In this document: positions 1 to 64,000 of the stretch, one piece after another
Numbering within the stretch: position 1 is the stretch's first letter
Layout: the number at the start of each line of letters is the position of its first letter
From: Podarcis bocagei
Taxonomy: Eukaryota
DNA length: 64,000 nucleotides
Direction: 5' to 3' (one strand)
Assembly: GCA_964188305.1 (NCBI GenBank)
Contig: OZ076894.1
The notes under the pieces: model-generated
Seen by the model: the letters and a program-made list of their open reading frames with translations, nothing else
Databases searched by the model: none
Told to the model about the DNA's origin: nothing
Position numbers and translations under genes: made by a program

Positions 1-207
1 GAACCACCCAATCCTGCTCCAGATAGAAGTGAATCCACAACCTGATTGGCTTACAGTAGAATTCCGGAATTAGCCAATCATGTGCAGCCCATTGTGTAAA
101 TAATGTATATAAAGCAGATACTGTGAGGGGACTTTCATTCATTCCTCCTCACCACTATGAGCTGAATAAAGAGCATGAAATCACTTTGCGACTCTGAGTA
201 TATTTCA
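1..207 (+). mobile_element. 3' part of an LTR (runs off the window start)
   Basis: ATTGG/CCAAT boxes (~46-50, ~74-78), TATA box TATATAAA (~106-113), AATAAA (~165) and terminal ...TTTCA at 207, in the expected U3-R-U5 order. Confidence 0.6.
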
Positions 208-1104
208 GTGGGAGTTAAGCCGAAGAACACATTGAGGGCCACAGGGTAGTCACCCTTGTCTTAAGGCACCATAATGCCTTCTACAGTTCAGCCAGCTGTG
301 ACACTCTTCAAGAAGCTTTTCAACCTGGCCTGCTTTCCTCCCTGATCCTTTCCGTAAGGGTTGGTCGGGCTGTGTTGTACAGCTTGCCATTTCCCTCCCC
401 TTTCACAATGCCTGCAAAAACTGATGCAGCAGACTGCGTGTGCGGGATGCTCAGCATGACCTGGTATAGACTTCCCACCAAAAACATTGCTGCAGCCAGA
501 AAGAAAAAGGAAAGGAAAGGTGGGAGCAGGAAAGGATGTAATATAAGTACACAGATATTATTCAGGCCCACCAACACAGCTACAGGCCAAAGCCTTCTGC
601 TAACAATTATTCAGTCCATTTAGCGTATTCGGTTTTTGCAGGCAAAGGCAATCTATACCAGCTAATCCCAGTATTTCTTGGCTTAATTCAGTGTTGATTT
701 TAAGCTAGCAGCTTAAAATTTGTCACAGACCAACGACGCCAAAGTTCCTCTCCTTTAGCAAAGCTGTTTCATATTCTCTTTCGCTGTAAGAATTTAGGCT
801 GTGAAATAGTTGCACTTCAAAATAATTAGAGCTTCCTTTGGGTAGTGACAGCAACCACTTAGTTGACAAATTAAACATAGAACATTAACAAGGCATAGCA
901 GCTACCACCAAAACACTCCATTGCTTCGGGAACTAGTTACGGTATATCCTACATTGGAGGAGAAACGACAGGAAATGCTCATGCATGGTAACTATAGATA
1001 AAGCATAAAATTAGAAAATTGGCAGGAGCCTTCAGTCCAAAGAGTCTTCAACGCCCGAAGAGCATGCACCATCCAGGCCCATGGTTCAGCTTGTTAAAGC
1101 TTAT

Positions 1105-1300
1105 TTGTGCTGATTATCTGGATCCATTTCAGCCTGGCTCCAGGCCCAATTATGGAACAGAAATGGCTGAGGTTGCCCTGGTAGATGACATACACTGGTG
1201 ACCTGGGGAGCACTACCTTGCTAGTTCTCCTGGAGCTCTCAGCAGCTTTCAGTATCATCAACCATGGTCTCTCTTTGGATCGTCTGTCAGGGTTGCATTT
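1105..1300 (+). mobile_element. Decayed L2-clade LINE RT fragment (continues ~2190-2340)
   Basis: Translates DYLDPFQPGSRPNYGTEMAEVALVDD and LLVLLELSAAFSIINH, homologous to the L2 RT at 7292. The downstream piece RVPHGPRLSPILF..MKLL matches the GVPQGSVLSPILF motif. Confidence 0.7.
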
Positions 1301-1534
1301 GGCAAAAGCAAACCCCCTTGTTGCAATGAGAACCAATCACAGAAATATCAACACAACAGGTAGGCTAATAACTGTTAAAGCATATGTAATAGAATAATGA
1401 TATCATTCAAAAAGTAGAAATAAATCTATTAGAGTTCATATATACAATGTAACAGAGGAGTGGCACAGAACGTCAAGCCATGTGTTCAAGATAGGTGTCA
1501 AAGGTCAGTCTCACAATGGTTATTCAAAGCTTTC

Positions 1535-1928
1535 GTGTGTTTTTTTACAATAATATTTATTAGTTTTCAATAGACATAACAAACAAAAAAGAATATACAA
1601 CAACACAACAACATAACAACCACAACAGTATAGAAATAAAAAAGAGGAAAGAATAACAGACCTACCTAAACAAAACAAACAAAAAAACCCCACAAAAACC
1701 AAAACAAAAAAAGAATCAATCAATTAATTAGAATCCGTTTTCATAAACATTTTAGTTGACTTCCTCTAATCTCCTCCATCTGAATTTCCTCTAAAATTGA
1801 ATGTAGCAGTTTCCAAATTCATTATTTCATAGAACAATATTACAGTTATATTCCACTTTCTTTACCTTTCTTATAGTGCATTTTCTTAATTATACATATA
1901 AATCTAATTTTGTCCTAGGCCTAATTGG
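1535..1928 (-). mobile_element. 5'-truncated L1-like LINE 3' end with 14-bp TSD
   Basis: Direct repeat TATTCAAAGCTTTC at 1521-1534 and 1929-1942. The minus strand has a T-rich 3' UTR and AATAAA near the left end. Confidence 0.6.
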
Positions 1929-4639
1929 TATTCAAAGCTTTCAACAGGAGATGTCTCAAAAGTCTAAAAAGTGAAGTTTTCTCAATAGTCTTTCAAAAGT
2001 TTCAATGGAAGACGTCCCAAAAGTCTCAAGGACAGTGTTACCGGAATAATACTACTGTTTTGTGATAGTCTTCATCAGCCAGTATTTTTCACAAAAATAT
2101 GTAACTAAGATTCATGCTATGGATCAGTGCTCAGGGTTGGATTTGGGGCTGTACTGCTTTACTGTGTTTCTGGTCCTTTGAGAATGGGTGTACCCAGATG
2201 ATAGTGCTGGGGGACTCTAATTCTGCCCCAAGGCCTTTGATTTACAGGGTTCCGCATGGGCCTAGATTGTCTCCCATTCTTTTTAGAATAGACATGAAAT
2301 TGCTGGCAGAAGCAGTCTGAAGGTTTGGGCTACGATGACCCTGGGAGGCTCTATTGCATCTCCTTCCCTTTCCAGCTGCGCAAGAGACAGGCTGTTATTC
2401 TGGTCCCAGACAACATGAGGAGAAGTCACTACCACAAGTAGTGCTCACAGTTTAATTGCACTACCACAAGTAGTGCTTATGAAAACAATTCATAAGTTCC
2501 TAGGACTTTTGACACTAGTGTTCTCAATTCACCTGCTGTTCTGATTGATTTCAGTTCCTGAACTAAAGTCCAGGTGACCCGTTACACTCTTTGATCTTTT
2601 GGGGGGTGGTTTGAAATAGTTTTACCTTGGAACATATTTTTTAAAATATTACAAAAACGACAAGAGATTATAAGATATGCAGAGGAAACCTCATGAAGAA
2701 AAATACTGAACCACTGACAATGCACATTCTCACCAGGTCTACCATCATCATCAGACAATGAATGCCATGATTCAGGGTTGCAAATGCTTGTAAAAAGGTT
2801 GACTCAAATTATCAACCACCAACCTTATGGTTAACAGCCAGACCCACTGACCCACTGCACCACTAGCAGCCCACTAGAATATTTCTATGTCCTCCAGATG
2901 TTGCAATGGAACCTCCATCAGATCTGATTGCTAGTAAGTTAACTGTTCATTGAGATAAAGAAGTCTTTTATTAATTAAGTTATTCTCAATCGAACATTTA
3001 GATTGGATCTTATAAGGAAACAAGCAGCCTGGCAGGAGAGCAGTGTAGATTTAGGAGCTAGGACATTGGTGTTGAACCTAGGAAGTGAAATTAGGAACTT
3101 CTACATGCAAAACGTGGGCTCTGCTGCTGAACTATGACTCTTCCCAAAAGGGGGATGGGAGATGAAAAGACAGAATTGTGGCAGGACTGGTGTAATCACC
3201 AATGAGATTAGTCCAATCAGATAATTGTGCACCACTACTGGAGAACAGGAGTATCTGTCCAGCTGATTTAAGAGTTCAGATTAACAGGGGGATAAAGTGA
3301 GTGGGGAAAGAAGCAAAGACAACTGAAAACAACATTTTAGCAGTCACCATGAATGTCTGCAGGTATCTGCTACCCTATGATTTAATTGCTTTGGAGATAG
3401 CACCATAAGCCATCTTTCAGCTCCCAGCACTGGGCAAAAACCACCATTTCAAATGATGGCAATTACATTATACAAACTGTCTCTTCAAAGAGATTTTCCC
3501 AATTTTCTCCAGACTTTCCATGCGGATTTGGGAGGCTCCATGCATCTAAAGACCAAAGCAAAAAAGTGTTTCCAAAGCAAGGCTTTCGTTGAGTGAAGTG
3601 GTTGCAACAACCCCCATCATGGGAGAAGAAACTGCTTTCCACAATGAGTTTCTCTGGTTTCTGGAAAGCTGATCATGGACGCCTCTCCGTACCCCACCCA
3701 TGGGCTCTCAAACCTTAACTAAAATCCTGACCCAGCTGTCTCTGCTTGTTTCAGTGCCCTGCTGCTGGGTACTGGAACGTGTGTGTGTGCGCGCGCTCTG
3801 GCAATGGCCTGCTCAAGACATGCATTCAAATCAACCCTTGGCAGCAGCCGCAGACACAACCTGCTTAAGGAGACTGAAGAAAACATCCCCAAACGAGCAG
3901 ACGGATTTAGCTGGATGCTCTGCTCACTTATTAACTCCAGCGGCAAATTAAGTTCTCCAGACAACATAATGAGCTCGTGTAGCTTAACTCAACCTTGCGG
4001 GAGTGTCCTAAAGTGACCCGGCAAACCCCTTATGAAATACCCTTTAGCCATGCAAGGAAATGTACATGCAACAAAACTGTTATGGCAGGAATGCAATCGC
4101 ATCGGTGTCTGGAAACAGAAGCAGCTAAGAAAGCACAGGGTCCCCACAGAGAACCATATTCTCCTGCTCACTGATCCAGGCTTCTTCCTTCTGCTGGAAT
4201 TCATAACACAGATTAGATCCACACAAAAGGAGCCAGACACAGAACTTCCCCTCCTTTCTGCCAACACTATCTTTCCCCACCTCTAAAATCATTCACAGAA
4301 TGTTCTGAACAGTGAAATGTTCTGCACAGTCCACATCCACTGGATTTTTGAACACTGGCAAAGAAGACCAACACCAATGTAGGGATGGCATTTGGGGGGC
4401 ATATTGGAAAGGTTAGGCAGGCCAGTTTGGCAGTGCAAGTAACTGACTGTAAGCTGGCAGGCAGCTCCCAAGAAGGCAAGACTTTTTATTCTGGCAAGAT
4501 TTCAATTCAGACATCTATCCTAGTCCTCCTCGCCCATTTAGGAACCAGAACTCACAACCCCAGTTCTGCAAAATGTTTTTATTTTTATTTTTTCAGATTC
4601 AAACCGTACATAAAGCAGTCACAGGCTGCAAATATCAGC

Positions 4640-5783
4640 AGTTAGATGAGAGATCTAAGGCTTGGGCAAGCGCAAGCTAGGACACTGAACCAAGAAGCGA
4701 AGGACAGGGCAGGTATAGCATTTAGAATGAAAGGCAGCTGGAGTTCTGAGCTTGAACAAGCAAGCAGGCACTCCTTCTTAGGGGGCTGGCTAGGTGAGGT
4801 TTGTGTGCTCTGGCTCTCCATGCCTGAGGAAATGGAGACAAGATGGAAACTGGTTCGGCATGAGATTTACTCCCAGCGGCCTTCCCTGAAAGGAGAGGCT
4901 TCTATGTAAAAAAGGTGCTGGAGAAGATGAGGGAGGCATGCCTAGTGTGCTGGGCCCGGGGGCAACCTGAGTAATGCAGTTCCAAATCCAAGGGTTCCGC
5001 GAGGAGTCAGTCCGACAGGGCCAAGGCAGGACACGAGGCAGGAAACCAGGCAAGGTCAGCTACAGGATCAGAGGCAGGTTCTGGCAAACAGCAACATTGC
5101 TCCCACAACCTGGGGCGGGGTCCAGCAGCCTTTTATCTCTGTTGGGGTAACGGCCAGTCCTGATCCCTCGGTGACTCACCTCCCTGTCTCGCCCAAAGGC
5201 GAGCACTCCTCCTGTGAGTACTCAGGTTTCTCCTTCTCTCAGTCTCTGCAGCTCGGGAGACGTCGGTGGGTTACTAGACCCAGAGGCCGTCTCAGCCTCT
5301 CCTTACCCAATTGGTAGTGGAGCAGCTGTAAGTGATGGCCCAGCTGAAGGCAATGAGGTAATCCCCACATCTGGAGCCAGGGCAGGCTCAGGCCCCTGAC
5401 TCTGCCCAGCTGGTACTTGTTGCAGGGGAACCTGTGCAGAGTGGGGCTCTTCAGAATCAGGCCCCAGACTAGGTTCAGATGCCGCCTGGGGCAAAGGATC
5501 TGGTACGGACTGAGACTCCTTTGGCTTTGAGTCCGAGCCCAAGTCCCAGGCCATCACACCTAGCAGGTAGGTAACAGGAGGCACTTCTGAAAGTTTGTCA
5601 GAGCCTCCTTTGTAGAGCCGATCTCCAACTCCTAATCCGTTAGGACTCTCCCAAGGATGAGACATCTCTTATGGTTCAGAATCTGCAATCCTCACCGACT
5701 GCAACCCACCCCAGGGTCCTCCAGATTGAGTTCCTCAGGTTCCTCCCATTCCTCCTTAGGGGCCTGACCATCTCCACCATGAC
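4640..5783 (-). mobile_element. Older LTR-like relic that hosts family A copy 1 (left boundary uncertain)
   Basis: The minus strand begins TGTCATGG at 5783 and reads an acidic EEWEEPEELNLEDPG stretch, like the element at 13445-14371. It is interrupted at the CCTAG site. Confidence 0.35.
4946..5558 (-). mobile_element. Solo-LTR-like element, family A copy 1, 5-bp TSD CCTAG
   Basis: TGTG...CACA termini; CCTAG at 4941-4945 and 5559-5563; homologous to 48052-48523 and 48971-49570; GATAAAAG TATA-like box on the minus strand at ~5130-5137. Confidence 0.8.
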
Positions 5784-7288
5784 ACCTCCATGTGATTCAT
5801 GACAACATCTTGTGATGCCTGGGGCACCCATGGAGGGATGATGAACGTATGTGACCTGCTCAGCTAAGCCCAGAGCAGTCTTTTTTAGAGTGCCAATGCT
5901 AAGGGAACTGGCTGCAAAGATGCCAAAAATCCTGAAAAGCCTACATCTAAGAGAGACATCTGGCACCTCCAGGGTTGGGGCAAGGTCAGAGGAAGCTTAT
6001 ATATCCTGGAAACTGGGCAGCCTGGACAACATCTGGAAGCAAGGCAAAGCTAGCTGCCAACTGAGAACAGCTCCTGACAACCAAGAATTTCCCAGGGATG
6101 AAACTCCAGGCACACCTGGAGAACCCTCAAAGGATGAGTGTATATTCTACCGAGAGTGAAGGAAACCTGGATGAACCTACAGGCTGACAGATAACTTCTT
6201 CCTCCGAGTAGCCAAGAGACAAAACAAGGTCATCAGCTTCCTTGATGAGCTGTTGTATCCTTGGGGTTTAAAGACTATGTAAATCCTGCATGGAATCTGC
6301 TACCCTAATATTACTTGTCTTAATCAAGATATGCACAATAGCCAGGTGTTCAAACAACCAAAGATTTTAGTCATAAACTTATCTGGGTGGATTGAAGTTC
6401 AATGGCTAAACACTGATAACTTCGCTGGAGACTACAGAACAAGATATCTGTCTTTGCACAGCTCTGCTTGCTTGCACATTCTGGTGTCCTCTATCCAGCA
6501 TGTAAACATAATTTAGAGTTTACATTTATGAGATGGGCTTTCCTCCCCCTCCCCATATGGTCCTCTTCGAACATTGTGTAAATTCTGCCATTGCTGCATT
6601 AAACATCCCTAAATCTGATTGCACCTGTTTTGCTCAAAGAGAGAATTTATACAGTGCTTGAGGGAAAAGAAAATAGAGAATACAAAGCAGGAAATTGTCT
6701 GTGATGGCAAGCTCCTGTAGATACATCTGCTCTTAAGAATTCTCCCAATAAAACTTCAAAACCAAAGTCCTGCAGACAAAAATGTGAGCCAAATGCCTTT
6801 GGCTTTATTCAAAACACACACAAAACACACACACACACTCACTCCACTGTCCATTCCACCTAGTACTCAAGGCCAGGTCATTAGATCAGCAAGCAGGAAA
6901 GGTTTTGTGATGGAGAACTGCTGTGTTTAAGGTATTATGTGTCATAAGCAGCAAACCTAATCTGTAGCGATGGCTGAACCTGACTTAAGATCCAGAACTG
7001 CTCAAGTGATCTGCATTGGAAGGACCATGCATGGTCTGCACACAAAGTCTTTCAAGTTGCTCATAGATCTTTTTTATTGACTGTCTCCCTGCTAGCACAG
7101 CTCCCCAGACATCCCTGGTACCAGAGCAATTAAGCTAAAGGCTGCTCTCCACGTGTCAACACAGAACCCACTACTGATCAAAATAGAGCCAGTCAATTAG
7201 TTCAGGGGCTGAGCTTGAGGATGCAAGAACAAAAGGGCCAGGACAAGGGGCAGAAATTCAACAACAAAACCCATCAGCTTTCTTTGGT

Positions 7289-8491
7289 GCTTTGGTGGTT
7301 GAGCAGGTGGTTGCTGAACAACTCCAGGCACGCCTGGAAGATACAGACCATTTGGATCCCTTCCAGTCGGGATTCAGGCCTCATCATGGGACTGAAACTG
7401 CCTTGGTCGCACTGGTTGATGATCTCCGGCGGGCTAGGGACAAAGGTGAGAGCTGTTTCCTAGTTCTGCTGGATCTCTCAGCGGCGTTTGATACCATCGA
7501 CCATAACATCCTTCTGGACCGTCTTGAGGGGCTGGGAGCTGGGGGCACTGTTATACAGTGGTTCCGCTCCTTCCTCCTGGGCCGTGTTCAGAAAGTGGTG
7601 GTGGGGGATGAGTGTTCAGACCCCTGGGCCCTCACTTGTGGGGTGCCTCAGGGTTCCGTCCTCTCCCCCATACTTTTTAACATCTATATGAAGCCACTGG
7701 GAGAGATCATCAGGGGGTTTGGACTGGGTGTTCATCAATATGCAGATGATACCCAGCTCTACCTCTCTTTCAAATCAGAACCAGTGAAGGCGGTGAAGGT
7801 CCTGTGTGAGTGCCTGGAGGCGGTTGGAGGATGGATGGCGGCTAATGGATTGAGGTTGAATCCTGACAAGACAGAAGTACTGTTTTTGCAGGACAGGAGG
7901 CAGGCAGGTGTGGAGGACTCCCTGGTCCTGAATGGGGTAACTGTGCCACTACAGGACCAGGTGCGCAGCCTGGGAGTCATTTTGGACTCACAGCTGTCCA
8001 TGGAGGCGCAGGTCAATTCTGTGTCCAGGGCAGCTGTCTACCAGCTCCATCTGGTACGCAGGCTAAGATTCTATCTGCCTGCGGATTGTCTCACCAGAGT
8101 GGTGCATGCTCTAGTTATCTCCTGCTTGGACTACTGCAATGCGCTCTATGTGGGGCTACCTTTGAAGGTGACCCAGAAACTACAACTAATCCAGAATGCG
8201 GCAGCTAGACTGGTGAGGTCCAGCACCGAGGGCCTTCTGGTGGTTCCCTCACTGCGAGAAGCAAAGTTACAGGAACCAGGCAGAGGGCCTTCTCGGTAGT
8301 GGCGCCTGTCCTGTGGAACACCCTCCCACCAGATGTCAAAGGAAAAAACAACTACCAGACTTTTAGGAGACAACTGAAGGCAGCCCTGTTTAGGGAAACT
8401 TTTAATATCTGAAGAACTATTGTATTTTAATATTTTGTTGGAAGCTGCCCAGAGTGGCTGGGAGGACCCAGCTAGATGGGCATGGTATGTA

Positions 8492-8530
<39 letters not shown>
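7289..8530 (+). mobile_element. 5'-truncated L2-clade LINE (RT and 3' end) with an internal deletion
   Basis: RT motifs LDPFQSGFR, LLDLSAAFDTIDH, GVPQGSVLSP, QYADDTQLY, LDYCNALY; (TAAA)n tail. Comparison with the 61151 copy shows the segment after AARLV is deleted. Confidence 0.92.
7292..8299 (+). pseudogene. Partial L2 ORF2 reverse transcriptase (335-codon open frame, no genuine start)
   Basis: ORF track translation contains the RT core with YADD; 5'-truncated and internally deleted. Confidence 0.85.
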
Positions 8531-8533
<3 letters not shown>

Positions 8534-9600
8534 GAATGTGAGAATATTAAAAATAGACTTAAAAATTTCAACTGAACATTAAACTTTGTCTAAAGTAAAT
8601 ATTAAAACTGTTAATGAAACATTAACTTCAGGGGCCTTTGTTTCATTAATCAAACATCAAAGCAGAATACTAATCCCTGAATGTGGTTGGTGCTGTTTTT
8701 TAAAGGATTAAACATTCTTGTTAGAATGCACTGACCCTAAAACGAATGCTCCCTGTGTCCTGGTAAATGTTTCATAAGGTGCTCATTTGAATTTATTTTC
8801 TCTCCATCTCCACTCTTAATGTATCTTGCTTATGAGGAGGAGGAGGATTACCTAAGCAGTAATTCCAAAACTGACACCGATTTTCAGCCTTTTTACACCA
8901 TCTTCCAAAATGGTGTAATGATTTTCATTTGTTTAGTTTCTAGCCCAAGAGAGAAAAATGTGTTAAGGGGAAAAACACAAGGGAAATTTTAGCCTTGTAT
9001 GGTGAGCTGCAAAGCAGTCATCAGTCAGAGATCTCATAATGTAATTTCATCAGGAAGGGGAAAACAGACTGTGCAATCTGTTGAAAACTCACCATGACAG
9101 TTTCTTTATTTTGAAATAAACGTCTCCAAATTCTTACATTAACAAAAATGGTGGGGGTTTTCCTGTTGAACCTCATAAAATTGATCAGAAATAGAAATTC
9201 TAATGATACTTTGAGCACTAATGATGTATTTGAGTTTGGTCAAATTTCTGTAGATGGTACCGTCTTGTACTTTGCTGGTGCTTATTTTTCTTCTGGCATT
9301 CAATGAAAAAAATGGAAAAAGGATAATGTTGCAGCTAGACAGGAAACAAGAACAAGGTCACATAGAGCTGGTTAGCAAAAGAAAGATGGCAGATAAGAAT
9401 ATTTGCCCATTTTGATTTCCAGACTTAATATACAGCTTTCATTCCTCTCCAGTGATATTTTCTTTTAGTTCTGATGTTATTGTCTGCATTAGTTTTGAAA
9501 GTGGAGAAATCCTTGATATTTGCAGGTGTCCACACACTTTTAAATTATATTCCTGCGGCATGGGGACAAACGACAGGACAACGAAAGTGGAGTTTGCAAT

Positions 9601-11457
9601 AATGAATTGAAAAAAATGTTGAAAAATACATTTGTTAAGCAACCAGAAGCCTTTTTACTGGAAGAATGGAGAGTGAAGCTGTTAGACTATGCTCAGTTGG
9701 ATAAATTGACTGGGAAGATTAGATACTCAAGAGACCAAAAGTTCATCGAGGACTGGGGAAAATTTGTGGAATATCTGAAAAGTATAAGTGAGGGACAGAT
9801 AACGCTAGAGGGATTTAAAGAAGCACTGTGAAATTTGAGAAGTATTGTTAAAAGGGAATAGAAAGGGAAAGGTTTAAATAATGACAATACAAACTTAAGG
9901 AATGCGTAATTTAAATAACGACTATGGATGATTCTCGGAAAAGCTGAAGGAAGTCCAGAAAAGAAATATTGTGGTTCGAGGACCCGATCCCCACATAGTG
10001 GAATGAAAACACGAGGACACGTGATATAAGGTTAATGGGCAAGAAAAGGCCACAACTTTATTGATTACAGCAAGTGAAAAGGTATTGGCTTAGGCATTGG
10101 ATTACATCAGCTGACTCCACCCCCTCAGAGAGGGGTGAGTCTAAAACAGGGGGGTTTATTCACCAGTAGGTGGAGCCTGTTGATGCTAATCCAACTATAA
10201 GCTCTCCCCTGATGTCACCGAGGGTCGTGCCATGGCCTCCCACCAAGCAGGCATCGGACAGAATACACGACCGCCAAATTCCTTTAACGGAATACCCAAA
10301 AATTGAAGGCATAGGCGATGGCCACACCTAGCCCTTCGACACACCACAACACATTATTCCATTGCCTAACCTACCCACCATACCACGAAAGTCGTGACGA
10401 TTGCTACGAGGTAGGTGAAAAAACCAAAAAGCCTAATGCCAAATGAAAAAATTCCTACCAGGCCCCCCGGACAACCAGGGCGACCAACCTAAGGTCCATA
10501 GCAAGGCCAAAAGAAAACTGAGACCTTGAGCTCTAAGGGAGTGGAGGGTGGGTGACTCACGACAGGACGACGAAAAGTGAGGCCGGAAGGCTGGTGCCGC
10601 AGCAATTTGGGCTGCTAAACACGCCCCCTCGCAGGCACCTGGTTGGGTGCCTGCCCGTGGGCATAGGCCAGCCAGGTGAGTGGGAGGCAGGGGGCTAACG
10701 TCCCCTGCTTGAGGCGGAGTCCGGCTCCCGACCACAACCACTCCCCTCTCTTGCAGGAGGAGAGTCTTTCTGTGAAAAACTGGATGTGAAATTACTGTGT
10801 GTTTGTGTTTTTGTTGTAAATTAATAATTTTTTTTTATAAAAAGAAGCCTTTTTACTTGGTATAATAGGGTTGGAATTGCCAAAAAAAATGTGTTAGATT
10901 ATTTTTGTATGCCACTACAGCGGCAAGACTGCTATTAGCAAAAAACTGGAAATCCCAAGAAATCCCAACGGTAGAAGAATGGCAGATGAAGATATTGGAG
11001 TTTATGGAGCTGGCTGAACTGACTGGGAGAATCCGTGATCAGAAGGAAGAGGAGCACCAAAAAGACTGGAAGAAATTTAAAGACTATTTAGCTAAATATT
11101 GTAATATAGGATAATTAGAAGATACTTGAAAGTATCTGATAGGCCTAGGATTAGAATAAGAATGTGGTATAGTAATATGGATTTAAGCTAAAAAGAAAAG
11201 AGAGGAAGATAGCAAATTGAAGGAGTTAATTGTATTAGAAAGATGGTTTTGGAAAACTGTTTCAAAGGTGTTACAATGAAATTCAGTTGGGAGGGAATCG
11301 AGGAAGTCAGATGACAATGAAAGCTAATTTGGATTCTAGAAATAATAAGTGTTTTTATTCTTTTTTTCTTTCTTTTAGTAGTGTAAGGCGCTTTGTTTTG
11401 TGTTTTCACATGTCATTTTTGTTATAAATGTGGAAAATTAATAAAAAAGAATTTTTG
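9601..11457 (+). mobile_element. Composite of two L1-clade 3' ends plus a nested LTR, bounded by a 21-bp TSD
   Basis: AACGAAAGTGGAGTTTGCAAT at 9580-9600 and 11458-11478. L1 ORF2 C-terminal peptides PEAFLL..EEWRVKLLDYA (9607-9831) and YATTAARLLLAKNWK..PTVEEW (10905-11114). Confidence 0.8.
9970..10767 (-). mobile_element. 3' LTR (9970-10736) with polypurine tract and ~30 bp of internal sequence
   Basis: TGTGGT...ACCACA inverted termini; AATAAA on the minus strand (TTTATT ~10057); minus-strand AGAGAGGGGAGTGGT immediately before the LTR TG, read as the PPT. Confidence 0.7.
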
Positions 11458-12469
11458 AACGAAAGTGGAGTTTGCAATCCCTTACGGTCACCAAGAGGCT
11501 TATACTTCAAACTTGCAATGGCAAATGCTCAACATCTATTATACAACCTTATCGCCTTGCTACATTTGAATGTATAGCTTATAAACATAAATTTGGTTGG
11601 GATATCTATCAGAACGTTTGGATGGCTTATGTTGACTGATATGTTATTAACGTGAGCTGATGTTTTTCCCTTTTTTGTTTTTGTTAAGCTTGCTATAAAA
11701 ATGTAAAAAATAAAAATACTGACAGAGTTTTCCCTCTCTGCTGCTGATTCAGCACCATTTCCTCCTGTTAGAATTACTGCCTCTTTTTTCTTCCCTGCTT
11801 AATCGCATGGATGATTCCAGGCAATCATACTGAACTGGATGACATCATGCAATGCCCAGTTTTATATAAACAGATGCTTATTAGCAGTGTGCACCAGAGC
11901 TGTGCTTGTATTTAAACTGCTAGAATGTATATATATATTTTATTATAGGTAGGGTTCTTAAAGTAATTCCACAAGGTGCTGTGACAGGTGGATATATTAT
12001 TGCCAGAGCATGCTGAGCAGCCGTAAAAGAACTCTTTGGCCCCAGTTATAATGCATGTGTGTGCATGGTCCCCATTAGAGACCCTGAAGAACACCAATCA
12101 GCTGTTTGGTGCTGAAGGGATAGCCATGATTATTTAATCCACCTCCACTTCCTGCCCTGAAAAGCCAGAAGACACGGAGTCTCTAACTGGGGTCATGCAC
12201 GGCTGGAGGACTAGGTAGGGGAATTGCACAGACACCAGCCATTTGCACGCATCCAGCTAAGGTCATGCAAGCTGCCTTCTGTTATTCTTATTATTGCTAC
12301 TTATGTCACACCAACAGGGTGCAAGGCACTTTAAAGAGTACAAGAGGCCAGGAGCCTATCCCAAGGAGCTTAGCTTACAGTCTAAAATTTGACACATAGA
12401 GGAAGGGGAGGCAGCGTAACAGAGAAGTTCTTTTTTGTTCATAGCAGTTGCACATACTTGGGCTCTGCA

Positions 12470-12585
12470 ATGCAAGGGGCCCCTCGAGATGCTGCTGGAC
12501 TCCAACTCCCATCAGCCCCAGCCAGTCCAGGGATGATGGAGTCCAACAACATCTGGAAGGGTACAGGCTCCCCATCCCATCCCTG
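12470..12585. mobile_element. Decayed palindromic hAT-type MITE
   Basis: Internal inverted repeat CTCCCATCA...TGATGG(G)AG shared with 38708-38845. Confidence 0.5.
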
Positions 12586-12645
12586 TAGTAAGACATGGGA
12601 ACTAGCTGGAAGTGCCGGAGGCTTCAAGGAAAAGGTGGGGGTTAA

Positions 12646-12994
12646 GGGACACGGGTGGCGCTGTGGGTTGAACCTAGGGCTTGCCAATCAGAAGGTCAGC
12701 GGTTCGAATCCCCGTGACAGGGTGAGCTCCCATTGCTCGGTCCCTACTCCTGCCAACCTAGCAGTTCGAAAGGACGTCAAAGTGCAAGTAGATAAATAGG
12801 TACTGCTCCAGCGGGAAGGTAAAAGGCGTTTCCGTGCGCTGCTCTGGTTCTCCAGAAGCGGCTTAGTCATGCTGGCCACATGACCCAGAAGCTGTACGCC
12901 GGCTCCCTTGGCCAATAAAGCAAGATGAGCACCGCAACCCCAGAGTTGGTCACAACTGGACCTAATGGTCAGGGGTTCTGTTACCTTGACCTTA
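12646..12994 (+). mobile_element. Sauria SINE
   Basis: tRNA-like head GGGACxCGGGTGGCGCTGTGG...GGTTCGAATCC, characteristic body and (ACCTT)n-type tail; near-identical copies elsewhere in the window. Confidence 0.92.
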
Positions 12995-13176
12995 AGCTTA
13001 GGGTTAGGGTTAGAACTGGGGGAAAGTTCCAAGCACATAGGGTAGAAAGAAAGAAAGGGCAATGTATTTTCAGGGCACAAAAGACCTTTAGACGGTGGAG
13101 GCTACAGAGCTGGAAGAGCAGTGTCTGTGTGTCACAGAGCGCACAGCCCATAAACCACACTGTTCAAGCTGGAGTA

Positions 13177-13418
13177 CAGTGGTACCTTGGCTTAAGAACT
13201 TAATTCATTCCAGAGGTCTGTTCTTAACCTGAAACTGTTCTTAACCTGAGGTACCACTTTAGCTTATGGGGCCTTCCGCTGCTGCCACGCCACTGCTGCA
13301 CAATTTCTCTTCTCATCCTGAAGCAAAGTTCTTAACCCAAGGTACTATTTCTGGGTTAGCGGAGTCTGTAACCTGGAGTGTCTGTAACCTGAAGTGTCTG
13401 TAACCCGAGGTACCACTG
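13177..13418. mobile_element. Tc1/pogo (Tigger-like) MITE, family M1
   Basis: TIR CAGTGGTACC...GGTACCACTG, TA TSD on both sides; near-identical copies at 19260, 28685, 54947, 60347. Confidence 0.9.
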
Positions 13419-13444
13419 TAAACACCATCACAGCCTTGGCTGAT

Positions 13445-14371
13445 TGTTAGGCGTAATGAGTGCAGCAGCTCATCCCGGTAGGTCTTACCCCATAAAATCA
13501 GTTGCTGAGACGGAAAATCCCCACCTCCCCTGTCAGGGAACTGCCATCGGCTCAGGGGCAAGAGGGGGAAAGCCGGATGGATTACAAAGAGCCCCCAAAG
13601 ATCGTGGGAAGCAGCACCTCCTCAGCGGAGGAGAGTAACCATGCCTCCAGTGGAGAGGAGCTGCAGGGCTCAGAGGAGGTGAGACGGTGCCAGGACACCT
13701 TGCCTGAGCAAAATGGGGAGGAGAGAGGTCTTCCGTTACCCACGCCCTCCCTGTGCAGTAGGCTTCCACGCCGAGAGGGGAAGCGCAGACTGGGTGTCAA
13801 GAAACTACTCTGCTGGGGAAGGTTTAAGGACCGCCCACTCTCAGATTCTGCCAGTGAATGAGCGAGCCACGGAATAGTGGCACTCTGAATGGTGAAGGTT
13901 TTTTTGGCACCAATAACAAGGCTTTACAACAGACTAGGGAGGCATTGCCTGATTGCTCTCGAGCAACCCCCTGATACCCTTACAGTCCCCTCCTCTCCAG
14001 GGTTTTTCCCAAGCAATCAGAGACTGCGCCTGTGTGCAGTCTGTTGCTGCTCCGCCCATTTCAGCCCTCTTATGTTGTGGGAGATGGGGGGGGAGGGGAG
14101 CTGGTCGCAGCAGGATGGGGAGACACCCTCGACTCTTCACCAGCCTGACTCATCTCTTCCTCTTGGCCTTCAATTCTGGACTTCTTTCTGCCACAGACTC
14201 TCCCTGCTCACTAAACCCTGTTACCTCCTCTTCCCAGTCTTCTCCCTCCTCTCCCTCTGACCACCCATCATCGTCCTACCACCACCATCACCACTCCCTG
14301 GGCTCTGAGCCTTCTTCCCCTAGGGATTGTCCAGCTGGTTCCTCCCATCATTCTTCAAACAATCCATGACA
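13445..14371. mobile_element. LTR-like element family B with two convergent acidic-to-basic ORFs
   Basis: TGTTA...TGACA termini; imperfect flanks CTGAT/CTGTG; plus-strand ORF 13502-13861 and a decayed minus-strand ORF from ATG at ~14367. Confidence 0.6.
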
Positions 14372-15983
14372 CTGTGTTACAAATAGTGTATTGGACATAT
14401 CCCCACTGTAGCTCCACAGTCCCTGGACAAACAAAGGATGTTCAGAGGCTGCTGGGCTTGTGTGTGAATTCCACAAGCATATAAAAAGCTGTTTACATTA
14501 GCCACCCACAAGCACAACTGCATCTCGTCTGCTATGGGGATATGGAGGTATTCTAAATTCCCAGCTTGTTTGAAAAGCGACAAACAGAATCATGGATCAC
14601 TTTCCACGATAGGGATGCTGTATCACTGAGACAAAGGTTACGATGCGTTCACAGTACTTTTTTACTCTCTCAAGAGTTGCGCATTTTAGTCCCAGCCCAC
14701 TGGCCGACTAATCGTTCTTGCCTTCTGAAACTCTGCGTTTAAGACTCAGCCTATGAATTCGAGCATAAAGAATTTCTAAAATGGATTTCTGGCCTCTCCC
14801 TGTGGTGCACAAACTGCTGAAGGCTATATAAACCATTTTCTTGATCAGGGAAATAACGTGAAATTCCTATCACTCTGCAATATGATTTAGTCATGTCTTC
14901 TGGGGGGTGAAATGAATCTTAAACTCAAGCCTTTGCACACAGCAGAAAAGGAGTTGTCAACACCAACTATGTAACTGCTATAAATCAGGCCACTAAAATA
15001 ATAAAACTGTCTTTTATAACAATGAGAATTCTAAAAACAATTTGGGGGACTTTTCTTTGGTTTGCATTTTGCTTAGCGCTGCTGTACTGGAGCCATACTC
15101 CACAATCGGAGCAGCTAGGTATGTTCTTCTGACAGGTAAAGTCTGCCTGGGAAGCTCATGATCTCAGCAACGGGAGCATTCAGAAAAGCTATGGAATGGC
15201 AAAGCTCCAGGCTAAACATTGAGAGACCTGAACAATAGCTGCAGAAGGATATTTGGGCCTAGAACTTTAGTGGCTGTAAACTGAGATGGCTCTTGGACTG
15301 CTGAACTTACTTCTAAAATAGTTTTGGTAGTTTTGTCTTGGAACCTCTGTTTCTACCAGGCAGATGCTCAAAACGTCCTAAATTGGGCACGCAGTTATCA
15401 CGTGGGAAGTGACTTGAGAACGACCAAGCATGCATCCAAGAGGATTCATACAGATTACTGAAAGCGGTCACAATAATTGCACATGATAAATGGGCATGCA
15501 ATGATCCATTGGTATGCTAAGTTCACCAGAAAAACCTGGCCTTGGAATCTCTATGCATAACCCCATCATCTGTTATTGCTTATGCAAAGAGAACATATAT
15601 TAGTGTCACATGGTTTGAGGGTGGGAGAGAGCAGGCAATACATTACAACTTAGAAAGATAGTTTTAAAACACACACACACAGACACACATATATCCATTT
15701 TGTAAACTTAACATATTTATATATAATTCCCACGGGGTTCAATGGTGCTTCCTGATGCAAACAAGCTTATCCAGAGACCTGTCCAACACAGCATGTTGCT
15801 GCTTTTTATTTTATTTGTATGTATTTGAACACTGTCCTTGGACCAGATAGCTCCCAAGGCTTCATAATGAAATACGAAACAGGGGTAAAATGAAGACAAT
15901 AAAATCAGATTGGTGCAGATATGGCATTAACACTCCATTAAATCTAGAGGGGGTCTCCTTTCACTGCCTGATGGTTCAATGTT

Positions 15984-16655
15984 AATAATAATAATAACAA
16001 TAATAAATTTTATTTATATCCCGCCCTCCCCGGCCAAAGCCGGGCTCAGAGTGGCTAACAACAAGTAAAAATAGCACAGGGTACATAAAATCACACACTC
16101 AATTAATTAAAATACATTCTAAAATCAATTCAGAATCAAATTAATGGCAACCACTGGGCTAGAGTTCTAGGTGGATTACAGAAGGAGAGAGGGGGTCAGA
16201 CTGTGCCTTGGCCAAAGGTCTGGTGGAACAGCTCCGTCTTGCAGGCCCAACGGAAAGATGTCATGTCCCGCAGGGCCCTAGTTTCTCATGACAGAGCGTT
16301 CCACCAGATCGGGGCCACGGCCGAAAAAGCCCTGGCTCTGGTCGAGGCCAGCCTAACCTCCCTGTGGCCCAGGATCTCTAAAATGTTTTTATTTGAAGAC
16401 AGTAAAATCCTCTGTGGGACATACCAGGAGAGGCGGTCCCGTAGGTACGAGGGTCCCAGGCCGTATAGGGCTTTAAAGGTTAAAACCAGCACCTTAAACC
16501 TGATCCTGTACTCCACCGGGAGCCAGTGAAGCTATGGCGCCGGGTGAATGTGATCCTGCGGCGAGGACCCCGTAAGGAGTCTCGCCGTGGCATTCTGTAC
16601 CTGCTGGAGTTTCTGGGTCAGTATCAAAGGCAGCCCCACGTAGAGTGAGTTACAG
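15984..16655 (-). mobile_element. L2-clade LINE 3' fragment
   Basis: Minus strand reads CNSLYVGLP and RIRFKVLVLTFKALYGLGPSYL...RAFSAVAPIWWNAL; (TTA)n tail at ~15984. Confidence 0.88.
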
Positions 16656-18689
16656 TTAGGCTTCAGGAAACAGAAACAAGGGGAGGTCAGCAAGGAGAAT
16701 CCTGGTCTCACATCCCCTTCCAGCAGAAAATGTTAAGGAGCTGGTACAGCTCTGAGGTACAACAGCAACAACAACGTTGTCATCACACTCTTGTCAGTTA
16801 AAATCCTGACATTTGTTAAACAGCAAATGTGTGTTAACTTTTAATTTAAGTGTGGGGTGTGTGCAGGGATTGGAACTCCTCTATCTCAGGCCCACGTTAA
16901 TAGCTGGAGTCACAGAATAACCATATTGCCATAGCGGGGGCATTCCTAAACCCCAAGGGGGAAAAACCCATCACCTCCACATCACCCACATCAACCGAAA
17001 GTACAATCTGAATACCAAACGTTGCACCATGATGTCTTTAACCCCACTTGTGAAAAAACTCAAGATGTAGCTTCCCCTGTTCCCCATCGAGCACACAAAG
17101 GAGTGGTTAACCTCCACTCAAAAGATAATAAGCAGGAAATCTCTGCTGAAGCTTGTGTATTTGGCTGTTATTGGTTTCCATCCTAAAATATCAATTAAAT
17201 ACCATTCTCTCTTGGCCAGGAATAATTTGCTCTCCCGCCAGCACAAAGAAACTGGCAGCAACACTGTCCACCTGCTATTGTGCATGACAATGAAATTAAA
17301 ATATTTGGAGAATTTGGCAGGCCTACCCTTTAGAAACTATGCTGGTAGTTTCAACAGAGAGCTACGCCGAAGCGCACCGCTTCTGCCCACGAGAGGAAAA
17401 ATAGCCCTGTATATAAAACTACTGGTGGTCAGCAGCTGGCCTTTCAAGATAAGACATTCGGTCAGGTGGCACGACTGATGAAGCTGTTGCTCTTCGGTGG
17501 AAACAGTAGGAGAAGATGTGAAGAATGCCACCCCCCTCCGCAAGATGCTCACGTTGACCTCAATGGGTGAAAGGCAGAGCTCTGTTTATTCAGGTGCAAT
17601 AATACAAATCATTGTGGGCTGCTCTGCAATGATAAAACAAAGACGATTCCAAAGAATGCACTCCATGTGGGATTTCCAGGGCTCCACTGTAAGCACACTG
17701 TATATGCAATATCAAGTGACAGCCAGGAGCAAAATTATTGTCGTTTGGGGCCCTGGAGCCTCCAGCCGGAGCAGCTTTTGGAAACGGGGAAGTTTAATGG
17801 TGCTACAGAGTCTAATTGGAAGAGGGGGAATAGCATGGGGGGACGAGGGGGGTGGAGGGGAAGAGGGTTAGGGTTGCCTCCCCAAACAACCTATTTTAGC
17901 TCTCCTTGTCTTTTCATGTGAAAATAAATGATAGGGAATGCTATTAAAATGACAATCCGTGTCCCCTTCTCCTCACTTTACGAGCTGATTGCTCTATTTC
18001 TTCATGCGCAAGTTATAAACTATGGCCTGCCTTGGCCACATAGGATCTTAATGGCCGCATGTGCCTAATTAAATGGAAACGTTTTAGCTTCACTTAACCT
18101 TTGGGCAGCGTTTCCAACGGGGAAACTTAATAGCTAGTGAAAGAGAAAGACGTGGCAGGCAAGGCTGACTAGGACAGGGAGCTATAATCCCTTCCTCTCG
18201 CAACGTGGTAATCCCAAATGCTGCAGACCCAAACCAGATGCAGGGGGCAGCCGGCCTATGACTTTCAACCATGGCTAGACCCCAAGCATGTCCCAAAATA
18301 AGATGGTTAAATTTGCCAAGAGGCTGTGGGCATTGGGGTGCTCAACCCTCCACTAGGAAAAAGCACACCAAGAACTCAGGCCAATGTAAGTTTCAACAGT
18401 GGGAGTGGTCCCTACTTGCGAGTAGGGACCACTCCCACTATTGAAGCTTACATTGGCCTGAGTTCTTGGTGTGCTTTTTTCTTGGTATATTTAATAACAA
18501 AAACTCCAACTTATTGAACCCTCCACTAGGCCTGGGAACTTCTCCAGAATCCTTCTGCCATTTTCTCCCATCCAGGTTCGCTTCAGTTGGGGAAATATAG
18601 GAGTTTCAGCACCCGCCACCCGCCCTTTTCTTTTACAAACAACAGAAGGCCTACTTCTGCCCTGCCCAGGGGCAACAACTTGAAGAAAA

Positions 18690-18870
18690 TATTGGGGGGG
18701 GGGGTAACAAGGACAGTGATGTGGGAGAGAGGTTGTGGGACGGGGAACTCGGCCCTCCAGCTGTTTGGGGACTGCAATTCCCATCATCCCTGAACACTGT
18801 TCCTGTTCGCTAGGAATGATGGGAGTTGTAGTCCCAAAACATCTAGAGGGCCAAGTTTGCGGAAGCCTGT
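18690..18870. mobile_element. hAT-type palindromic MITE fragment
   Basis: TTCCCATCAT...ATGATGGGAG inverted core, ends ...CCTG followed by TTCTAGAC (Charlie-type target). Confidence 0.55.
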
Positions 18871-19259
18871 TCTAGACAATATCCCTCTCCCCTCCCCTCC
18901 TCCCTTGGTGGTTGAAATTTCAAGTCTGGGAAGGATTTAACTGAGAGGAGTCCTAGTTTAAATTTTTTTTAATAAGCAACCAGGAGTCTCTTCCTCTCTC
19001 AGCCTAGCATAGCTCTGTGAAGCCGCCCTGTGGATTCATTCTCTTTGCCCAACTCCAGCTCTCTTGCAACCCTTTTGCAAGGGCTTGCTGGGAAACAAAG
19101 TCCAAACGTGGAAGTGGAAGACAGGCATCAATGCCCATCAACTTATTTTTTTTTGGGGGGGGGGGAGGTGTGCCTCAAATATTTTATGTGGGGTGTGTGT
19201 GAAGGGACTTGGGTTCCTAGGAGTTGTTGCCTATAGCCGTGCCAGATACATTGATGGTA

Positions 19260-19501
19260 CAGTGGTACCTCGGGTTAAGTACTTAATTCGTTACAGAGCT
19301 CCGTTCTTAACCTGAAACTGTTCTTAACCTGAAGCACCACTTTAGCTAATGGGGCGTCCCGCTGCTGCCACGCCACCGGAGCACGATTTCTGTTCTCATC
19401 CTGAAGCAAAGTTCTTAACCCGAGGTACTATTTCTGGGTTAGCGGAGTCTGTAACCTGAAGCATCTGTAACCTGAAGCGTATGTAACCTGAGGTACCACT
19501 G
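19260..19501. mobile_element. Tc1/pogo MITE M1
   Basis: CAGTGGTACCTC TIRs, TA TSD. Confidence 0.92.
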
Positions 19502-20593
19502 TATTCGACTTCTCAGAGCTGGCCTTGAACTTTTCCCTCTGAGCTCCTATTCAAAACTGTAGCTTCCTAGGCCCTAAGCAGCATCTGCCTTGCTCTACCC
19601 TTTCTCTCTGTGTGTAGCTACTGCCTTTCCTTGCTCCCCTGCAGACCTATGTGATTCCTGCATTGCAGGAGGTTGACCCTTCCGACTCTACAGTTGACAA
19701 TTCTTGTGCAGCAAAGCTCCTCACAAGTCCAGTGCCTCACCTTGTTCCTGGCTCCTTGCATTGCCCTGCTAGATCCTCAGCCCCACCAGCTCCCTCTTCT
19801 ATCTACTTTCTCCCCAGCCTCCTTTTCCGTAGCCGACTTGGGCTCAGCTTCTCAGCCACAGTTGCGTTTTAATTCCTTGCACTGAGCACCTTGGCCTGGC
19901 TCGCTTTCCTGGAAAGACACCCACCCCACCCTATGTCCTGGCAGTAGTGTCTGCCCCCTTGTCTGATTCCCTAGAGGCCCCGATCCTGCAAGAGAGACAC
20001 CAGGCCCTTCCACAGCTTTTTATAAATGTGTGAGCAGATTCAGGTGTTACTTTTGGAACATGCAGGCGTCATTCTTCTGCCTGCAGAATTGTCAATTGGT
20101 TACATATGGGTCTGATCCACCCACAACATTCTGTGGACTTGATAAATATCCACAATTTCACTTGAATCAAGGTTTCAGCACCTCATTTATAAAGACTAAG
20201 CAAATGTGTTTCGCTCTGGACTTTGAGGGAGCCCGACATTTTTATTCTTATTTTATCTTATTTTTTTGCTGTTATGCTGGTTGCTTTAGCCTTACTTTAC
20301 ATCGTTGCTTTCACTCTACCTGTTTTGTTTACCTAGCAACAGCTGTCTGCCGTGTTTTTTGGGTGTGCGTGCATGCAGGGGTGAGCCTTCCCTTCACAAC
20401 TGTGTCACAAAATTTGGTGGCAGAAAAAATTGGAAGCATGGGGCATTCAGCAAGCCACAGACTTCACGAGGGCTGCAAGTGGGCCACCAGTTGGCCATAT
20501 TGGGCTTAGTTAGAATACAGCATCTAGAAAACATCACAGGCCACCCTGCCATGTGCTGTCATTTTCATATTCTCCTACCTGTGTAGAAACCTA

Positions 20594-20835
20594 CCATATT
20601 TTTTGCTGTATAAGACGCACCTTTTCCCTCCTAAAAAGTAAGGGGAAATGTGTGTGTGTCTTATGGAGCGAATGCAGGCTGCTCAGCTATCCCAGAAACC
20701 AGAACAGCAAGAGGGATCGTTGCTTTCGCTGCGCAGTGATCCCTCTTGCTGTTCTGGCATCTGGTATTCAGAATATTTTTTTTCTTGTTTACCTCCTCTA
20801 AAAGCTAGGTGCGTCTTATAGAGTGAAAACTACGG
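20594..20835. mobile_element. pogo/Tc2-like MITE
   Basis: TA-CC(G/A)TATTT...AACTACGG-TA termini with inverted ATAAGACGCACC/GGTGCGTCTTAT. Confidence 0.75.
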
Positions 20836-21344
20836 TAGTTTATGCTCATCTTTCAGATGCAAAATGTAACTGTAATTGGGGTGGTCCAATGCTGCAGTGT
20901 GACACAGCTCCCCTGTCTGCAACCCTCCAGTCTACCATGCATCCTCGAAATCAGCTTCAGAGGGTTGGAGAGCAGGTTTTAGGGACATGCTTAGGGAGGA
21001 GAGGAAATGGAAACCCCGTTGCCACAGCAAAACTAAACAGGTGGTATATTGGATACACCCCACTGAATGCAATTACAAGGTTGGCATGTCCAGTGCAGAT
21101 TGCCACGGTGCTATTGGCACACTACTGCAAAAGAGTGTTGTTGTTGTTTAAAAAAGAAGTTGATTGTGTGGCTGGTGATGTTTTGCACTGCTTTTTGGCT
21201 ATGCCATAGCCACATTTTTGCCTTGGGGGGAAAAAATCATTCAACTGCAATTGCTCTAACTAAAAAAGAAGAAGTGTGTTTATTATTGTGTGAGTTGTTG
21301 TCAAAATGACAAAATAAATGCCCCAGCTAATAGTAATATGAATT

Positions 21345-21445
21345 CGGATGGCCGTCTGTCATGGATGCTTTAGCTAAAATCCCTGCATAGCAGGGGGTTG
21401 GATTAGATGAATCTTGGGATCCCTTCCAACTCTATGATTCTATGA
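21345..21445 (+). mobile_element. CR1 LINE 3' end
   Basis: CCCTTCCAACTCTATGATTCTATGA CR1 terminal motif. Confidence 0.75.
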
Positions 21446-23392
21446 AATGTGTAGCGGTGTAACTTTGTACCAGCATAAAGAATGCATATCTGCCTATATT
21501 ATTTATAACACACCTTCAAAACCAAAAGAGTGCTGCATAACTTGATTTTTCCCCCCACATAAGGATGGAAGAGAGCTAATATCAAAACTAAAGTTTAGTG
21601 ATTTGGCTTCAAATTGCACCCGTGTTCATACATGTGCTTTTACTAGGATGAACTTGTGGTTCCTATAGAGCAGAATTTGCCTTAACAGCTTCTGCTGAAA
21701 GCCAAACAGAACGCACCCACGTTTTGATATGAGACGTGACTAATGCTCTCTGGGCAACATCTGCTTTTCTTTCTTTGTACTGCTCTGTATTTGCCCTGGA
21801 CATTTTTGCAACTCCAGGTGTATTTTCTTTTCTCCGCGTTTGTGTTTCTCTCACCGGACTCTGTGTGTGCAGCCACACTGAAAATCGCACTGGAATTGCA
21901 CTCTTATGTATTGGAAACTGCTGCTTAAGTCCCACTCAGTCAATGCTCTTTGGATCTGAGAGGACGAACATATATCAGCTGCCTTATAATTAATCCAACC
22001 ACCCTCCCATCTTGTGCAGTGCTATCTGACTGGCAATGGCTCTCTGAGGTCTTTCTCAGTTCCATTACCTGAGATCTTTTTAACTGGACTAGTCAGAGAC
22101 TTTCTGTGTGCAATGCATGCTTATGAGTGAGCTAGAGCCCCTTCACACAAACAGGACCTGAAAACTGAGTGGAAGAAAGTGCTTAGCCTTTATGCCCAGT
22201 GCTCTCACCTGGGAGCTTTCCTTTCTCTTCTCTGAAGGGATACACTTTTGAGCCCATAGGCCAGAACATTTGGCTATTGAGCTGATTTATTCATTGCAGC
22301 ACCCTGTCTGCTCTCTCGCCACCCAGCTGCATTCTTCACACATTATTGGGGGCAGTACTTGTTTTACCTGAACAAACACAACGCATGAAGAAGAACCTGC
22401 TTCAAATCAGCAAGACTAAATGAAAACAGGGAGCCCACAACACATGCCTTATTTTCTAAAAGCAGAACCGTCCTGTTCAAAGGCTACCTTGGTATTTGCT
22501 ATGGTAAAATGAAGACCTCTTTCATAAAGTTGTTCAGCAGGGGTCCACCTGACCTGGAAAACAGGTATTGGAACTTAAAAAAAAAAAAGTCTTAAGTAAA
22601 TGTGTGAGGAAACGTGTTGACTCGGAATACGCTGCACAGCTGGTCGTTGTCAAAGTCTGGATATCATCACCTTAGTCCATTGTTAGTCCATGTGGAAGTC
22701 TATTGCATCTCCATCTGGCTATATGAGCAGAGGTAAATCACAGGGAAAATCAAACACCTTCCCATTGATGGTTTGAGTGAATGTGAGCAATGTCAAACTG
22801 ACCACGTATTACATCTTCATTAGGTTTGTTGACCCATGAATAAGCTACCAATTACAGTAAATTAAAAGCACTTGTATCTCAGCAGTTCACCTCATCATTC
22901 AGCTTTTCCATTCCCATAAGATCACGCTGAATGCGTCTGATAGCAACAGAATTTTCAAATCCCACCCTTTGGTTCAGATACCAAGGAAAATCCCCGTAAA
23001 ACAACTTTGCTGTTATGGTTTTCTTTCCAGCAGGGTGATTCCTACAAGACAGCATAAAATATTGTTCCACTAAAGTGATGAATAATGTAATTCTCTCCCT
23101 CCAACCCGGAATTCTATGGAACAACATAGGCTACAATCAGCAAGACCATTGACAACTTGTTTCCCCTAACAAATGGAACAGGGTCACGGAACAGGGTCAA
23201 GTTGAGTTCCCAACCCAAACGATGTCCCTGAGTAGACAGTATATACATGCTCCAATGATCATTCAGCGATACACAGTACATGGACTTTCTGGTTCATTTT
23301 AACATGGGTACATGTCCATGCATACATTCCTTTCCTTATGCAGAACTCCACCTTCCCTGTTGAAGTGAAGAGCAAAATCTTTGTGGGAGAAC

Positions 23393-23886
23393 AAAAAGCA
23401 GAGACATCACCTTGCCAACAAAGGCCCGTATAAGTTAAAGCTATGGTTTTCCCAGTAGTGGTGCATGGAAGTGAGAGTTGGACCATCAAGAAGGCTGATC
23501 GCCCAAGAATTGATGCTTTTGAATTATGGTGCTGGAGGAAACTCTTGAGAGTCCCATGGACTGCAAGAAGATCAAACCTCTCCATTCTTAAGGAAATCAG
23601 CCCTGAGTGCTCACTGGAAGGACAGATCCTGAAGCTGAGGCTCCAACACTTTGGCCACCTCATGAGAAGAGAAGACTCCCTGGAAAAGACCCTGATGTTG
23701 GGAAAGATTGAGGGCACAAGGAGAAGGGGACGACAGAGGATGAGATGGTTGGACAGTGTTCTTGAAGCTACTAACATGAGTTTCACCAAACTGCGGGAGG
23801 CAGTGGAAGACAGGAGTGCCTGGTGTGCTCTGGTCCATGGGGTCATGAAGAGTTGGACACGACTAAATGACTAAACAACAACAACT
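23393..23886 (+). mobile_element. RTE BovB LINE 3' fragment
   Basis: KAMVFPVVxHGSESWTIKKA..RIDAFELWCWR...RLND, (CAA)n tail. Confidence 0.93.
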
Positions 23887-25339
23887 ACCTCTATGTACTC
23901 TAACAATGTCCCTAAAACAGCCAACAACAGCAATCTACCCTTACTATACCTTGCACAAAGACGGTCCCAAGTTCAGTATATGATATATTCAGCTATAAGG
24001 ATCTCAAATATCAGGGCTTGGAAAGATCATCTCCGCCTTACACCTTGGAGAGCCACCAGCAGTCAGATTTATAACTCCTGGACTAGCTGGATCAAAGTAC
24101 CGGTAAGTCATCTTCCTATATTCGCTTTTGACACCAGGTGTCATAGAGTAAGTGAAGGAAAGCTGAAGAAAACATTGCATTTATATCCAGTTTCAGCTTA
24201 TCAGTTTTGCTTCTTCTTTTCATTTTGGGGGTGGGGTCTGCAAATATTCACAGCTATTAAGACAAAGAGGTACTTTTCTCAAGTGATTGGTGTATGAACT
24301 GCAGTCTGGAAGCTGCCCCCACCCACTGATTATCCCCACCCCTCTCCTCCCTTTGGTGGGGTGAAGAAGGAAAGGCAGATGAGCAGCCAGAGTAGCACCA
24401 TTCATCAGTATGGGAGGACAGTGCAAGGAGGGGAGAATGGGCATGAAATACACATCCATCGTCAACCCACAGTATGGTTGGGAACTAAAAGACAAGTAGT
24501 AATGGCAGCCAAAAGAAAAAGAACAAAAATGTTAATTTAATAACTGACAAATTCATATTTTCACAAATAAAAAAGTTAACTGAGTAAGAAAGGGCCTCAA
24601 CTGTCCTCAAACACCACAGCTTTTGTGCTCTGCGGCGATGCTCCTTGGTTTTCCACTTTCCCCATGTGGTTTAAATTAGCACCTGCATACCTCCAGTTAT
24701 TAAATAAGAAACAGCTCTCTTGCTCTCTCTGCTTGACCTGCTGAGCTCTTGTATACAAGAACTTATCCAGAGGCATTAGGCCTTCCCTTATCAGATGTGT
24801 GTGGTATGACATAATGAATGCAGCGATGTAGGGCAACTGGCAGGCGTTCAGTTCCTCCGCACTGGGTCACATTCCCCATCGGGCTGTTTCTGTTTCTCTA
24901 CGGCGCTCAGTGTGGACCAGTGGTGCCCGATTCCTTGGAAAGCTGGAATTGAACTTCCAATTCATCGACAACCGATTGGAGGCAATCAACAGAAACTCAG
25001 GAGCAAGGAAACCCATCGACGTGGCTGAGTATACATACACAAGCCTGCCTGATTTTCAGCAGGTGTTGTGGGGGATGCAAATGGCATCTGCAGTAATAGC
25101 AACACTTCAGAGAGTGTCCAAAGCACTGTTTATTATCTCAGTAATAAAAAGAAGTCGGTCTTATTATCCCCATACTGCAGATGGAAAGGGTGAGTGCTGT
25201 TGTGCTCAAGTGCTGCTTGCTGGTTTCCCACAGGCATTTTGTTGACCACTGTGAGGAGGCTGGACTAGGTGGGCCATTGGTCTGATCCATTGTAAACTGT
25301 ATTAACATAAGAACAGCCTGCTGAATCAGGCCAATGGTC

Positions 25340-25634
25340 TGTTGACATTTCCATTCCACCTTAAGGAGCAGACGTGTGGAATTGTTGCGTGTCACATGTC
25401 TGTTTACATTCCAGCACAGTGTGCTGGGAACTTCCGTTGTGTGTATTGCTTTTGCTTTTAGCTGTTCTCTCTGAGACGACACAAGAGACAACATGTTACT
25501 TTGTCCTGATTTATGATTAATAAATCTGTAGTTGTATAGTATGCTTCCACAAGCCTCACGCCTATTCTGTGTGCACAGTTCGATCTGCTGATAGTGTGCC
25601 CTGGCTGCGTAAGCCCGGGTTGCTGATTTACGTC
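25340..25634 (+). mobile_element. Possible short solo LTR
   Basis: TG...CA bounded CpG-richer segment with AATAAA (~25519) that interrupts an older SINE-like sequence; no TSD seen. Confidence 0.3.
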
Positions 25635-26192
25635 AGAGCAGAGGTGATGGTCTTTGCACTGGGCCACTGGAAGGAGATGGCCCAGCTGGGGCTAGCCAGC
25701 TGGCCTCCAGGCCCTCTGCATGCTAACATGCACCACCTAGTCCAGGATCCTGTATGCAGAGTGGTCAACCAGGTCCTGCATGTGGGAAACTTGCAAGCAG
25801 AACCTGAGCACCAGAACATCCTCCTCTCGCTGCCTCTGACCGTGGAGGCAGAGCAGTTAAAGCTGCATTAAAAATAGCTTTACATGAATATCGTCCAAAC
25901 GATCAGGAGATCCCAAATTAGTGACCCTACGGTCACTTCCGTTGAACATCTGGATGAGTATACTGAAAGAAAAAACAGTCAAGACCTGTTATGGAATATG
26001 TTGGCAGCTGCCATAATTTTGGTGGCAAAAAAACCCCCACCTGTGTAACTTTGAGGCTCCAAACTTAAAGGAATGATGCCTTAAATCATGCCTAGTGGCA
26101 GAGATGATAAAACTGAGCAAAAAAGTATGAGGCCTGTCTTTAGCTCTTGATGTGGAAAAATCATGTCTGGGTTCTATTACTTGAGATTCCAA

Positions 26193-26442
26193 GTAGTAGA
26201 AGAAGAAGAATTTGGATTTGATATCCCGCTTTATCACTACCCGAAGGAGTCTCAAAGCGGCTAACAATCTCCTTTCCCTTCCTCCCCCACAACAAACACT
26301 CTGTGAGGTGAGTGGGGCTGAGAGACTTCAGAGAAGTGTGACTGGCCCAAGGTCACCCAGCAGCTGCATGTGGAGGAGCGGAGACGCGAACCCGGTTCAC
26401 CAGATTACAAGGCTACCACTCTCAACCACTACACCACACTGG
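26193..26442 (-). mobile_element. tRNA-derived CORE/L2-tailed SINE (Squam3-like)
   Basis: Minus-strand head CCAGTGTGGTGTAGTGGTT, B-box GGTTCGCGTC, MIR-like core GTGACCTTGGGCCAGTCAC, (TTC)n tail; second copy at 37258. Confidence 0.82.
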
Positions 26443-27069
26443 GATCACAGAACTGAATTCTCCTGAATGCTGATTTCGTCCCCATAGAAAATTTACAAAT
26501 TTAACAAAGTGAGAAGTGTTCTAGTTTGCCTTCTACGCAAAATGGTTTTTTTTGAGTATATAGAGTTTAGGGGGGTTGATTCTAATACAGAATTGAGTAT
26601 CACACACATGCCTCTATTAGACAAAGGAGATCACAGTGGGGAAAAGTGTGTGTGAGGCGGAAGGCGGGAGGAATCCTTCCAACTCCAAATGAAAGGAAAC
26701 AAAGCGGTATGACCACAGTGTCTGTTTAAGGTGAAAAGAGTTGAGGTGGGAGAACATTTGCACCTGACACTGACTCACAGGGAAGGCATGCCCCTTTAAA
26801 CAGCTCTTTTGCTTTGATGTGCTCAGCCTTGTCTCCCTATTCCATGTGGGTGGCAAGCAACAAAGACTGCAGCTGAATTTTTTTCTTTTTTTTGGGGGGG
26901 GAGGCCAGGAAAAGGCCTTTTCCAAATGAAAGAGAAACCCACTGCTTAAAATGTGGGAAAGGATGCAGAATTACTGTCCAGGTGAGTGCCTGGAAGCAGT
27001 GAAGCAGAGGTATGGAATCTTACTTTTTAAGAATAGGATGGTACCATGTGTGCCATTCAAAGAATGCTA

Positions 27070-27435
27070 CTTTTAGAAGACGCCCTGCACAGGGAAGTTT
27101 TTAATGTCGGAGGCTTTACAGTGGTATCTCAGTTTAAGAACAGTCCTGTTTACGAACGATTCGGTTTACAAACTCCGCAAAACAGGAAGTAGTGTCCCAG
27201 TTTGCAAACTTTACCTCAGTCTAAGAATGGAATCCGAACAGTGGAAGGGCACCGGCGGCAGGAGGCCTCATTAGGGAAAGCGCACCTCAGTTTAAGAACC
27301 GTTTTGGTTTAAGAATGGACTTCCGGAACGGATTAAGTTCGTAAACCAAGGTACCACTGTATTGTGTTTTTGATATTTTATTGGGAGCCATCCAGAGCAG
27401 CTGGGGCAATTTATATGGGTGGCATATAAATAATA
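27070..27435 (+). mobile_element. L2 3' end interrupted by a MITE
   Basis: Matches the L2 3' UTR of the 7289 and 61151 copies on both sides of 27119-27359. Confidence 0.65.
27119..27359. mobile_element. Tc1/pogo MITE (related family M2)
   Basis: CAGTGGTA...TACCACTG TIRs, TA TSD, internal sequence different from M1. Confidence 0.85.
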
Positions 27436-27829
27436 AAATGATTGCTGTTGTTATTGTTACATGCAGGGATGTGCTAAAAGCCTATGTATTTCTATGGGGT
27501 AATCATAATTACCTGTCACTGGATATTGCCATGAATTCATGAATCACCCCTCAAAAGAAGGGGAGAGGCTGGATGAATAGGGAAGTCCTATTACACTTGA
27601 GGAATAAGGTAAAGAGGAATAAGAAGAGGAAAACAAGAGCTGGTGAAGCCAAGTGAACAACTATGAGGTGGAAAGGCCAATGCAAATCCCACCTCTGCCA
27701 TGAACTCCCTAGGGCAGAGATGGTGAACATCAGAGACGGGAAACATCAGACCTGGGGCTGAATGTGGCCCTCCAGGCCTTTCAGTCTGGCCCCCAGGATT
27801 CTCCCCAAGCCACACATCCTCCCAAGCTA

Positions 27830-27975
27830 CACCTGCAAGCAGCCCTGATTTGCTGGAATGTGTTCTGTATTGGGAAGTTCTTAATGTTTGATGTTTTATT
27901 ATGTTCTTATATATGTTGGAAGCTGCCCAGAGTGGCTGGGGAATAATAAAATTGTTGTTGTTGTTGTTGTTGTTG
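27830..27975 (+). mobile_element. L2 3' end
   Basis: GGAAGCTGCCCAGAGTGGCTGGGGA motif, AATAAA and (TTG)n tail. Confidence 0.65.
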
Positions 27976-28820
27976 AATCTAATGCAGTAAATGGCAACGA
28001 TCTTCCAGTCAATTAGTATATGTCCCCCCTTAGCACTGCTTTTGGATTCATGCAGTGATTATTAACCTGTTGGGAATAGATTTTTAATATCTGGTTTCAA
28101 TTTTGATTTAATCCACATAATATCATGTGTCGTCCCTTGTTCTTAATATGCTTTCTGTTTTATCTTTTTCTGTGAAGGCTTCATTTTTTATGGTTAAGCA
28201 ATGCAACTTTTATTTGGTTTTATTGTTTCCATTCTTGTCATCGTTGGTTAGTATCAGGTCTTCCAATGGCAGCACCACAAAAGAAAACCAAAGGCTTTGC
28301 AGTTTTCTTTGCTGCTAAGAACCAGTTGCCTTTGGTAGAAGCAGGAAAGGTTTCTCTATCTTAGAACCTCCTTCCGCTGCCGACAGTCAATGTTCACCAA
28401 CTATAAAACACTAGTTAGGTTTATTTTCTTTCCCTGAAGTTTTTCCATCAATGCTAGTGACTGTTAAAACAAGCTTGTCAATAGCTGACTTTTCTAGAAC
28501 ACAGCAAATATTTTGCCAGACAGCAACTCCTCAAGCTCATTAAAATTAAGGAAACCAAGCCATATAATCAGATGAGAGCCTCTTGCAAGACCTTAGCTCT
28601 TCTACAAGAAAATAGATAGATACTTCTGTAAAATCAGCTCCCTAGAAAGGTGGGAAGAACAATGCCTTTGGGCCTAACACATTACCGTGGTACCTCGGGT
28701 TACATACGCTTCAGATTACAGACGCTTCAGGTTACAGACTCTGCTAACCCAGAAACAGTACCTCGGGTTAAGAACTTTACTTCAGGATAAGAACAGAAAT
28801 TGAAACCTATTCCCTGGTTT

Positions 28821-28832
28821 CAAAATGGCGAC
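28821..28832 (+). promoter_or_regulatory. YY1-like site (CAAAATGGCGAC) at the LINE 5' end, putative internal Pol II promoter
   Basis: Matches the AANATGGCG YY1 consensus ~20 nt inside the 5' end, the same position as in mammalian L1 promoters. Confidence 0.45.
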
Positions 28833-29867
28833 GAAGGTAGCAGCCTAGTTAACCTCGTCTGCCTTTAGATAAAGTTTTAAGTAGTTTTAAGTAGTTTTTC
28901 AAACCCTTTGGGGGTTTATCTTTTAATTCTAATGATTTAGTGGCTGTACTATCTCCTCAACACTGCCTCCGCTTTTCTTAGCATTAGCGTTTTATTGTTT
29001 TATTGTTTTATCACCGGACTCGAGCTTTAGCCTTGCTGCCTTGTCGCACCCCCCGCCGTACTTTGGTGCTGTGGAGCTGAGTAATCTCCTGAAACGAGTG
29101 AGAGGGGAAGGAAAAGAGGCCTGGCCTGACTCCCCCGTCGTGAAGGGACCCCCGTTACTGGGAAAGGAATAACTCAAGGTGGGTGATTGGAAACACCGTA
29201 AAATGGGGTTGAAACAAGCCCCCTTCCGAGTCCTGCCGGAATGAGTAAGAGCGTCTTCAGCAAATTAGGCTGATAAGAGGCGCAGCTTGGAAAAACCCCC
29301 AGCTTCTATCAGCTTCTATCAGTAAAAGGAAACTGGGAGCCGACGGAAGAACTCTCAAGCTTTCCTCCCTTCCTTCCCTTTCCAGCCCCACCAAAACTGC
29401 CTTAATAACTCACGGATAGTATTCCCTCTTGGGACTGATAGTTTCTCTCCCTCGAAGCTCCGGAGCAGCACGCACAAGTGACCTGCAGGAAGGTGGCTGT
29501 TAGACTCTGGAACAGATCCTGAGACCCAAGCACCTTATTAAAACCTACACCCTACAACAGAAGAGCCATTTCTTTCTCCTCTTTTTCCTCTTTGTTCAGC
29601 AAGGCAGTTTTTTTTAATTCCGCTCTTTTACTGCATTAGCGCTTCAACATTTTTATTACTTTTTACCTTTTTACCTCCTGGCACCTTTTTACCTTCTGGT
29701 ACCTATATTTATGCAGAGAAACATATTCAGACTCAGTGCTCGCTGACGAGCTAAGCAGGAGAAAGCTGCAGATACACCCCTACTCTACCACCGGCCCTGC
29801 AAATTAGGAAGAAACACTTGGGGACAACTGGCTCTCTAATTGGAAGACAACTACCCAACTACCCAAC

Positions 29868-31895
29868 ATGGTCCTCACCAGAAAGATATGTAAGGAGTTG
29901 GGTATTTTGCCAGAATCGTCACTCAACCCCCCGGGACCTGGAAAGAGACAAAGTAAAATTATAAATTATTTCCCTAAGAGGGAGGAGCGCATGAGTGAAC
30001 AAACTGAACTAATTATTGATGAAGTCACTCCTCCCCCCCTTACTCATCCTGACTGGTCACACTACTCCAAAGAGTTTCAACAAAACTCTGGAAACACAAG
30101 CTTTCCAAGAAGCTTGGCGCTAGAACTAGCCCTAGCGGAGAAACCTGAGGAAAATGTTTCTGTCATCAATAATCAGCGGCCTCCGGCAGAATTAACAACA
30201 TTCCATCAAGACCAGGCGCCCACTTTTAAGTATACTCAAACTGAACTGAGTGATGGCCTCTTTCAGGTCCACCTCCAAGACATAAATACAGACCTTTCCA
30301 ACATAAAAAATTATTTGACAATAACAAATGGGTTATTGTTGACCCTTGTGGAAAACCTTATCCCTCAACCAAAAGAGACAATAGCAACGGATGCACCCCA
30401 AATGCATAAACCAGTAGGACCTGCGAAGATGAGACAAGCAGTAACAACCAAGAAATTACAAAAAAATAGACCAAAAGCCAGGGAAAAGAAAACTAAGAAC
30501 ATTAAAACAACAAGGAAAATAAAGACAAGTCGACATAACCAATGGCAGAAATTATTCAAACTACTTCCATCGGACCCAAACAAATCTGCTGTACGAGATA
30601 AAAAAGAGAAAGGCAAGAAGGGGAAAAAGAAGTCATCGCCACAGCTAATGGCTAAGGAGGTATCTCCGAACCGGAGTTTAGAACTAAATGGGAGGATGGA
30701 AGCAACGCCCCAGAGCCCTGATAATAGGTCACTCAGTGAACTTGACATTGGGGGTGAAGCGGTACCTAACAATGAAGGCAGCGAACCACCTAGCAAACTG
30801 AGAAATGGGGACAATGCAACGCTCAATCGCGATGACAACACTATACAAGATGAGCAAGCCTTTACTCAGACAAGATGCTGGAAGCTGATCTTAAATCCCC
30901 AAAAATTGGTATTTACAAACTTCCCAAAACCAAAGGGCTTTCTTACAGGGAAAGATCGAAGAATGAGCTCCTTGAACATTCTGAATGATATACTGCCAGG
31001 CGCAGTAAGGCCAAATGATATTACTTCTGTAGATTATTTGCATCATGATGGCTGTTCTGTGAGAGCAATGATCACATTTAGAGACCTGAACCTGGCCAAG
31101 TTTATTTACAGATCAAGATATATATTCTTAAAGGCCCAGATACAAATTCTCAGATTTTTTGAAAATAAGGCACCACTGAATCCCCTTCTGGAAGCTAAGC
31201 CCGCAAACCTTAGTAAGGAGAAACAACCTCCCAAAACCCAGCCTGGTCCCCAGAAACAAGTGCCTCTAAACCTAAAAAGGAAAGACGTTCACCTGCAAGA
31301 TCCACAATTCCAAGCGAACGAAGATGAGGACCCCTTCTCTGTGGAAGAAAATACCTTAATCAGGCAATTTTGCCAATTTCCATCTTCAATACAAACTGAA
31401 ATATTAGAAAGATTAGACTTGCTAAGAATTAAGCTGGCTGGGAGAGATATAAATAAGGAAATCAATGTGGCCGCCCACAAAAAGGACCAGACTCTCTTTA
31501 ATTTGAACTCTATACAAGAACAAAACCCGGCGGCCTGTCGGCCACGTTACCTTCAGACAATGGCTGAGATTAATCTGCTCCCAATCAAGGAGGCCCAGTA
31601 CACCGAAGAGTACACTACATCACCTCCAATAGGGAGATCCATCCCCAAGGTGAACTCACCAGGCTCTTGGGACAAACTGAGGTACCTAGATGAGGCAGAG
31701 TTAGGCCACAATCAAGTCCCGGAAAAACACCTACAGAAAGAGATAACATACTTCAAAGGCCCGGTGACCACTAATGTCAGTATTCAACACTTACCAGCCG
31801 AAGCTATAGAACATTTGGCCAGTTTGCCATGCCCGGAAAACAATGGGCCGGCTCATAAAAGTGTAATCCCTAAAAGTTCCTTGGGAAATAATTGA
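29868..31895 (+). CDS. LINE ORF1 protein (675 aa): putative coiled coil, Lys-rich region, RRM/CTD-like domain
   Basis: Uninterrupted ORF between the 5' UTR and ORF2. Heptad-like LQDINTDLSNIKNYL; KLVFTNFP...RAMITFRD...IQILRFF resembles the ORF1p RRM-CTD pattern (inference). Confidence 0.85.
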   Translation: MVLTRKICKELGILPESSLNPPGPGKRQSKIINYFPKREERMSEQTELIIDEVTPPPLTHPDWSHYSKEFQQNSGNTSFPRSLALELALAEKPEENVSVINNQRPPAELTTFHQDQAPTFKYTQTELSDGLFQVHLQDINTDLSNIKNYLTITNGLLLTLVENLIPQPKETIATDAPQMHKPVGPAKMRQAVTTKKLQKNRPKAREKKTKNIKTTRKIKTSRHNQWQKLFKLLPSDPNKSAVRDKKEKGKKGKKKSSPQLMAKEVSPNRSLELNGRMEATPQSPDNRSLSELDIGGEAVPNNEGSEPPSKLRNGDNATLNRDDNTIQDEQAFTQTRCWKLILNPQKLVFTNFPKPKGFLTGKDRRMSSLNILNDILPGAVRPNDITSVDYLHHDGCSVRAMITFRDLNLAKFIYRSRYIFLKAQIQILRFFENKAPLNPLLEAKPANLSKEKQPPKTQPGPQKQVPLNLKRKDVHLQDPQFQANEDEDPFSVEENTLIRQFCQFPSSIQTEILERLDLLRIKLAGRDINKEINVAAHKKDQTLFNLNSIQEQNPAACRPRYLQTMAEINLLPIKEAQYTEEYTTSPPIGRSIPKVNSPGSWDKLRYLDEAELGHNQVPEKHLQKEITYFKGPVTTNVSIQHLPAEAIEHLASLPCPENNGPAHKSVIPKSSLGNN

Positions 31896-34800
31896 CAAAG
31901 ATCAGACCAGAGGCAAACACCAGCCGGCTCCCTATCTCCGCGGAAATTCGACACCATTAGAAACAAACAGGCTCAATCCTTACCTACAAACCAAGCAAAA
32001 GCAGTTCTTTCCCTGAAAGGCGCATCCAACCCACCCCAGAGCCTTAAAATTGTCTCCTGGAATGTTAACGGCTGGGCGACAAAGCAAATGGATCCTGAGG
32101 CAATAAACTTTATCTCTTCTTTTGACATTGTGTGCCTCCAAGAGACCTGGTCCCAACAAAGTATCACTCTCCCATATTATTGTTCCTTTAGCTCCTGTGC
32201 TCGCAAACTAGCTAACAGGGGTCGCCCTCAAGTTGGCCTCGCCTGTCTTATCTCAACCAGCTTATCCCTCACTATCTGCGAGGAACTTAAATCTTCCCCT
32301 TACTTTCTCACTATAAAGATCCACCTTCCAAAGACCAAAAGCCCATGGTTGATAACTACAGTATATCTGCCTCCAGCAATTAATGATTCCGACCGTAATG
32401 AAAGGTGGTCTGAACTTTCGTCTTGGCTTCATGACCTTCAAACAACTAACCCAGGACTTCCTCAAATCCTCTTAGGTGACTTTAATGCAAGAATAGGTCC
32501 CAACGACGATGCTATATTATCTTCCGCAGCACTTCTGGACAATCCCCTGCAGCACCCCTGGGGATATAGATGCTCTCTTGATCCCATAACAAATGCGTCG
32601 GGGAGGCTGTTGGCCCAATTGGCCATCGAAAACGATCTTTGCATTGCAAATGGCAACGTCACTCCCTTGTCCTCGCAGCAGTTAACGTGCATTTCTTCCC
32701 GGGGGACCAGTGTTGTCGACTACATTCTATTGACGCCGGGGCTATTCTCAATTTCTACAAAAATGGAAGTGGCTGAATATTTTGGTGGTGACCACCTTCC
32801 ATTGACTTTAATGTTAAGCCTAATAGAGCCATTCTCAGTCCCCTCGAACTATAGTTCCACCGTACAAAGCTACCCTGTATATAAAACAAAGAAATGGACA
32901 AGCCTCAGCTCCTCTCTTGCCCTGGACATACAAAAATCACTTGATATGCCTACAGTTCTTTCTGACTCAATTCCGCCCGCTGACCAATACCGGAAATTAA
33001 TTGATGCTTTTTCAACAACTTACATAACCATTACCTCGCCTACCCACCAACGCTTCTTCTCCGAATCACCCTGGTTTGACAAGGAATGTAAAGTCCTAAG
33101 AAGGCGAATTAGGAAAATGGTCAGAATCATCAAATTTTCCAACGACCCCCAAACCCGTGCAGAGCTTCTAGTTACTAAAAGGACATACAGAAACATGATT
33201 CATTGCAAGAAACAGCAACACATCCTTGAGGCTTGGTCCACTCTTCGTTCAGCTGTAGAGAGGCATGACTCCCGCTCCTTTTGGCGCTTAGTTAGGCCTT
33301 CGGCACCACCCAATTCAGCTATCCTGATTTCCGCTGACGAATGGATCGCTTATTATTCGGCCAGTTTCGCTTCTCCAAATAATCTTACAGATCACCTTCA
33401 ATCCCCGTCGGACCTCTGTTCCCGTTCTCCTAGCTCCACCTCCTCAGTAAATTTTACCTCAACCCGCATCTTCAACATCATAATGTCCATGCGTAGGAAT
33501 AAGGCCCCCGGCCCAGACATGGTCCCGTTGGACCTTTTCCTGACTGATCCTCTTTGGTGGAGTGAACAGCTGACTTCTGTATTCACCGCTATCTCCTCCG
33601 CGTTAGACATCCCCGACTCCTGGAGAGAAGCTACAATAGTCCCGATTTTCAAAGGCGGCCAGCCAAACATCCCTAGGAACTATCGCCCCATCAGCTTACT
33701 ATCTATTCCGGGGAAAATATTTGCTGCTGTCTTACTGGAAGAACTTCTTTCATGGGTCCATGAGAGAAACATTCTACCGCCAGAACAGATTGGCTTCCGG
33801 AAGTCAGCATCAACCATGGACCACTGTCTAACTCTTTATCACCTTGCCAGTAAATACACTGCACCAAGGCAAGGCCACCTGTTTGCCGCTTTCATGGACC
33901 TGGAGGCCGCCTTTGATTCCATTCCTAGACAGAGATTATGGTCCAAACTTGCCCATTTGGGAATTGATCCACACCTCCTTTCCCTAATTATTTCCCTTTA
34001 TTCAAACACCACAGCTCGCGTTCGAATTGGTCCCAATGGCTACCTTACCACCCCATTCCCAACGGCCAGGGGCGTCCGACAAGGTTGTCTCTTGGCCCCT
34101 TTACTGTTTAATCTTTATCTTCATGACGCCCTTTCCCCTTTGAAGCTAGCAACTAAGTACCCTCCTCACTTAGCAGGTCACCCCGTTGCTTCCCTTTTCT
34201 ATGCGGATGATGCCGTCATCTTATCCAGAACAGCTGCGGACCTAGCAAATGCAGTTAATGCATTTATCGCCTATTGTAAGGTGGAAGCTCTTAATATTAA
34301 TTATAAAAAATCGAAAGTTCTCCACTTCACTCGTTCCCGCAAACTCAAGCTGGAGCCGCTTAAGATCACAGGTGGCTACTTAGAAAAGGTAAAAGCCTTT
34401 AAATATCTAGGCTTAATATTTACTTATAATCTCTCCTGGACCACCCATCTACAATCTGCCTCTCTTGCTGAAACTACAACCTCTAATGCCATTGTCCAAT
34501 TTTATCACCAGAAGGGCGGCAAACACCTTCCAGCAGCAATTCAAATGTTTAATGCCAAAGTTGTCCCTAAACTATTATATGGCTGCGAAGTATGGACTAC
34601 AGCAATATCAGGTAACTTGGATCGCCCACTTCACATGTTTCTGAGATCTCTTTCCGGCGTCCCAAGATGTGTCTCAGGTGCAGCCTTACGTCTTGAGTTC
34701 GCCCAGCCCTCAATTGTAAAACGAGCATGGAGTCGAGCCATTTCCTACAGCTCCCACCTACTACCATCGGATGCTCGAATCAGAGGTGGTTTCTCCAATC

Positions 34801-35405
34801 TGATCCTAAGAGATACTCATAATTCTCCTTGGAAAACTACAATTAATCTCAAATTCCGCTCTCTTCTCAATTTGAACCGCAAAACTGTTTTTAATTTAGA
34901 GTGTATAAGCCCGGTAGCCCTACCTCTAATCAAAAAGAAGCTGCAGCAACTTGACTTCTCTAACACAGCTTCCCATGCAAGAGGGCCGTGTTCAGGCTTA
35001 GCCCTAGCTATTCCACCCCCTGAAGGGATCCCTCTATACTGCTTTACAATTCCTTCGGAGGCTAAACGAAGGGCCTTTACCTGTGCCCGTCTCAACTCTT
35101 TTCCTACAGCAGTTCTGTCGGGTCGTTACTCCAGAGTCCCCAGCGCAAATAGAACATGCTCCTGCAATGACACGGTTCTGGAGACTATGGAACATGTAAT
35201 GCTCTTCTGTCCCAACTGGACAGATGAAAGATCTCGGTTCCTAACCCCTCTCGTGAACAAGCTTCATCTCCCAATCCAGCCTTGGATAGTGTCCCTTCTT
35301 CTGCAGGATTCTGACTGTTGGATTACCGAGATGACAGCTAATTTCCTGCTTAGTGTGATGAAGAGGAAAGCGGCACCAACTCCTTCCTCAATACCACAGA
35401 TGTAG
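31896..35405 (+). CDS. LINE ORF2: APE endonuclease + reverse transcriptase + C-terminal zinc-binding motif (1169 codons open; first ATG only at 32088)
   Basis: APE motifs SWNVNG, CLQETW, VYLPP, GDFNAR, VDYI, GDHLP. RT motifs KAPGPD, YRPISLL, QIGFR, FMDLEAAFD, GVRQGC, YADD, FKYLG. C-terminal CSC..H...C. Confidence 0.95.
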   Translation, partial: QRSDQRQTPAGSLSPRKFDTIRNKQAQSLPTNQAKAVLSLKGASNPPQSLKIVSWNVNGWATKQMDPEAINFISSFDIVCLQETWSQQSITLPYYCSFSSCARKLANRGRPQVGLACLISTSLSLTICEELKSSPYFLTIKIHLPKTKSPWLITTVYLPPAINDSDRNERWSELSSWLHDLQTTNPGLPQILLGDFNARIGPNDDAILSSAALLDNPLQHPWGYRCSLDPITNASGRLLAQLAIENDLCIANGNVTPLSSQQLTCISSRGTSVVDYILLTPGLFSISTKMEVAEYFGGDHLPLTLMLSLIEPFSVPSNYSSTVQSYPVYKTKKWTSLSSSLALDIQKSLDMPTVLSDSIPPADQYRKLIDAFSTTYITITSPTHQRFFSESPWFDKECKVLRRRIRKMVRIIKFSNDPQTRAELLVTKRTYRNMIHCKKQQHILEAWSTLRSAVERHDSRSFWRLVRPSAPPNSAILISADEWIAYYSASFASPNNLTDHLQSPSDLCSRSPSSTSSVNFTSTRIFNIIMSMRRNKAPGPDMVPLDLFLTDPLWWSEQLTSVFTAISSALDIPDSWREATIVPIFKGGQPNIPRNYRPISLLSIPGKIFAAVLLEELLSWVHERNILPPEQIGFRKSASTMDHCLTLYHLASKYTAPRQGHLFAAFMDLEAAFDSIPRQRLWSKLAHLGIDPHLLSLIISLYSNTTARVRIGPNGYLTTPFPTARGVRQGCLLAPLLFNLYLHDALSPLKLATKYPPHLAGHPVASLFYADDAVILSRTAADLANAVNAFIAYCKVEALNINYKKSKVLHFTRSRKLKLEPLKITGGYLEKVKAFKYLGLIFTYNLSWTTHLQSASLAETTTSNAIVQFYHQKGGKHLPAAIQMFNAKVVPKLLYGCEVWTTAISGNLDRPLHMFLRSLSGVPRCVSGAALRLEFAQPSIVKRAWSRAISYSSHLLPSDARIRGGFSNLILRDTHNSPWKTTINLKFRSLLNLNRKTVFNLECISPVALPLIKKKLQQLDFSNTASHARGPCSGLALAIPPPEGIPLYCFTIPSEAKRRAFTCARLNSFPTAVLSGRYSRVPSANRTCSCNDTVLETMEHVMLFCPNWTDERSRFLTPLVNKLHLPIQPWIVSLLLQDSDCWITEMTANFLLSVMKRKAAPTPSSIPQM

Positions 35406-37257
35406 TCGATACGCCGCACAATCGAACCTGTTTTTTGTATTCTCTGTCACTCAATGTTTTAAATCTCCCGTTACCTTTGTTATCCCCATTTTCTCAAAGT
35501 ATTCGCCCAGAACGGCATACACTTTTATCTCCCCACCCCCATTTTATGTTGTTATTTCTATGTATATTATGCTATGGCCGCATGGCTAATGCAATAAAAT
35601 CATTATAACAGAAATCGCGTGGCGGCAGTGCAGCGGCAGTAGGAGGCTCCATAAGCTAAAGTGGTACTTCAGGTTAAGAACAGTTTCAGGTTAAGAACGG
35701 AGCTCCAGAATGAACCCAAGGTACCACTGCACTTTAATTGCATCACTTGAAACAATGTTGATGTTGCTACAGATATTAAAATATAGCTGCCATTTTTAAT
35801 TGCCTTTTGTTTTGTCAGGGGCCAAAGTATAGGTGCAGGGGCTGGGCTAATTATTGTCAAGGAAGTAGGCAAATTTCCCTGGTTTTCAAAAGCTTGCATA
35901 AGGATATATATACACCATAACCCTCGTTGTCTATGACTGATCTGATGCTGATCTATGTCAACTTTGCGGGGATGACTACAGACCTGGTCCCCTGTCTACC
36001 CGACAGCTGTTTGAAACAGGGTTCTAAAAACTTCCTTGCACTGGGGTTTAGATTTAGGTTCAGATGGTGTCAAAACTGTAACAGGAATCTGTTCTGCATC
36101 TGCTTCAGCACTGTAATACTCCCCCCCCCCCACATCCCGCCGCCACATTTCTTTCAAGGGCAAACCCTAAGACATCTTGGAAGATGAATGTTTTCCCTTT
36201 TCATCTCAGCTGACCATTGGCCGGTACATACAGAAAATGGTGTTGGAGAATTCTGCACAGCTGTTCACACTGCGGTGAACAAGAGGACAAAATCGTTCAA
36301 GGAATCAGCTTCCAGCCACTTCACTTCCAGGCTAGAAAAAAGAGAGAAGAAAGAAGCGAGTGGCTGAGAGATCAGGGGGATGATCTGTTGCTAGCAAGGG
36401 ACTTGCAAAAAAATAAAATAAAAAATGAAGATTTTTCTTTAAGATGCAGCTGACGGCTCTCTCCTGGGTTTCCATGTTTACAATTCCAGTAGCCTGGATT
36501 TACATAATTGCAATTTCACTTCTTGCAAATATTTTGGAGATTTTGTTATGCCTGATTTTCTCAACAGCTGCTGCTTGGTGCTGAAATCTCTGCTAATTAT
36601 TTCAAACATTTAATGGGGGAAAATGCATAGCCTATTTTGATAAAATTATTACATTAAAAATTCTCATGATCTTGGAAGACAACGGCGTTTGGGAAGGGAT
36701 TTTTTTGTGTGTATGTGAGGAAGGGGTTGTTGTTGTTGCTTATCTGCTCTTGAAGAAAGGCACATGCAAAACATTTATGAAGCCAACACAGCTGCGGGGT
36801 CTACTCACCAGACCACTGCTGTCTGCTCAGTATCCTTTCTAGCTTTTTATAGATACAAGTTAAAAACACCATGAAATTTATTTCCTGTAATGATCCCAAA
36901 ATATTTACTTTAGTAAGTCAATGTTTCAGCAAAAATTGCCCAAGAATGCATGGCTAGGCAGTTCCATTGTGTCAACTTAGCACTCCCCCAACCCAAATCC
37001 AATTGTAACTCCCCCCCCCTACCAAATTATTTGGATGGCCTCTAGCTCACCTTCAATGAGGTCCTGCAGTAGCAAATGAGAAATTGCAGAAAATATTGTG
37101 CCAATGGTCCAAGATGGAGAAAGAGGAAACTCAGGGCAGTTTCCTAAACTATGTTCAGCAGTTACCGTATGTCCCAGCGTACAAGACGACTTTTTAATCC
37201 CTGGAAAATCGCTCCAAAAGTCGGGGGTTGTCTTATATGCTGGGTATACGCATTGGG

Positions 37258-37523
37258 AAGGAGGAAGAAGAAGAAGAGAAGAAGAGTTTGGATTTGATAT
37301 CCCACTTTATCACTACCCAAAGGAGTCTCAAAGTGGCTCACAATCTCCTTTCCCTTCCTCCCCCACAACAAACACTCTGTGAGGTGAGTGGGGCTGAGAG
37401 ACTTCAAAGAAGTGTGACTGGCCCAAGGTCACCCAGCAGCTGCATGTGGAGGAGCGGGGACGCGAACCCGGTTCCCCAGATTACGGGTCTACCGCTCTTA
37501 ACCACTATACCACACTGGCTCTC
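37258..37523 (-). mobile_element. Squam3-like SINE
   Basis: Near-identical to 26193-26442. Confidence 0.82.
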
Positions 37524-37803
37524 GTGTGGAGAGGGAGACGGTGAGCAGAGGTGCCCCTTCTGGCGTCGCTCCTCCTCCCTCCCCACAGAAGGGGACGCGG
37601 AAAGTCCTTCCGAGCGTGGCGCTTTCCCGCCTGCCAGCTAAATGCCTCACCTCAGGCTGCTGCTGCTGCTGCTGCTGCAATGGCAGAGGCAGCGGAGGGG
37701 TGCACGCTCTGCCATGGTGGTGCTGAAACTCTAAAACTCTAAAATTGAACAGCAAAAGTTTGGGGTTGTTTTATATGCCCAGTCGCCTAATACACCGGAA
37801 TCT

Positions 37804-38154
37804 AAAGGTAAAGGGACCCCTGACCATTAGGTCCAGTCGTGGCCGACTCTGGGGTTGCAGCGCTCATCTCGCTCTATTGGCCAAGGGAGCCGGCGTACAG
37901 CTTCCGGGTCATGTGGCCAGCATGACTAAGCCGCTTCTGGCGAACCAGAGCAGCGCACGGAAACGCCGTTTACCTTCCCGCTGGAGCGGTACCTATTTAT
38001 CTACTTGCACTTTGAGATGCTTTTAAACTGCTAGGTTGGCAGCAGCAGGGACCAAGCAACAGGAGCTCACCCCATCACGGGGATTCGAACCGCCGACCTT
38101 CTGATTGGCAAGCCCTAGGCTCTGTGGTTTAACCCACAGTGTCACCCCCGTCCC
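37804..38154 (-). mobile_element. Sauria SINE
   Basis: Reverse complement of the 12646 copy; GAATCTA repeated at ~37798 and 38161. Confidence 0.92.
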
Positions 38155-38289
38155 ACGGCAGAATCTATGGTACATTTTATACCTTAACCTGTGCAGTGTG
38201 GTGACCAGGTTCAGCATCAGAACCTGGAATATTTGGGCAGCTGCTGGGGCCATGCAGCTGAGCAGGGTCCTCTGGTGTCGATATACAAA

Positions 38290-38415
38290 GAGCCCAGATA
38301 ACTCAGTTGGTTAGAGCATGGTGCTGATAGCACCAAGGTTGCAGGTTCAATCCCTGTATGGGACAGCTGCATATCCCTGCATTGCAGGGCAGTTGGACCT
38401 CTGTGATCCTATGCC
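38290..38415 (+). mobile_element. Short tRNA-derived SINE with CR1-like tail
   Basis: A box TAACTCAGTTGG, B box GGTTCAATCCC, tail CCTGCATTGCAGGG similar to the CR1 3' UTR. Confidence 0.65.
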
Positions 38416-38707
38416 AATGAAGCCTGCCAAGGGGTTCCCAGGAAGTGTCGGTGATATAGCACTAGCTGACATCATTGAGGTTTGGGTTGGAGCACGAGCA
38501 GTGCTATGCCAGGAGCCTACTCAAGCTTGTCACCCATGTTTGTATGTGTGTAGGAAATGTTGTTGTAGGAAGCAATGCTAAGACCAATTTGAGTTGGGTG
38601 AGGAATTTAGTCACTCATTGCTGTTCTGCCTTGGTCAGACCACACTTGGAATACCATGTTCAGTTCTGGGCACCACCATTTATGCTTGTGGAGACCAGTA
38701 TATAGAG

Positions 38708-38845
38708 CAGCATTTCTCAACCTGTGGGTCTCCAGATGTTGTTGAACTACAACTCCCATCACCCCTAGCTAGCAAGGCCAGAGCTTGGGGATGATGGGAG
38801 TTGTAGTCCAATAACATCTGGGGACCCGCAGGTTGAGAACCGCTG
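38708..38845. mobile_element. Palindromic hAT (Charlie-type) MITE with 8-bp TSD ATATAGAG
   Basis: CAG..TTCTCAACCTG / CAGGTTGAGAA..CTG TIRs; ATATAGAG at 38700-38707 and 38846-38853. Confidence 0.85.
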
Positions 38846-39142
38846 ATATAGAGAAACCAGAAGCTGAAGACTGACTAAGATGTGGTTTCTGAAATAAGGT
38901 TTGGTGGCCCATGGCTGAAATTTTCTTACCAAGTATAACTGATTCTTTATGTCCTCTTTTCCTGTACTGTTGATCCATCGACTTGATGCTAATGGGTCAC
39001 ACACCACTTCTCCCCTTCCTTCTGCTTCTTGTCAGGGTAGGGTGCGGACGCAAAGTGTTGCAGTTGGGACCCCTCTTTAACCACACTGATTAGGTATTGA
39101 AATGGACTGCCTAATGTTAGGTGATAATATTTACAATGTATT

Positions 39143-39738
39143 ATCTAGGCTGTATCAACAGAAGAATAGTGACCAGATCAAGGGAAGTATTAGTGCCACT
39201 CTATTCTGCCTTGGTCAGACCACACTTGGAATACTGTGTCCAGTTCTGGGCACCACAATTTTAAGAAGAATATTGATAAGCTGGAACATGTGTAGAGGAG
39301 GTATACCAAGATGATCAAGGGGTCTGGAAACCAAGCCTTGTAAGGAATGGCAGAGAGACTTGGGTATGCTAACCTAGAAAAGAGGAGACTGAGAGGAGAT
39401 ATGATAGCCATCTTCAAATATCTCAAGGGCTGTCACATGGAAGAAGCAGCAAACTTGTTTTCTCCTTCTCCAGAGGGCAGGACTCGAGCCAGCGGACTCA
39501 AGTTACATGAAAGGAGATTCTGACTAAATATCAGGAAGAACTTTCTGACAGCAAGAGCTGTTCGACAGTGTAAAAGACTCCCTTGGACAGTGGTGGACTC
39601 TTCTCCCTTGGAGCTTTTAAAGCAGAGATTGGGTGGTTATTTGCCATGGATGGTTTAGTCATGATTCCAGCATTGCAGGGGATTGGACTAGATGACCCTC
39701 AGAGTCCCTTCCAACTCTACTATTCTATGATTCTATGA
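39143..39738 (+). mobile_element. CR1 LINE 3' fragment (smaller piece also at ~38600-38680)
   Basis: [39 protein letters not shown]; ATTCTATGATTCTATGA tail. Confidence 0.9.
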
Positions 39739-42069
39739 AATGTAATTCGGAGAAAACGGGTAATTCATGAGGACTGTGCTATTTTCTAATTTCGATATTT
39801 ACTTTGAAAAGTATTCAATACATCCAAGCCATAGCTGGAAAAATACTCATCCCAATGAGCATTCACATTGTTGGATGCGGTTTGGCAACCTTTTGCTTCG
39901 TAGCACCATTCTTCTTCTTTTTTTACTTTTACTTAGCCTCACTTACTGCCATTTGATTGGATTTACTCTGATGACCTTCACTTTGGATGCCCACCATGTT
40001 GTTGCATTAGACCGTTTATTAGTGTGCCACTGAGACAAGATCATGCAGATAGCCACAGCTATTGATGGGCAACTCTGTTGATTTTGGTTTCTCAATTTTC
40101 CAATCCTAAATCCATATCACTTAGCATCTTTTTTTTAAAAAAAAAATCTTCATGAAGCAAATTTCTCCTAATAGACGCATACTGGTACGTCATTGCCTAC
40201 TATACACATTTTGCAAAAGAATTTCCCCAAATTTAATGCATTTTGTATGACATATCCTCAAATACATGCATTTTTATGCACACTTTGTCCTACTTTATGC
40301 ATTTATATGCACATTGCTTGGCTGGAGAACTGCACTGCAAAATTCAGAGAAGTGTGAATTTTGAAAGGTGGCCGTTGTTCGGTTCGCAGATCGTTTCAGG
40401 AAGTGGAAGTTAGGCAAGTTCACCTTTAAATGTGAACTGAACCAAATCTCCTTATCCCATCCCTTAGGCACAGCCAATTGGATTAAATGGCAGTGAGGGC
40501 ACGGGAGCCAGAGGACAGCGATAGCAAAGAAGAATATGGAAACATGGAACAAAGAGCAGCTGCGGCCAGGGGAATAAAAGGGCACAAAACAGCATGAAAA
40601 CATCATAAACATTTCACGAGTATAAAAAAAACCCCAATAAAATTGGGAGGTGCTTCTCAACAAACACAAAAGTTGGCAATTCTCTCTGGGTAGGAACGCT
40701 CCTAAATTTCTCTTCTAGACTCTCTCCAGACTCTAATATGTCGAACTGCCTTGGATTGCATGCAGAACAGAACAAATTGAGGCAGCTTTCTCCAGTTATA
40801 TTTTCCAGAATTCCTCCCGAGTATACATATTTATGTCCATGCATTTGCATCTACCCCCACTCCCAGGTTTACTGTTATGCTGCTGCCTGACCATCAACTA
40901 TCGATATGCAGACTGCTGGTGAACAGTCCAGAATGAACCTCTCTCTGCTAAAACTGGGATGCTAAAACTTCTGAACTAGTTATGAAATAGAATGAGAAGA
41001 TCTGATCCTGCCTACGTTTAGGTCAGTCCAGGGGAATGATCTTCTTGCTCAGTTTGTTACCTCTGGATCCAAGACATTCAGGGCAACATACATAGACCCA
41101 TCCCCTTTTAATCTTACAACAGCTTTGTGACCAAAGCAGAGCAGCGTTTTTTCAGGTCTCCCAGATCCAAGTTTAACAGCTTTGGACACTATACCAGCCA
41201 ACCTACGGCCTGGACCTAAACTCCACCATCGCCATTCTTTGGGGAGAAGGGAAAGAAGGCAAGGTGGAGTTTACAACTTAGAATCACAAAATTGTAGAGT
41301 TGGAAGGGACCACAAGGGGCCTGGAATGCAAGAATATTTCACCCAATGTGAACCTGCAACCCTGAAATTAAAAGCCTCACGCTCTACTAACTGAGCCTAA
41401 AAAGCAACCCTTTCTGTCCTTTTCAAAGTCTGAGAAATGTAGGCTGCTGCTGCTGCTGCATGTATGCTGATCATCTTTATTGCTATACAGTTCTAGTTTG
41501 GGTTTTCTGACTGGTTAGAGGGCTTTGCTCCTTCCTGTTCCCCTCTCCTTCTCACTCCTCCACACTGTAGCACAGATGCACCAAGTAGGAAACTCTTGGC
41601 CTTTGGCTGTTTTTTCCCCAGTGTCTAAATATTTTCCATGTAGATTTTAGAGTAATTAGTTAGGGTTTCTTGTTTCTTTCACATAGCTTAGCTGCTAAGG
41701 ACCAACAATCCTCAAAGCCGTTCTCCAGACTATCCAGCTTCCATGGCAAATTTATATGGCAGCATCTGCAGTACAGCTTCGCTGTTGTTATCACGGTGTG
41801 ATTGACACTGGAATTGCCAGCATCCCCGCAGCATGAGCAGTTTCTCTGCAGCAACTGTTCCCCATCCAAAAGTGAGCTGACAACCAGCGCAAGGGTAACT
41901 ACCGGCTGTAACATTATTAGATTATTAAAGCTACAAGATTATCCCCGTTGTAAGATTTCTACTTAGATTTTTTTTAAAAAACAAAAACAACACATTGGAG
42001 TGAAATCATTGGCCTCATTAGTGTTTTGCTCTGCTGTTTCCCATGCTGTCTGGTTGATATTATGGGGCA

Positions 42070-42424
42070 GGTAAAAGGTAACGGGACCCCTGACCATTAG
42101 GTCCAGTCATGGCCGACTCTGGGGTTGCGGCGCTCATCTCGCTTTATTGGCCGAGGGAGCCGGCGTACAGCTTCCGGGTCATGTGGCCAGCATGACTAAG
42201 CCACTTCTGGTGAACCAGAGCAGTGCACGGAAACATCATTTACCTTCCCGCCAGAGCAGTACCTATTTATCTACTTGCATTTAGACATGCTTTCAAACTG
42301 CTAGGTTGGCAGGAGCAGGGACCGAGCAACGGGAGCTCACCCCGTTGTGGGGATTCGAACCGCTGACCTTCTGATCGGCAAGTCCTAGGCTCTGTGGTTT
42401 AACCCACAGCACCACCCACGTCCC
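42070..42424 (-). mobile_element. Sauria SINE
   Basis: Full-length reverse copy; imperfect TSD TATG(G/T)GGCAG. Confidence 0.92.
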
Positions 42425-43334
42425 TGTTATGTGGCAGAATCCTACACAAATGTTATCTAGATGGCAGCCTATTTACTATGTCTCGGTGAGCATAATAAAG
42501 GCTGTCGAAAACTGAACCCTACCATGTGACATGCACATCCCTACCCTGAATTCTACTTTATGGGGTGAAGGGGATGTCTGGAACTTCCAATTGCATATAA
42601 CAGATAGTTAGACTTTTAAAAGAACAGCTTTGAAGATCAACACATCTATTGCAATCAGGGTTTTTGCAAACAGAGAGGGCATGAATGGATTATATTCTGG
42701 CGGGGGGGGGGGGGGAGCGGATGGCTGCACTTTCCATATAGTATCACAATTTAGAAGACCAGGATATAAGCAAATTTAAACACATTTATTCCCAATTAAC
42801 TTGATTTAGTTTGGCTGTGTATTCTGTTATAAGCCTGCCACACGTTCTGTCCCTGCACAGTAGACCTATAATTAAAAAATGATATGAGATTGTGGCAAGT
42901 CACAACAAGCCATCAATTTAAATTAAAGACAGGTGGGTGCAGGAATGGGTACTGCAAACTAAAACCACGGTCAAAAGATTTCCAAGCTGACTAAATATCA
43001 CATCAGAATGAAGCATAGCCGACTCTTTATTCTTCTATTATTTTACAAATATTGCATGGGTTGAAGGAATGTTGGGGCTCAGCCCTTCCATACACATGCA
43101 GAACATATGCAGAATTTGTATCAGCTCCCTTTTTCAAGACTTTGAAAATCACTGTTGTGGTTTGGCCTATCGAATCTCCCATTCTAATGAATGTGCGACC
43201 TGAAGTCTCCACCACACAAAGAATGGGCTTAATTTAGTATGAAGGATATAAAGATTTTTCAAGTAAGGAGAACAGCACCAGTTCAGCTGAACTGGGGAGG
43301 AGGGAAGAGGCACACTATAAAAAGGCAGTATGAA

Positions 43335-43687
43335 AGGACGCGGGTGGCACTGTGGGTTAAACCACAGAGCCTAGGAGTTGCCGATCAGAAGGTCGGCAAT
43401 TCAAATCCCCGTGACGGGGTGAGCTCCCGTTGTTCGGTTCCTGCTCCTGCCCATCTAGCAGTTCGAAAGCATGTCAAAGTGCAAGTGGATAAATAGGTAC
43501 CGCTCCAGTGGGAAGGTAAACAGTGTTTCCGTGTGCTGCTCTGGTTCACCAGAAGCGGCTTAGTCATGCTGGCCACATGACCCAGAAGCTGTACGCCGGC
43601 TCCCTCAGCCAATAAAGTGAGATGAGTGCCGCAACCCCAGAGTCGGCCACGACTGGACCAAATGGTCAGGGGTCCCTTTACCTTACC
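43335..43687 (+). mobile_element. Sauria SINE
   Basis: Full-length copy with TTTACCTTACC tail. Confidence 0.92.
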
Positions 43688-44254
43688 TATTGTTCTAGAA
43701 AAAGAAGTGCCAGGACTCAACATGAACCGCCTCCCTTGTTTTCTTATAATGGCGTCCACCTGAGAGGTGGCGGAACTGAGTTCCAGCTGAAAAAACCTCA
43801 CTTGTTTGAAGATACGTTTACCAGTACTTGGCATTGCTTAAATGCCAGCACAAATCCCTCTTGTGCCCACTGTTTGCATGTCCTCCACACTGTCTCCAAG
43901 CCCACAATACAATAACACTTAGAATTCTGACTAATTCAGAAATGTTTTGAAAGCTCAGAAGGAGAAAAGTAAGAAAACAAGTGCAAATGATTCGCACTTC
44001 CTTTCCTGGGACTCATCCAAAGGTGGAAATATACCCATTTTGGCTAGAGAGAGAGAGAGAGATGTTCATCCTCCTGATACAGGAGCAAATCACCCGACTT
44101 CCCATGGGAATCATATGCACTTTCTCCCTTTAGATTTGACCCCAAAATTAGGGGAGATAAAGTGTGACTTGCCTGCACTTTCTTTTCCGTCACATGGAAA
44201 GCAAACACCCATCCTTGGAGTTGGGCAAGATTTGCATTCCAGTAGTTTGGAGCA

Positions 44255-44736
44255 CAAAGGTCCATATAGTTAAAGCTATGGTTTTCCCAGTAGTGATGTA
44301 TGGAAGTGAGAGCTGGACCATAACGAAGGCTGGTCGCTGAAGAATTGATGCTTTTGAATTATGGTGCTGGAGGAGACTCTTGAGAGTCCCATGGACTGCA
44401 AGAAGATCAAACCTCTCCATTCTGAAGGAAATCAGCCCTGAGTGCTCACTGGAAGGACAGATCCTGAAGCTGAGGCTCCAAGACTTTGGCCACCTCATGA
44501 GAAGAGAAGACTCCCTGGAAAAGACCCTGATGTTGGGAAAGATGGAGGGCACAAAGAGAAGGGGACAACAGAGGACGAGATGGTGGGACAGTGTTCTCGA
44601 AGCTACCAGCATGAGTTTGACCAAACTGCGGGAGGCAGTGGAAGACAGGAGTGCCTGGTGTGCTCTGGTCCATGGGGTCACGAAGAGTCGGACACGACTA
44701 AACGACTAAACAACAACAACAACAACAATAACAAGA
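44255..44736 (+). mobile_element. RTE BovB LINE 3' fragment with 11-bp TSD AGTTTGGAGCA
   Basis: Near-identical to the 23393 copy; (CAA)n tail; TSD at 44244-44254 and 44737-44747. Confidence 0.93.
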
Positions 44737-45342
44737 AGTTTGGAGCAATTCACTACCAATCAATTACCAGGCTAAGCCAAGTCTGCTCAAAAGAGGCTCA
44801 GCATAGCATGACGCCCATTGTAACCAAACCTCCAGGCCACCATGCAAATGCTTACAGGTATGAAATAATTTCCTACGGATGCCTGCAAGGTGCCACGTGC
44901 TCGTCACATACGCAAACTTGCATTCATTTTATCTGACCCTGGTTTCTTTTCGGTTGGTGGCAGAATAAAGAATGCTCAGTGTTGACTTCAGGCCTCTTGG
45001 ATGCTTTTGGAGGGATGATGTTTCAGCAGTTAAAGCAGTGAGAAAGGAAGTGCATTCCTTCCCACAAGACATTCCAACACAGTCTCCTCTGACAAAGATA
45101 ATCCTGGTGTTCCACCACTCCCACGTCCATAAAAAAAGGAAGGAAAACATCTAGGATAGAAAGCAGCTGCATTTAAGATTTAACAGCATAATCCCATCTC
45201 TAAGAGTATGGCTTAGGTAGGAACTGCCCACCAGACTGGAAGTTCTAAAATCCACAAGAGCGGAGGACCAGAGTTTGATTGTTTGCACTGTGACAGAGCC
45301 TTACATAGTCAACTGCTGCAACTTCTTCTCTTATTAAAAGTG

Positions 45343-45805
45343 AATCATAGAATTGTAGGGTTGCAAAGGACCACAAGGATCATCTAGACCATGAGTAGGC
45401 AACCTAAGGCCCGGGGGCTGGATCCGGCCCAATCGCCTTCTAGATCCGGCCCGCGAATAGTCCAGGAATAAGTGTGTTTTTACATGAGTAGAATGTGTCC
45501 TTTTATTTAAAATGCATCTCTGGGTTATTTGTGGGGCCTGCTTGGTGTTTTTATATGAGTAGAATGTGTGCTTTTATTTAAAATGCATCTCTGAGTTATT
45601 TGTGGGGCATAGGAATTAATTCCTTCTTTTCTTCAAAATATAGTCCGGCCCCCCACAAGGTCTGAGCAACAGTGGACCGGCCCACGGCTGAAAATGTTTG
45701 CTGACCCCTGATCTAGACCATCCCTCTGCAATGCAGGAATCTCAGGTAAAGCATCCATAACAGATGGCCACCCAACTTCTGCTTAAAAACCTCCAAGGAA
45801 GGAGA
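45343..45805 (-). mobile_element. CR1 3' end interrupted by a hAT MITE
   Basis: GAATCATAGAAT tail and CR1 3' UTR sequence on both sides of 45390-45710. Confidence 0.7.
45390..45710. mobile_element. hAT (Charlie-type) non-autonomous transposon with 8-bp TSD ATCTAGAC
   Basis: ATCTAGAC at 45382-45389 and 45711-45718; CA..G termini; GGCCCG motifs; internal ~70-bp tandem duplication. Confidence 0.85.
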
Positions 45806-46059
45806 GAATTTTCTAATTAAGATTAATACCAAGTTTTCAAATAAAAATTAATAAAAATCCACTGTAACGTAACAGAGAATAGCACACCCAAATGCAAAGT
45901 TGGAAGGAACCACACGCAACAGCAGCAATCTAGAATGAAAAGTGTTGTTCCACTTAACCCTGGGTCACCAGTATGGAACCTCTGGGCACAGTGATTCCAT
46001 TTGTGGACTTGGCCTGCAACTGAGGAAGCCTCTGAAATCCCATCCCCAAAACTCACTTC

Positions 46060-47000
46060 CCCAAACCTCATTTCTGCTTTTGCTTCTTCTGAACATTCAT
46101 CTTTATTCGCTTGCTTTTCCCATTAGAACAAAATCTCTGTGTCCTTTTCTTGCTAAGATTTTAATATTTTTTTCAGATATTTCAAAAGTTAAACTCTGAA
46201 ATTAAGTACCGTAAGCACAATACTTATCTTTATCAAGTCTAACTTTCAAAACCTAGAAATGTTTCAGCCCCTTCCAACTTTTCAAAATTCAAGTTAGATT
46301 TCTTCAGTGAGTTGGCTACTATTAACTGCTCCATTTTAGCTGTTAATTTAACTCTCAAATATTGTGTTGTGATTTGTTTCCAATTATTCCTAACATGCTA
46401 TACATTTCCACCATCCTTCAAATAATACCCCATAGATTCTGTCTTAGAATTCATTTATTGTGTTCCCAGAAACTGATCCTGCATTTCACTTATCATTTGC
46501 TCAATGGATACTTTGCATTGGAAATGCTTGACGTGACGTCATCTGCTTATAGCAAAACATTATTTTTTTCATTTGCCAATTTTATTCCTTTTGTATCAAG
46601 ATATTTCTTAATCACTAATCCAGGCTTTAAATAAAGATAACAAAGGGAACAGATGACATGGAACATCCTTGCCTGGTTCTTTTTCCTAAATATACCTATT
46701 TATTTCCCAATGATTAATATTTTAGCGCTTGCGTTTTGACAACTTATCATTACCCAATCCTGAAAGTCCTAACTGATACAGTATTAGTTTAACGTTAAAC
46801 AGAAATGTTCTTTCCAACCAAAAATATGTCTTCTCAGAGTCTAAAAATGTAAATATAGGTGGTTGAGGTTTTTTTGTAAGTTTTCATAAATTAAATTACT
46901 GCTCTTCTTATATTATCATTTAAGAAACTTCCTTTCACAAATCCAGTTTGATCACCTTTGACATAGATTGAATACATTACTGGGAAACTATTTGCTATTA
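46060..47000 (-). mobile_element. Decayed L1-clade RT fragment
   Basis: Minus strand reads RTRQGCSMS (GTRQGCPLS) at ~46640-46680 and L*ADDV (YADD) at ~46530-46550. Confidence 0.7.
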
Positions 47001-47338
47001 CAGTGGTACCTTGGTTCTCAAACTTAATCTGTATCAAAGTCTATTCCAAAACCAAAGCGATCTAAAATCAAGGCGCACTTTCCCATAGAAAGTAATGCAA
47101 AACAGATTAATCTGTTCCAGACTTTTAAAAACAACCTCTAAAACAAATATTTAACATGAATTTTACTATCTAACAAGACCACTGATCCATAAAATAAAAG
47201 CAATAATCAATGTACTGTAGTAAAAAATAAATAAGACAGTATTGTAGATGATAAAAATAAAAAATAATTTTTCTTCTTCCCTGCACAGATGATAGTCATT
47301 GTTTGGATGGTTTTTTTTTATCCATGTCTGCAGTTAAC

Positions 47339-47369
<31 letters not shown>

Positions 47370-47623
47370 GTAGCTGAACTGGGATCCACACAGTCACAAA
47401 AACAAATTAACTGAAAAAGCCTCAAAACAAAAAATGCAAAATAAATAGCAAAAACAAAAGCACCAAATATAAGCTCCAAATATCACCTCAGAACACTGCA
47501 ATCAGAAAAGGAAGGCTTGAATTACAATGGGAGGGCTCAAATTAGCAGCACAACAGGAAACAGGGGGACTCAAAACAGAGCAAGTTTGGCTTCCGAAATA
47601 AAGTTCGAAAACCAGAACCACTG
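47001..47623. mobile_element. Longer Tc1/pogo-type non-autonomous element
   Basis: TA-CAGTGGTACC left end, ACCACTG-TA right end; contains a (CAAT)n tract. Confidence 0.65.
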
Positions 47624-47659
47624 TATTGTAGTCACAATACATGTCAGTCAGGTTGTGTA

Positions 47660-47895
47660 TTCACAGCAGTGACCCGAGGAGAAGTGACCGCTGGGAAGAT
47701 GAAACACCATGGTGCATCTGCAGCAGAACCGGACGCCTTCATCTGCCCTAGCTGCAATAGAACATGTCTCTTCTGTATCGGTCTCTACAACCGCAGCAGG
47801 TGCTGTAACTCTCCAATGGTTTGACTTTACCCCCGAAGGCGCACTCTTCCATTGTCTCCCAAGACAGACGGGTGCCAACAGCAACAACAAAACAG
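47660..47895 (+). mobile_element. RTE LINE 3' end (non-BovB)
   Basis: FICPSCNRTCL..IGLY zinc-finger-like C-terminus and (CAA)-rich tail. Confidence 0.65.
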
Positions 47896-48051
47896 GAGAA
47901 CAACAATTGGGAGTGCAGTCATGCAAATGCTGTGGCCAGGGAGGGACTAACTTATCAGAAATGCCACCATAGGCACCATCCGGTAGGCACTCTCGACACA
48001 TCTGCCTCCGCAGCAAAACAGGGAGTTGCCTGCAAGTTTCAGAATCACTAG

Positions 48052-48523
48052 GAACTCTGGCAGAAGAGCAGGACAGGGTGCAGGCTACCAACAATGTTGC
48101 TCCCGCAACCTGGGACTGGGGCTGGCTAGCTTTTATCTGCCCCAAGGCATAGGGTGGCCCCGGTCCACAGGTGACTCGCCTCTCCTGGCCTGGAGGCGAG
48201 GACTACTGCAGGAACTTAGTTCCCTCCGCCTCTCTGCCCTTAGCCTCTGTAGCTCAGGAGAGGCTGGAGGGTTACTGGACCCAGAGGCAACCTCCTCCTC
48301 CCCTGATGGGGCTGAGAGTGGAGAACCTGCAGGCAATGGGTCCTCGATCACTTCAGGAGCCAGAGCAGACTCAGCTGATGCCTGCACCTGAGGATACAGC
48401 ACAGGTGAGGACCCTTCAGGCTCAAGCCCCATCCCCAGCTCAGCTGGCTCTGGAGGCGGGGACTCCTGTGCAGGCTGGGATCCCTCAGTTTCAGCCTCCG
48501 AGTCCGAATCCCAGGACATCACA
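48052..48523 (-). mobile_element. Family A LTR-like copy 2 (one end truncated), flanked by ~200-bp direct duplication
   Basis: Homologous to 48971-49570; flanks 47850-48051 and 48524-48731 are near-identical direct repeats. Confidence 0.85.
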
Positions 48524-48970
48524 CATTGTCTCCCAAGACAGACGGGTGCCAACAGCAACAACAAAACAGGAGAACAACAATTGGGAGTGCAGTCATGCAA
48601 ATGCTGTGGCCAGAGAGGGGCTAAGGAGACACTTATCAGAAATTCCACCATAGGACCATCCGGTAGGCACTCTCGACGCATCTGCCTCCGCAGCAAAACA
48701 GGGAGTTGCCTGGAAGTTTCAGAATCACTAGAAACCAGCAAATTTAATTAGTGGTCTCATGTGAACACTGGGAAAACAGCAATGCCGCACCTGCCAGGAT
48801 GAAGTCTGATTAGCGGATCGAGAGAGGAGATACAAATTCACCAAAAGAGAGACCCAGATGTGAATTATCTTCAAAATGTAATTTCACTGAAATGACGGAA
48901 GCCCCATTCCGGACACGACAGTTTTGCACTCATTGTCTAATTAATTAAGTTGAAAGGTTGGCAGCATGAG

Positions 48971-49570
48971 TGTGCTGGCCCGGGGGCTAACCGAGAGGCG
49001 AGGTCCGAGTCCAGTCCGAGGTCAATGGTGCGGTATGGAGGCTGTCCGTCAAAGCTGTAGCTGGGTCCAAGGCGGGTGGGGTCAGGAACTCTGGCAGAAG
49101 AGCAGGACAGGGTGCAGGCAGGAACAGGCTACCAACAACGTTGCTCCCACAACCTGGGACTGTGGCTGGCTGGCTTTTATCTGCCCCGAGGCATAGGGCG
49201 GCCCCAGTCCACAGGTGACTCACCTCTCCTGGCCTGGAGGCGAGCACTCCTCCTGCGGGAACTTAGTTCCCTCTGCCTCTCTGCCCTGAGCCTCTGCAGC
49301 TCAGGAGAGGCTGGAGGGTTACTGGACCCAAAGGCAACCTCACCTTCCCCTGACGGGGCTGAGAGTGGAGCACCTGCAGGCAATGGGTCCTCCATCCCCT
49401 CAGGAGCCAGAGCAGACTCAGCTGGTGCCTGCACCTGAGGATCCAGCACAGGTAAGGACCCTTCAAGCTCAAGCCCCAGCCCCGGCTGAGCTGGTTCTGG
49501 AGTCGGGGACTCCTGTGCAGGCTGGGATTCCTCAGGTTCAGCCTCCGAGTCCGAATCCCAGGCCATCACA
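48971..49570 (-). mobile_element. Family A LTR-like copy 3, flanked by ~130-bp direct duplication
   Basis: TGTG...CACA termini; flanks 48840-48969 and 49575-49705 are direct repeats. Confidence 0.85.
49177..49566 (-). CDS. Putative LTR-encoded small acidic/Pro-rich protein with RRSARL motif (129 aa)
   Basis: Open from the ATG at element nt 5 to a TAA inside GATAAAAG. Frame, start and stop positions are shared with copies 1 and 2. Confidence 0.45.
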   Translation of the reverse strand: MAWDSDSEAEPEESQPAQESPTPEPAQPGLGLELEGSLPVLDPQVQAPAESALAPEGMEDPLPAGAPLSAPSGEGEVAFGSSNPPASPELQRLRAERQRELSSRRRSARLQARRGESPVDWGRPMPRGR

Positions 49571-50468
49571 CACTACCAAAAAGAGAGACCCAGATGTGAA
49601 TTATCTTCAAAATGTAATTTCACTGAAATAACGGAAGCCCCATTCCTGACACTACTGCTTTGCACTCATTGTCTAATTAATTAAGTGGAGAGGTTGGCAG
49701 CATGACTTTGCTTCCCCTTTTCCAAGTCTGCCTTTTCAGGCAAACTTTCCAACCTCTACAAGGCCCACGTCAAGGGCATACGTTTGGGCAAAGTGAAATG
49801 ATATTTCCCCCCCTTTTTTTACACGAAGCTGAAAGAGAATAGTGCTGGGAATTCATCTTTAGTTTCAACGTTGAATCTGATCTTTTGGTTGCATGACTGA
49901 CCACCTTATTATCCCCTCTGCTGAACAAGGTCCCGTCGACACAGGGAGTCCCAGGCCCATAGGCCAAAAACAAACACAGCCATTGTACGGCATGGTATCT
50001 CCTGTCAAGAAAATACACAGGCATTGACAACCATTGCGTCCAAAGCCTGGGAGTTCTGCTGGAGAGGACATGCTTGTCTATCAATCCCACCGTTTAGTGT
50101 ACATTATGTTGTATCCATTACCAGCTGCTGACAATGATTTCTCTCTCTCTCTCTCTCTCTCTCTTTTACAGTCAGGGAACGAAAAGTAGTGGGAATCGGT
50201 ACAACTGAATTTGATGGGATTTATTTCTGCACAAAAGTGAGCTATACATTTATTATTATGCACATGGATCCATTCAATTCAGAATGCATGGTGCTTTATA
50301 GAATACAAAGCAGCAGGTCCCTGCCCCAAGGAGGTTACAATCTAAAGTTCAACAGCAAGGGAAAGCACAGAGGAAGGAGAAAGAATTGGAAGAAGAGGGA
50401 AGAGCATGCCCTTATTTCAATTATATGTACTTAGGCTTACATCTCTGAAATAAAAATATCCCTTTCCC

Positions 50469-50662
50469 AAAAAACTATTAGTATTTAAATATATATATAA
50501 AATACAGCGGAGAACAAAGAGGTTTTATTTGTTAAGGTTAAAATGTTATATTTTAGTATTAGTATTTAAATATATATAAAAAACTATTAGTATTTAAATA
50601 TATATAAAAATACAGCAGAGAACAAAGAGGTTTTATTTGTTAAGTTTAAAATGTTATATTTT
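50469..50662. repeat. AT-rich local tandem duplication (~85-bp unit twice plus a partial copy)
   Basis: AAAACTATTAGTATTTAAATATATA...AATGTTATATTTT occurs twice. Confidence 0.8.
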
Positions 50663-51959
50663 GCATAGTTAGGAAATAAGCAGTCACAAAACCAAGTCTA
50701 CAAGTGCTCAGTTAAAGGACAGGTCACACAAAGCTCGCTTTAAATTCTGGATGGTTTTTACAAAGCTCTGCAACTAGTGCCTGAGTCTTTTTCCCTCCTC
50801 ATTCTTTATTCCCTTTCCTTTTGTGTCATGCCTTTTAGATTATAAACCTGAGAACAGGGACCGTCAATATACCAGTCACTGTTTTTTTGCGGCTGAAAAG
50901 TGATGCACAGTTGCTCTAGGGCTGCAGAGCTGGAGGGCAGCACATCTGATCTCTGCCACTGGACAAGAGACCAAGGGCCATCAGGAGTCTCCATCCCCTG
51001 TTTCCTAGGAAGGTCATCACGGCACAAAGTAGACCCACTGGGCTCGCTCCGTTGACTTGAAAAGCATCACTTGCAAAGATCTTGCTTCTCCACCACCGGG
51101 CTAGAAAGAACACTTTGCTCCCCTTCCCTGTTGCCCTGGGGCTGCAGATGGGAAGGTACTCTGGCCCCATCGATCAGCCACTAATTGCTTTTCAAGCATG
51201 AACATCAGTGGTCCGAGTGGGTTATAAATGTTTATAGCTTCTGAACGACCTCCTCTACTTTCTACTCCTGCTCCAATGTGCACCTTATCTTTTTAGTTTG
51301 TAAGTTTACTAGCAGGACATATCGCTCCCTCAACAATAATTGTCTGAAAAGCGGAATAAAATATAGGCACCAAACACATTAAAATGGATTTATCATTGTT
51401 GGAAATATCTGGAAGATATTTATCATACACACACACACACAATTCTGAAGTTCTCAGCCTCTGCAGCTTGGCCTGTAATTGCTATAACGCAATGGACAGA
51501 TTTTAAAGTACCAATAAAATACTTGCAGTATTAGATAAAACATTTTATCCACATTCATTACTGGATTTAGAGCTCCAGCAAAACACATAATTCATTTCGG
51601 ATACTGCTTTTGATACTGGACATTAATGGCAAATTAATGGATCTCTGAAATCCCATTAGAAACGTATGTTCACCATAGCTGTAGGCTTTCTAACAGTGAT
51701 TTTTCTAACAGAAACATGGCCTCCTGGCACTGGTAAGAGAGACATTAAAAGGTTTTTGAGTAGCAGGAATGTTCATCACTCGATTACCCACCCACCTGCC
51801 CACCCACCCAGTGTGTTAGTGTCACCCACAGTGGGGGAGCAGGCATGTGTTGCTTTGGTTTACTTGGTCGCCATATTTGGGGTCAGGAAGTAATTTTCTC
51901 CTGCAAGCAAACTGGCTGGCTTGCAGGTTTCGGCTACCTCATAACCACCATCACAACTT

Positions 51960-52310
51960 GGGTGGATAAGGCATTGGGCTGGATCCTTAGCCATGGAGGT
52001 AGCCTAATAGAGGGGTCCAGGAGGGGGAACTCTGTCCAGGAATCTATGGGGGGCTGGGGGGCCAACACACCTCGCCCAATGGTGGCCTGTATGGTGTTGC
52101 GGCACCATGTCGGGGCTCACTCCCCAACACAACGTCAACCCCACCAGGTTCCTGTCAGGTGGTGGACAGGCTGCCTGATGCTGGATACATGCCCAAAGCC
52201 TTAGCCAAACCTACTCTTTCCTGGAATCAATAAAGTTGTGTCCTAATTTAACCCAATACCAGTCTCCTGTGTCCACTGCTCTCCCTGCACCTGCCGCAGC
52301 CACCATGTGC
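51960..52310 (+). mobile_element. Decayed LTR related to 9970-10736
   Basis: Shares AATAAAGTTGTG(G/T)CC and GCCT(A/T)AGCCAA motifs with the reverse complement of the 9970 LTR; boundaries approximate. Confidence 0.45.
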
Positions 52311-54946
52311 CTCTGCCAGCAAAACTCTGGCCTCCTGAATGGCTTTGGGCACTTATGAATTTGATAGAGAGACATTACAAGGATTTTTTTTGTAGCAGGA
52401 ATAGCTCTGGGGCATTTCTGACCCCATCAAATGGGCACCATGGGACCTTTGGAACTAGATGAACCAGCTCGGCAAAGTCTCTCTCGTTAGCCATGGAATT
52501 AGACTGATGTGATAAGTCCTGCAAGCAGCACACATACACAGAGACTGGGAGATGAATGAAAAGAATGGGATGAATAAAATAAGAAGATCTAGAACACCCA
52601 GGAGGCTACTGATTGATCTAAAATATAGAGCCTATATGTTAAGCTGTGCTAGAATCAGACCGTCTGCTTTTTAACTTAAAAAAAAAAAACTGAATTTGTG
52701 GTGATAGTATTCCTGATGTGGAGAGCGACCACTGTTCACCACTGATACGTGATAAGGCTGCCCAAACATGTTACTTGCAAAGAAAAATTTGATGCTTCAC
52801 TAACTTGTGCTGAGCCTGTAATCTATATTCTCCTCAGATGAGAGAATCGTAGTAATTAGGCACACACAGTAGGGTTCTGTGCTGTGATGCAGCAGCTTGC
52901 ATTGCCATAGAGACAGGCCTCATCTGGAACTTCAGTGTGGCTTGTCTCTTCAGCCGTGGGGAATTTCTGCACTGAACTAAGAAAGCAACTAAGAATTACC
53001 TGTCTAGGTAATTCTTTCCTACACATCCCTTTTAGAATGTTGGCAAAAGTATAAAGAACATACTCTTCCACTGGCAGTAACACCTTGACCTGAGTGTATT
53101 CATGACATATGTACCAGTCATGGGGTGCAGCAATGACAAAGCCCCCATCTCTATTAAACTGTAACTGAGTTTAGCCATAAAAGTAGGTTCTAATCTGCCT
53201 TTATATTACTGCAGTTCATGTTCCATCTACACCTTCCGGGTTTACAGGTGTAGTTCTCTTATCTAAAGGAAAATATTAGTTCTCCATCAACACTGCTCTT
53301 TCCTTAGTACAATCCGGCACCTCACGTTGAGTGACTTTGTTTTTATGCAATTGCACACAGTAATTCCACAAGCACTAAGCGCCCCTAATTACAGAACAGG
53401 AAGGAAGGAATCAGCATGCCTGATTATATCTCCTCTTCTATTAAACCCAAGAGGCTGGGACTTACTTAATTTGTTCTTTCCCGAGCCCTCGTTCTCAAGA
53501 TAGGGAAATTAGCCAACGGGAGAAAAGAAAATTCAGGGAGAATCAGACTCTTGTGGAAAGAAAGGCTGGAGGAAAGGGAGGAAAGAGGAGAGGATGCTAC
53601 AAGTAGCTTTTGTTTTGTTTTGCAGGAAATATGGACTATGTGGGACCGGAAGAATGAAAGGCTAGGGTCCTCACATCACCTGTGTGCAAGTGTAGTTCAC
53701 ACCTACATCTGCTGGAAGTGTAGCACAAGAGTCAGAATATAGGTAACAATTACTGCAAGAACTCTGGCATATAGTTCCAATGTGCAAAATCTTATATTTG
53801 AAATAAACACAATACAGCTTAGTCAGAATGGTCATTTCTGTGTGGGGACATTTTGTCCATTAGCCCCTGCCATCATGGTTTCAACTTGCTAATGAACACA
53901 CACACACAGGGAAGAAAATTCAATAAGGCGGCCCCAATTAACTTTTCTTTCCAGTGTGTCCTGTCTCAGTTCAAACCTGTCCAGTGTATCCTGTCTCAAT
54001 TCAAGCCCTGGGACATCTGAGTCAAAACCATCACTCCAGATGATTTTTATTATTATTTTTAGGGGGTTATAAATAAAAAGTCTTGCAGATTCTCCACAGA
54101 GATGACTAGGGAAACATTAGATACACCCATTTATGTGCTTCAGCGCCTTGCTAAATGGACCATGGCCCAACGTGTTTTTGTTAATTCGTTTTAGTTTACA
54201 CGGAATTTTCAAGGTTCTATCTGCATCTCACACTATCCTCCTTCTGTGCCTGGAGTTTTGTCCACATGGAGGAAAGTTTAATGATGCCATGATGAAAGAC
54301 TGACTCGGAGAGTAAAAGGGGAGGGGGAAGGAAAACAAAGCTTTCGCTCCCTCAGAGTCAGAGGACATATTTTTTAATCACTTACTGAACATTGGAACAT
54401 AGCCCATCATTCTGCATGGGGCTATAAAAGTGTCCTTCAAAACACTTACATGTCCTCAAAGAAGATGCCTCTGTTATTATACTCTTGTGGCAGGTTCTCT
54501 CCTTTACTTCAGTGTTTGTAAAGAAATAAAAATTAATGGGCAATGGCTCTCTGGTTAACAAGTGATTTCAAATTTTCTTACAAGCTCCACAAAATATGTA
54601 ATGGTGCATGTTTCAAGTTTTCAGAGGTGTCACTTTGGGGCTGTAACACTTCAGAGTGGTGGCTTACATGAAGGAAAGCGTCTCCATTTTTATTTTTTTA
54701 AAACACCTCTGTGTGGAAATCTTGCATTAGAACAAGTGTTCTGGCTCAGTCTTCTCCTTGAGAAAGTGCTATTTTTCTTAGGACAGGTAGACTCTTCCCT
54801 CTGTTATGGAGGAACACTTTGTGTGGACTCTTGCGCTCTCAAATTCCAAAGCTTTTCAGTCTGCATTTCTTAAGTGACAATTATTTATTAACTAAGGGCA
54901 ATTGTCACGTGGCAAAAAGAGCAGTGCTGGGACCAAAGACATTGTA

Positions 54947-55177
54947 CAGTGGTACCTCGGGTTAAGAACTTAATTCGTTCTGGAGGTCCGTTCTTAATCT
55001 TAAACTGTTCTTAACCTGAGGTACCACTTTAGTTAATGGGGCCTCCCACTGCAGCTGCACAATTTCTGGTCTCATCCTGAAGCAAAGTTCTTAACCCGAG
55101 GTACTATTTCTGGGTTAGCGGAGTCTGTAACCTGAAGCATATGTAACCTGAAGCATCTGTAACCCGAGGTACCACTG
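54947..55177. mobile_element. Tc1/pogo MITE M1
   Basis: CAGTGGTACCTC TIRs, TA TSD. Confidence 0.92.
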
Positions 55178-55332
55178 TACTACCAACTTTACTGTATGCT
55201 TGAGAAACATGGACCACTTATAAACACCATCTCCAACTTCTCGAAAGATTCCATCAATGGTGCCTCCAAAAACTTTTACACAACACTTGGGAAGACTCGC
55301 AAACTAATGTCAGTGTACTGGAAGAAGCAAAG

Positions 55333-55695
55333 GTAAAAAAAGGTAAAGGACCCCAGGATGGTTAAGTCCAGTCAAAGGCGACTTTGGGCTTGCAGCGCTC
55401 ATCTCGATTTCAGGCCGAGGGAGCCGGTGTTTGTCCATAGACAGCATTCCGGGTCATGTGACCAGCATAACTAAACCACTACTGGCACACGGAGGACCAT
55501 GACGAGTGCTAGAGCGCACAAAAATGCCGTTTACCTTCCCGCAGCAGCGGTACCTATTTATCTACTTGCACTGGCGTGCTTTCGAACTGCTAGGTTGGCA
55601 GGAGCTCACCCTGTCGCAGGGATTCAAACCGCCAACCTTCAGATCAGCAAGTCCAAGAGGCTCAGTGGTTTAGACCACTGCGCCACCCACATCCC
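55333..55695 (-). mobile_element. Sauria SINE (older, divergent subfamily)
   Basis: Homologous to the other copies; GGAAGAAGCAAAG repeated on both sides. Confidence 0.85.
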
Positions 55696-58600
55696 TAGTA
55701 CCTTTACAGGAAGAAGCAAAGATCACCAATGTCGAAGAAATGATTCTTCAACGTCAACTTTGTTGGACTGGTCATGCTGTTCCGATGCCTTATTATCATC
55801 TTCCAAAGCAACTACTCTATTCCCAACTTAAGAATGGAAAGCGAAATACCAGTGGACAACAAAAGAGGTATAAAGACACTCTCAAGGCAAATCTTTAAAA
55901 ATGTAGTATAAGCACTGATAACTGGGAAACACTGGCCTGCGAGCGTTCCAACTGAAGAACAGCCTTTACCAAAGGTGTCGTGGACTTTGAAGAAGCACAA
56001 ACTCAGGGAAAAAAGGAGGAAAAGGAAGGCACATTTGGCGAACCCTTGCCATGATCAACTCCCACCCAGAAACCTATTTCCCCACTGTGGAAGGACGTGT
56101 GGATCCAGAATTGGCCTGCACAGTCATTCATGGACTCGCTGGTAAGACCGTGTTCATGGAAGACAATCTTACTTGACTACAAGTGATTGCCAAAGAAGAA
56201 GAAGAATTAACTATGGGCAACTGTCACGTGGCAAAAAGAGCAGTGTTGAGGCCAAAGCCTGCTGGGAAAAATCTTAACACAGTACTAAAGTACATACTTT
56301 GCATCACTAGTTTTTCAGTGGCATCACAGATTTTTCTATTAAAAAAAGTTTTATAAGTTTTGTGTCTTTGTTTCTTAGTTTGATCCGTTTACATGTTTTA
56401 AATGTATTGTGGTATTTTATGCATTGTGATAATTCAGTTATTGTACTTAGAACTGCATTGCATTTCAACAATTTGTAACATTTGTCTTTTAAAGTTTTAT
56501 ATATACTGTATGATTTTAATGGATTTTTAATACGTACATTCTTCTCTGATGATGTGATGTGATATGCATTTTAAAATGTGGCTGGGTGCTATAAATATAC
56601 CTCTTTTTGCTTCTAGCAATAAGTGAGTTCTCAAAACTACTTAAAGAACATTCTCAACATAATGAAAATAATAATTATATTAACAATTAGGTTTGTATGG
56701 TTACACCCATCATAAATTGGAATAACCTGTTAGCAGATTTCTTCTTTCTAAACTCCTAGTGTCATATTTTACTTTAAAATCCTCAGATTTGGTTTAATTT
56801 TTTACAAGGTTGTAACGAAAACAGTTAATTATGGAGGAGGGGCTGCTCCACACTGAAATCAGTGGGAGACAAAATAGGCTACTTCCTGTTACCAATTTGT
56901 ATCCCCCAACACTCCCTCCCATGTATTAAAACAGGAATTAAGTCAGACTAACATCTGAATTTCAAAGAACCCAGCTTGGCTATTCAGTGTGTAATGAGGA
57001 TCAGAGTGTTGGGAAACAATTCCTGGTCTGACTAAGGCCAGTTCCCCCAAAATTGTTTGCAAAAGCAAAATTGAATGATATTTGACAGTCATTGCCTAAA
57101 TTAGGGGAAAGGGATTTATCAACTACTATCTCTTTGATTATTTCTTATATGTTGTCCCCACTTTATCCTCAAGATTCAACGGGGGTTATAAAACAGCTTA
57201 ATCTCATTTTGTTTCATCCTGGTTTAGGCTACAGGATTGTGACTTCCTGAGGCCTCCCAGAGAGTTTTGTGGCTGAGCTGGAATTTGAACCTGATTAGCA
57301 ATTGCTATATCAACACACCACACTGGTTCTCCGCACTGGCCAACACTGTGTGTGAGTGAGTGCAGGAGAAGAGAGAAAGAGAGAGAGAGAGAGAGAAAGA
57401 AGATGCTATGAAAAGCCAAATGCAACGATCGCTACACAGGGAAGCCAAGCACATGGAAAGCTATCTAACGTATTCTGGGTGAAGAACCTGATGTAGAATC
57501 TGAAGGGAACAGGAGTTCAGCAGTTCTCTCTTGGTCTCTGGTTCATGTGGACATGTGCCTGTGGAAAGATGTTGCGTCAAATCTGCTTTTTATGATAACC
57601 AGTAAAAGCTGTATGCTCAAGGAACAGTATATTTTTCAAGACAGCTTTAATGAGCAGCTGCGTAAATCCATGCACACATAAGAAAGGTGTGTCTTTGCTG
57701 CTTCGTCTATAAAAATTACACATCCCAAGCGTGCTGGTATTTCCCTTCCTACTGCGTGATTCAGAGCTTGAGCTATTTTTCATCCTGAAGCTACCACAGC
57801 TGCATCTGACACTCCTTCCTCCCCAGGAGAACTGGGGCGATGTTGCCAGAAAAAGCACCCTGTGTGAGTCAGTGGACTGAGAGGGGATGCCCCAGGGCGT
57901 GCTGATTCAGTGGGCCTCCATGGCAAAAGCAACAGAACAGATGGTGATAGACACGAACAACAAAGGAACTTCAGAAATGTATAGAAGAAAAGAGGGGGAA
58001 CGTGAACAGCTTAACTGACAAGAAGGGAGGGGAGACAAATTATATCAAAGTAAAATAGATAAGGGGAAACGATGAAAATCCCCAAGGAAATTCCATTTGC
58101 CCAAACAAGATCTGGTGAATTGACCTTGCATGACATAATCAGGATTGTGCAAAACTGAATAATTGTGTGGTGAGAAAGGGCTTCACTTTGCTCACGCCAA
58201 AGTAGGATGGGTGCAACCAAAATGTGCTGTAGCAGATGAATGCAGATATTTGTTATATCATTCCCTGTCACAAGAGGTGGGGATGGCCGCTAGCTTTAAA
58301 ATGGGCAGGGAAGAAACGTGAGTTGTCAGGACCTGTTGAAATTTAAACCAGAGCCATCTCTCCTGATATGCATTACTGGTTCCCCCAATATGTCCCCATC
58401 AAGCACTAACAGGGTCCCATCTCAGACAGTATATTGGCACTCTATGACGAGGACAACTGTCTAGTTCAGGCCTTGCCTTTCTGGCTCAACACATCCTTGT
58501 GCACCACATTAGACTGCTTTCTGACTTTCTACTGCCTCTCGTTCCAATTTGGACTACTATATCAAGCACTGACCCTAGCTAGTGATTGATTCAGTCTTTG

Positions 58601-60346
58601 GACAGCTCCTTTACGAGTGGTACATTGAATCTTGGGTCAACAGCCATTGCAGCTTCCTGCCAACACAAAGCAATAACCCTTCAGGTATTCAGGTTTGGCT
58701 ATACCTTGGCTGCATATGGCCCAGTGCTGAAAGGATGTTAAAAATCCATTTGTTTGTCAACAGCTGTTAAACATGATTGCTAAAAAGAATGTTTATGTTT
58801 AGAGGCAATATGCTTCTGATTATTAGATGCTGGGGGGGGGGGAGAGACACACAAAGAGAGAAAATAGGGAGTGCATCTCCCATTGCGCCTTGCCTGTGAG
58901 CTTCCAGATATGACTAGATAACTGAAACAAAATACTGGATGTACAGAACTTCAGATCTGCAGAGTAAGGAACCATAATGAAGATTGGACAATTAACAAGT
59001 TAGCATAACTAAGGTGCCATTCTTACATCAAAGGACTGAAAGAGTTTAAACTCAAGTATGTCTAGATGAGATTCCGAGATGGTTAGCAAGAAACTAGACC
59101 CCACGTCCAGCAAAGAGGTCCAAGACAAGAGCAGGATCTGAGCAGAAGATTTCAGACTGCTACAGTTCAGAAACTTATGTGATTATAAAGACAAAACAGT
59201 AACTCATAAGAACATTAAACCAACAGTGTAGATACCTCTGCAGCAGGTGGAAAAATAACCCCCAAGATACAGTACTTCACAGTGACTGCAATATGCCAGA
59301 ATGGTCCAAGGCATTCACATCTTTACAAGGGGCTGCAAATGCTTCGCTTAAGATACAGGCTAAACAGACAGACAAATTTCAAGACAGAAAAAGACACAGT
59401 GTGTACGAGAGAGCAGTTTGTTTAAGGTTACTGAGTAGGTACCCATCCAACCTAGAACAGAAAGACATTTCTCCTGAAATTTCCCACCAGCTCCTTGATC
59501 CACGCTGCTGGTTATTTACAAACCAAAGCTTCCTGAGCAATTGCTGTTCTAAAAAGCTGTCTGTGTTTTTAATTTGAGCATCAAAAATATTTGATGTGAC
59601 AAAACAGCCTCCGGAACACCAAATGAGCGTGAAGTATTTTCTTGACTTCACAGAGATGGCCTGGTACTTTTCTCCTTCCCCATTCCTTCCACTTCAACTG
59701 CCATTTCAGGGGGATGGAAGGAGGAAAGACAGTGTACCAAACACTTTCCTTTAGGAAGGAAAATCATCTTGGCAGACTTAGAGGAAGCAAGTGTCCAACG
59801 AGAGGGAAGAACCCCAAGGAGCGCTGGCATTCGGAACAGCTCCTTAGACAGGCATCTGCCACCTGCTGGAGAATTCTTTTTTAAAAAATAGTGAAAGGCA
59901 TGGTACAAACATGCCATGTGTTATAGTTACAAAATATTCGGAAGTATGTAAATCCAGCAACTTGCCCAATGATCAGCACCAAGTTTTCTAATGATCGCTA
60001 TTCCACTCCAGGCCCGCAAATTTGCTAATTGTAGGTTGCTTTCAACTTGGTGGGTCACAAACTGTGAAAGCCAGTTCTTCCCAGTTCATAACTCTAATCT
60101 AACTGTATGGTTCAGCATGTAAACCCTGGCAGCCACATAGCAAACTTTGAAAGAAGAGGAAGAGGTAATCTGATTGATAGAGAACTTCTTCATCGCACAT
60201 TTGGTAGGAACATAGGGAGTTAACCTATACCAGATCTGACTACTGGTCTACCTAGACCACTAATGTCTACTCAGACTGGCAGTAACTTTCCAGGGTCTCA
60301 GGTAGAGGTCTTTTCCATCACCTGTCACCTGATCCTTTTAACTGTA

Positions 60347-60588
60347 CAGTGGTACCTTGGGTTACAGACGCTTCAGGTTACAGATGATTCAGGTTACAGA
60401 CTCTGCTATCCCAGAAATAGTACCTTGGGTTAAGAACTTTGCTTCAGGATGAGAACAGAAATCGTGCTCCTGTGGCATGGTGGCAGCGGGAGGCCCCATT
60501 AGCTAAAGTGGTACCTCGGGTTAAGAACAGTTTCAGGTTAAGAACGGACCTCCAGAACGAATTAAGTTCCTAACCCGAGGTACCACTG
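60347..60588. mobile_element. Tc1/pogo MITE M1, inside an old minus-strand SINE (~60205-60630)
   Basis: CAGTGGTACC TIRs, TA TSD. Confidence 0.92.
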
Positions 60589-61150
60589 TACATGTAAAGC
60601 ATGAACTCTTAAAGTGAGCTATGGTCTCACCACGTGCCTGGTGCCTTGTCTATGAAATACCATGCCACAAAAAAACCCCAGATTAGCACAAACGGATATT
60701 CAGATAGGCTTTAACTGTCACATCGCTCCTCTTCCAGTCTGGCTGGTTTGACTTTGCCTGTCATTGAAACTTAGGCTCATTGTTTGTTTTCCCTTGACAA
60801 AGCATTAGCTGTAAATCAGCAACAAACTTTGGTTAGAGCTTGAAGCAAAGACAAACCACAAGCCCAGGTTTGAATGTTATGCTAAGCCAAACCATGACTT
60901 AAACTCACCACTACAGCAGGACCAGAGGAAGAGCAAAGCACCAACCATCTCCTCTCTGTGATCCTGTGCAACCACCTAAGCCATGATTTGGCACAGCCTT
61001 ATGTGATAACCCAATCAGTGAATTGTCAAGGCTCCAGCATTATGGATTGTGTATCTTAACGGCAATATGACCACCGGAATTTAGAAGAATTTAGAAAGAA
61101 AGAATTTAGAATATAGCTGAAAACTGTGGAGTCAAATCAGAAATGGGATG

Positions 61151-61720
61151 GGACTGTCTCGCCAGGGTGGCGCATGCTCTAATTATCTCTCGCTTGGACT
61201 ACTGCAATGCACTCTATGTGGGGCTACCTTTGAAGGTGACCTGGAAACTACAACTAATCCAGAATGCAGCAGCTAGACTGGTGACTGGGAACAGCTGCCA
61301 AGACCACATAACACCGGTCTTGAAAGACCTACATTGGCTCCCAGTATGTTTCCGAGCACAATTCAAAGTGTTGGTGCTGACCTTTAAAGCCCTAAACAGC
61401 CTCGGTCCAGTATACCTGAAGCAGTGTCTCCACCCTCATCGTTCTGCCCAAGGGCCTTCTGGTGGTTCCCTCGCTGCGAGAAGCCATGTTACAGGGAACC
61501 AGGCAGAGGGCCTTCTCAGTAGTGGCACCCGCCCTGTAGGACACCCTCCCACCAGATGTCAAAGAGAAAAACAACTACCAGACTTTTAGAAGACATCTGA
61601 AGGCAGGCCTGTTTAGGAAAGCTTCTAATGTTTAATAGACTATTGTATTTTAATATTCTGTTGAAAGCCGCCCAGAGTGGCTGGGGAAACCCAGCCAGAT
61701 GGGTGGGGTATAAATAATAA

Positions 61721-61770
<50 letters not shown>
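61151..61770 (+). mobile_element. L2-clade LINE 3' fragment (same family as 7289)
   Basis: ISRLDYCNALYVGLP...HITPVLKDLHWLPV; (TTA)n tail. Confidence 0.92.
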
Positions 61771-61771
<1 letters not shown>

Positions 61772-62984
61772 AATTTGGAGCTTGCCCAAGCAGAAAACAT
61801 GAGTTGCAAAGCAATGCAAGAGCTAACGTATTGTTAGCTAATAAACAACAACAGCAGGTAATGCTTCAAACTCAGCAAAATGGAGAAGGTGGAGCTGGAG
61901 ACCAAAACCTGGTGGAGAGAGATTAAAGCATGTACACATAGACTCCAGGAAAACTCTACACTCTCTTTGCAAACAAAAAACAAAAACAAAAAAACAACAA
62001 CCCAGAGATATTTATGGGAACTAGTAATTCATTTCTGAGAGAAACCAAGATACCTATTTACAAATCTATTCAAATACCTGGGGGACTGTGCCAATGCAGT
62101 CTTCTGCATCAGAAACCATAATGTGCATTGACCTTGTAAAGGAAAACATTCTTGTGTTGGAATACACAGTGTTTGCTCGTGTCTGGCTGAGTGTTTCTGT
62201 GCAATGATGCGGACAGTAGAGACCACTTGGTTTGGTATTTCCAAGACAGAACTTTATTGCTAGATCATCCAATTATCTACAATGACCCCCAGCTTTCTTT
62301 TTGTTTAGCTTTTCCATTTTCTCCAGAAGGAAAACTAAAACCAAACACTTCTGTAAAAACTCATGTGGCACTAGAACAGAACTAACAATTTACGGCGGAT
62401 GTTTACCCATCACAAGTTAGTCTGGCATCTAAAAGCAAAATACAAATGCCTGCCTGCCTAACCTTAACCAATCTATTCCTTAGTACCACCAGGTGTCATG
62501 GGAAAATCAATTTCTCCAGGCCTGAATATAAAACACACACACAAATATTTCTGAAGGCAGATCCTTGACCTACTAGTTCTATGTCAGCCCAGGCATAATC
62601 TGGATTGGGTAAAACATTAACTTTGCTTCCACTGTTAAGAAACCTCTTCAGGTGCACCTGTTTCTGTGATCTTTGCTGTGGGCCTGGAAGCAATATCAGC
62701 AGAAAACTAAATAAAAGAAATAACTATGCTGAACTATTCATCTAGACATCCACTGATGTTAAGTTGAACAACGCAAGCAGAATAGGTTACCCACAAAATT
62801 AAGCAGAACCAATTTGGGGTTTAATTTAACCATTATAATGGGTTTCTATAACTGAGACGGAGTACAAGTTTGGGGTGGGTGGATGGATCAAGAAGATCTA
62901 ATGCTTCTTGAACTTTGGAACCCATTAGTGCTGGGCAATATCTGGTTTTCTTCTGTAAAATAGTATTATTTGGTCCCATGACTA

Positions 62985-63319
62985 CAGTGGTGCCTCGCAA
63001 GACGAAAAGAATCCGTTCTGTGATTCTCTTCGTCTAGCGGTTTTTTCGTCTTGTGAAGCAAGCCCATTGAAGGATTAGTGGATTAGCACTATTAGCGGCT
63101 TTTAGCGGCTTATCTGCTGATCGGATCAGCTGATAAGCGGCTTAGCGGCTTAGAAAAAAAGGGGGGAAGGAAAAAACCCTGCAGGAACTCGCAAGACATT
63201 GTCGTCTTGTGAAGCAAGCCCATAGAAAATTCGTTTTGCGAAGCACCTCCAAAACGGAAAACTCTTTCGTCTAGCGAGTTTTCCGTCTTGCGAGGCATTC
63301 GTCTTGCGGGGCACCACTG
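62985..63319. mobile_element. Tc1/pogo MITE (family M3)
   Basis: CAGTGGTGCC.CGCAAGACGAA TIRs, TA TSD, internal TTAGCGGC repeats. Confidence 0.88.
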
Positions 63320-63489
63320 TATTTGTTAGATTTTCAAATGTGTCCCTGGGCCCAGAAAGCTTACTTTGTGATACCAAATATTTTTTAAATGATTTTCCCC
63401 CCCTCCAGATCTCTTCCTGGGTCTAAGCATAAGCAAAGGGAGCAAATATTAGTTTTACAACTAATGGTAAATCAATATGCTTCCAGTGT

Positions 63490-64000
63490 TTTGGGAATTG
63501 ATGTCTAATGAACTGAAAAAAATGTTTAAAACTACTTCCCCCCCCCCCAAAAAAAGAACAACCCAGAGTCCTTTTTGTTGGGGATAACCCAGACTGAAAT
63601 TCCTAGGTGTCAAAAAAGGTTATTTTTGTATGCAACAACTGCGGCCCATGTTTTGTAAGCCCAAAAATAGAAAGGGAGTGAGGTCCCAACTAAAGAAGAT
63701 TGGCAACTTAAGTTGGCAGAACTTGCAGACTTAACATATAGAATCAGAGAGCAAGAAGAACATACTTTTAAAGAAGACTAGAAAACATTTATTGACTATA
63801 TGGAAAATAACTGCATACAGCTGATGAAAACACTGGCCGCATTAAGATAAATTCAACAGAGTAAATAATTTTTCATGGATGTAAAAGTGGAAAACTAATT
63901 TGAATGGTTATAGTAAAATACACAGGGATGTATGATATGTAAAATGAACCATAGAAAGAGAAGAAGGGAAGTCACTGGATATTTGTAAAATGTTTATTTG
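63490..64000 (+). mobile_element. Decayed L1-clade 3' fragment
   Basis: PESFLLGI, FLYATTAA, PTKEDWQLKL peptides homologous to 10845-11114. Confidence 0.75.

Follow-up and report, generated by a model that had tools for sequence, protein, structure and literature searches.

The window, a 64,000-nucleotide stretch of Podarcis bocagei DNA, carries a LINE that appears to be intact and recently active in wall lizards (Podarcis) and whose second gene seems to lack a start codon that could serve it. How might its endonuclease and reverse transcriptase be made? ORF1 ends AAT AAT TGA, and the first-pass annotation had described ORF1 and ORF2 as one reading frame split by that TGA; coordinates and sequence were as it claimed (Table 1). 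Same-frame translation also agreed with its count of 64 open codons between the TGA and the first in-frame ATG, and the frame stays open after the TGA for 1,169 codons, up to the ORF2 TAG, giving a predicted ORF1-ORF2 fusion of 675 + 1 + 1,169 = 1,845 amino acids. Because the two genes share one frame and this layout is common to related elements, ORF2 is probably expressed by reading through the stop; judging from sequence, we put the probability of programmed UGA readthrough yielding an ORF1-ORF2 fusion at about 0.55.

Table 1. Features of the LINE, numbered by position in the window
Feature	Position	Strand	Basis
Full-length LINE (non-LTR retrotransposon), ~5.9 kb	29742..35607	+	Homology between copies
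5′ UTR, no ATG	29742..29867	+	
ORF1, 675 aa, stop TGA	29868..31895	+	
PIP-box-like motif QSKIINYF, ORF1 aa 28-35	29949..29972	+	
RRM/ferredoxin-like folded domain, ORF1 aa 346-430	30903..31157	+	AlphaFold model
In-frame TGA between ORF1 and ORF2, candidate recoded stop	31893..31895	+	
Hexanucleotide CAA AGA 3′ of TGA	31896..31901	+	
Open linker, 47 codons, TGA to endonuclease domain	31896..32036	+	
5′ arm CCAGCCG of proposed long-range stem	31920..31926	+	
APE-type endonuclease domain	32037..32762	+	Family HMM, Pfam PF03372
Invariant catalytic Asn codon (= L1 N14), 5′ of first in-frame ATG	32061..32063	+	
First ATG past TGA, out of frame (+1), starts short ORF	32062..32064	+	
3′ arm CGGCTGG of proposed stem, in Asn-Gly-Trp codons	32069..32075	+	
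First in-frame ORF2 ATG, downstream of β1 and Asn	32088..32090	+	
Invariant catalytic Glu codon (QETW; = L1 E43)	32142..32144	+	
Reverse transcriptase domain	33672..34418	+	Pfam RVT_1, post-stop residues 593-841, E 2.5e-35
C-terminal Cys/His motif; C1088, H1100, C1105 invariant	35157..35210	+	
ORF2 stop TAG	35403..35405	+	
3′ UTR, end ...AATAAAATCATTATAA	35406..35607	+	

The TGA, shared by other copies and families, is no private nonsense mutation. The sequence AAT AAT TGA CAA AGA was unchanged in the three copies of the window family compared at the junction (the window element, L001 and L002), which are 7 to 10% diverged; L001 comes from Podarcis lilfordi and is a dead copy with an ORF1 frameshift. 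Four sequencing runs from three organisms, two of DNA and two of RNA libraries, listed no variant at the TGA with a share of 10% or more; contigs lose rare variants, so a low-level one could escape. A 4,135-nt RNA-library contig spans the junction without a joint.

The endonuclease begins before the first in-frame ATG. Its family HMM starts at residue 48 after the stop, and Pfam PF03372 (Exo_endo_phos) spans post-stop residues 53 to 289, with profile position 1 at residue 53, 12 residues ahead of the Met. The endonuclease profile matched solved L1 endonuclease and ExoIII structures (E = 1e-21 to 1e-17), and in the family profile the invariant W-N of KIVSWNVNG aligned with L13-N14 in the human L1 endonuclease structure, as well as with the extreme N-terminus of ExoIII-type enzymes. 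These alignments bear out the earlier claim that the ATG lies past the Asn of SWNVNG, and since W-N corresponds to L13-N14, an ORF2 protein started at this ATG would be without strand β1 and the catalytic Asn. Purifying selection acts on the residues ahead of this ATG: the 51 nt from the domain start to the ATG show no differences between two subfamilies that are about 9% apart in the compared region, and dN/dS between subfamilies is 0.18 for the endonuclease domain. The 47-codon linker contains no stops and no indels across the three copies, and its dN/dS of 0.64 (6 synonymous and 12 nonsynonymous changes between subfamilies) points to weak constraint or none.

Seven deeply diverged families, with ORF2 identities of 26 to 33% where measured, have ORF1, TGA and ORF2 in one frame, with the TGA at the homologous end of ORF1. 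The TGA is followed by CAA AGA and the ATG-less linker in the window family; by CTA AGA, without an ATG, in L005; by CAA CTA in L007/L008, with an ATG 4 codons past the stop, and in L009, without one; by CAA TTA in L010, where the endonuclease begins immediately without an ATG; by CTT CTT in L006 (Rhineura), where it begins after 1 codon, also without an ATG; and by ATT GAT in L011, with an ATG 5 codons past the stop. Six of these seven families keep the UGA-C context singled out by the first-pass annotation, and L007/L008, L009 and L010 carry the exact tobamovirus-type CARYYA (TGA-CAA-YTA). The window hexamer fits CAR of this motif and also the yeast variant CARNBA, YYA being unmatched, as had been noted before (motifs as defined in PMC4132726 and PMC3542737). 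The six families with a complete ORF2 have 1,117 to 1,169 open codons after the stop; the sole L006 copy is decayed.

Across these families the stop lies 0, 1, 5, 7, 9, 14 or 47 codons from the endonuclease, the linker of the window's relatives being missing or far shorter (0 to 14 codons), and in some relatives the endonuclease starts 0 to 2 codons past the stop with no ATG. Because the distance varies while the frame is kept, it has changed repeatedly and always by multiples of three. The ATG-less endonuclease N-terminus is common across the clade (L007/L008 and L011 have their ATG 4 to 5 codons after the stop), every family conserves the stretch with β1 and the catalytic Asn that precedes the ATG in the window LINE, and L005 and L010 run for about 85 codons without an in-frame ATG. 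The clade has support of 100/99, with long branches, and outgroup LINEs have a normal ATG upstream of the endonuclease. All seven ORF1 stops are TGA, whereas the ORF2 stops of the same families are TAA (five), TAG (one) and TGA (two), a contrast with a one-sided Fisher probability of ~0.006, although frame and stop-codon statistics overstate independence because the families are related.

The frame relation, constant in the seven TGA families, is different in two related families (L003/L004 and L012), where ORF2 lies in the −1 frame and might count against readthrough. We take them to fit the recoding theme rather than to refute it, because both are ATG-less and their overlap contains an in-phase slippery heptamer (U_UUU_UUA or A_AAA_AAG). 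Such in-phase heptamers occur at ~1% of codons in these sequences (chance P of ~0.3 each), and no downstream RNA structure was found for either family. Their arrangement resembles HIV-1-type −1 frameshifting (X_XXY_YYZ, U_UUU_UUA), unlike that of the in-frame window element.

Under programmed readthrough, ribosomes scanning in from the cap would initiate at the ORF1 AUG, and the majority would terminate at the UGA, releasing ORF1p with its helix and RRM-like domain. A small, fixed fraction would decode UGA by a near-cognate tRNA, aided by the following C and CAA, and would cross the linker and go on to translate the endonuclease and the reverse transcriptase, giving the ~1,845-residue fusion, much as retroviruses produce Gag-Pol. 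The occurrence and rate of readthrough, and the fusion as active enzyme, are what we infer from this arrangement. Leaky scanning or AUG-dependent reinitiation cannot yield an active enzyme, since ORF1 contains 32 AUGs and the first AUG past the stop is out of frame. In a reporter with the OPRL1 context, UGA/UAG-CARYYA gave ~15% readthrough, all six CARYYA positions being important (PMC4132726), and UGA-CUA is the alphavirus type II readthrough context (PMC3542737). The window hexamer, fitting only half of CARYYA, may therefore speak against readthrough, as may the near-neutral linker, which evolves as noncoding DNA would.

A stimulatory RNA structure after the stop would have favored readthrough, and its absence from our predictions may count against it: none was found downstream of the TGA in the window LINE. 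The 7-bp long-range stem tentatively suggested by the first-pass annotation (CCAGCCG with CGGCTGG) found no support. The junction folded no better than shuffled sequence (z = +0.7), about one complementary 7-nt pair is expected by chance per 200 nt, and one arm is made of Asn-Gly-Trp codons; the arms are invariant among the copies compared and so offer no covariation to read. L005 alone folded better than shuffled sequence (z = −2.4). The earlier readthrough interpretation thus keeps its conserved TGA-C and ATG-less start, lacks support for its stem and is complicated by the two −1-frame families.

The main rival, possible but less probable, is AUG-independent termination-reinitiation, in which ribosomes or 40S subunits would end at the UGA and restart nearby without an AUG to make a separate ORF2p, or in which a post-termination 80S ribosome would resume elongation in the same frame. 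LINEs offer precedents, in that for human L1, the best-studied LINE, reviews favor separate, AUG-independent synthesis of ORF2 with no fusion protein (PMC5972666 and PMC5009743), which by analogy may argue against readthrough here, and SART1 shows UAAUG coupling according to reviews. The ATG 4 to 5 codons past the stop in two in-frame relatives, L007/L008 and L011, would fit reinitiation, and the window LINE has an AUU in strong context 4 codons 5′ of the catalytic Asn. Reinitiation would also tolerate a −1 frame and the more distant in-frame, ATG-less families L093 (TAA-G) and L022 (TAG-G), which do without the leaky UGA-C and so may count against readthrough. Yet it needs no frame link to ORF1, and the frame has survived at least five spacer-length changes, with seven of nine ATG-less families in frame. 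It leaves unexplained why ORF1 ends in TGA-C in six of seven families, and why there are CARYYA hexamers, when ORF2 stops are mostly TAA. The β1 strand of L010 and L006 lies 0 to 1 codon past the stop, with no near-cognate start in good context, and reinitiation after a long upstream ORF has been argued to be highly improbable for ORF2 synthesis (review PMC3894237).

It is very improbable that ORF2p starts at Met 32088 as an endonuclease-defective protein that is still a reverse transcriptase, the upstream open frame being a relic. Every database gene model starts there (UniRef A0A670IUV5 among them) and the ATG is kept in three copies, but the protein would miss β1 and the catalytic Asn, and an out-of-frame ATG precedes the Met. 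Perfect conservation of the 51 nt, invariance of the motif across families, the lack of a nearby in-frame ATG in L005 and L010, and purifying selection on the endonuclease domain all stand against it. Extinction of the family, or an inactivating stop, with ORF2 untranslated and conservation reflecting young age, is likewise very improbable. Only three copies were examined at the junction and one is dead, but the same TGA is found in families with intact and highly diverged ORF2s, dN/dS between subfamilies is 0.18 to 0.24 (the higher value being that of the final 78 codons of ORF1), and DNA runs show the window family at high k-mer depth, with RNA libraries containing it as well. Least probable is removal of the stop from a minority of transcripts, making them a single ORF, by splicing or by A-to-I editing (UGA to UGG; stop-codon editing occurs in hepatitis delta virus): a low level could persist because contigs drop rare variants, but RNA-library contigs retain the TGA without joints, no double-stranded editing substrate is predicted because the region folds less well than its shuffled versions, and the CARYYA contexts would go unexplained.

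Programmed readthrough of the window UGA would resemble that of the gammaretrovirus MLV, in which an RNA-binding structural gene, one stop and an in-frame enzyme gene likewise follow one another and a minor fraction of ribosomes yields the fusion. MLV combines UAG-G with a compact pseudoknot that lies 8 nt downstream (PMC3542737), whereas the window element has UGA-C, no detectable structure and, as a LINE, no protease to split the fusion. Type I stop-CARYYA contexts require no RNA structure; L010 has the hexamer of tobacco mosaic virus (UGA CAA UUA; UAG-CAA-UUA in the virus), and L007/L008 and L009 have that of Providence virus (UGA CAA CUA; UAG-CAA-CUA). The window LINE departs from type I in its CAA AGA and in its UGA, natural type I stops being mostly UAG. 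With type II (alphaviruses and mammalian UGA-CUAG genes, e.g., OPRL1) it shares the C after UGA, and L005 has UGA-CUA; unlike type II (UGA-CUA/CGG), CUA is not followed by G, and an extended stem-loop ~8 nt downstream is missing. Mammalian LINE-1 and silkworm SART1 also have a bicistronic mRNA and ORF2 synthesis without conventional AUG dependence. Human L1 ORF1 and ORF2 are in frame too, separated by a 63-nt spacer that contains in-frame stops; in L1 an AUG belonging to ORF2 precedes the endonuclease, whereas the window LINE has a single conserved UGA-C and no AUG. In SART1 the stop and start codons overlap, whereas the window LINE has no AUG and some of its relatives have no spacer at all.

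The limits of the element come from comparing copies. The P. lilfordi copy matches it over 29742-35427 and 35497-35598, and the three copies part ways beyond ~35605; the 5′ limit, 29742, is where homology begins and may be a minimum. The ORF1 AUG has a strong context (CCCAACATGG), and the end of the 3′ UTR (35406-35607) lacks a poly(A) run. A CCHC motif at the C-terminus and a long ORF1 with an apparent RRM-like domain argue against assignment to the RTE type, which the first-pass annotation's RTE-X label implies.

A Pfam search of ORF1 gave no matches; ORF1 homologues with 18 to 36% identity were found in other LINE families, in Zootoca and in Rhineura. In the AlphaFold model, a long helix (aa 129-164) precedes the RRM-like domain, and pLDDT values of 74 to 87 are limited to that domain. 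Its top-probability Foldseek matches were to the human LINE-1 ORF1p RRM (2ykq, 2yko, 2ldy and 2w7a), with probabilities of 0.96 to 0.99 and rmsd of 3.1 to 3.9 Å but E-values of only ~0.04 to 0.08. Nearer its N-terminus, ORF1 carries the motif QSKIINYF, in which Q28, K30 and I31 are invariant across eight ORF1 homologues and which, by its agreement with the consensus Qxx[ILM]xx[FY][FY], may be a PCNA-binding motif.

The LINE carries an ORF1 of 675 aa ending AAT AAT TGA, and the frame behind this stop remains open for 64 codons up to the first in-frame ATG and for 1169 codons in all, to a TAG. The first-pass annotation had described the two ORFs as one reading frame split by the TGA, with an endonuclease domain starting before the ATG, and was correct in every detail of this junction. 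A Pfam search found both PF03372 and PF00078 in ORF2, with RVT_1 at post-stop residues 593-841 and position 1 of the Exo_endo_phos profile at post-stop residue 53, 12 residues ahead of the Met. The N-terminal APE endonuclease, central reverse transcriptase and C-terminal Cys/His motif (C1088, H1100 and C1105 invariant) are those of an APE-type LINE. The label RTE-X given to the element earlier is hard to reconcile with its long ORF1 and its C-terminal motif of CCHC type. Lizard L2, reported to have two ORFs and subgroups ~37% identical (PMC7140322), would be compatible with the element. The GC content of ORF2 is 46%, as against a reported 55% in Anolis L2. An ESM Atlas search toward a clade assignment returned only generic RVT/Exo_endo_phos clusters, and no further internal LINE copies were found in the window. 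The 5′ UTR is free of ATGs and the ORF1 AUG has a strong context; the 32 ATGs inside ORF1 rule out leaky scanning to ORF2. The first ATG past the stop is out of frame, and the first in-frame AUG falls within the endonuclease domain.

Coordinates of the features of the LINE and its relatives
Element	Feature	Coordinates	Remarks
Window	LINE, + strand	~29742-35607	limits from comparison with L001 and L002
Window	ORF1	29868-31895	675 aa
Window	PIP-box-like motif QSKIINYF	29949-29972	ORF1 aa 28-35
Window	ORF1 stop TGA	31893-31895	
Window	unusually unstructured RNA segment	31893-31992	folds worse than 196/200 shuffles (z +1.7)
Window	catalytic Asn codon	32061-32063	
Window	first ATG past the stop	32062	out of frame
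Window	first in-frame ATG	32088	64 codons past the stop
Window	public gene models of the family	32088-35405	named ribonuclease H
Window	ORF2 stop TAG	35403-35405	
Window	SINE-like repeat adjoining the LINE 3′ end	35607-35714	
Window	other copies of the SINE-like repeat	13204-13316, 19296-19394, 54974-55060, 60482-60561	
L003	heptamer U_UUU_UUA	2288-2294	HIV-1 type
L012	heptamer A_AAA_AAG	1371-1377	
L006	premature TGA	8044-8046	annotated end of ORF1-like LOC133384347
L006	true TGA junction	8203-8205	53 codons on
L022	junction TAG GAT	3950-3952	
L093	junction TAA GGG	1525-1527	

The position of the first in-frame ATG bears directly on what an ATG-started protein would contain. A phmmer search with the endonuclease region alone gave no match in the PDB; a family profile built from 11 related domains matched the solved structures of the human L1 endonuclease and of ExoIII-type enzymes with E values of 1e-21 to 1e-17. 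The invariant Trp-Asn of the KIVSWNVNG motif aligned with L13-N14 of L1, and the ExoIII-type chains begin exactly at the strand aligned with this motif. Since the profile alignment places both strand β1 and the catalytic Asn upstream of the ATG, ORF2p started there would lack them; the Pfam and profile alignments thus bear out the earlier claim that such a protein loses part of the active site. The public gene models nevertheless start at the internal Met or later, as does UniRef entry A0A670IUV5 from Podarcis muralis (99% identical), which is the ATG-started form, so that database models of this ORF2 miss part of the active site.

The TGA is stable within the family. The window copy, a Podarcis lilfordi copy (L001) and a copy on a Logan contig (L002) are 7-10% diverged overall, yet AAT AAT TGA CAA AGA is identical in all three, and the 64 codons that follow contain no indel and no stop in any of them. 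We aligned contigs of two DNA and two RNA-library runs from three organisms to 31400-32600; there was no variant of the TGA among those listed, and the contigs showed no joints. The junction is crossed by one contig of 4135 nt from an RNA library, although presence in an RNA library is not proof of transcription. A private nonsense mutation, which would have confined the TGA to the window copy, was rejected because the junction is the same in all three copies and none of the variants listed in the runs falls on the TGA. Between the window copy and L002, dN/dS was 0.24 in the ORF1 tail (78 codons) and 0.18 in the endonuclease domain, both indicating purifying selection, and the 51 nt from the domain start to the ATG showed zero changes. 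The 47-codon linker gave 0.64, which with 18 changes is not distinguishable from neutral and leaves this coding test without power.

We looked for relatives by ORF1 and ORF2 searches and by contig look-ups, recovering full or partial elements that share 24-33% ORF2 protein identity with the window copy. In all seven families with a TGA at the junction, ORF2 is in frame with ORF1, and 1117-1169 post-stop codons are open in all but the decayed Rhineura copy.

Junctions of the in-frame TGA families
Family	Stop and next codons	Endonuclease start	ATG ahead of endonuclease	Remarks
Window	TGA CAA AGA	47 codons on	none	
L005	TGA CTA AGA	9 codons on	none	
L007/L008	TGA CAA CTA		four codons past stop	duplicate pair
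L009	TGA CAA CTA		none	ORF1 tail decayed
L010	TGA CAA TTA	directly at stop	none	
L006 (Rhineura floridana)	TGA CTT CTT	after one codon	none	copy otherwise decayed
L011	TGA ATT GAT		five codons past stop	

The first-pass annotation had named conservation of the TGA-C and of an endonuclease start without ATG in relatives as a check of its reading, and had held that a varying frame relation would count against readthrough. TGA was kept in all seven families and the following C in six; five have the ATG-less start, whereas L007/L008 and L011 have a nearby ATG. The frame relation holds in these seven families but not in L003/L004 (a duplicate pair) and L012, where ORF2 lies in the −1 frame, overlaps the end of ORF1 and has no ATG ahead of the endonuclease. 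Two more distant families are in frame, L022/L067 from a metagenome behind TAG GAT and L093 behind TAA GGG, both with no ATG; most other metagenome-derived relatives have a normal ATG a few codons before the endonuclease, usually after TAA. The Rhineura copy also carries a premature TGA at which its ORF1-like gene is annotated to end; its true junction has the conserved ORF1 C-terminal motif and directly precedes the endonuclease.

A maximum-likelihood tree of 16 ORF2 proteins (omitting the dead copy L001, the duplicates L004 and L008, the decayed L006, L016 and L021 with <650 aa, and L093) grouped the window family, L010, L011, L003, L009, L005 and L007 as a clade with 100/99 support, whose terminal branches measure 0.6-2 changes/site, and made L012 its sister (92/93). 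The −1 family L003 nests within the clade, beside TGA families (98/98), so that the in-frame TGA appears to be the ancestral state and L003 a derived one. All seven in-frame families of the clade end ORF1 with TGA, while their ORF2 stops comprise five TAA, two TGA and one TAG (one-sided Fisher test, ~0.006, a p-value that is indicative only because the families are related yet treated as independent). The frame relation was kept through at least five changes in spacer length, and CAA-YTA follows the stop in three families. Frame retention, constancy of TGA and the C and CAA-YTA contexts are together hard to account for unless the stop is decoded.

These contexts resemble known readthrough signals. 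The type I signal of tobamoviruses, stop-CARYYA, also works with UGA, and UAG-CAA-CUA is found in Providence virus (PMC3542737). In an OPRL1-context reporter, CARYYA gave ~15% readthrough after UGA or UAG and much less after UAA, with all six positions mattering (PMC4132726). The hexamer is exact in L010, L007/L008 and L009, which therefore carry textbook signals. In the window, as had been noted before, only CAA of CARYYA matches: CAA AGA fits CAR and the yeast variant CARNBA (PMC4132726) but is not a type I signal, and readthrough in this family may be less efficient. Nor does it have the UGA-CUA/CGG of type II (PMC3542737), having UGA-CAA and lacking a stem-loop ~8 nt on, or the UAG-G and compact 3′ pseudoknot of type III: its stop is UGA-C, and no structure was found with a fold method blind to pseudoknots. 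What it does share with readthrough genes in general is an open coding frame downstream, an endonuclease motif invariant upstream of any ATG, and a stop type kept in its relatives (TGA in each of the three copies and in all seven families with ORF2 in frame).

Folding lent no support to a stimulatory RNA structure at the junction (z +0.7 for 216 nt and +1.7 for 100 nt past the stop, against shuffles), and among the relatives only L005 stood out (z −2.4). The 7-bp stem proposed earlier is present in the minimum-energy fold but is expected by chance; its arms are invariant and one of them consists of Asn-Gly-Trp codons. Scanning 28500-36500 against Rfam (E up to 1) turned up neither a SECIS element, as selenocysteine recoding of the UGA would require, nor any other credible family. 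The 2A motif known upstream of LINE endonucleases is D(V/I)ExNPGP (PMC3708506), and NPGP is absent from the 64 post-stop residues.

The most economical reading, to which we give a probability of about 55% for this element, is that programmed UGA readthrough produces a fusion of ~1845 aa, ORF1 joined to ORF2, at a low fixed ratio. Against this stands chiefly AUG-independent termination-reinitiation, the mechanism suggested for mammalian L1 (PMC5972666, PMC5009743). Reinitiation would suit the two families with an ATG near the stop, the junctions that use TAA or TAG and the two families with ORF2 in the −1 frame, but it leaves the conservation of frame, of TGA-C and of the CARYYA hexamers unexplained, and it has little room where the endonuclease starts at the stop and near-cognate starts in a good context are lacking. 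Unlike the termination-reinitiation of SART1 and caliciviruses, which uses an overlapping or close stop and AUG, the window LINE has its AUG 64 codons away and meets an out-of-frame AUG first. Use of a truncated, ATG-started enzyme is made unlikely by the loss of β1 and the catalytic Asn. RNA editing or splicing of the junction, and a family that is simply dead, both have specific evidence against them.

We found no paper on readthrough between LINE ORF1 and ORF2 in the full-text literature searched, and earlier suggestions may exist since older subscription work was largely outside the search. Wright et al. are said to have proposed in 1996 that an in-frame stop is suppressed in the Arabidopsis LINE Ta11-1. 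Reviews name reinitiation, UAAUG coupling, 2A peptides and, for the telomeric elements of Drosophila, possible frameshifting, and call translation of the second ORF unknown or unconventional (PMC5972666, PMC5009743, PMC3894237). The accepted picture, from human L1, is of two separate proteins. Comparative sequence evidence points here to ORF2 expression in a LINE by recoding of the retroviral kind. If so, some LINEs would use the retroviral Gag-Pol strategy, with a startless ORF2 that continues the ORF1 frame past a leaky stop kept by evolution. The ratio of ORF1p to ORF2p would then be fixed, and a physical link between the enzyme and the RNA-coating protein would offer a simple explanation of cis-preference.

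A wider and more tentative reading, at somewhat less than even odds, is that a whole vertebrate LINE clade has lost independent ORF2 initiation and makes its endonuclease and reverse transcriptase only as a Gag-Pol-like recoded fusion. The ancestral device would have been a UGA-CARYYA leaky stop, replaced in single lineages by −1 frameshifting on slippery sites of the retroviral type, much as readthrough and frameshifting alternate among retroviruses. In-phase slippery heptamers do lie within the ORF1/ORF2 overlaps of L003 and L012 and suggest frameshifting. Such X_XXY_YYZ heptamers occur at ~1% of codons, and one per overlap is expected by chance with p ~0.3, so neither is statistically significant and we downgraded them as proof. 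The same reading would have a conserved PIP-box-like motif at the ORF1 N-terminus supply the fusion with a contact to PCNA, which in human L1 lies within ORF2p.

That motif fits the consensus Qxx[ILM]xx[FY][FY] of PCNA-interacting proteins, and its Q28, K30 and I31 are invariant in eight ORF1 homologues from different families. A Pfam search with ORF1 found no domain match, and a search for its clade or domain gave weak RRM leads. The AlphaFold model of ORF1 shows disorder over most of its length, apart from a long helix at aa 129-164 and a confident β-α-β-β-α-β domain at aa 346-430, for which the best-probability Foldseek matches were to the human L1 ORF1p RRM (weak, E ~0.04). At the other end of the element, the segment adjoining the LINE 3′ end was considered as a LINE tail and ruled out, the three-copy alignment showing an adjoining repeat; it belongs to a SINE-like family with four other copies in the window.

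Follow-up and report, generated by a model that had tools for sequence, protein, structure and literature searches.

The window analysed here is a 64,000-nucleotide stretch of Podarcis bocagei DNA (contig OZ076894.1), and it holds three minus-strand copies of one LTR-like repeat, numbered in order of position. The features to which we refer are as follows.

4946..5558, minus strand: copy 1, a solo LTR of the older subfamily C (631 nt class), with TG..CA ends
5196..5213, minus strand: codons for RRSARL in copy 1, not in phase with that copy's ATG
48052..48523, minus strand: copy 2, an LTR of copy 3's subfamily, truncated at 48052 and 92.6% identical to copy 3
48971..49570, minus strand: copy 3, a solo LTR of subfamily B (about 609 nt class), with TG..CA ends and without a 5-bp TSD
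49141..49150, minus strand: self-primer sequence at the U3/R border, where the transcript is predicted to begin; it lies 30 nt past the TATA-like box
49175..49180, minus strand: TATA-like ATAAAA, overlapping the stop codon of copy 3's frame
49177..49566, minus strand: U3 frame of copy 3, 129 codons plus a TAA stop, a remnant of an integrase C-terminal tail beyond the chromodomain
49237..49254, minus strand: RRSARL, the HMGN-like motif of copy 3 (Anolis elements have RRSARI, frog ones RRSPRL)
49264..49323, minus strand: conserved block SNPPASPELQRLRAERQREL, a predicted helix
49336..49566, minus strand: acidic, proline-rich linker, residues 1-77 of copy 3, its length varying between subfamilies

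A preliminary description of this DNA had taken the repeat for a solo LTR, and the TG..CA ends, together with the flanks of other genomic copies, uphold that identity. Genome searches gave 2802 candidates with copy 3 and 1907 with copy 1, 40 being scored for each; copy 3's search supplied 29 further copies for inspection, in which a 5-bp TSD was exact in 22 and had one mismatch in 6, and these copies are therefore ordinary solo LTRs. Copy 1 has its own TSD, CCTAG, at 4941-4945 and 5559-5563. Members of copy 3's subfamily have a median pairwise identity of 93.6%, those of copy 1's subfamily one of 89.7%, and copy 3 is 91.8% identical to a 3' LTR joined to gag/RT/integrase sequence (L232/L233). 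Copies 2 and 3 are flanked by long direct duplications, not 5-bp TSDs (47850-48731, about 200 nt at 97.5%; 48840-49705, 130 nt at 94.6%); aberrant integration, or recombination between two insertions, is a possible origin. The absence of AATAAA downstream of the TATA-like box, also claimed earlier, extends to the family, with A[AT]TAAA in none of the 17 full-length 5' LTRs examined, whereas fish Sushi LTRs are reported to carry AATAAA (PMC3601003).

The frame of copy 3 runs from the ATG at 49566 to the TAA at 49179-49177, within GATAAAAG, and that of copy 2 (48519-48133) has 128 codons without a stop, its motif having degenerated to CSSPRL. In copy 1 the frame is interrupted by a single stop, after codon 83, and by a single frameshift. 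All of this agrees with what had been described. RRSARL is also present in copy 1, at 5196-5213, where it is not in phase with that copy's ATG. In copy 3, residues 1-77 include 17 D/E, 14 P and no K/R, and residues 78-129 include 13 K/R. A single-sequence fold of the chromodomain and tail of a related protein, to be read as a hint only at a mean pLDDT of 50, gave the linker as coil and residues 155-169 as helix. Database comparison of the 129-aa frame yielded a sub-threshold acidic-region match in Pfam and no match to the HMGN family profile at E up to 1. A search of the ESM Atlas gave a best score of 0.80, with no lead. Copy 3 is 60% GC and other frames within it are open for 100-125 codons; an open frame of such length alone is not unusual in DNA of this composition. 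The frame-specific selection and the in-phase link to pol, however, exceed chance.

The element from which this solo LTR derives is a young Ty3/Gypsy retrotransposon of the Tf1/sushi type that carries a chromodomain. We located the parent by searching for a purine tract before the LTR start, which gave a recurring junction at which the LTR's ATG frame extends an upstream frame coding for integrase and a chromodomain. Both LTRs were present in 17 of 20 fetched stretches, most elements being about 5.7 kb long, and the longest frame is a gag-pol of 1564 aa (nt 720-5414, with the 3' LTR starting at 5066) in which Pfam found, in order, gag, protease, RT, RNase H, integrase, SH3 and Chromo. The chromodomain (PF00385, residues 1380-1427, E 8e-15) has HP1 as its best PDB match, and Y, W and Y align with the cage aromatics of HP1; as three aromatic cage residues define group I chromodomains (PMC3605345), this alignment places it in group I. 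About 40 of the best 150 chromodomain matches, counted by eye, lie in an open 1564-aa frame. In full-length copies the LTR pairs without large gaps are 96.5-99.7% identical and, since intact frames are also common, the subfamily of the full-length elements is young. The closest named protein, from Podarcis muralis, is 97% identical.

TG..CA LTRs, a polypurine tract and 5-bp TSDs are all found in the family. A 10-nt sequence immediately following the 5' LTR is complementary to a site inside the LTR in 15 of the 17 full-length copies (8 and 6 nt in the remaining two); such self-priming is a mark of the Tf1/sushi group (PMC6317226). The likeness to this group (V-clade, Sushi-ichi) thus comprises domain order, a chromodomain at the integrase end and a self-priming site in place of the tRNA primer site (PMC6317226). 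Our integrase trees took in fish, frog and fungal relatives, named reference elements such as Sushi-ichi not being among them. We also observed pairs of elements 5065 nt apart, which equals the element minus one LTR, indicating tandem copies with a common LTR (in G000, C19:79413026/79418091, 86882868/86887933 and 94239928/94244993; C9:47505239/47510304); C19 holds many copies of the element.

In the parent, a single gag-pol frame passes through the integrase core, SH3, the chromodomain, the polypurine tract and 108-142 codons of U3. The junction between pol and LTR is in phase in 40 of 47 copies, or in 41 of 52 under a looser pattern that includes one row without the tract. The U3 frame is the C-terminal tail of integrase, read from pol into the 3' LTR, and no separate gene. 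An integrase tail was one of two options raised in the preliminary description and is the one that the full-length elements bear out: the frame continues from pol. Copy 1's subfamily is in phase with the chromodomain in L190; for copy 3's subfamily, continuity with pol rests on homology, because the sole copy found attached to internal sequence is decayed, with its junction out of phase. Most out-of-phase junctions differ in a G run just upstream of the polypurine tract. A loose search for tract-LTR junctions in other families gave hits near the control level, and a chromodomain was present in 0/17 of the stretches fetched from it.

Where the frame lies with respect to the promoter determines which RNA could encode it. 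The self-priming match is 30 nt downstream of ATAAAA, which leads us to place the transcript start near 49150; the stop precedes this predicted start, so the whole frame falls in U3, as had been proposed. Because it is upstream of both the TATA box and the predicted start, transcripts from the promoter of a solo LTR would not include it, and the frame would be carried at the 3' end of full-length RNA and be missing from RNA initiated in a solo LTR. The retroviral nef and sag genes are accessory genes that overlap U3. The Podarcis frame resembles them in being a coding frame inside U3 but, whereas nef and sag are separate genes with their own (spliced) mRNA, it is continuous with pol. In four RNA runs, 40, 46, 135 and 127 reads fell on a full-length copy, most of them 90-99% alike to it and so derived from related copies. 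Internal reads in two bulk runs were nearly all of one strand, LTR depth was higher, and a few reads crossed from unrelated or host DNA into U3. At the low depth of the four runs no start-site pile or splice joint was listed on the full-length copy, and there was no RNA record among the listed holders of the window's sequence.

Selection on the frame was estimated from naturally open real copies (38, 12, 3, 19, 5 and 3 per group, a one-member group being excluded). With protein-guided alignment, net dN/dS between subfamilies was 0.19-0.58 in 15/15 pairs (0.28 between the subfamilies of copies 3 and 1), that is, not near 1, in keeping with the coding role first proposed. The two other sense frames gave values of at least 1.05 and two antisense frames at least 0.93, with one pair undefined; the antisense frame that shares third positions gave 0.27-0.62, as expected. 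In DNA-only alignments U3 mismatches were mostly at third positions in 5/5 pairs, to be set against a control after the stop in which 4/5 pairs had a third-position excess, of similar size in the B-C pair. The four main classes differ in where the motif begins, at 271, 289, 319 or 355 nt from the LTR start, but its phase is kept in each of them, and every one of the three subfamily length differences is divisible by three; the statement that the N-terminal half differs in length yet stays in frame is thus correct. Gaps that are multiples of three made up 21/49 in U3 vs 14/94 after the TATA box by pairwise counting, which is noisy, U3 gaps often being broken into compensating pieces.

Among solo copies of subfamily B, dN/dS was 0.051/0.050, or about 1, and for five open copies of subfamily C it was 0.063/0.124. 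Since purifying selection on the frame is evident between subfamilies, and evolution within solo B is about neutral, selection acted in replicating elements and not in solo LTRs. RRSARL is intact in 52/55 young, 16/29 B and 10/23 C copies; the motif has been lost from 13/29 B copies, and losses are mostly at the fifth-position arginine, a CpG codon. Whether the motif is better conserved as protein than as DNA, a point on which the preliminary description had staked its reading, has an answer in two parts. In the helix block, second codon positions are 97-99% identical between subfamilies and third positions 40-78%, as expected of protein-level conservation. The six motif codons are nearly invariant within the Podarcis genome, silent sites included, and with hardly any silent variation they cannot by themselves show constraint on the protein; constraint at the DNA level could also apply to them.

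Sequences from other genomes bear on the motif. In Anolis elements the tail closes with RRSARIAAK, seven residues short of the stop; these elements group with the Podarcis family at 100/97 in the longer integrase tree and have no resolved grouping in a shorter alignment. BLASTP of the Podarcis against the Anolis tail gave its best alignment only at the motif (7 of 11, E 0.23), the remainder of the tail not aligning. Two elements from the frog Leptobrachium, on another branch of the tree, have RRSPRL. Of 177 tails that follow a chromodomain, 8 contain RRS[AP]R[LI] vs 0.03 by shuffling, for a pattern picked after its matches had been seen and drawn from three lineages only, and the motif was found in 0/61 further single-chromodomain representatives. 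An Anolis protein close to the motif-bearing ones (P0277) is without it, and the Rhineura, Crotalus and Vipera families and a second Podarcis family have an acidic-then-basic tail that is also without it. Among these tails, charge is conserved more widely than the motif. Fish relatives of the Tf1/sushi group have about 40-50 residues past the chromodomain and no motif, in contrast to the 108-142 residues and HMGN-like motif of the Podarcis family. Several of them (P0092, P0100, P0129, P0143, P0149 and others) have RGRPRRR directly after the chromodomain and a tail of 41-48 residues ending in SPEF or SPVF. This RGRPRRR, which we take to be AT-hook-like, may be another kind of chromatin tether in the equivalent position.

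We favor, with a probability of roughly one half, the reading that the frame is the C-terminal tail of a chromodomain Ty3/Gypsy integrase in which RRSARL serves as an HMGN-like arginine anchor, tethering the integration complex to nucleosomes. In HMGN2 and Dsup the last arginine of RRSAR is the acidic-patch anchor (PMC12487698), and RRSARIAT of yeast Dot5 binds the acidic patch (PMC13347269). According to this model, the tail would be made only within the polyprotein from full-length RNA, whose 3' end holds U3, and is assumed to remain on mature integrase. The acidic linker would be a flexible spacer, and the helix with RRSARL would dock on the H2A-H2B acidic patch, the last RRSAR arginine acting as the anchor. 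With the group I chromodomain reading a methylated H3 tail, each nucleosome would be contacted at two points. Reverse transcription would then copy U3 into both LTRs, and recombination would leave solo LTRs in which the frame is a passenger upstream of the promoter. An HMGN-like chromatin tether is plausible, and the Anolis elements add support to it. More tentatively, lizard and some frog chromoviruses may have evolved a two-point nucleosome reader, made up of the chromodomain and an HMGN/Dot5-like anchor encoded in the LTR promoter region, that was gained at least twice.

The same integrase tail could serve a more generic purpose, its basic end being an NLS or a non-specific patch for binding DNA or chromatin, and the HMGN likeness incidental. 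We consider this somewhat unlikely, although a generic import or DNA-binding role is a strong rival because other squamate tails are acidic-then-basic without the motif; P0236, P0311, P0318 and P0030 (all squamate) keep the acidic linker and basic end in other letters, fish elements have RGRPRRR at the same place, and a C-terminal NLS of Ty1 integrase has been published (see references in PMC3605345). Our reasoning for preferring the anchor is that the non-basic S and A and the next aliphatic residue are common to the Podarcis family and Anolis in tails that are otherwise unalignable, and an import signal would not obviously need them.

Departing further from the anchor model, pol might simply lack a stop before U3, the read-through being tolerated and the block kept by elements of the promoter or the RNA that precede the TATA box. 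The scarcity of even silent change in the motif codons within the Podarcis genome would fit, as would the many relatives whose frames stop at or just past the LTR start. We nevertheless think such tolerated read-through improbable in view of (i) the frame-specific dN/dS below 1, (ii) change in the helix block chiefly at third positions, (iii) the three subfamily length differences, each a multiple of three, and (iv) the same motif peptide in Anolis. The preliminary description had leaned toward an LTR-encoded accessory mini-protein spread with every solo LTR and translated from the LTR ATG. That ATG has G at -3 and +4, the frame is open to its natural stop in 19/29 subfamily B copies, a few RNA reads run from host DNA into U3, and automated gene models (P0002-P0004, P0007, P0009) start there. 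A stand-alone function in solo LTRs is nonetheless very improbable, and as a family-wide claim it is largely refuted: the frame is continuous with pol and upstream of the LTR's predicted start site; it decays neutrally in solo copies, with dN/dS about 1 and private indels in subfamily B that are five 1-nt changes; frame and motif are both intact in just 12/29 B and 7/23 C copies, with losses mostly at the CpG codon of the anchor arginine; and related snake families have no Met at the ATG position.

There is precedent for several parts of the favored anchor model. In plant CRM group A and in Beta families, pol is known to extend into the 3' LTR and to carry a targeting segment there (PMC3059260, PMC3605345), and the Podarcis family resembles CRM group A and the Beta Bingo families in this extension (PMC3059260, PMC3605345). 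In CRM, however, the CR motif replaces the chromodomain, whereas in the Podarcis family a group I chromodomain precedes the polypurine tract and a second segment comes from the LTR; CRM also has a plant host and a tRNA-Met primer site, and the Podarcis family a vertebrate host and self-priming. Small targeting segments lie in the integrase C-termini of Ty1 and Tal1 (PMC7459421, PMC11735389). The RRSARL/RRSARIA core is common to HMGN proteins, tardigrade Dsup and yeast Dot5 (PMC12487698, PMC13347269), and RRSARIAT of Dot5 nearly equals the Anolis RRSARIAAK (PMC13347269). The match to HMGN is one of six residues only, as the HMGN core is RRSARLSA and Podarcis RRSARL is followed by QA, KA or RA, not SA. 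HMGN proteins, moreover, stand alone and bind nucleosomes, whereas the Podarcis motif is part of an integrase and a candidate nucleosome binder. Prototype foamy virus Gag engages the acidic patch through an arginine anchor and influences where integration occurs (PMC9040877); there the anchor is in a retroviral Gag, whereas the Podarcis candidate is on integrase and LTR-encoded.

The element type, the extension of pol into the LTR and acidic-patch tethering by a retroelement (foamy virus Gag) are thus already known. In the literature searched, which was largely open-access papers and excluded Repbase and Dfam, we found no retrotransposon integrase reported to bear an HMGN-like motif or an arginine anchor. 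Should the Podarcis motif prove to bind the acidic patch, such a use of an HMGN-like anchor would be absent from that literature. The tail motif also offers a short peptide for testing target choice in vertebrate chromoviruses.

Thousands of solo LTRs carry the frame in well-formed but promoterless form, and gene predictors make false genes of them. Among public gene models (P0002-P0004, P0007, P0009, P0236), some start at the LTR ATG and are joined to gag or host exons, and the chromodomain with its tail appears among them under the name 'cec-1-like'; models of either kind are likely annotation artefacts. Elsewhere in the window, 29808-35405 on the plus strand contains a pair of long open frames, of 695 and 1169 aa, in which motifs resembling those of endonuclease and RT were read by eye; on these motifs it is a near-intact non-LTR retrotransposon. 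Two other interspersed repeat families are also present, one at 12670-12987, 37805-38153, 42075-42423, 43336-43684 and 55338-55657 and the other at 13174-13440, 19257-19523, 54944-55179 and 60344-60591, which we take to be SINE-like and a short element with inverted ends.
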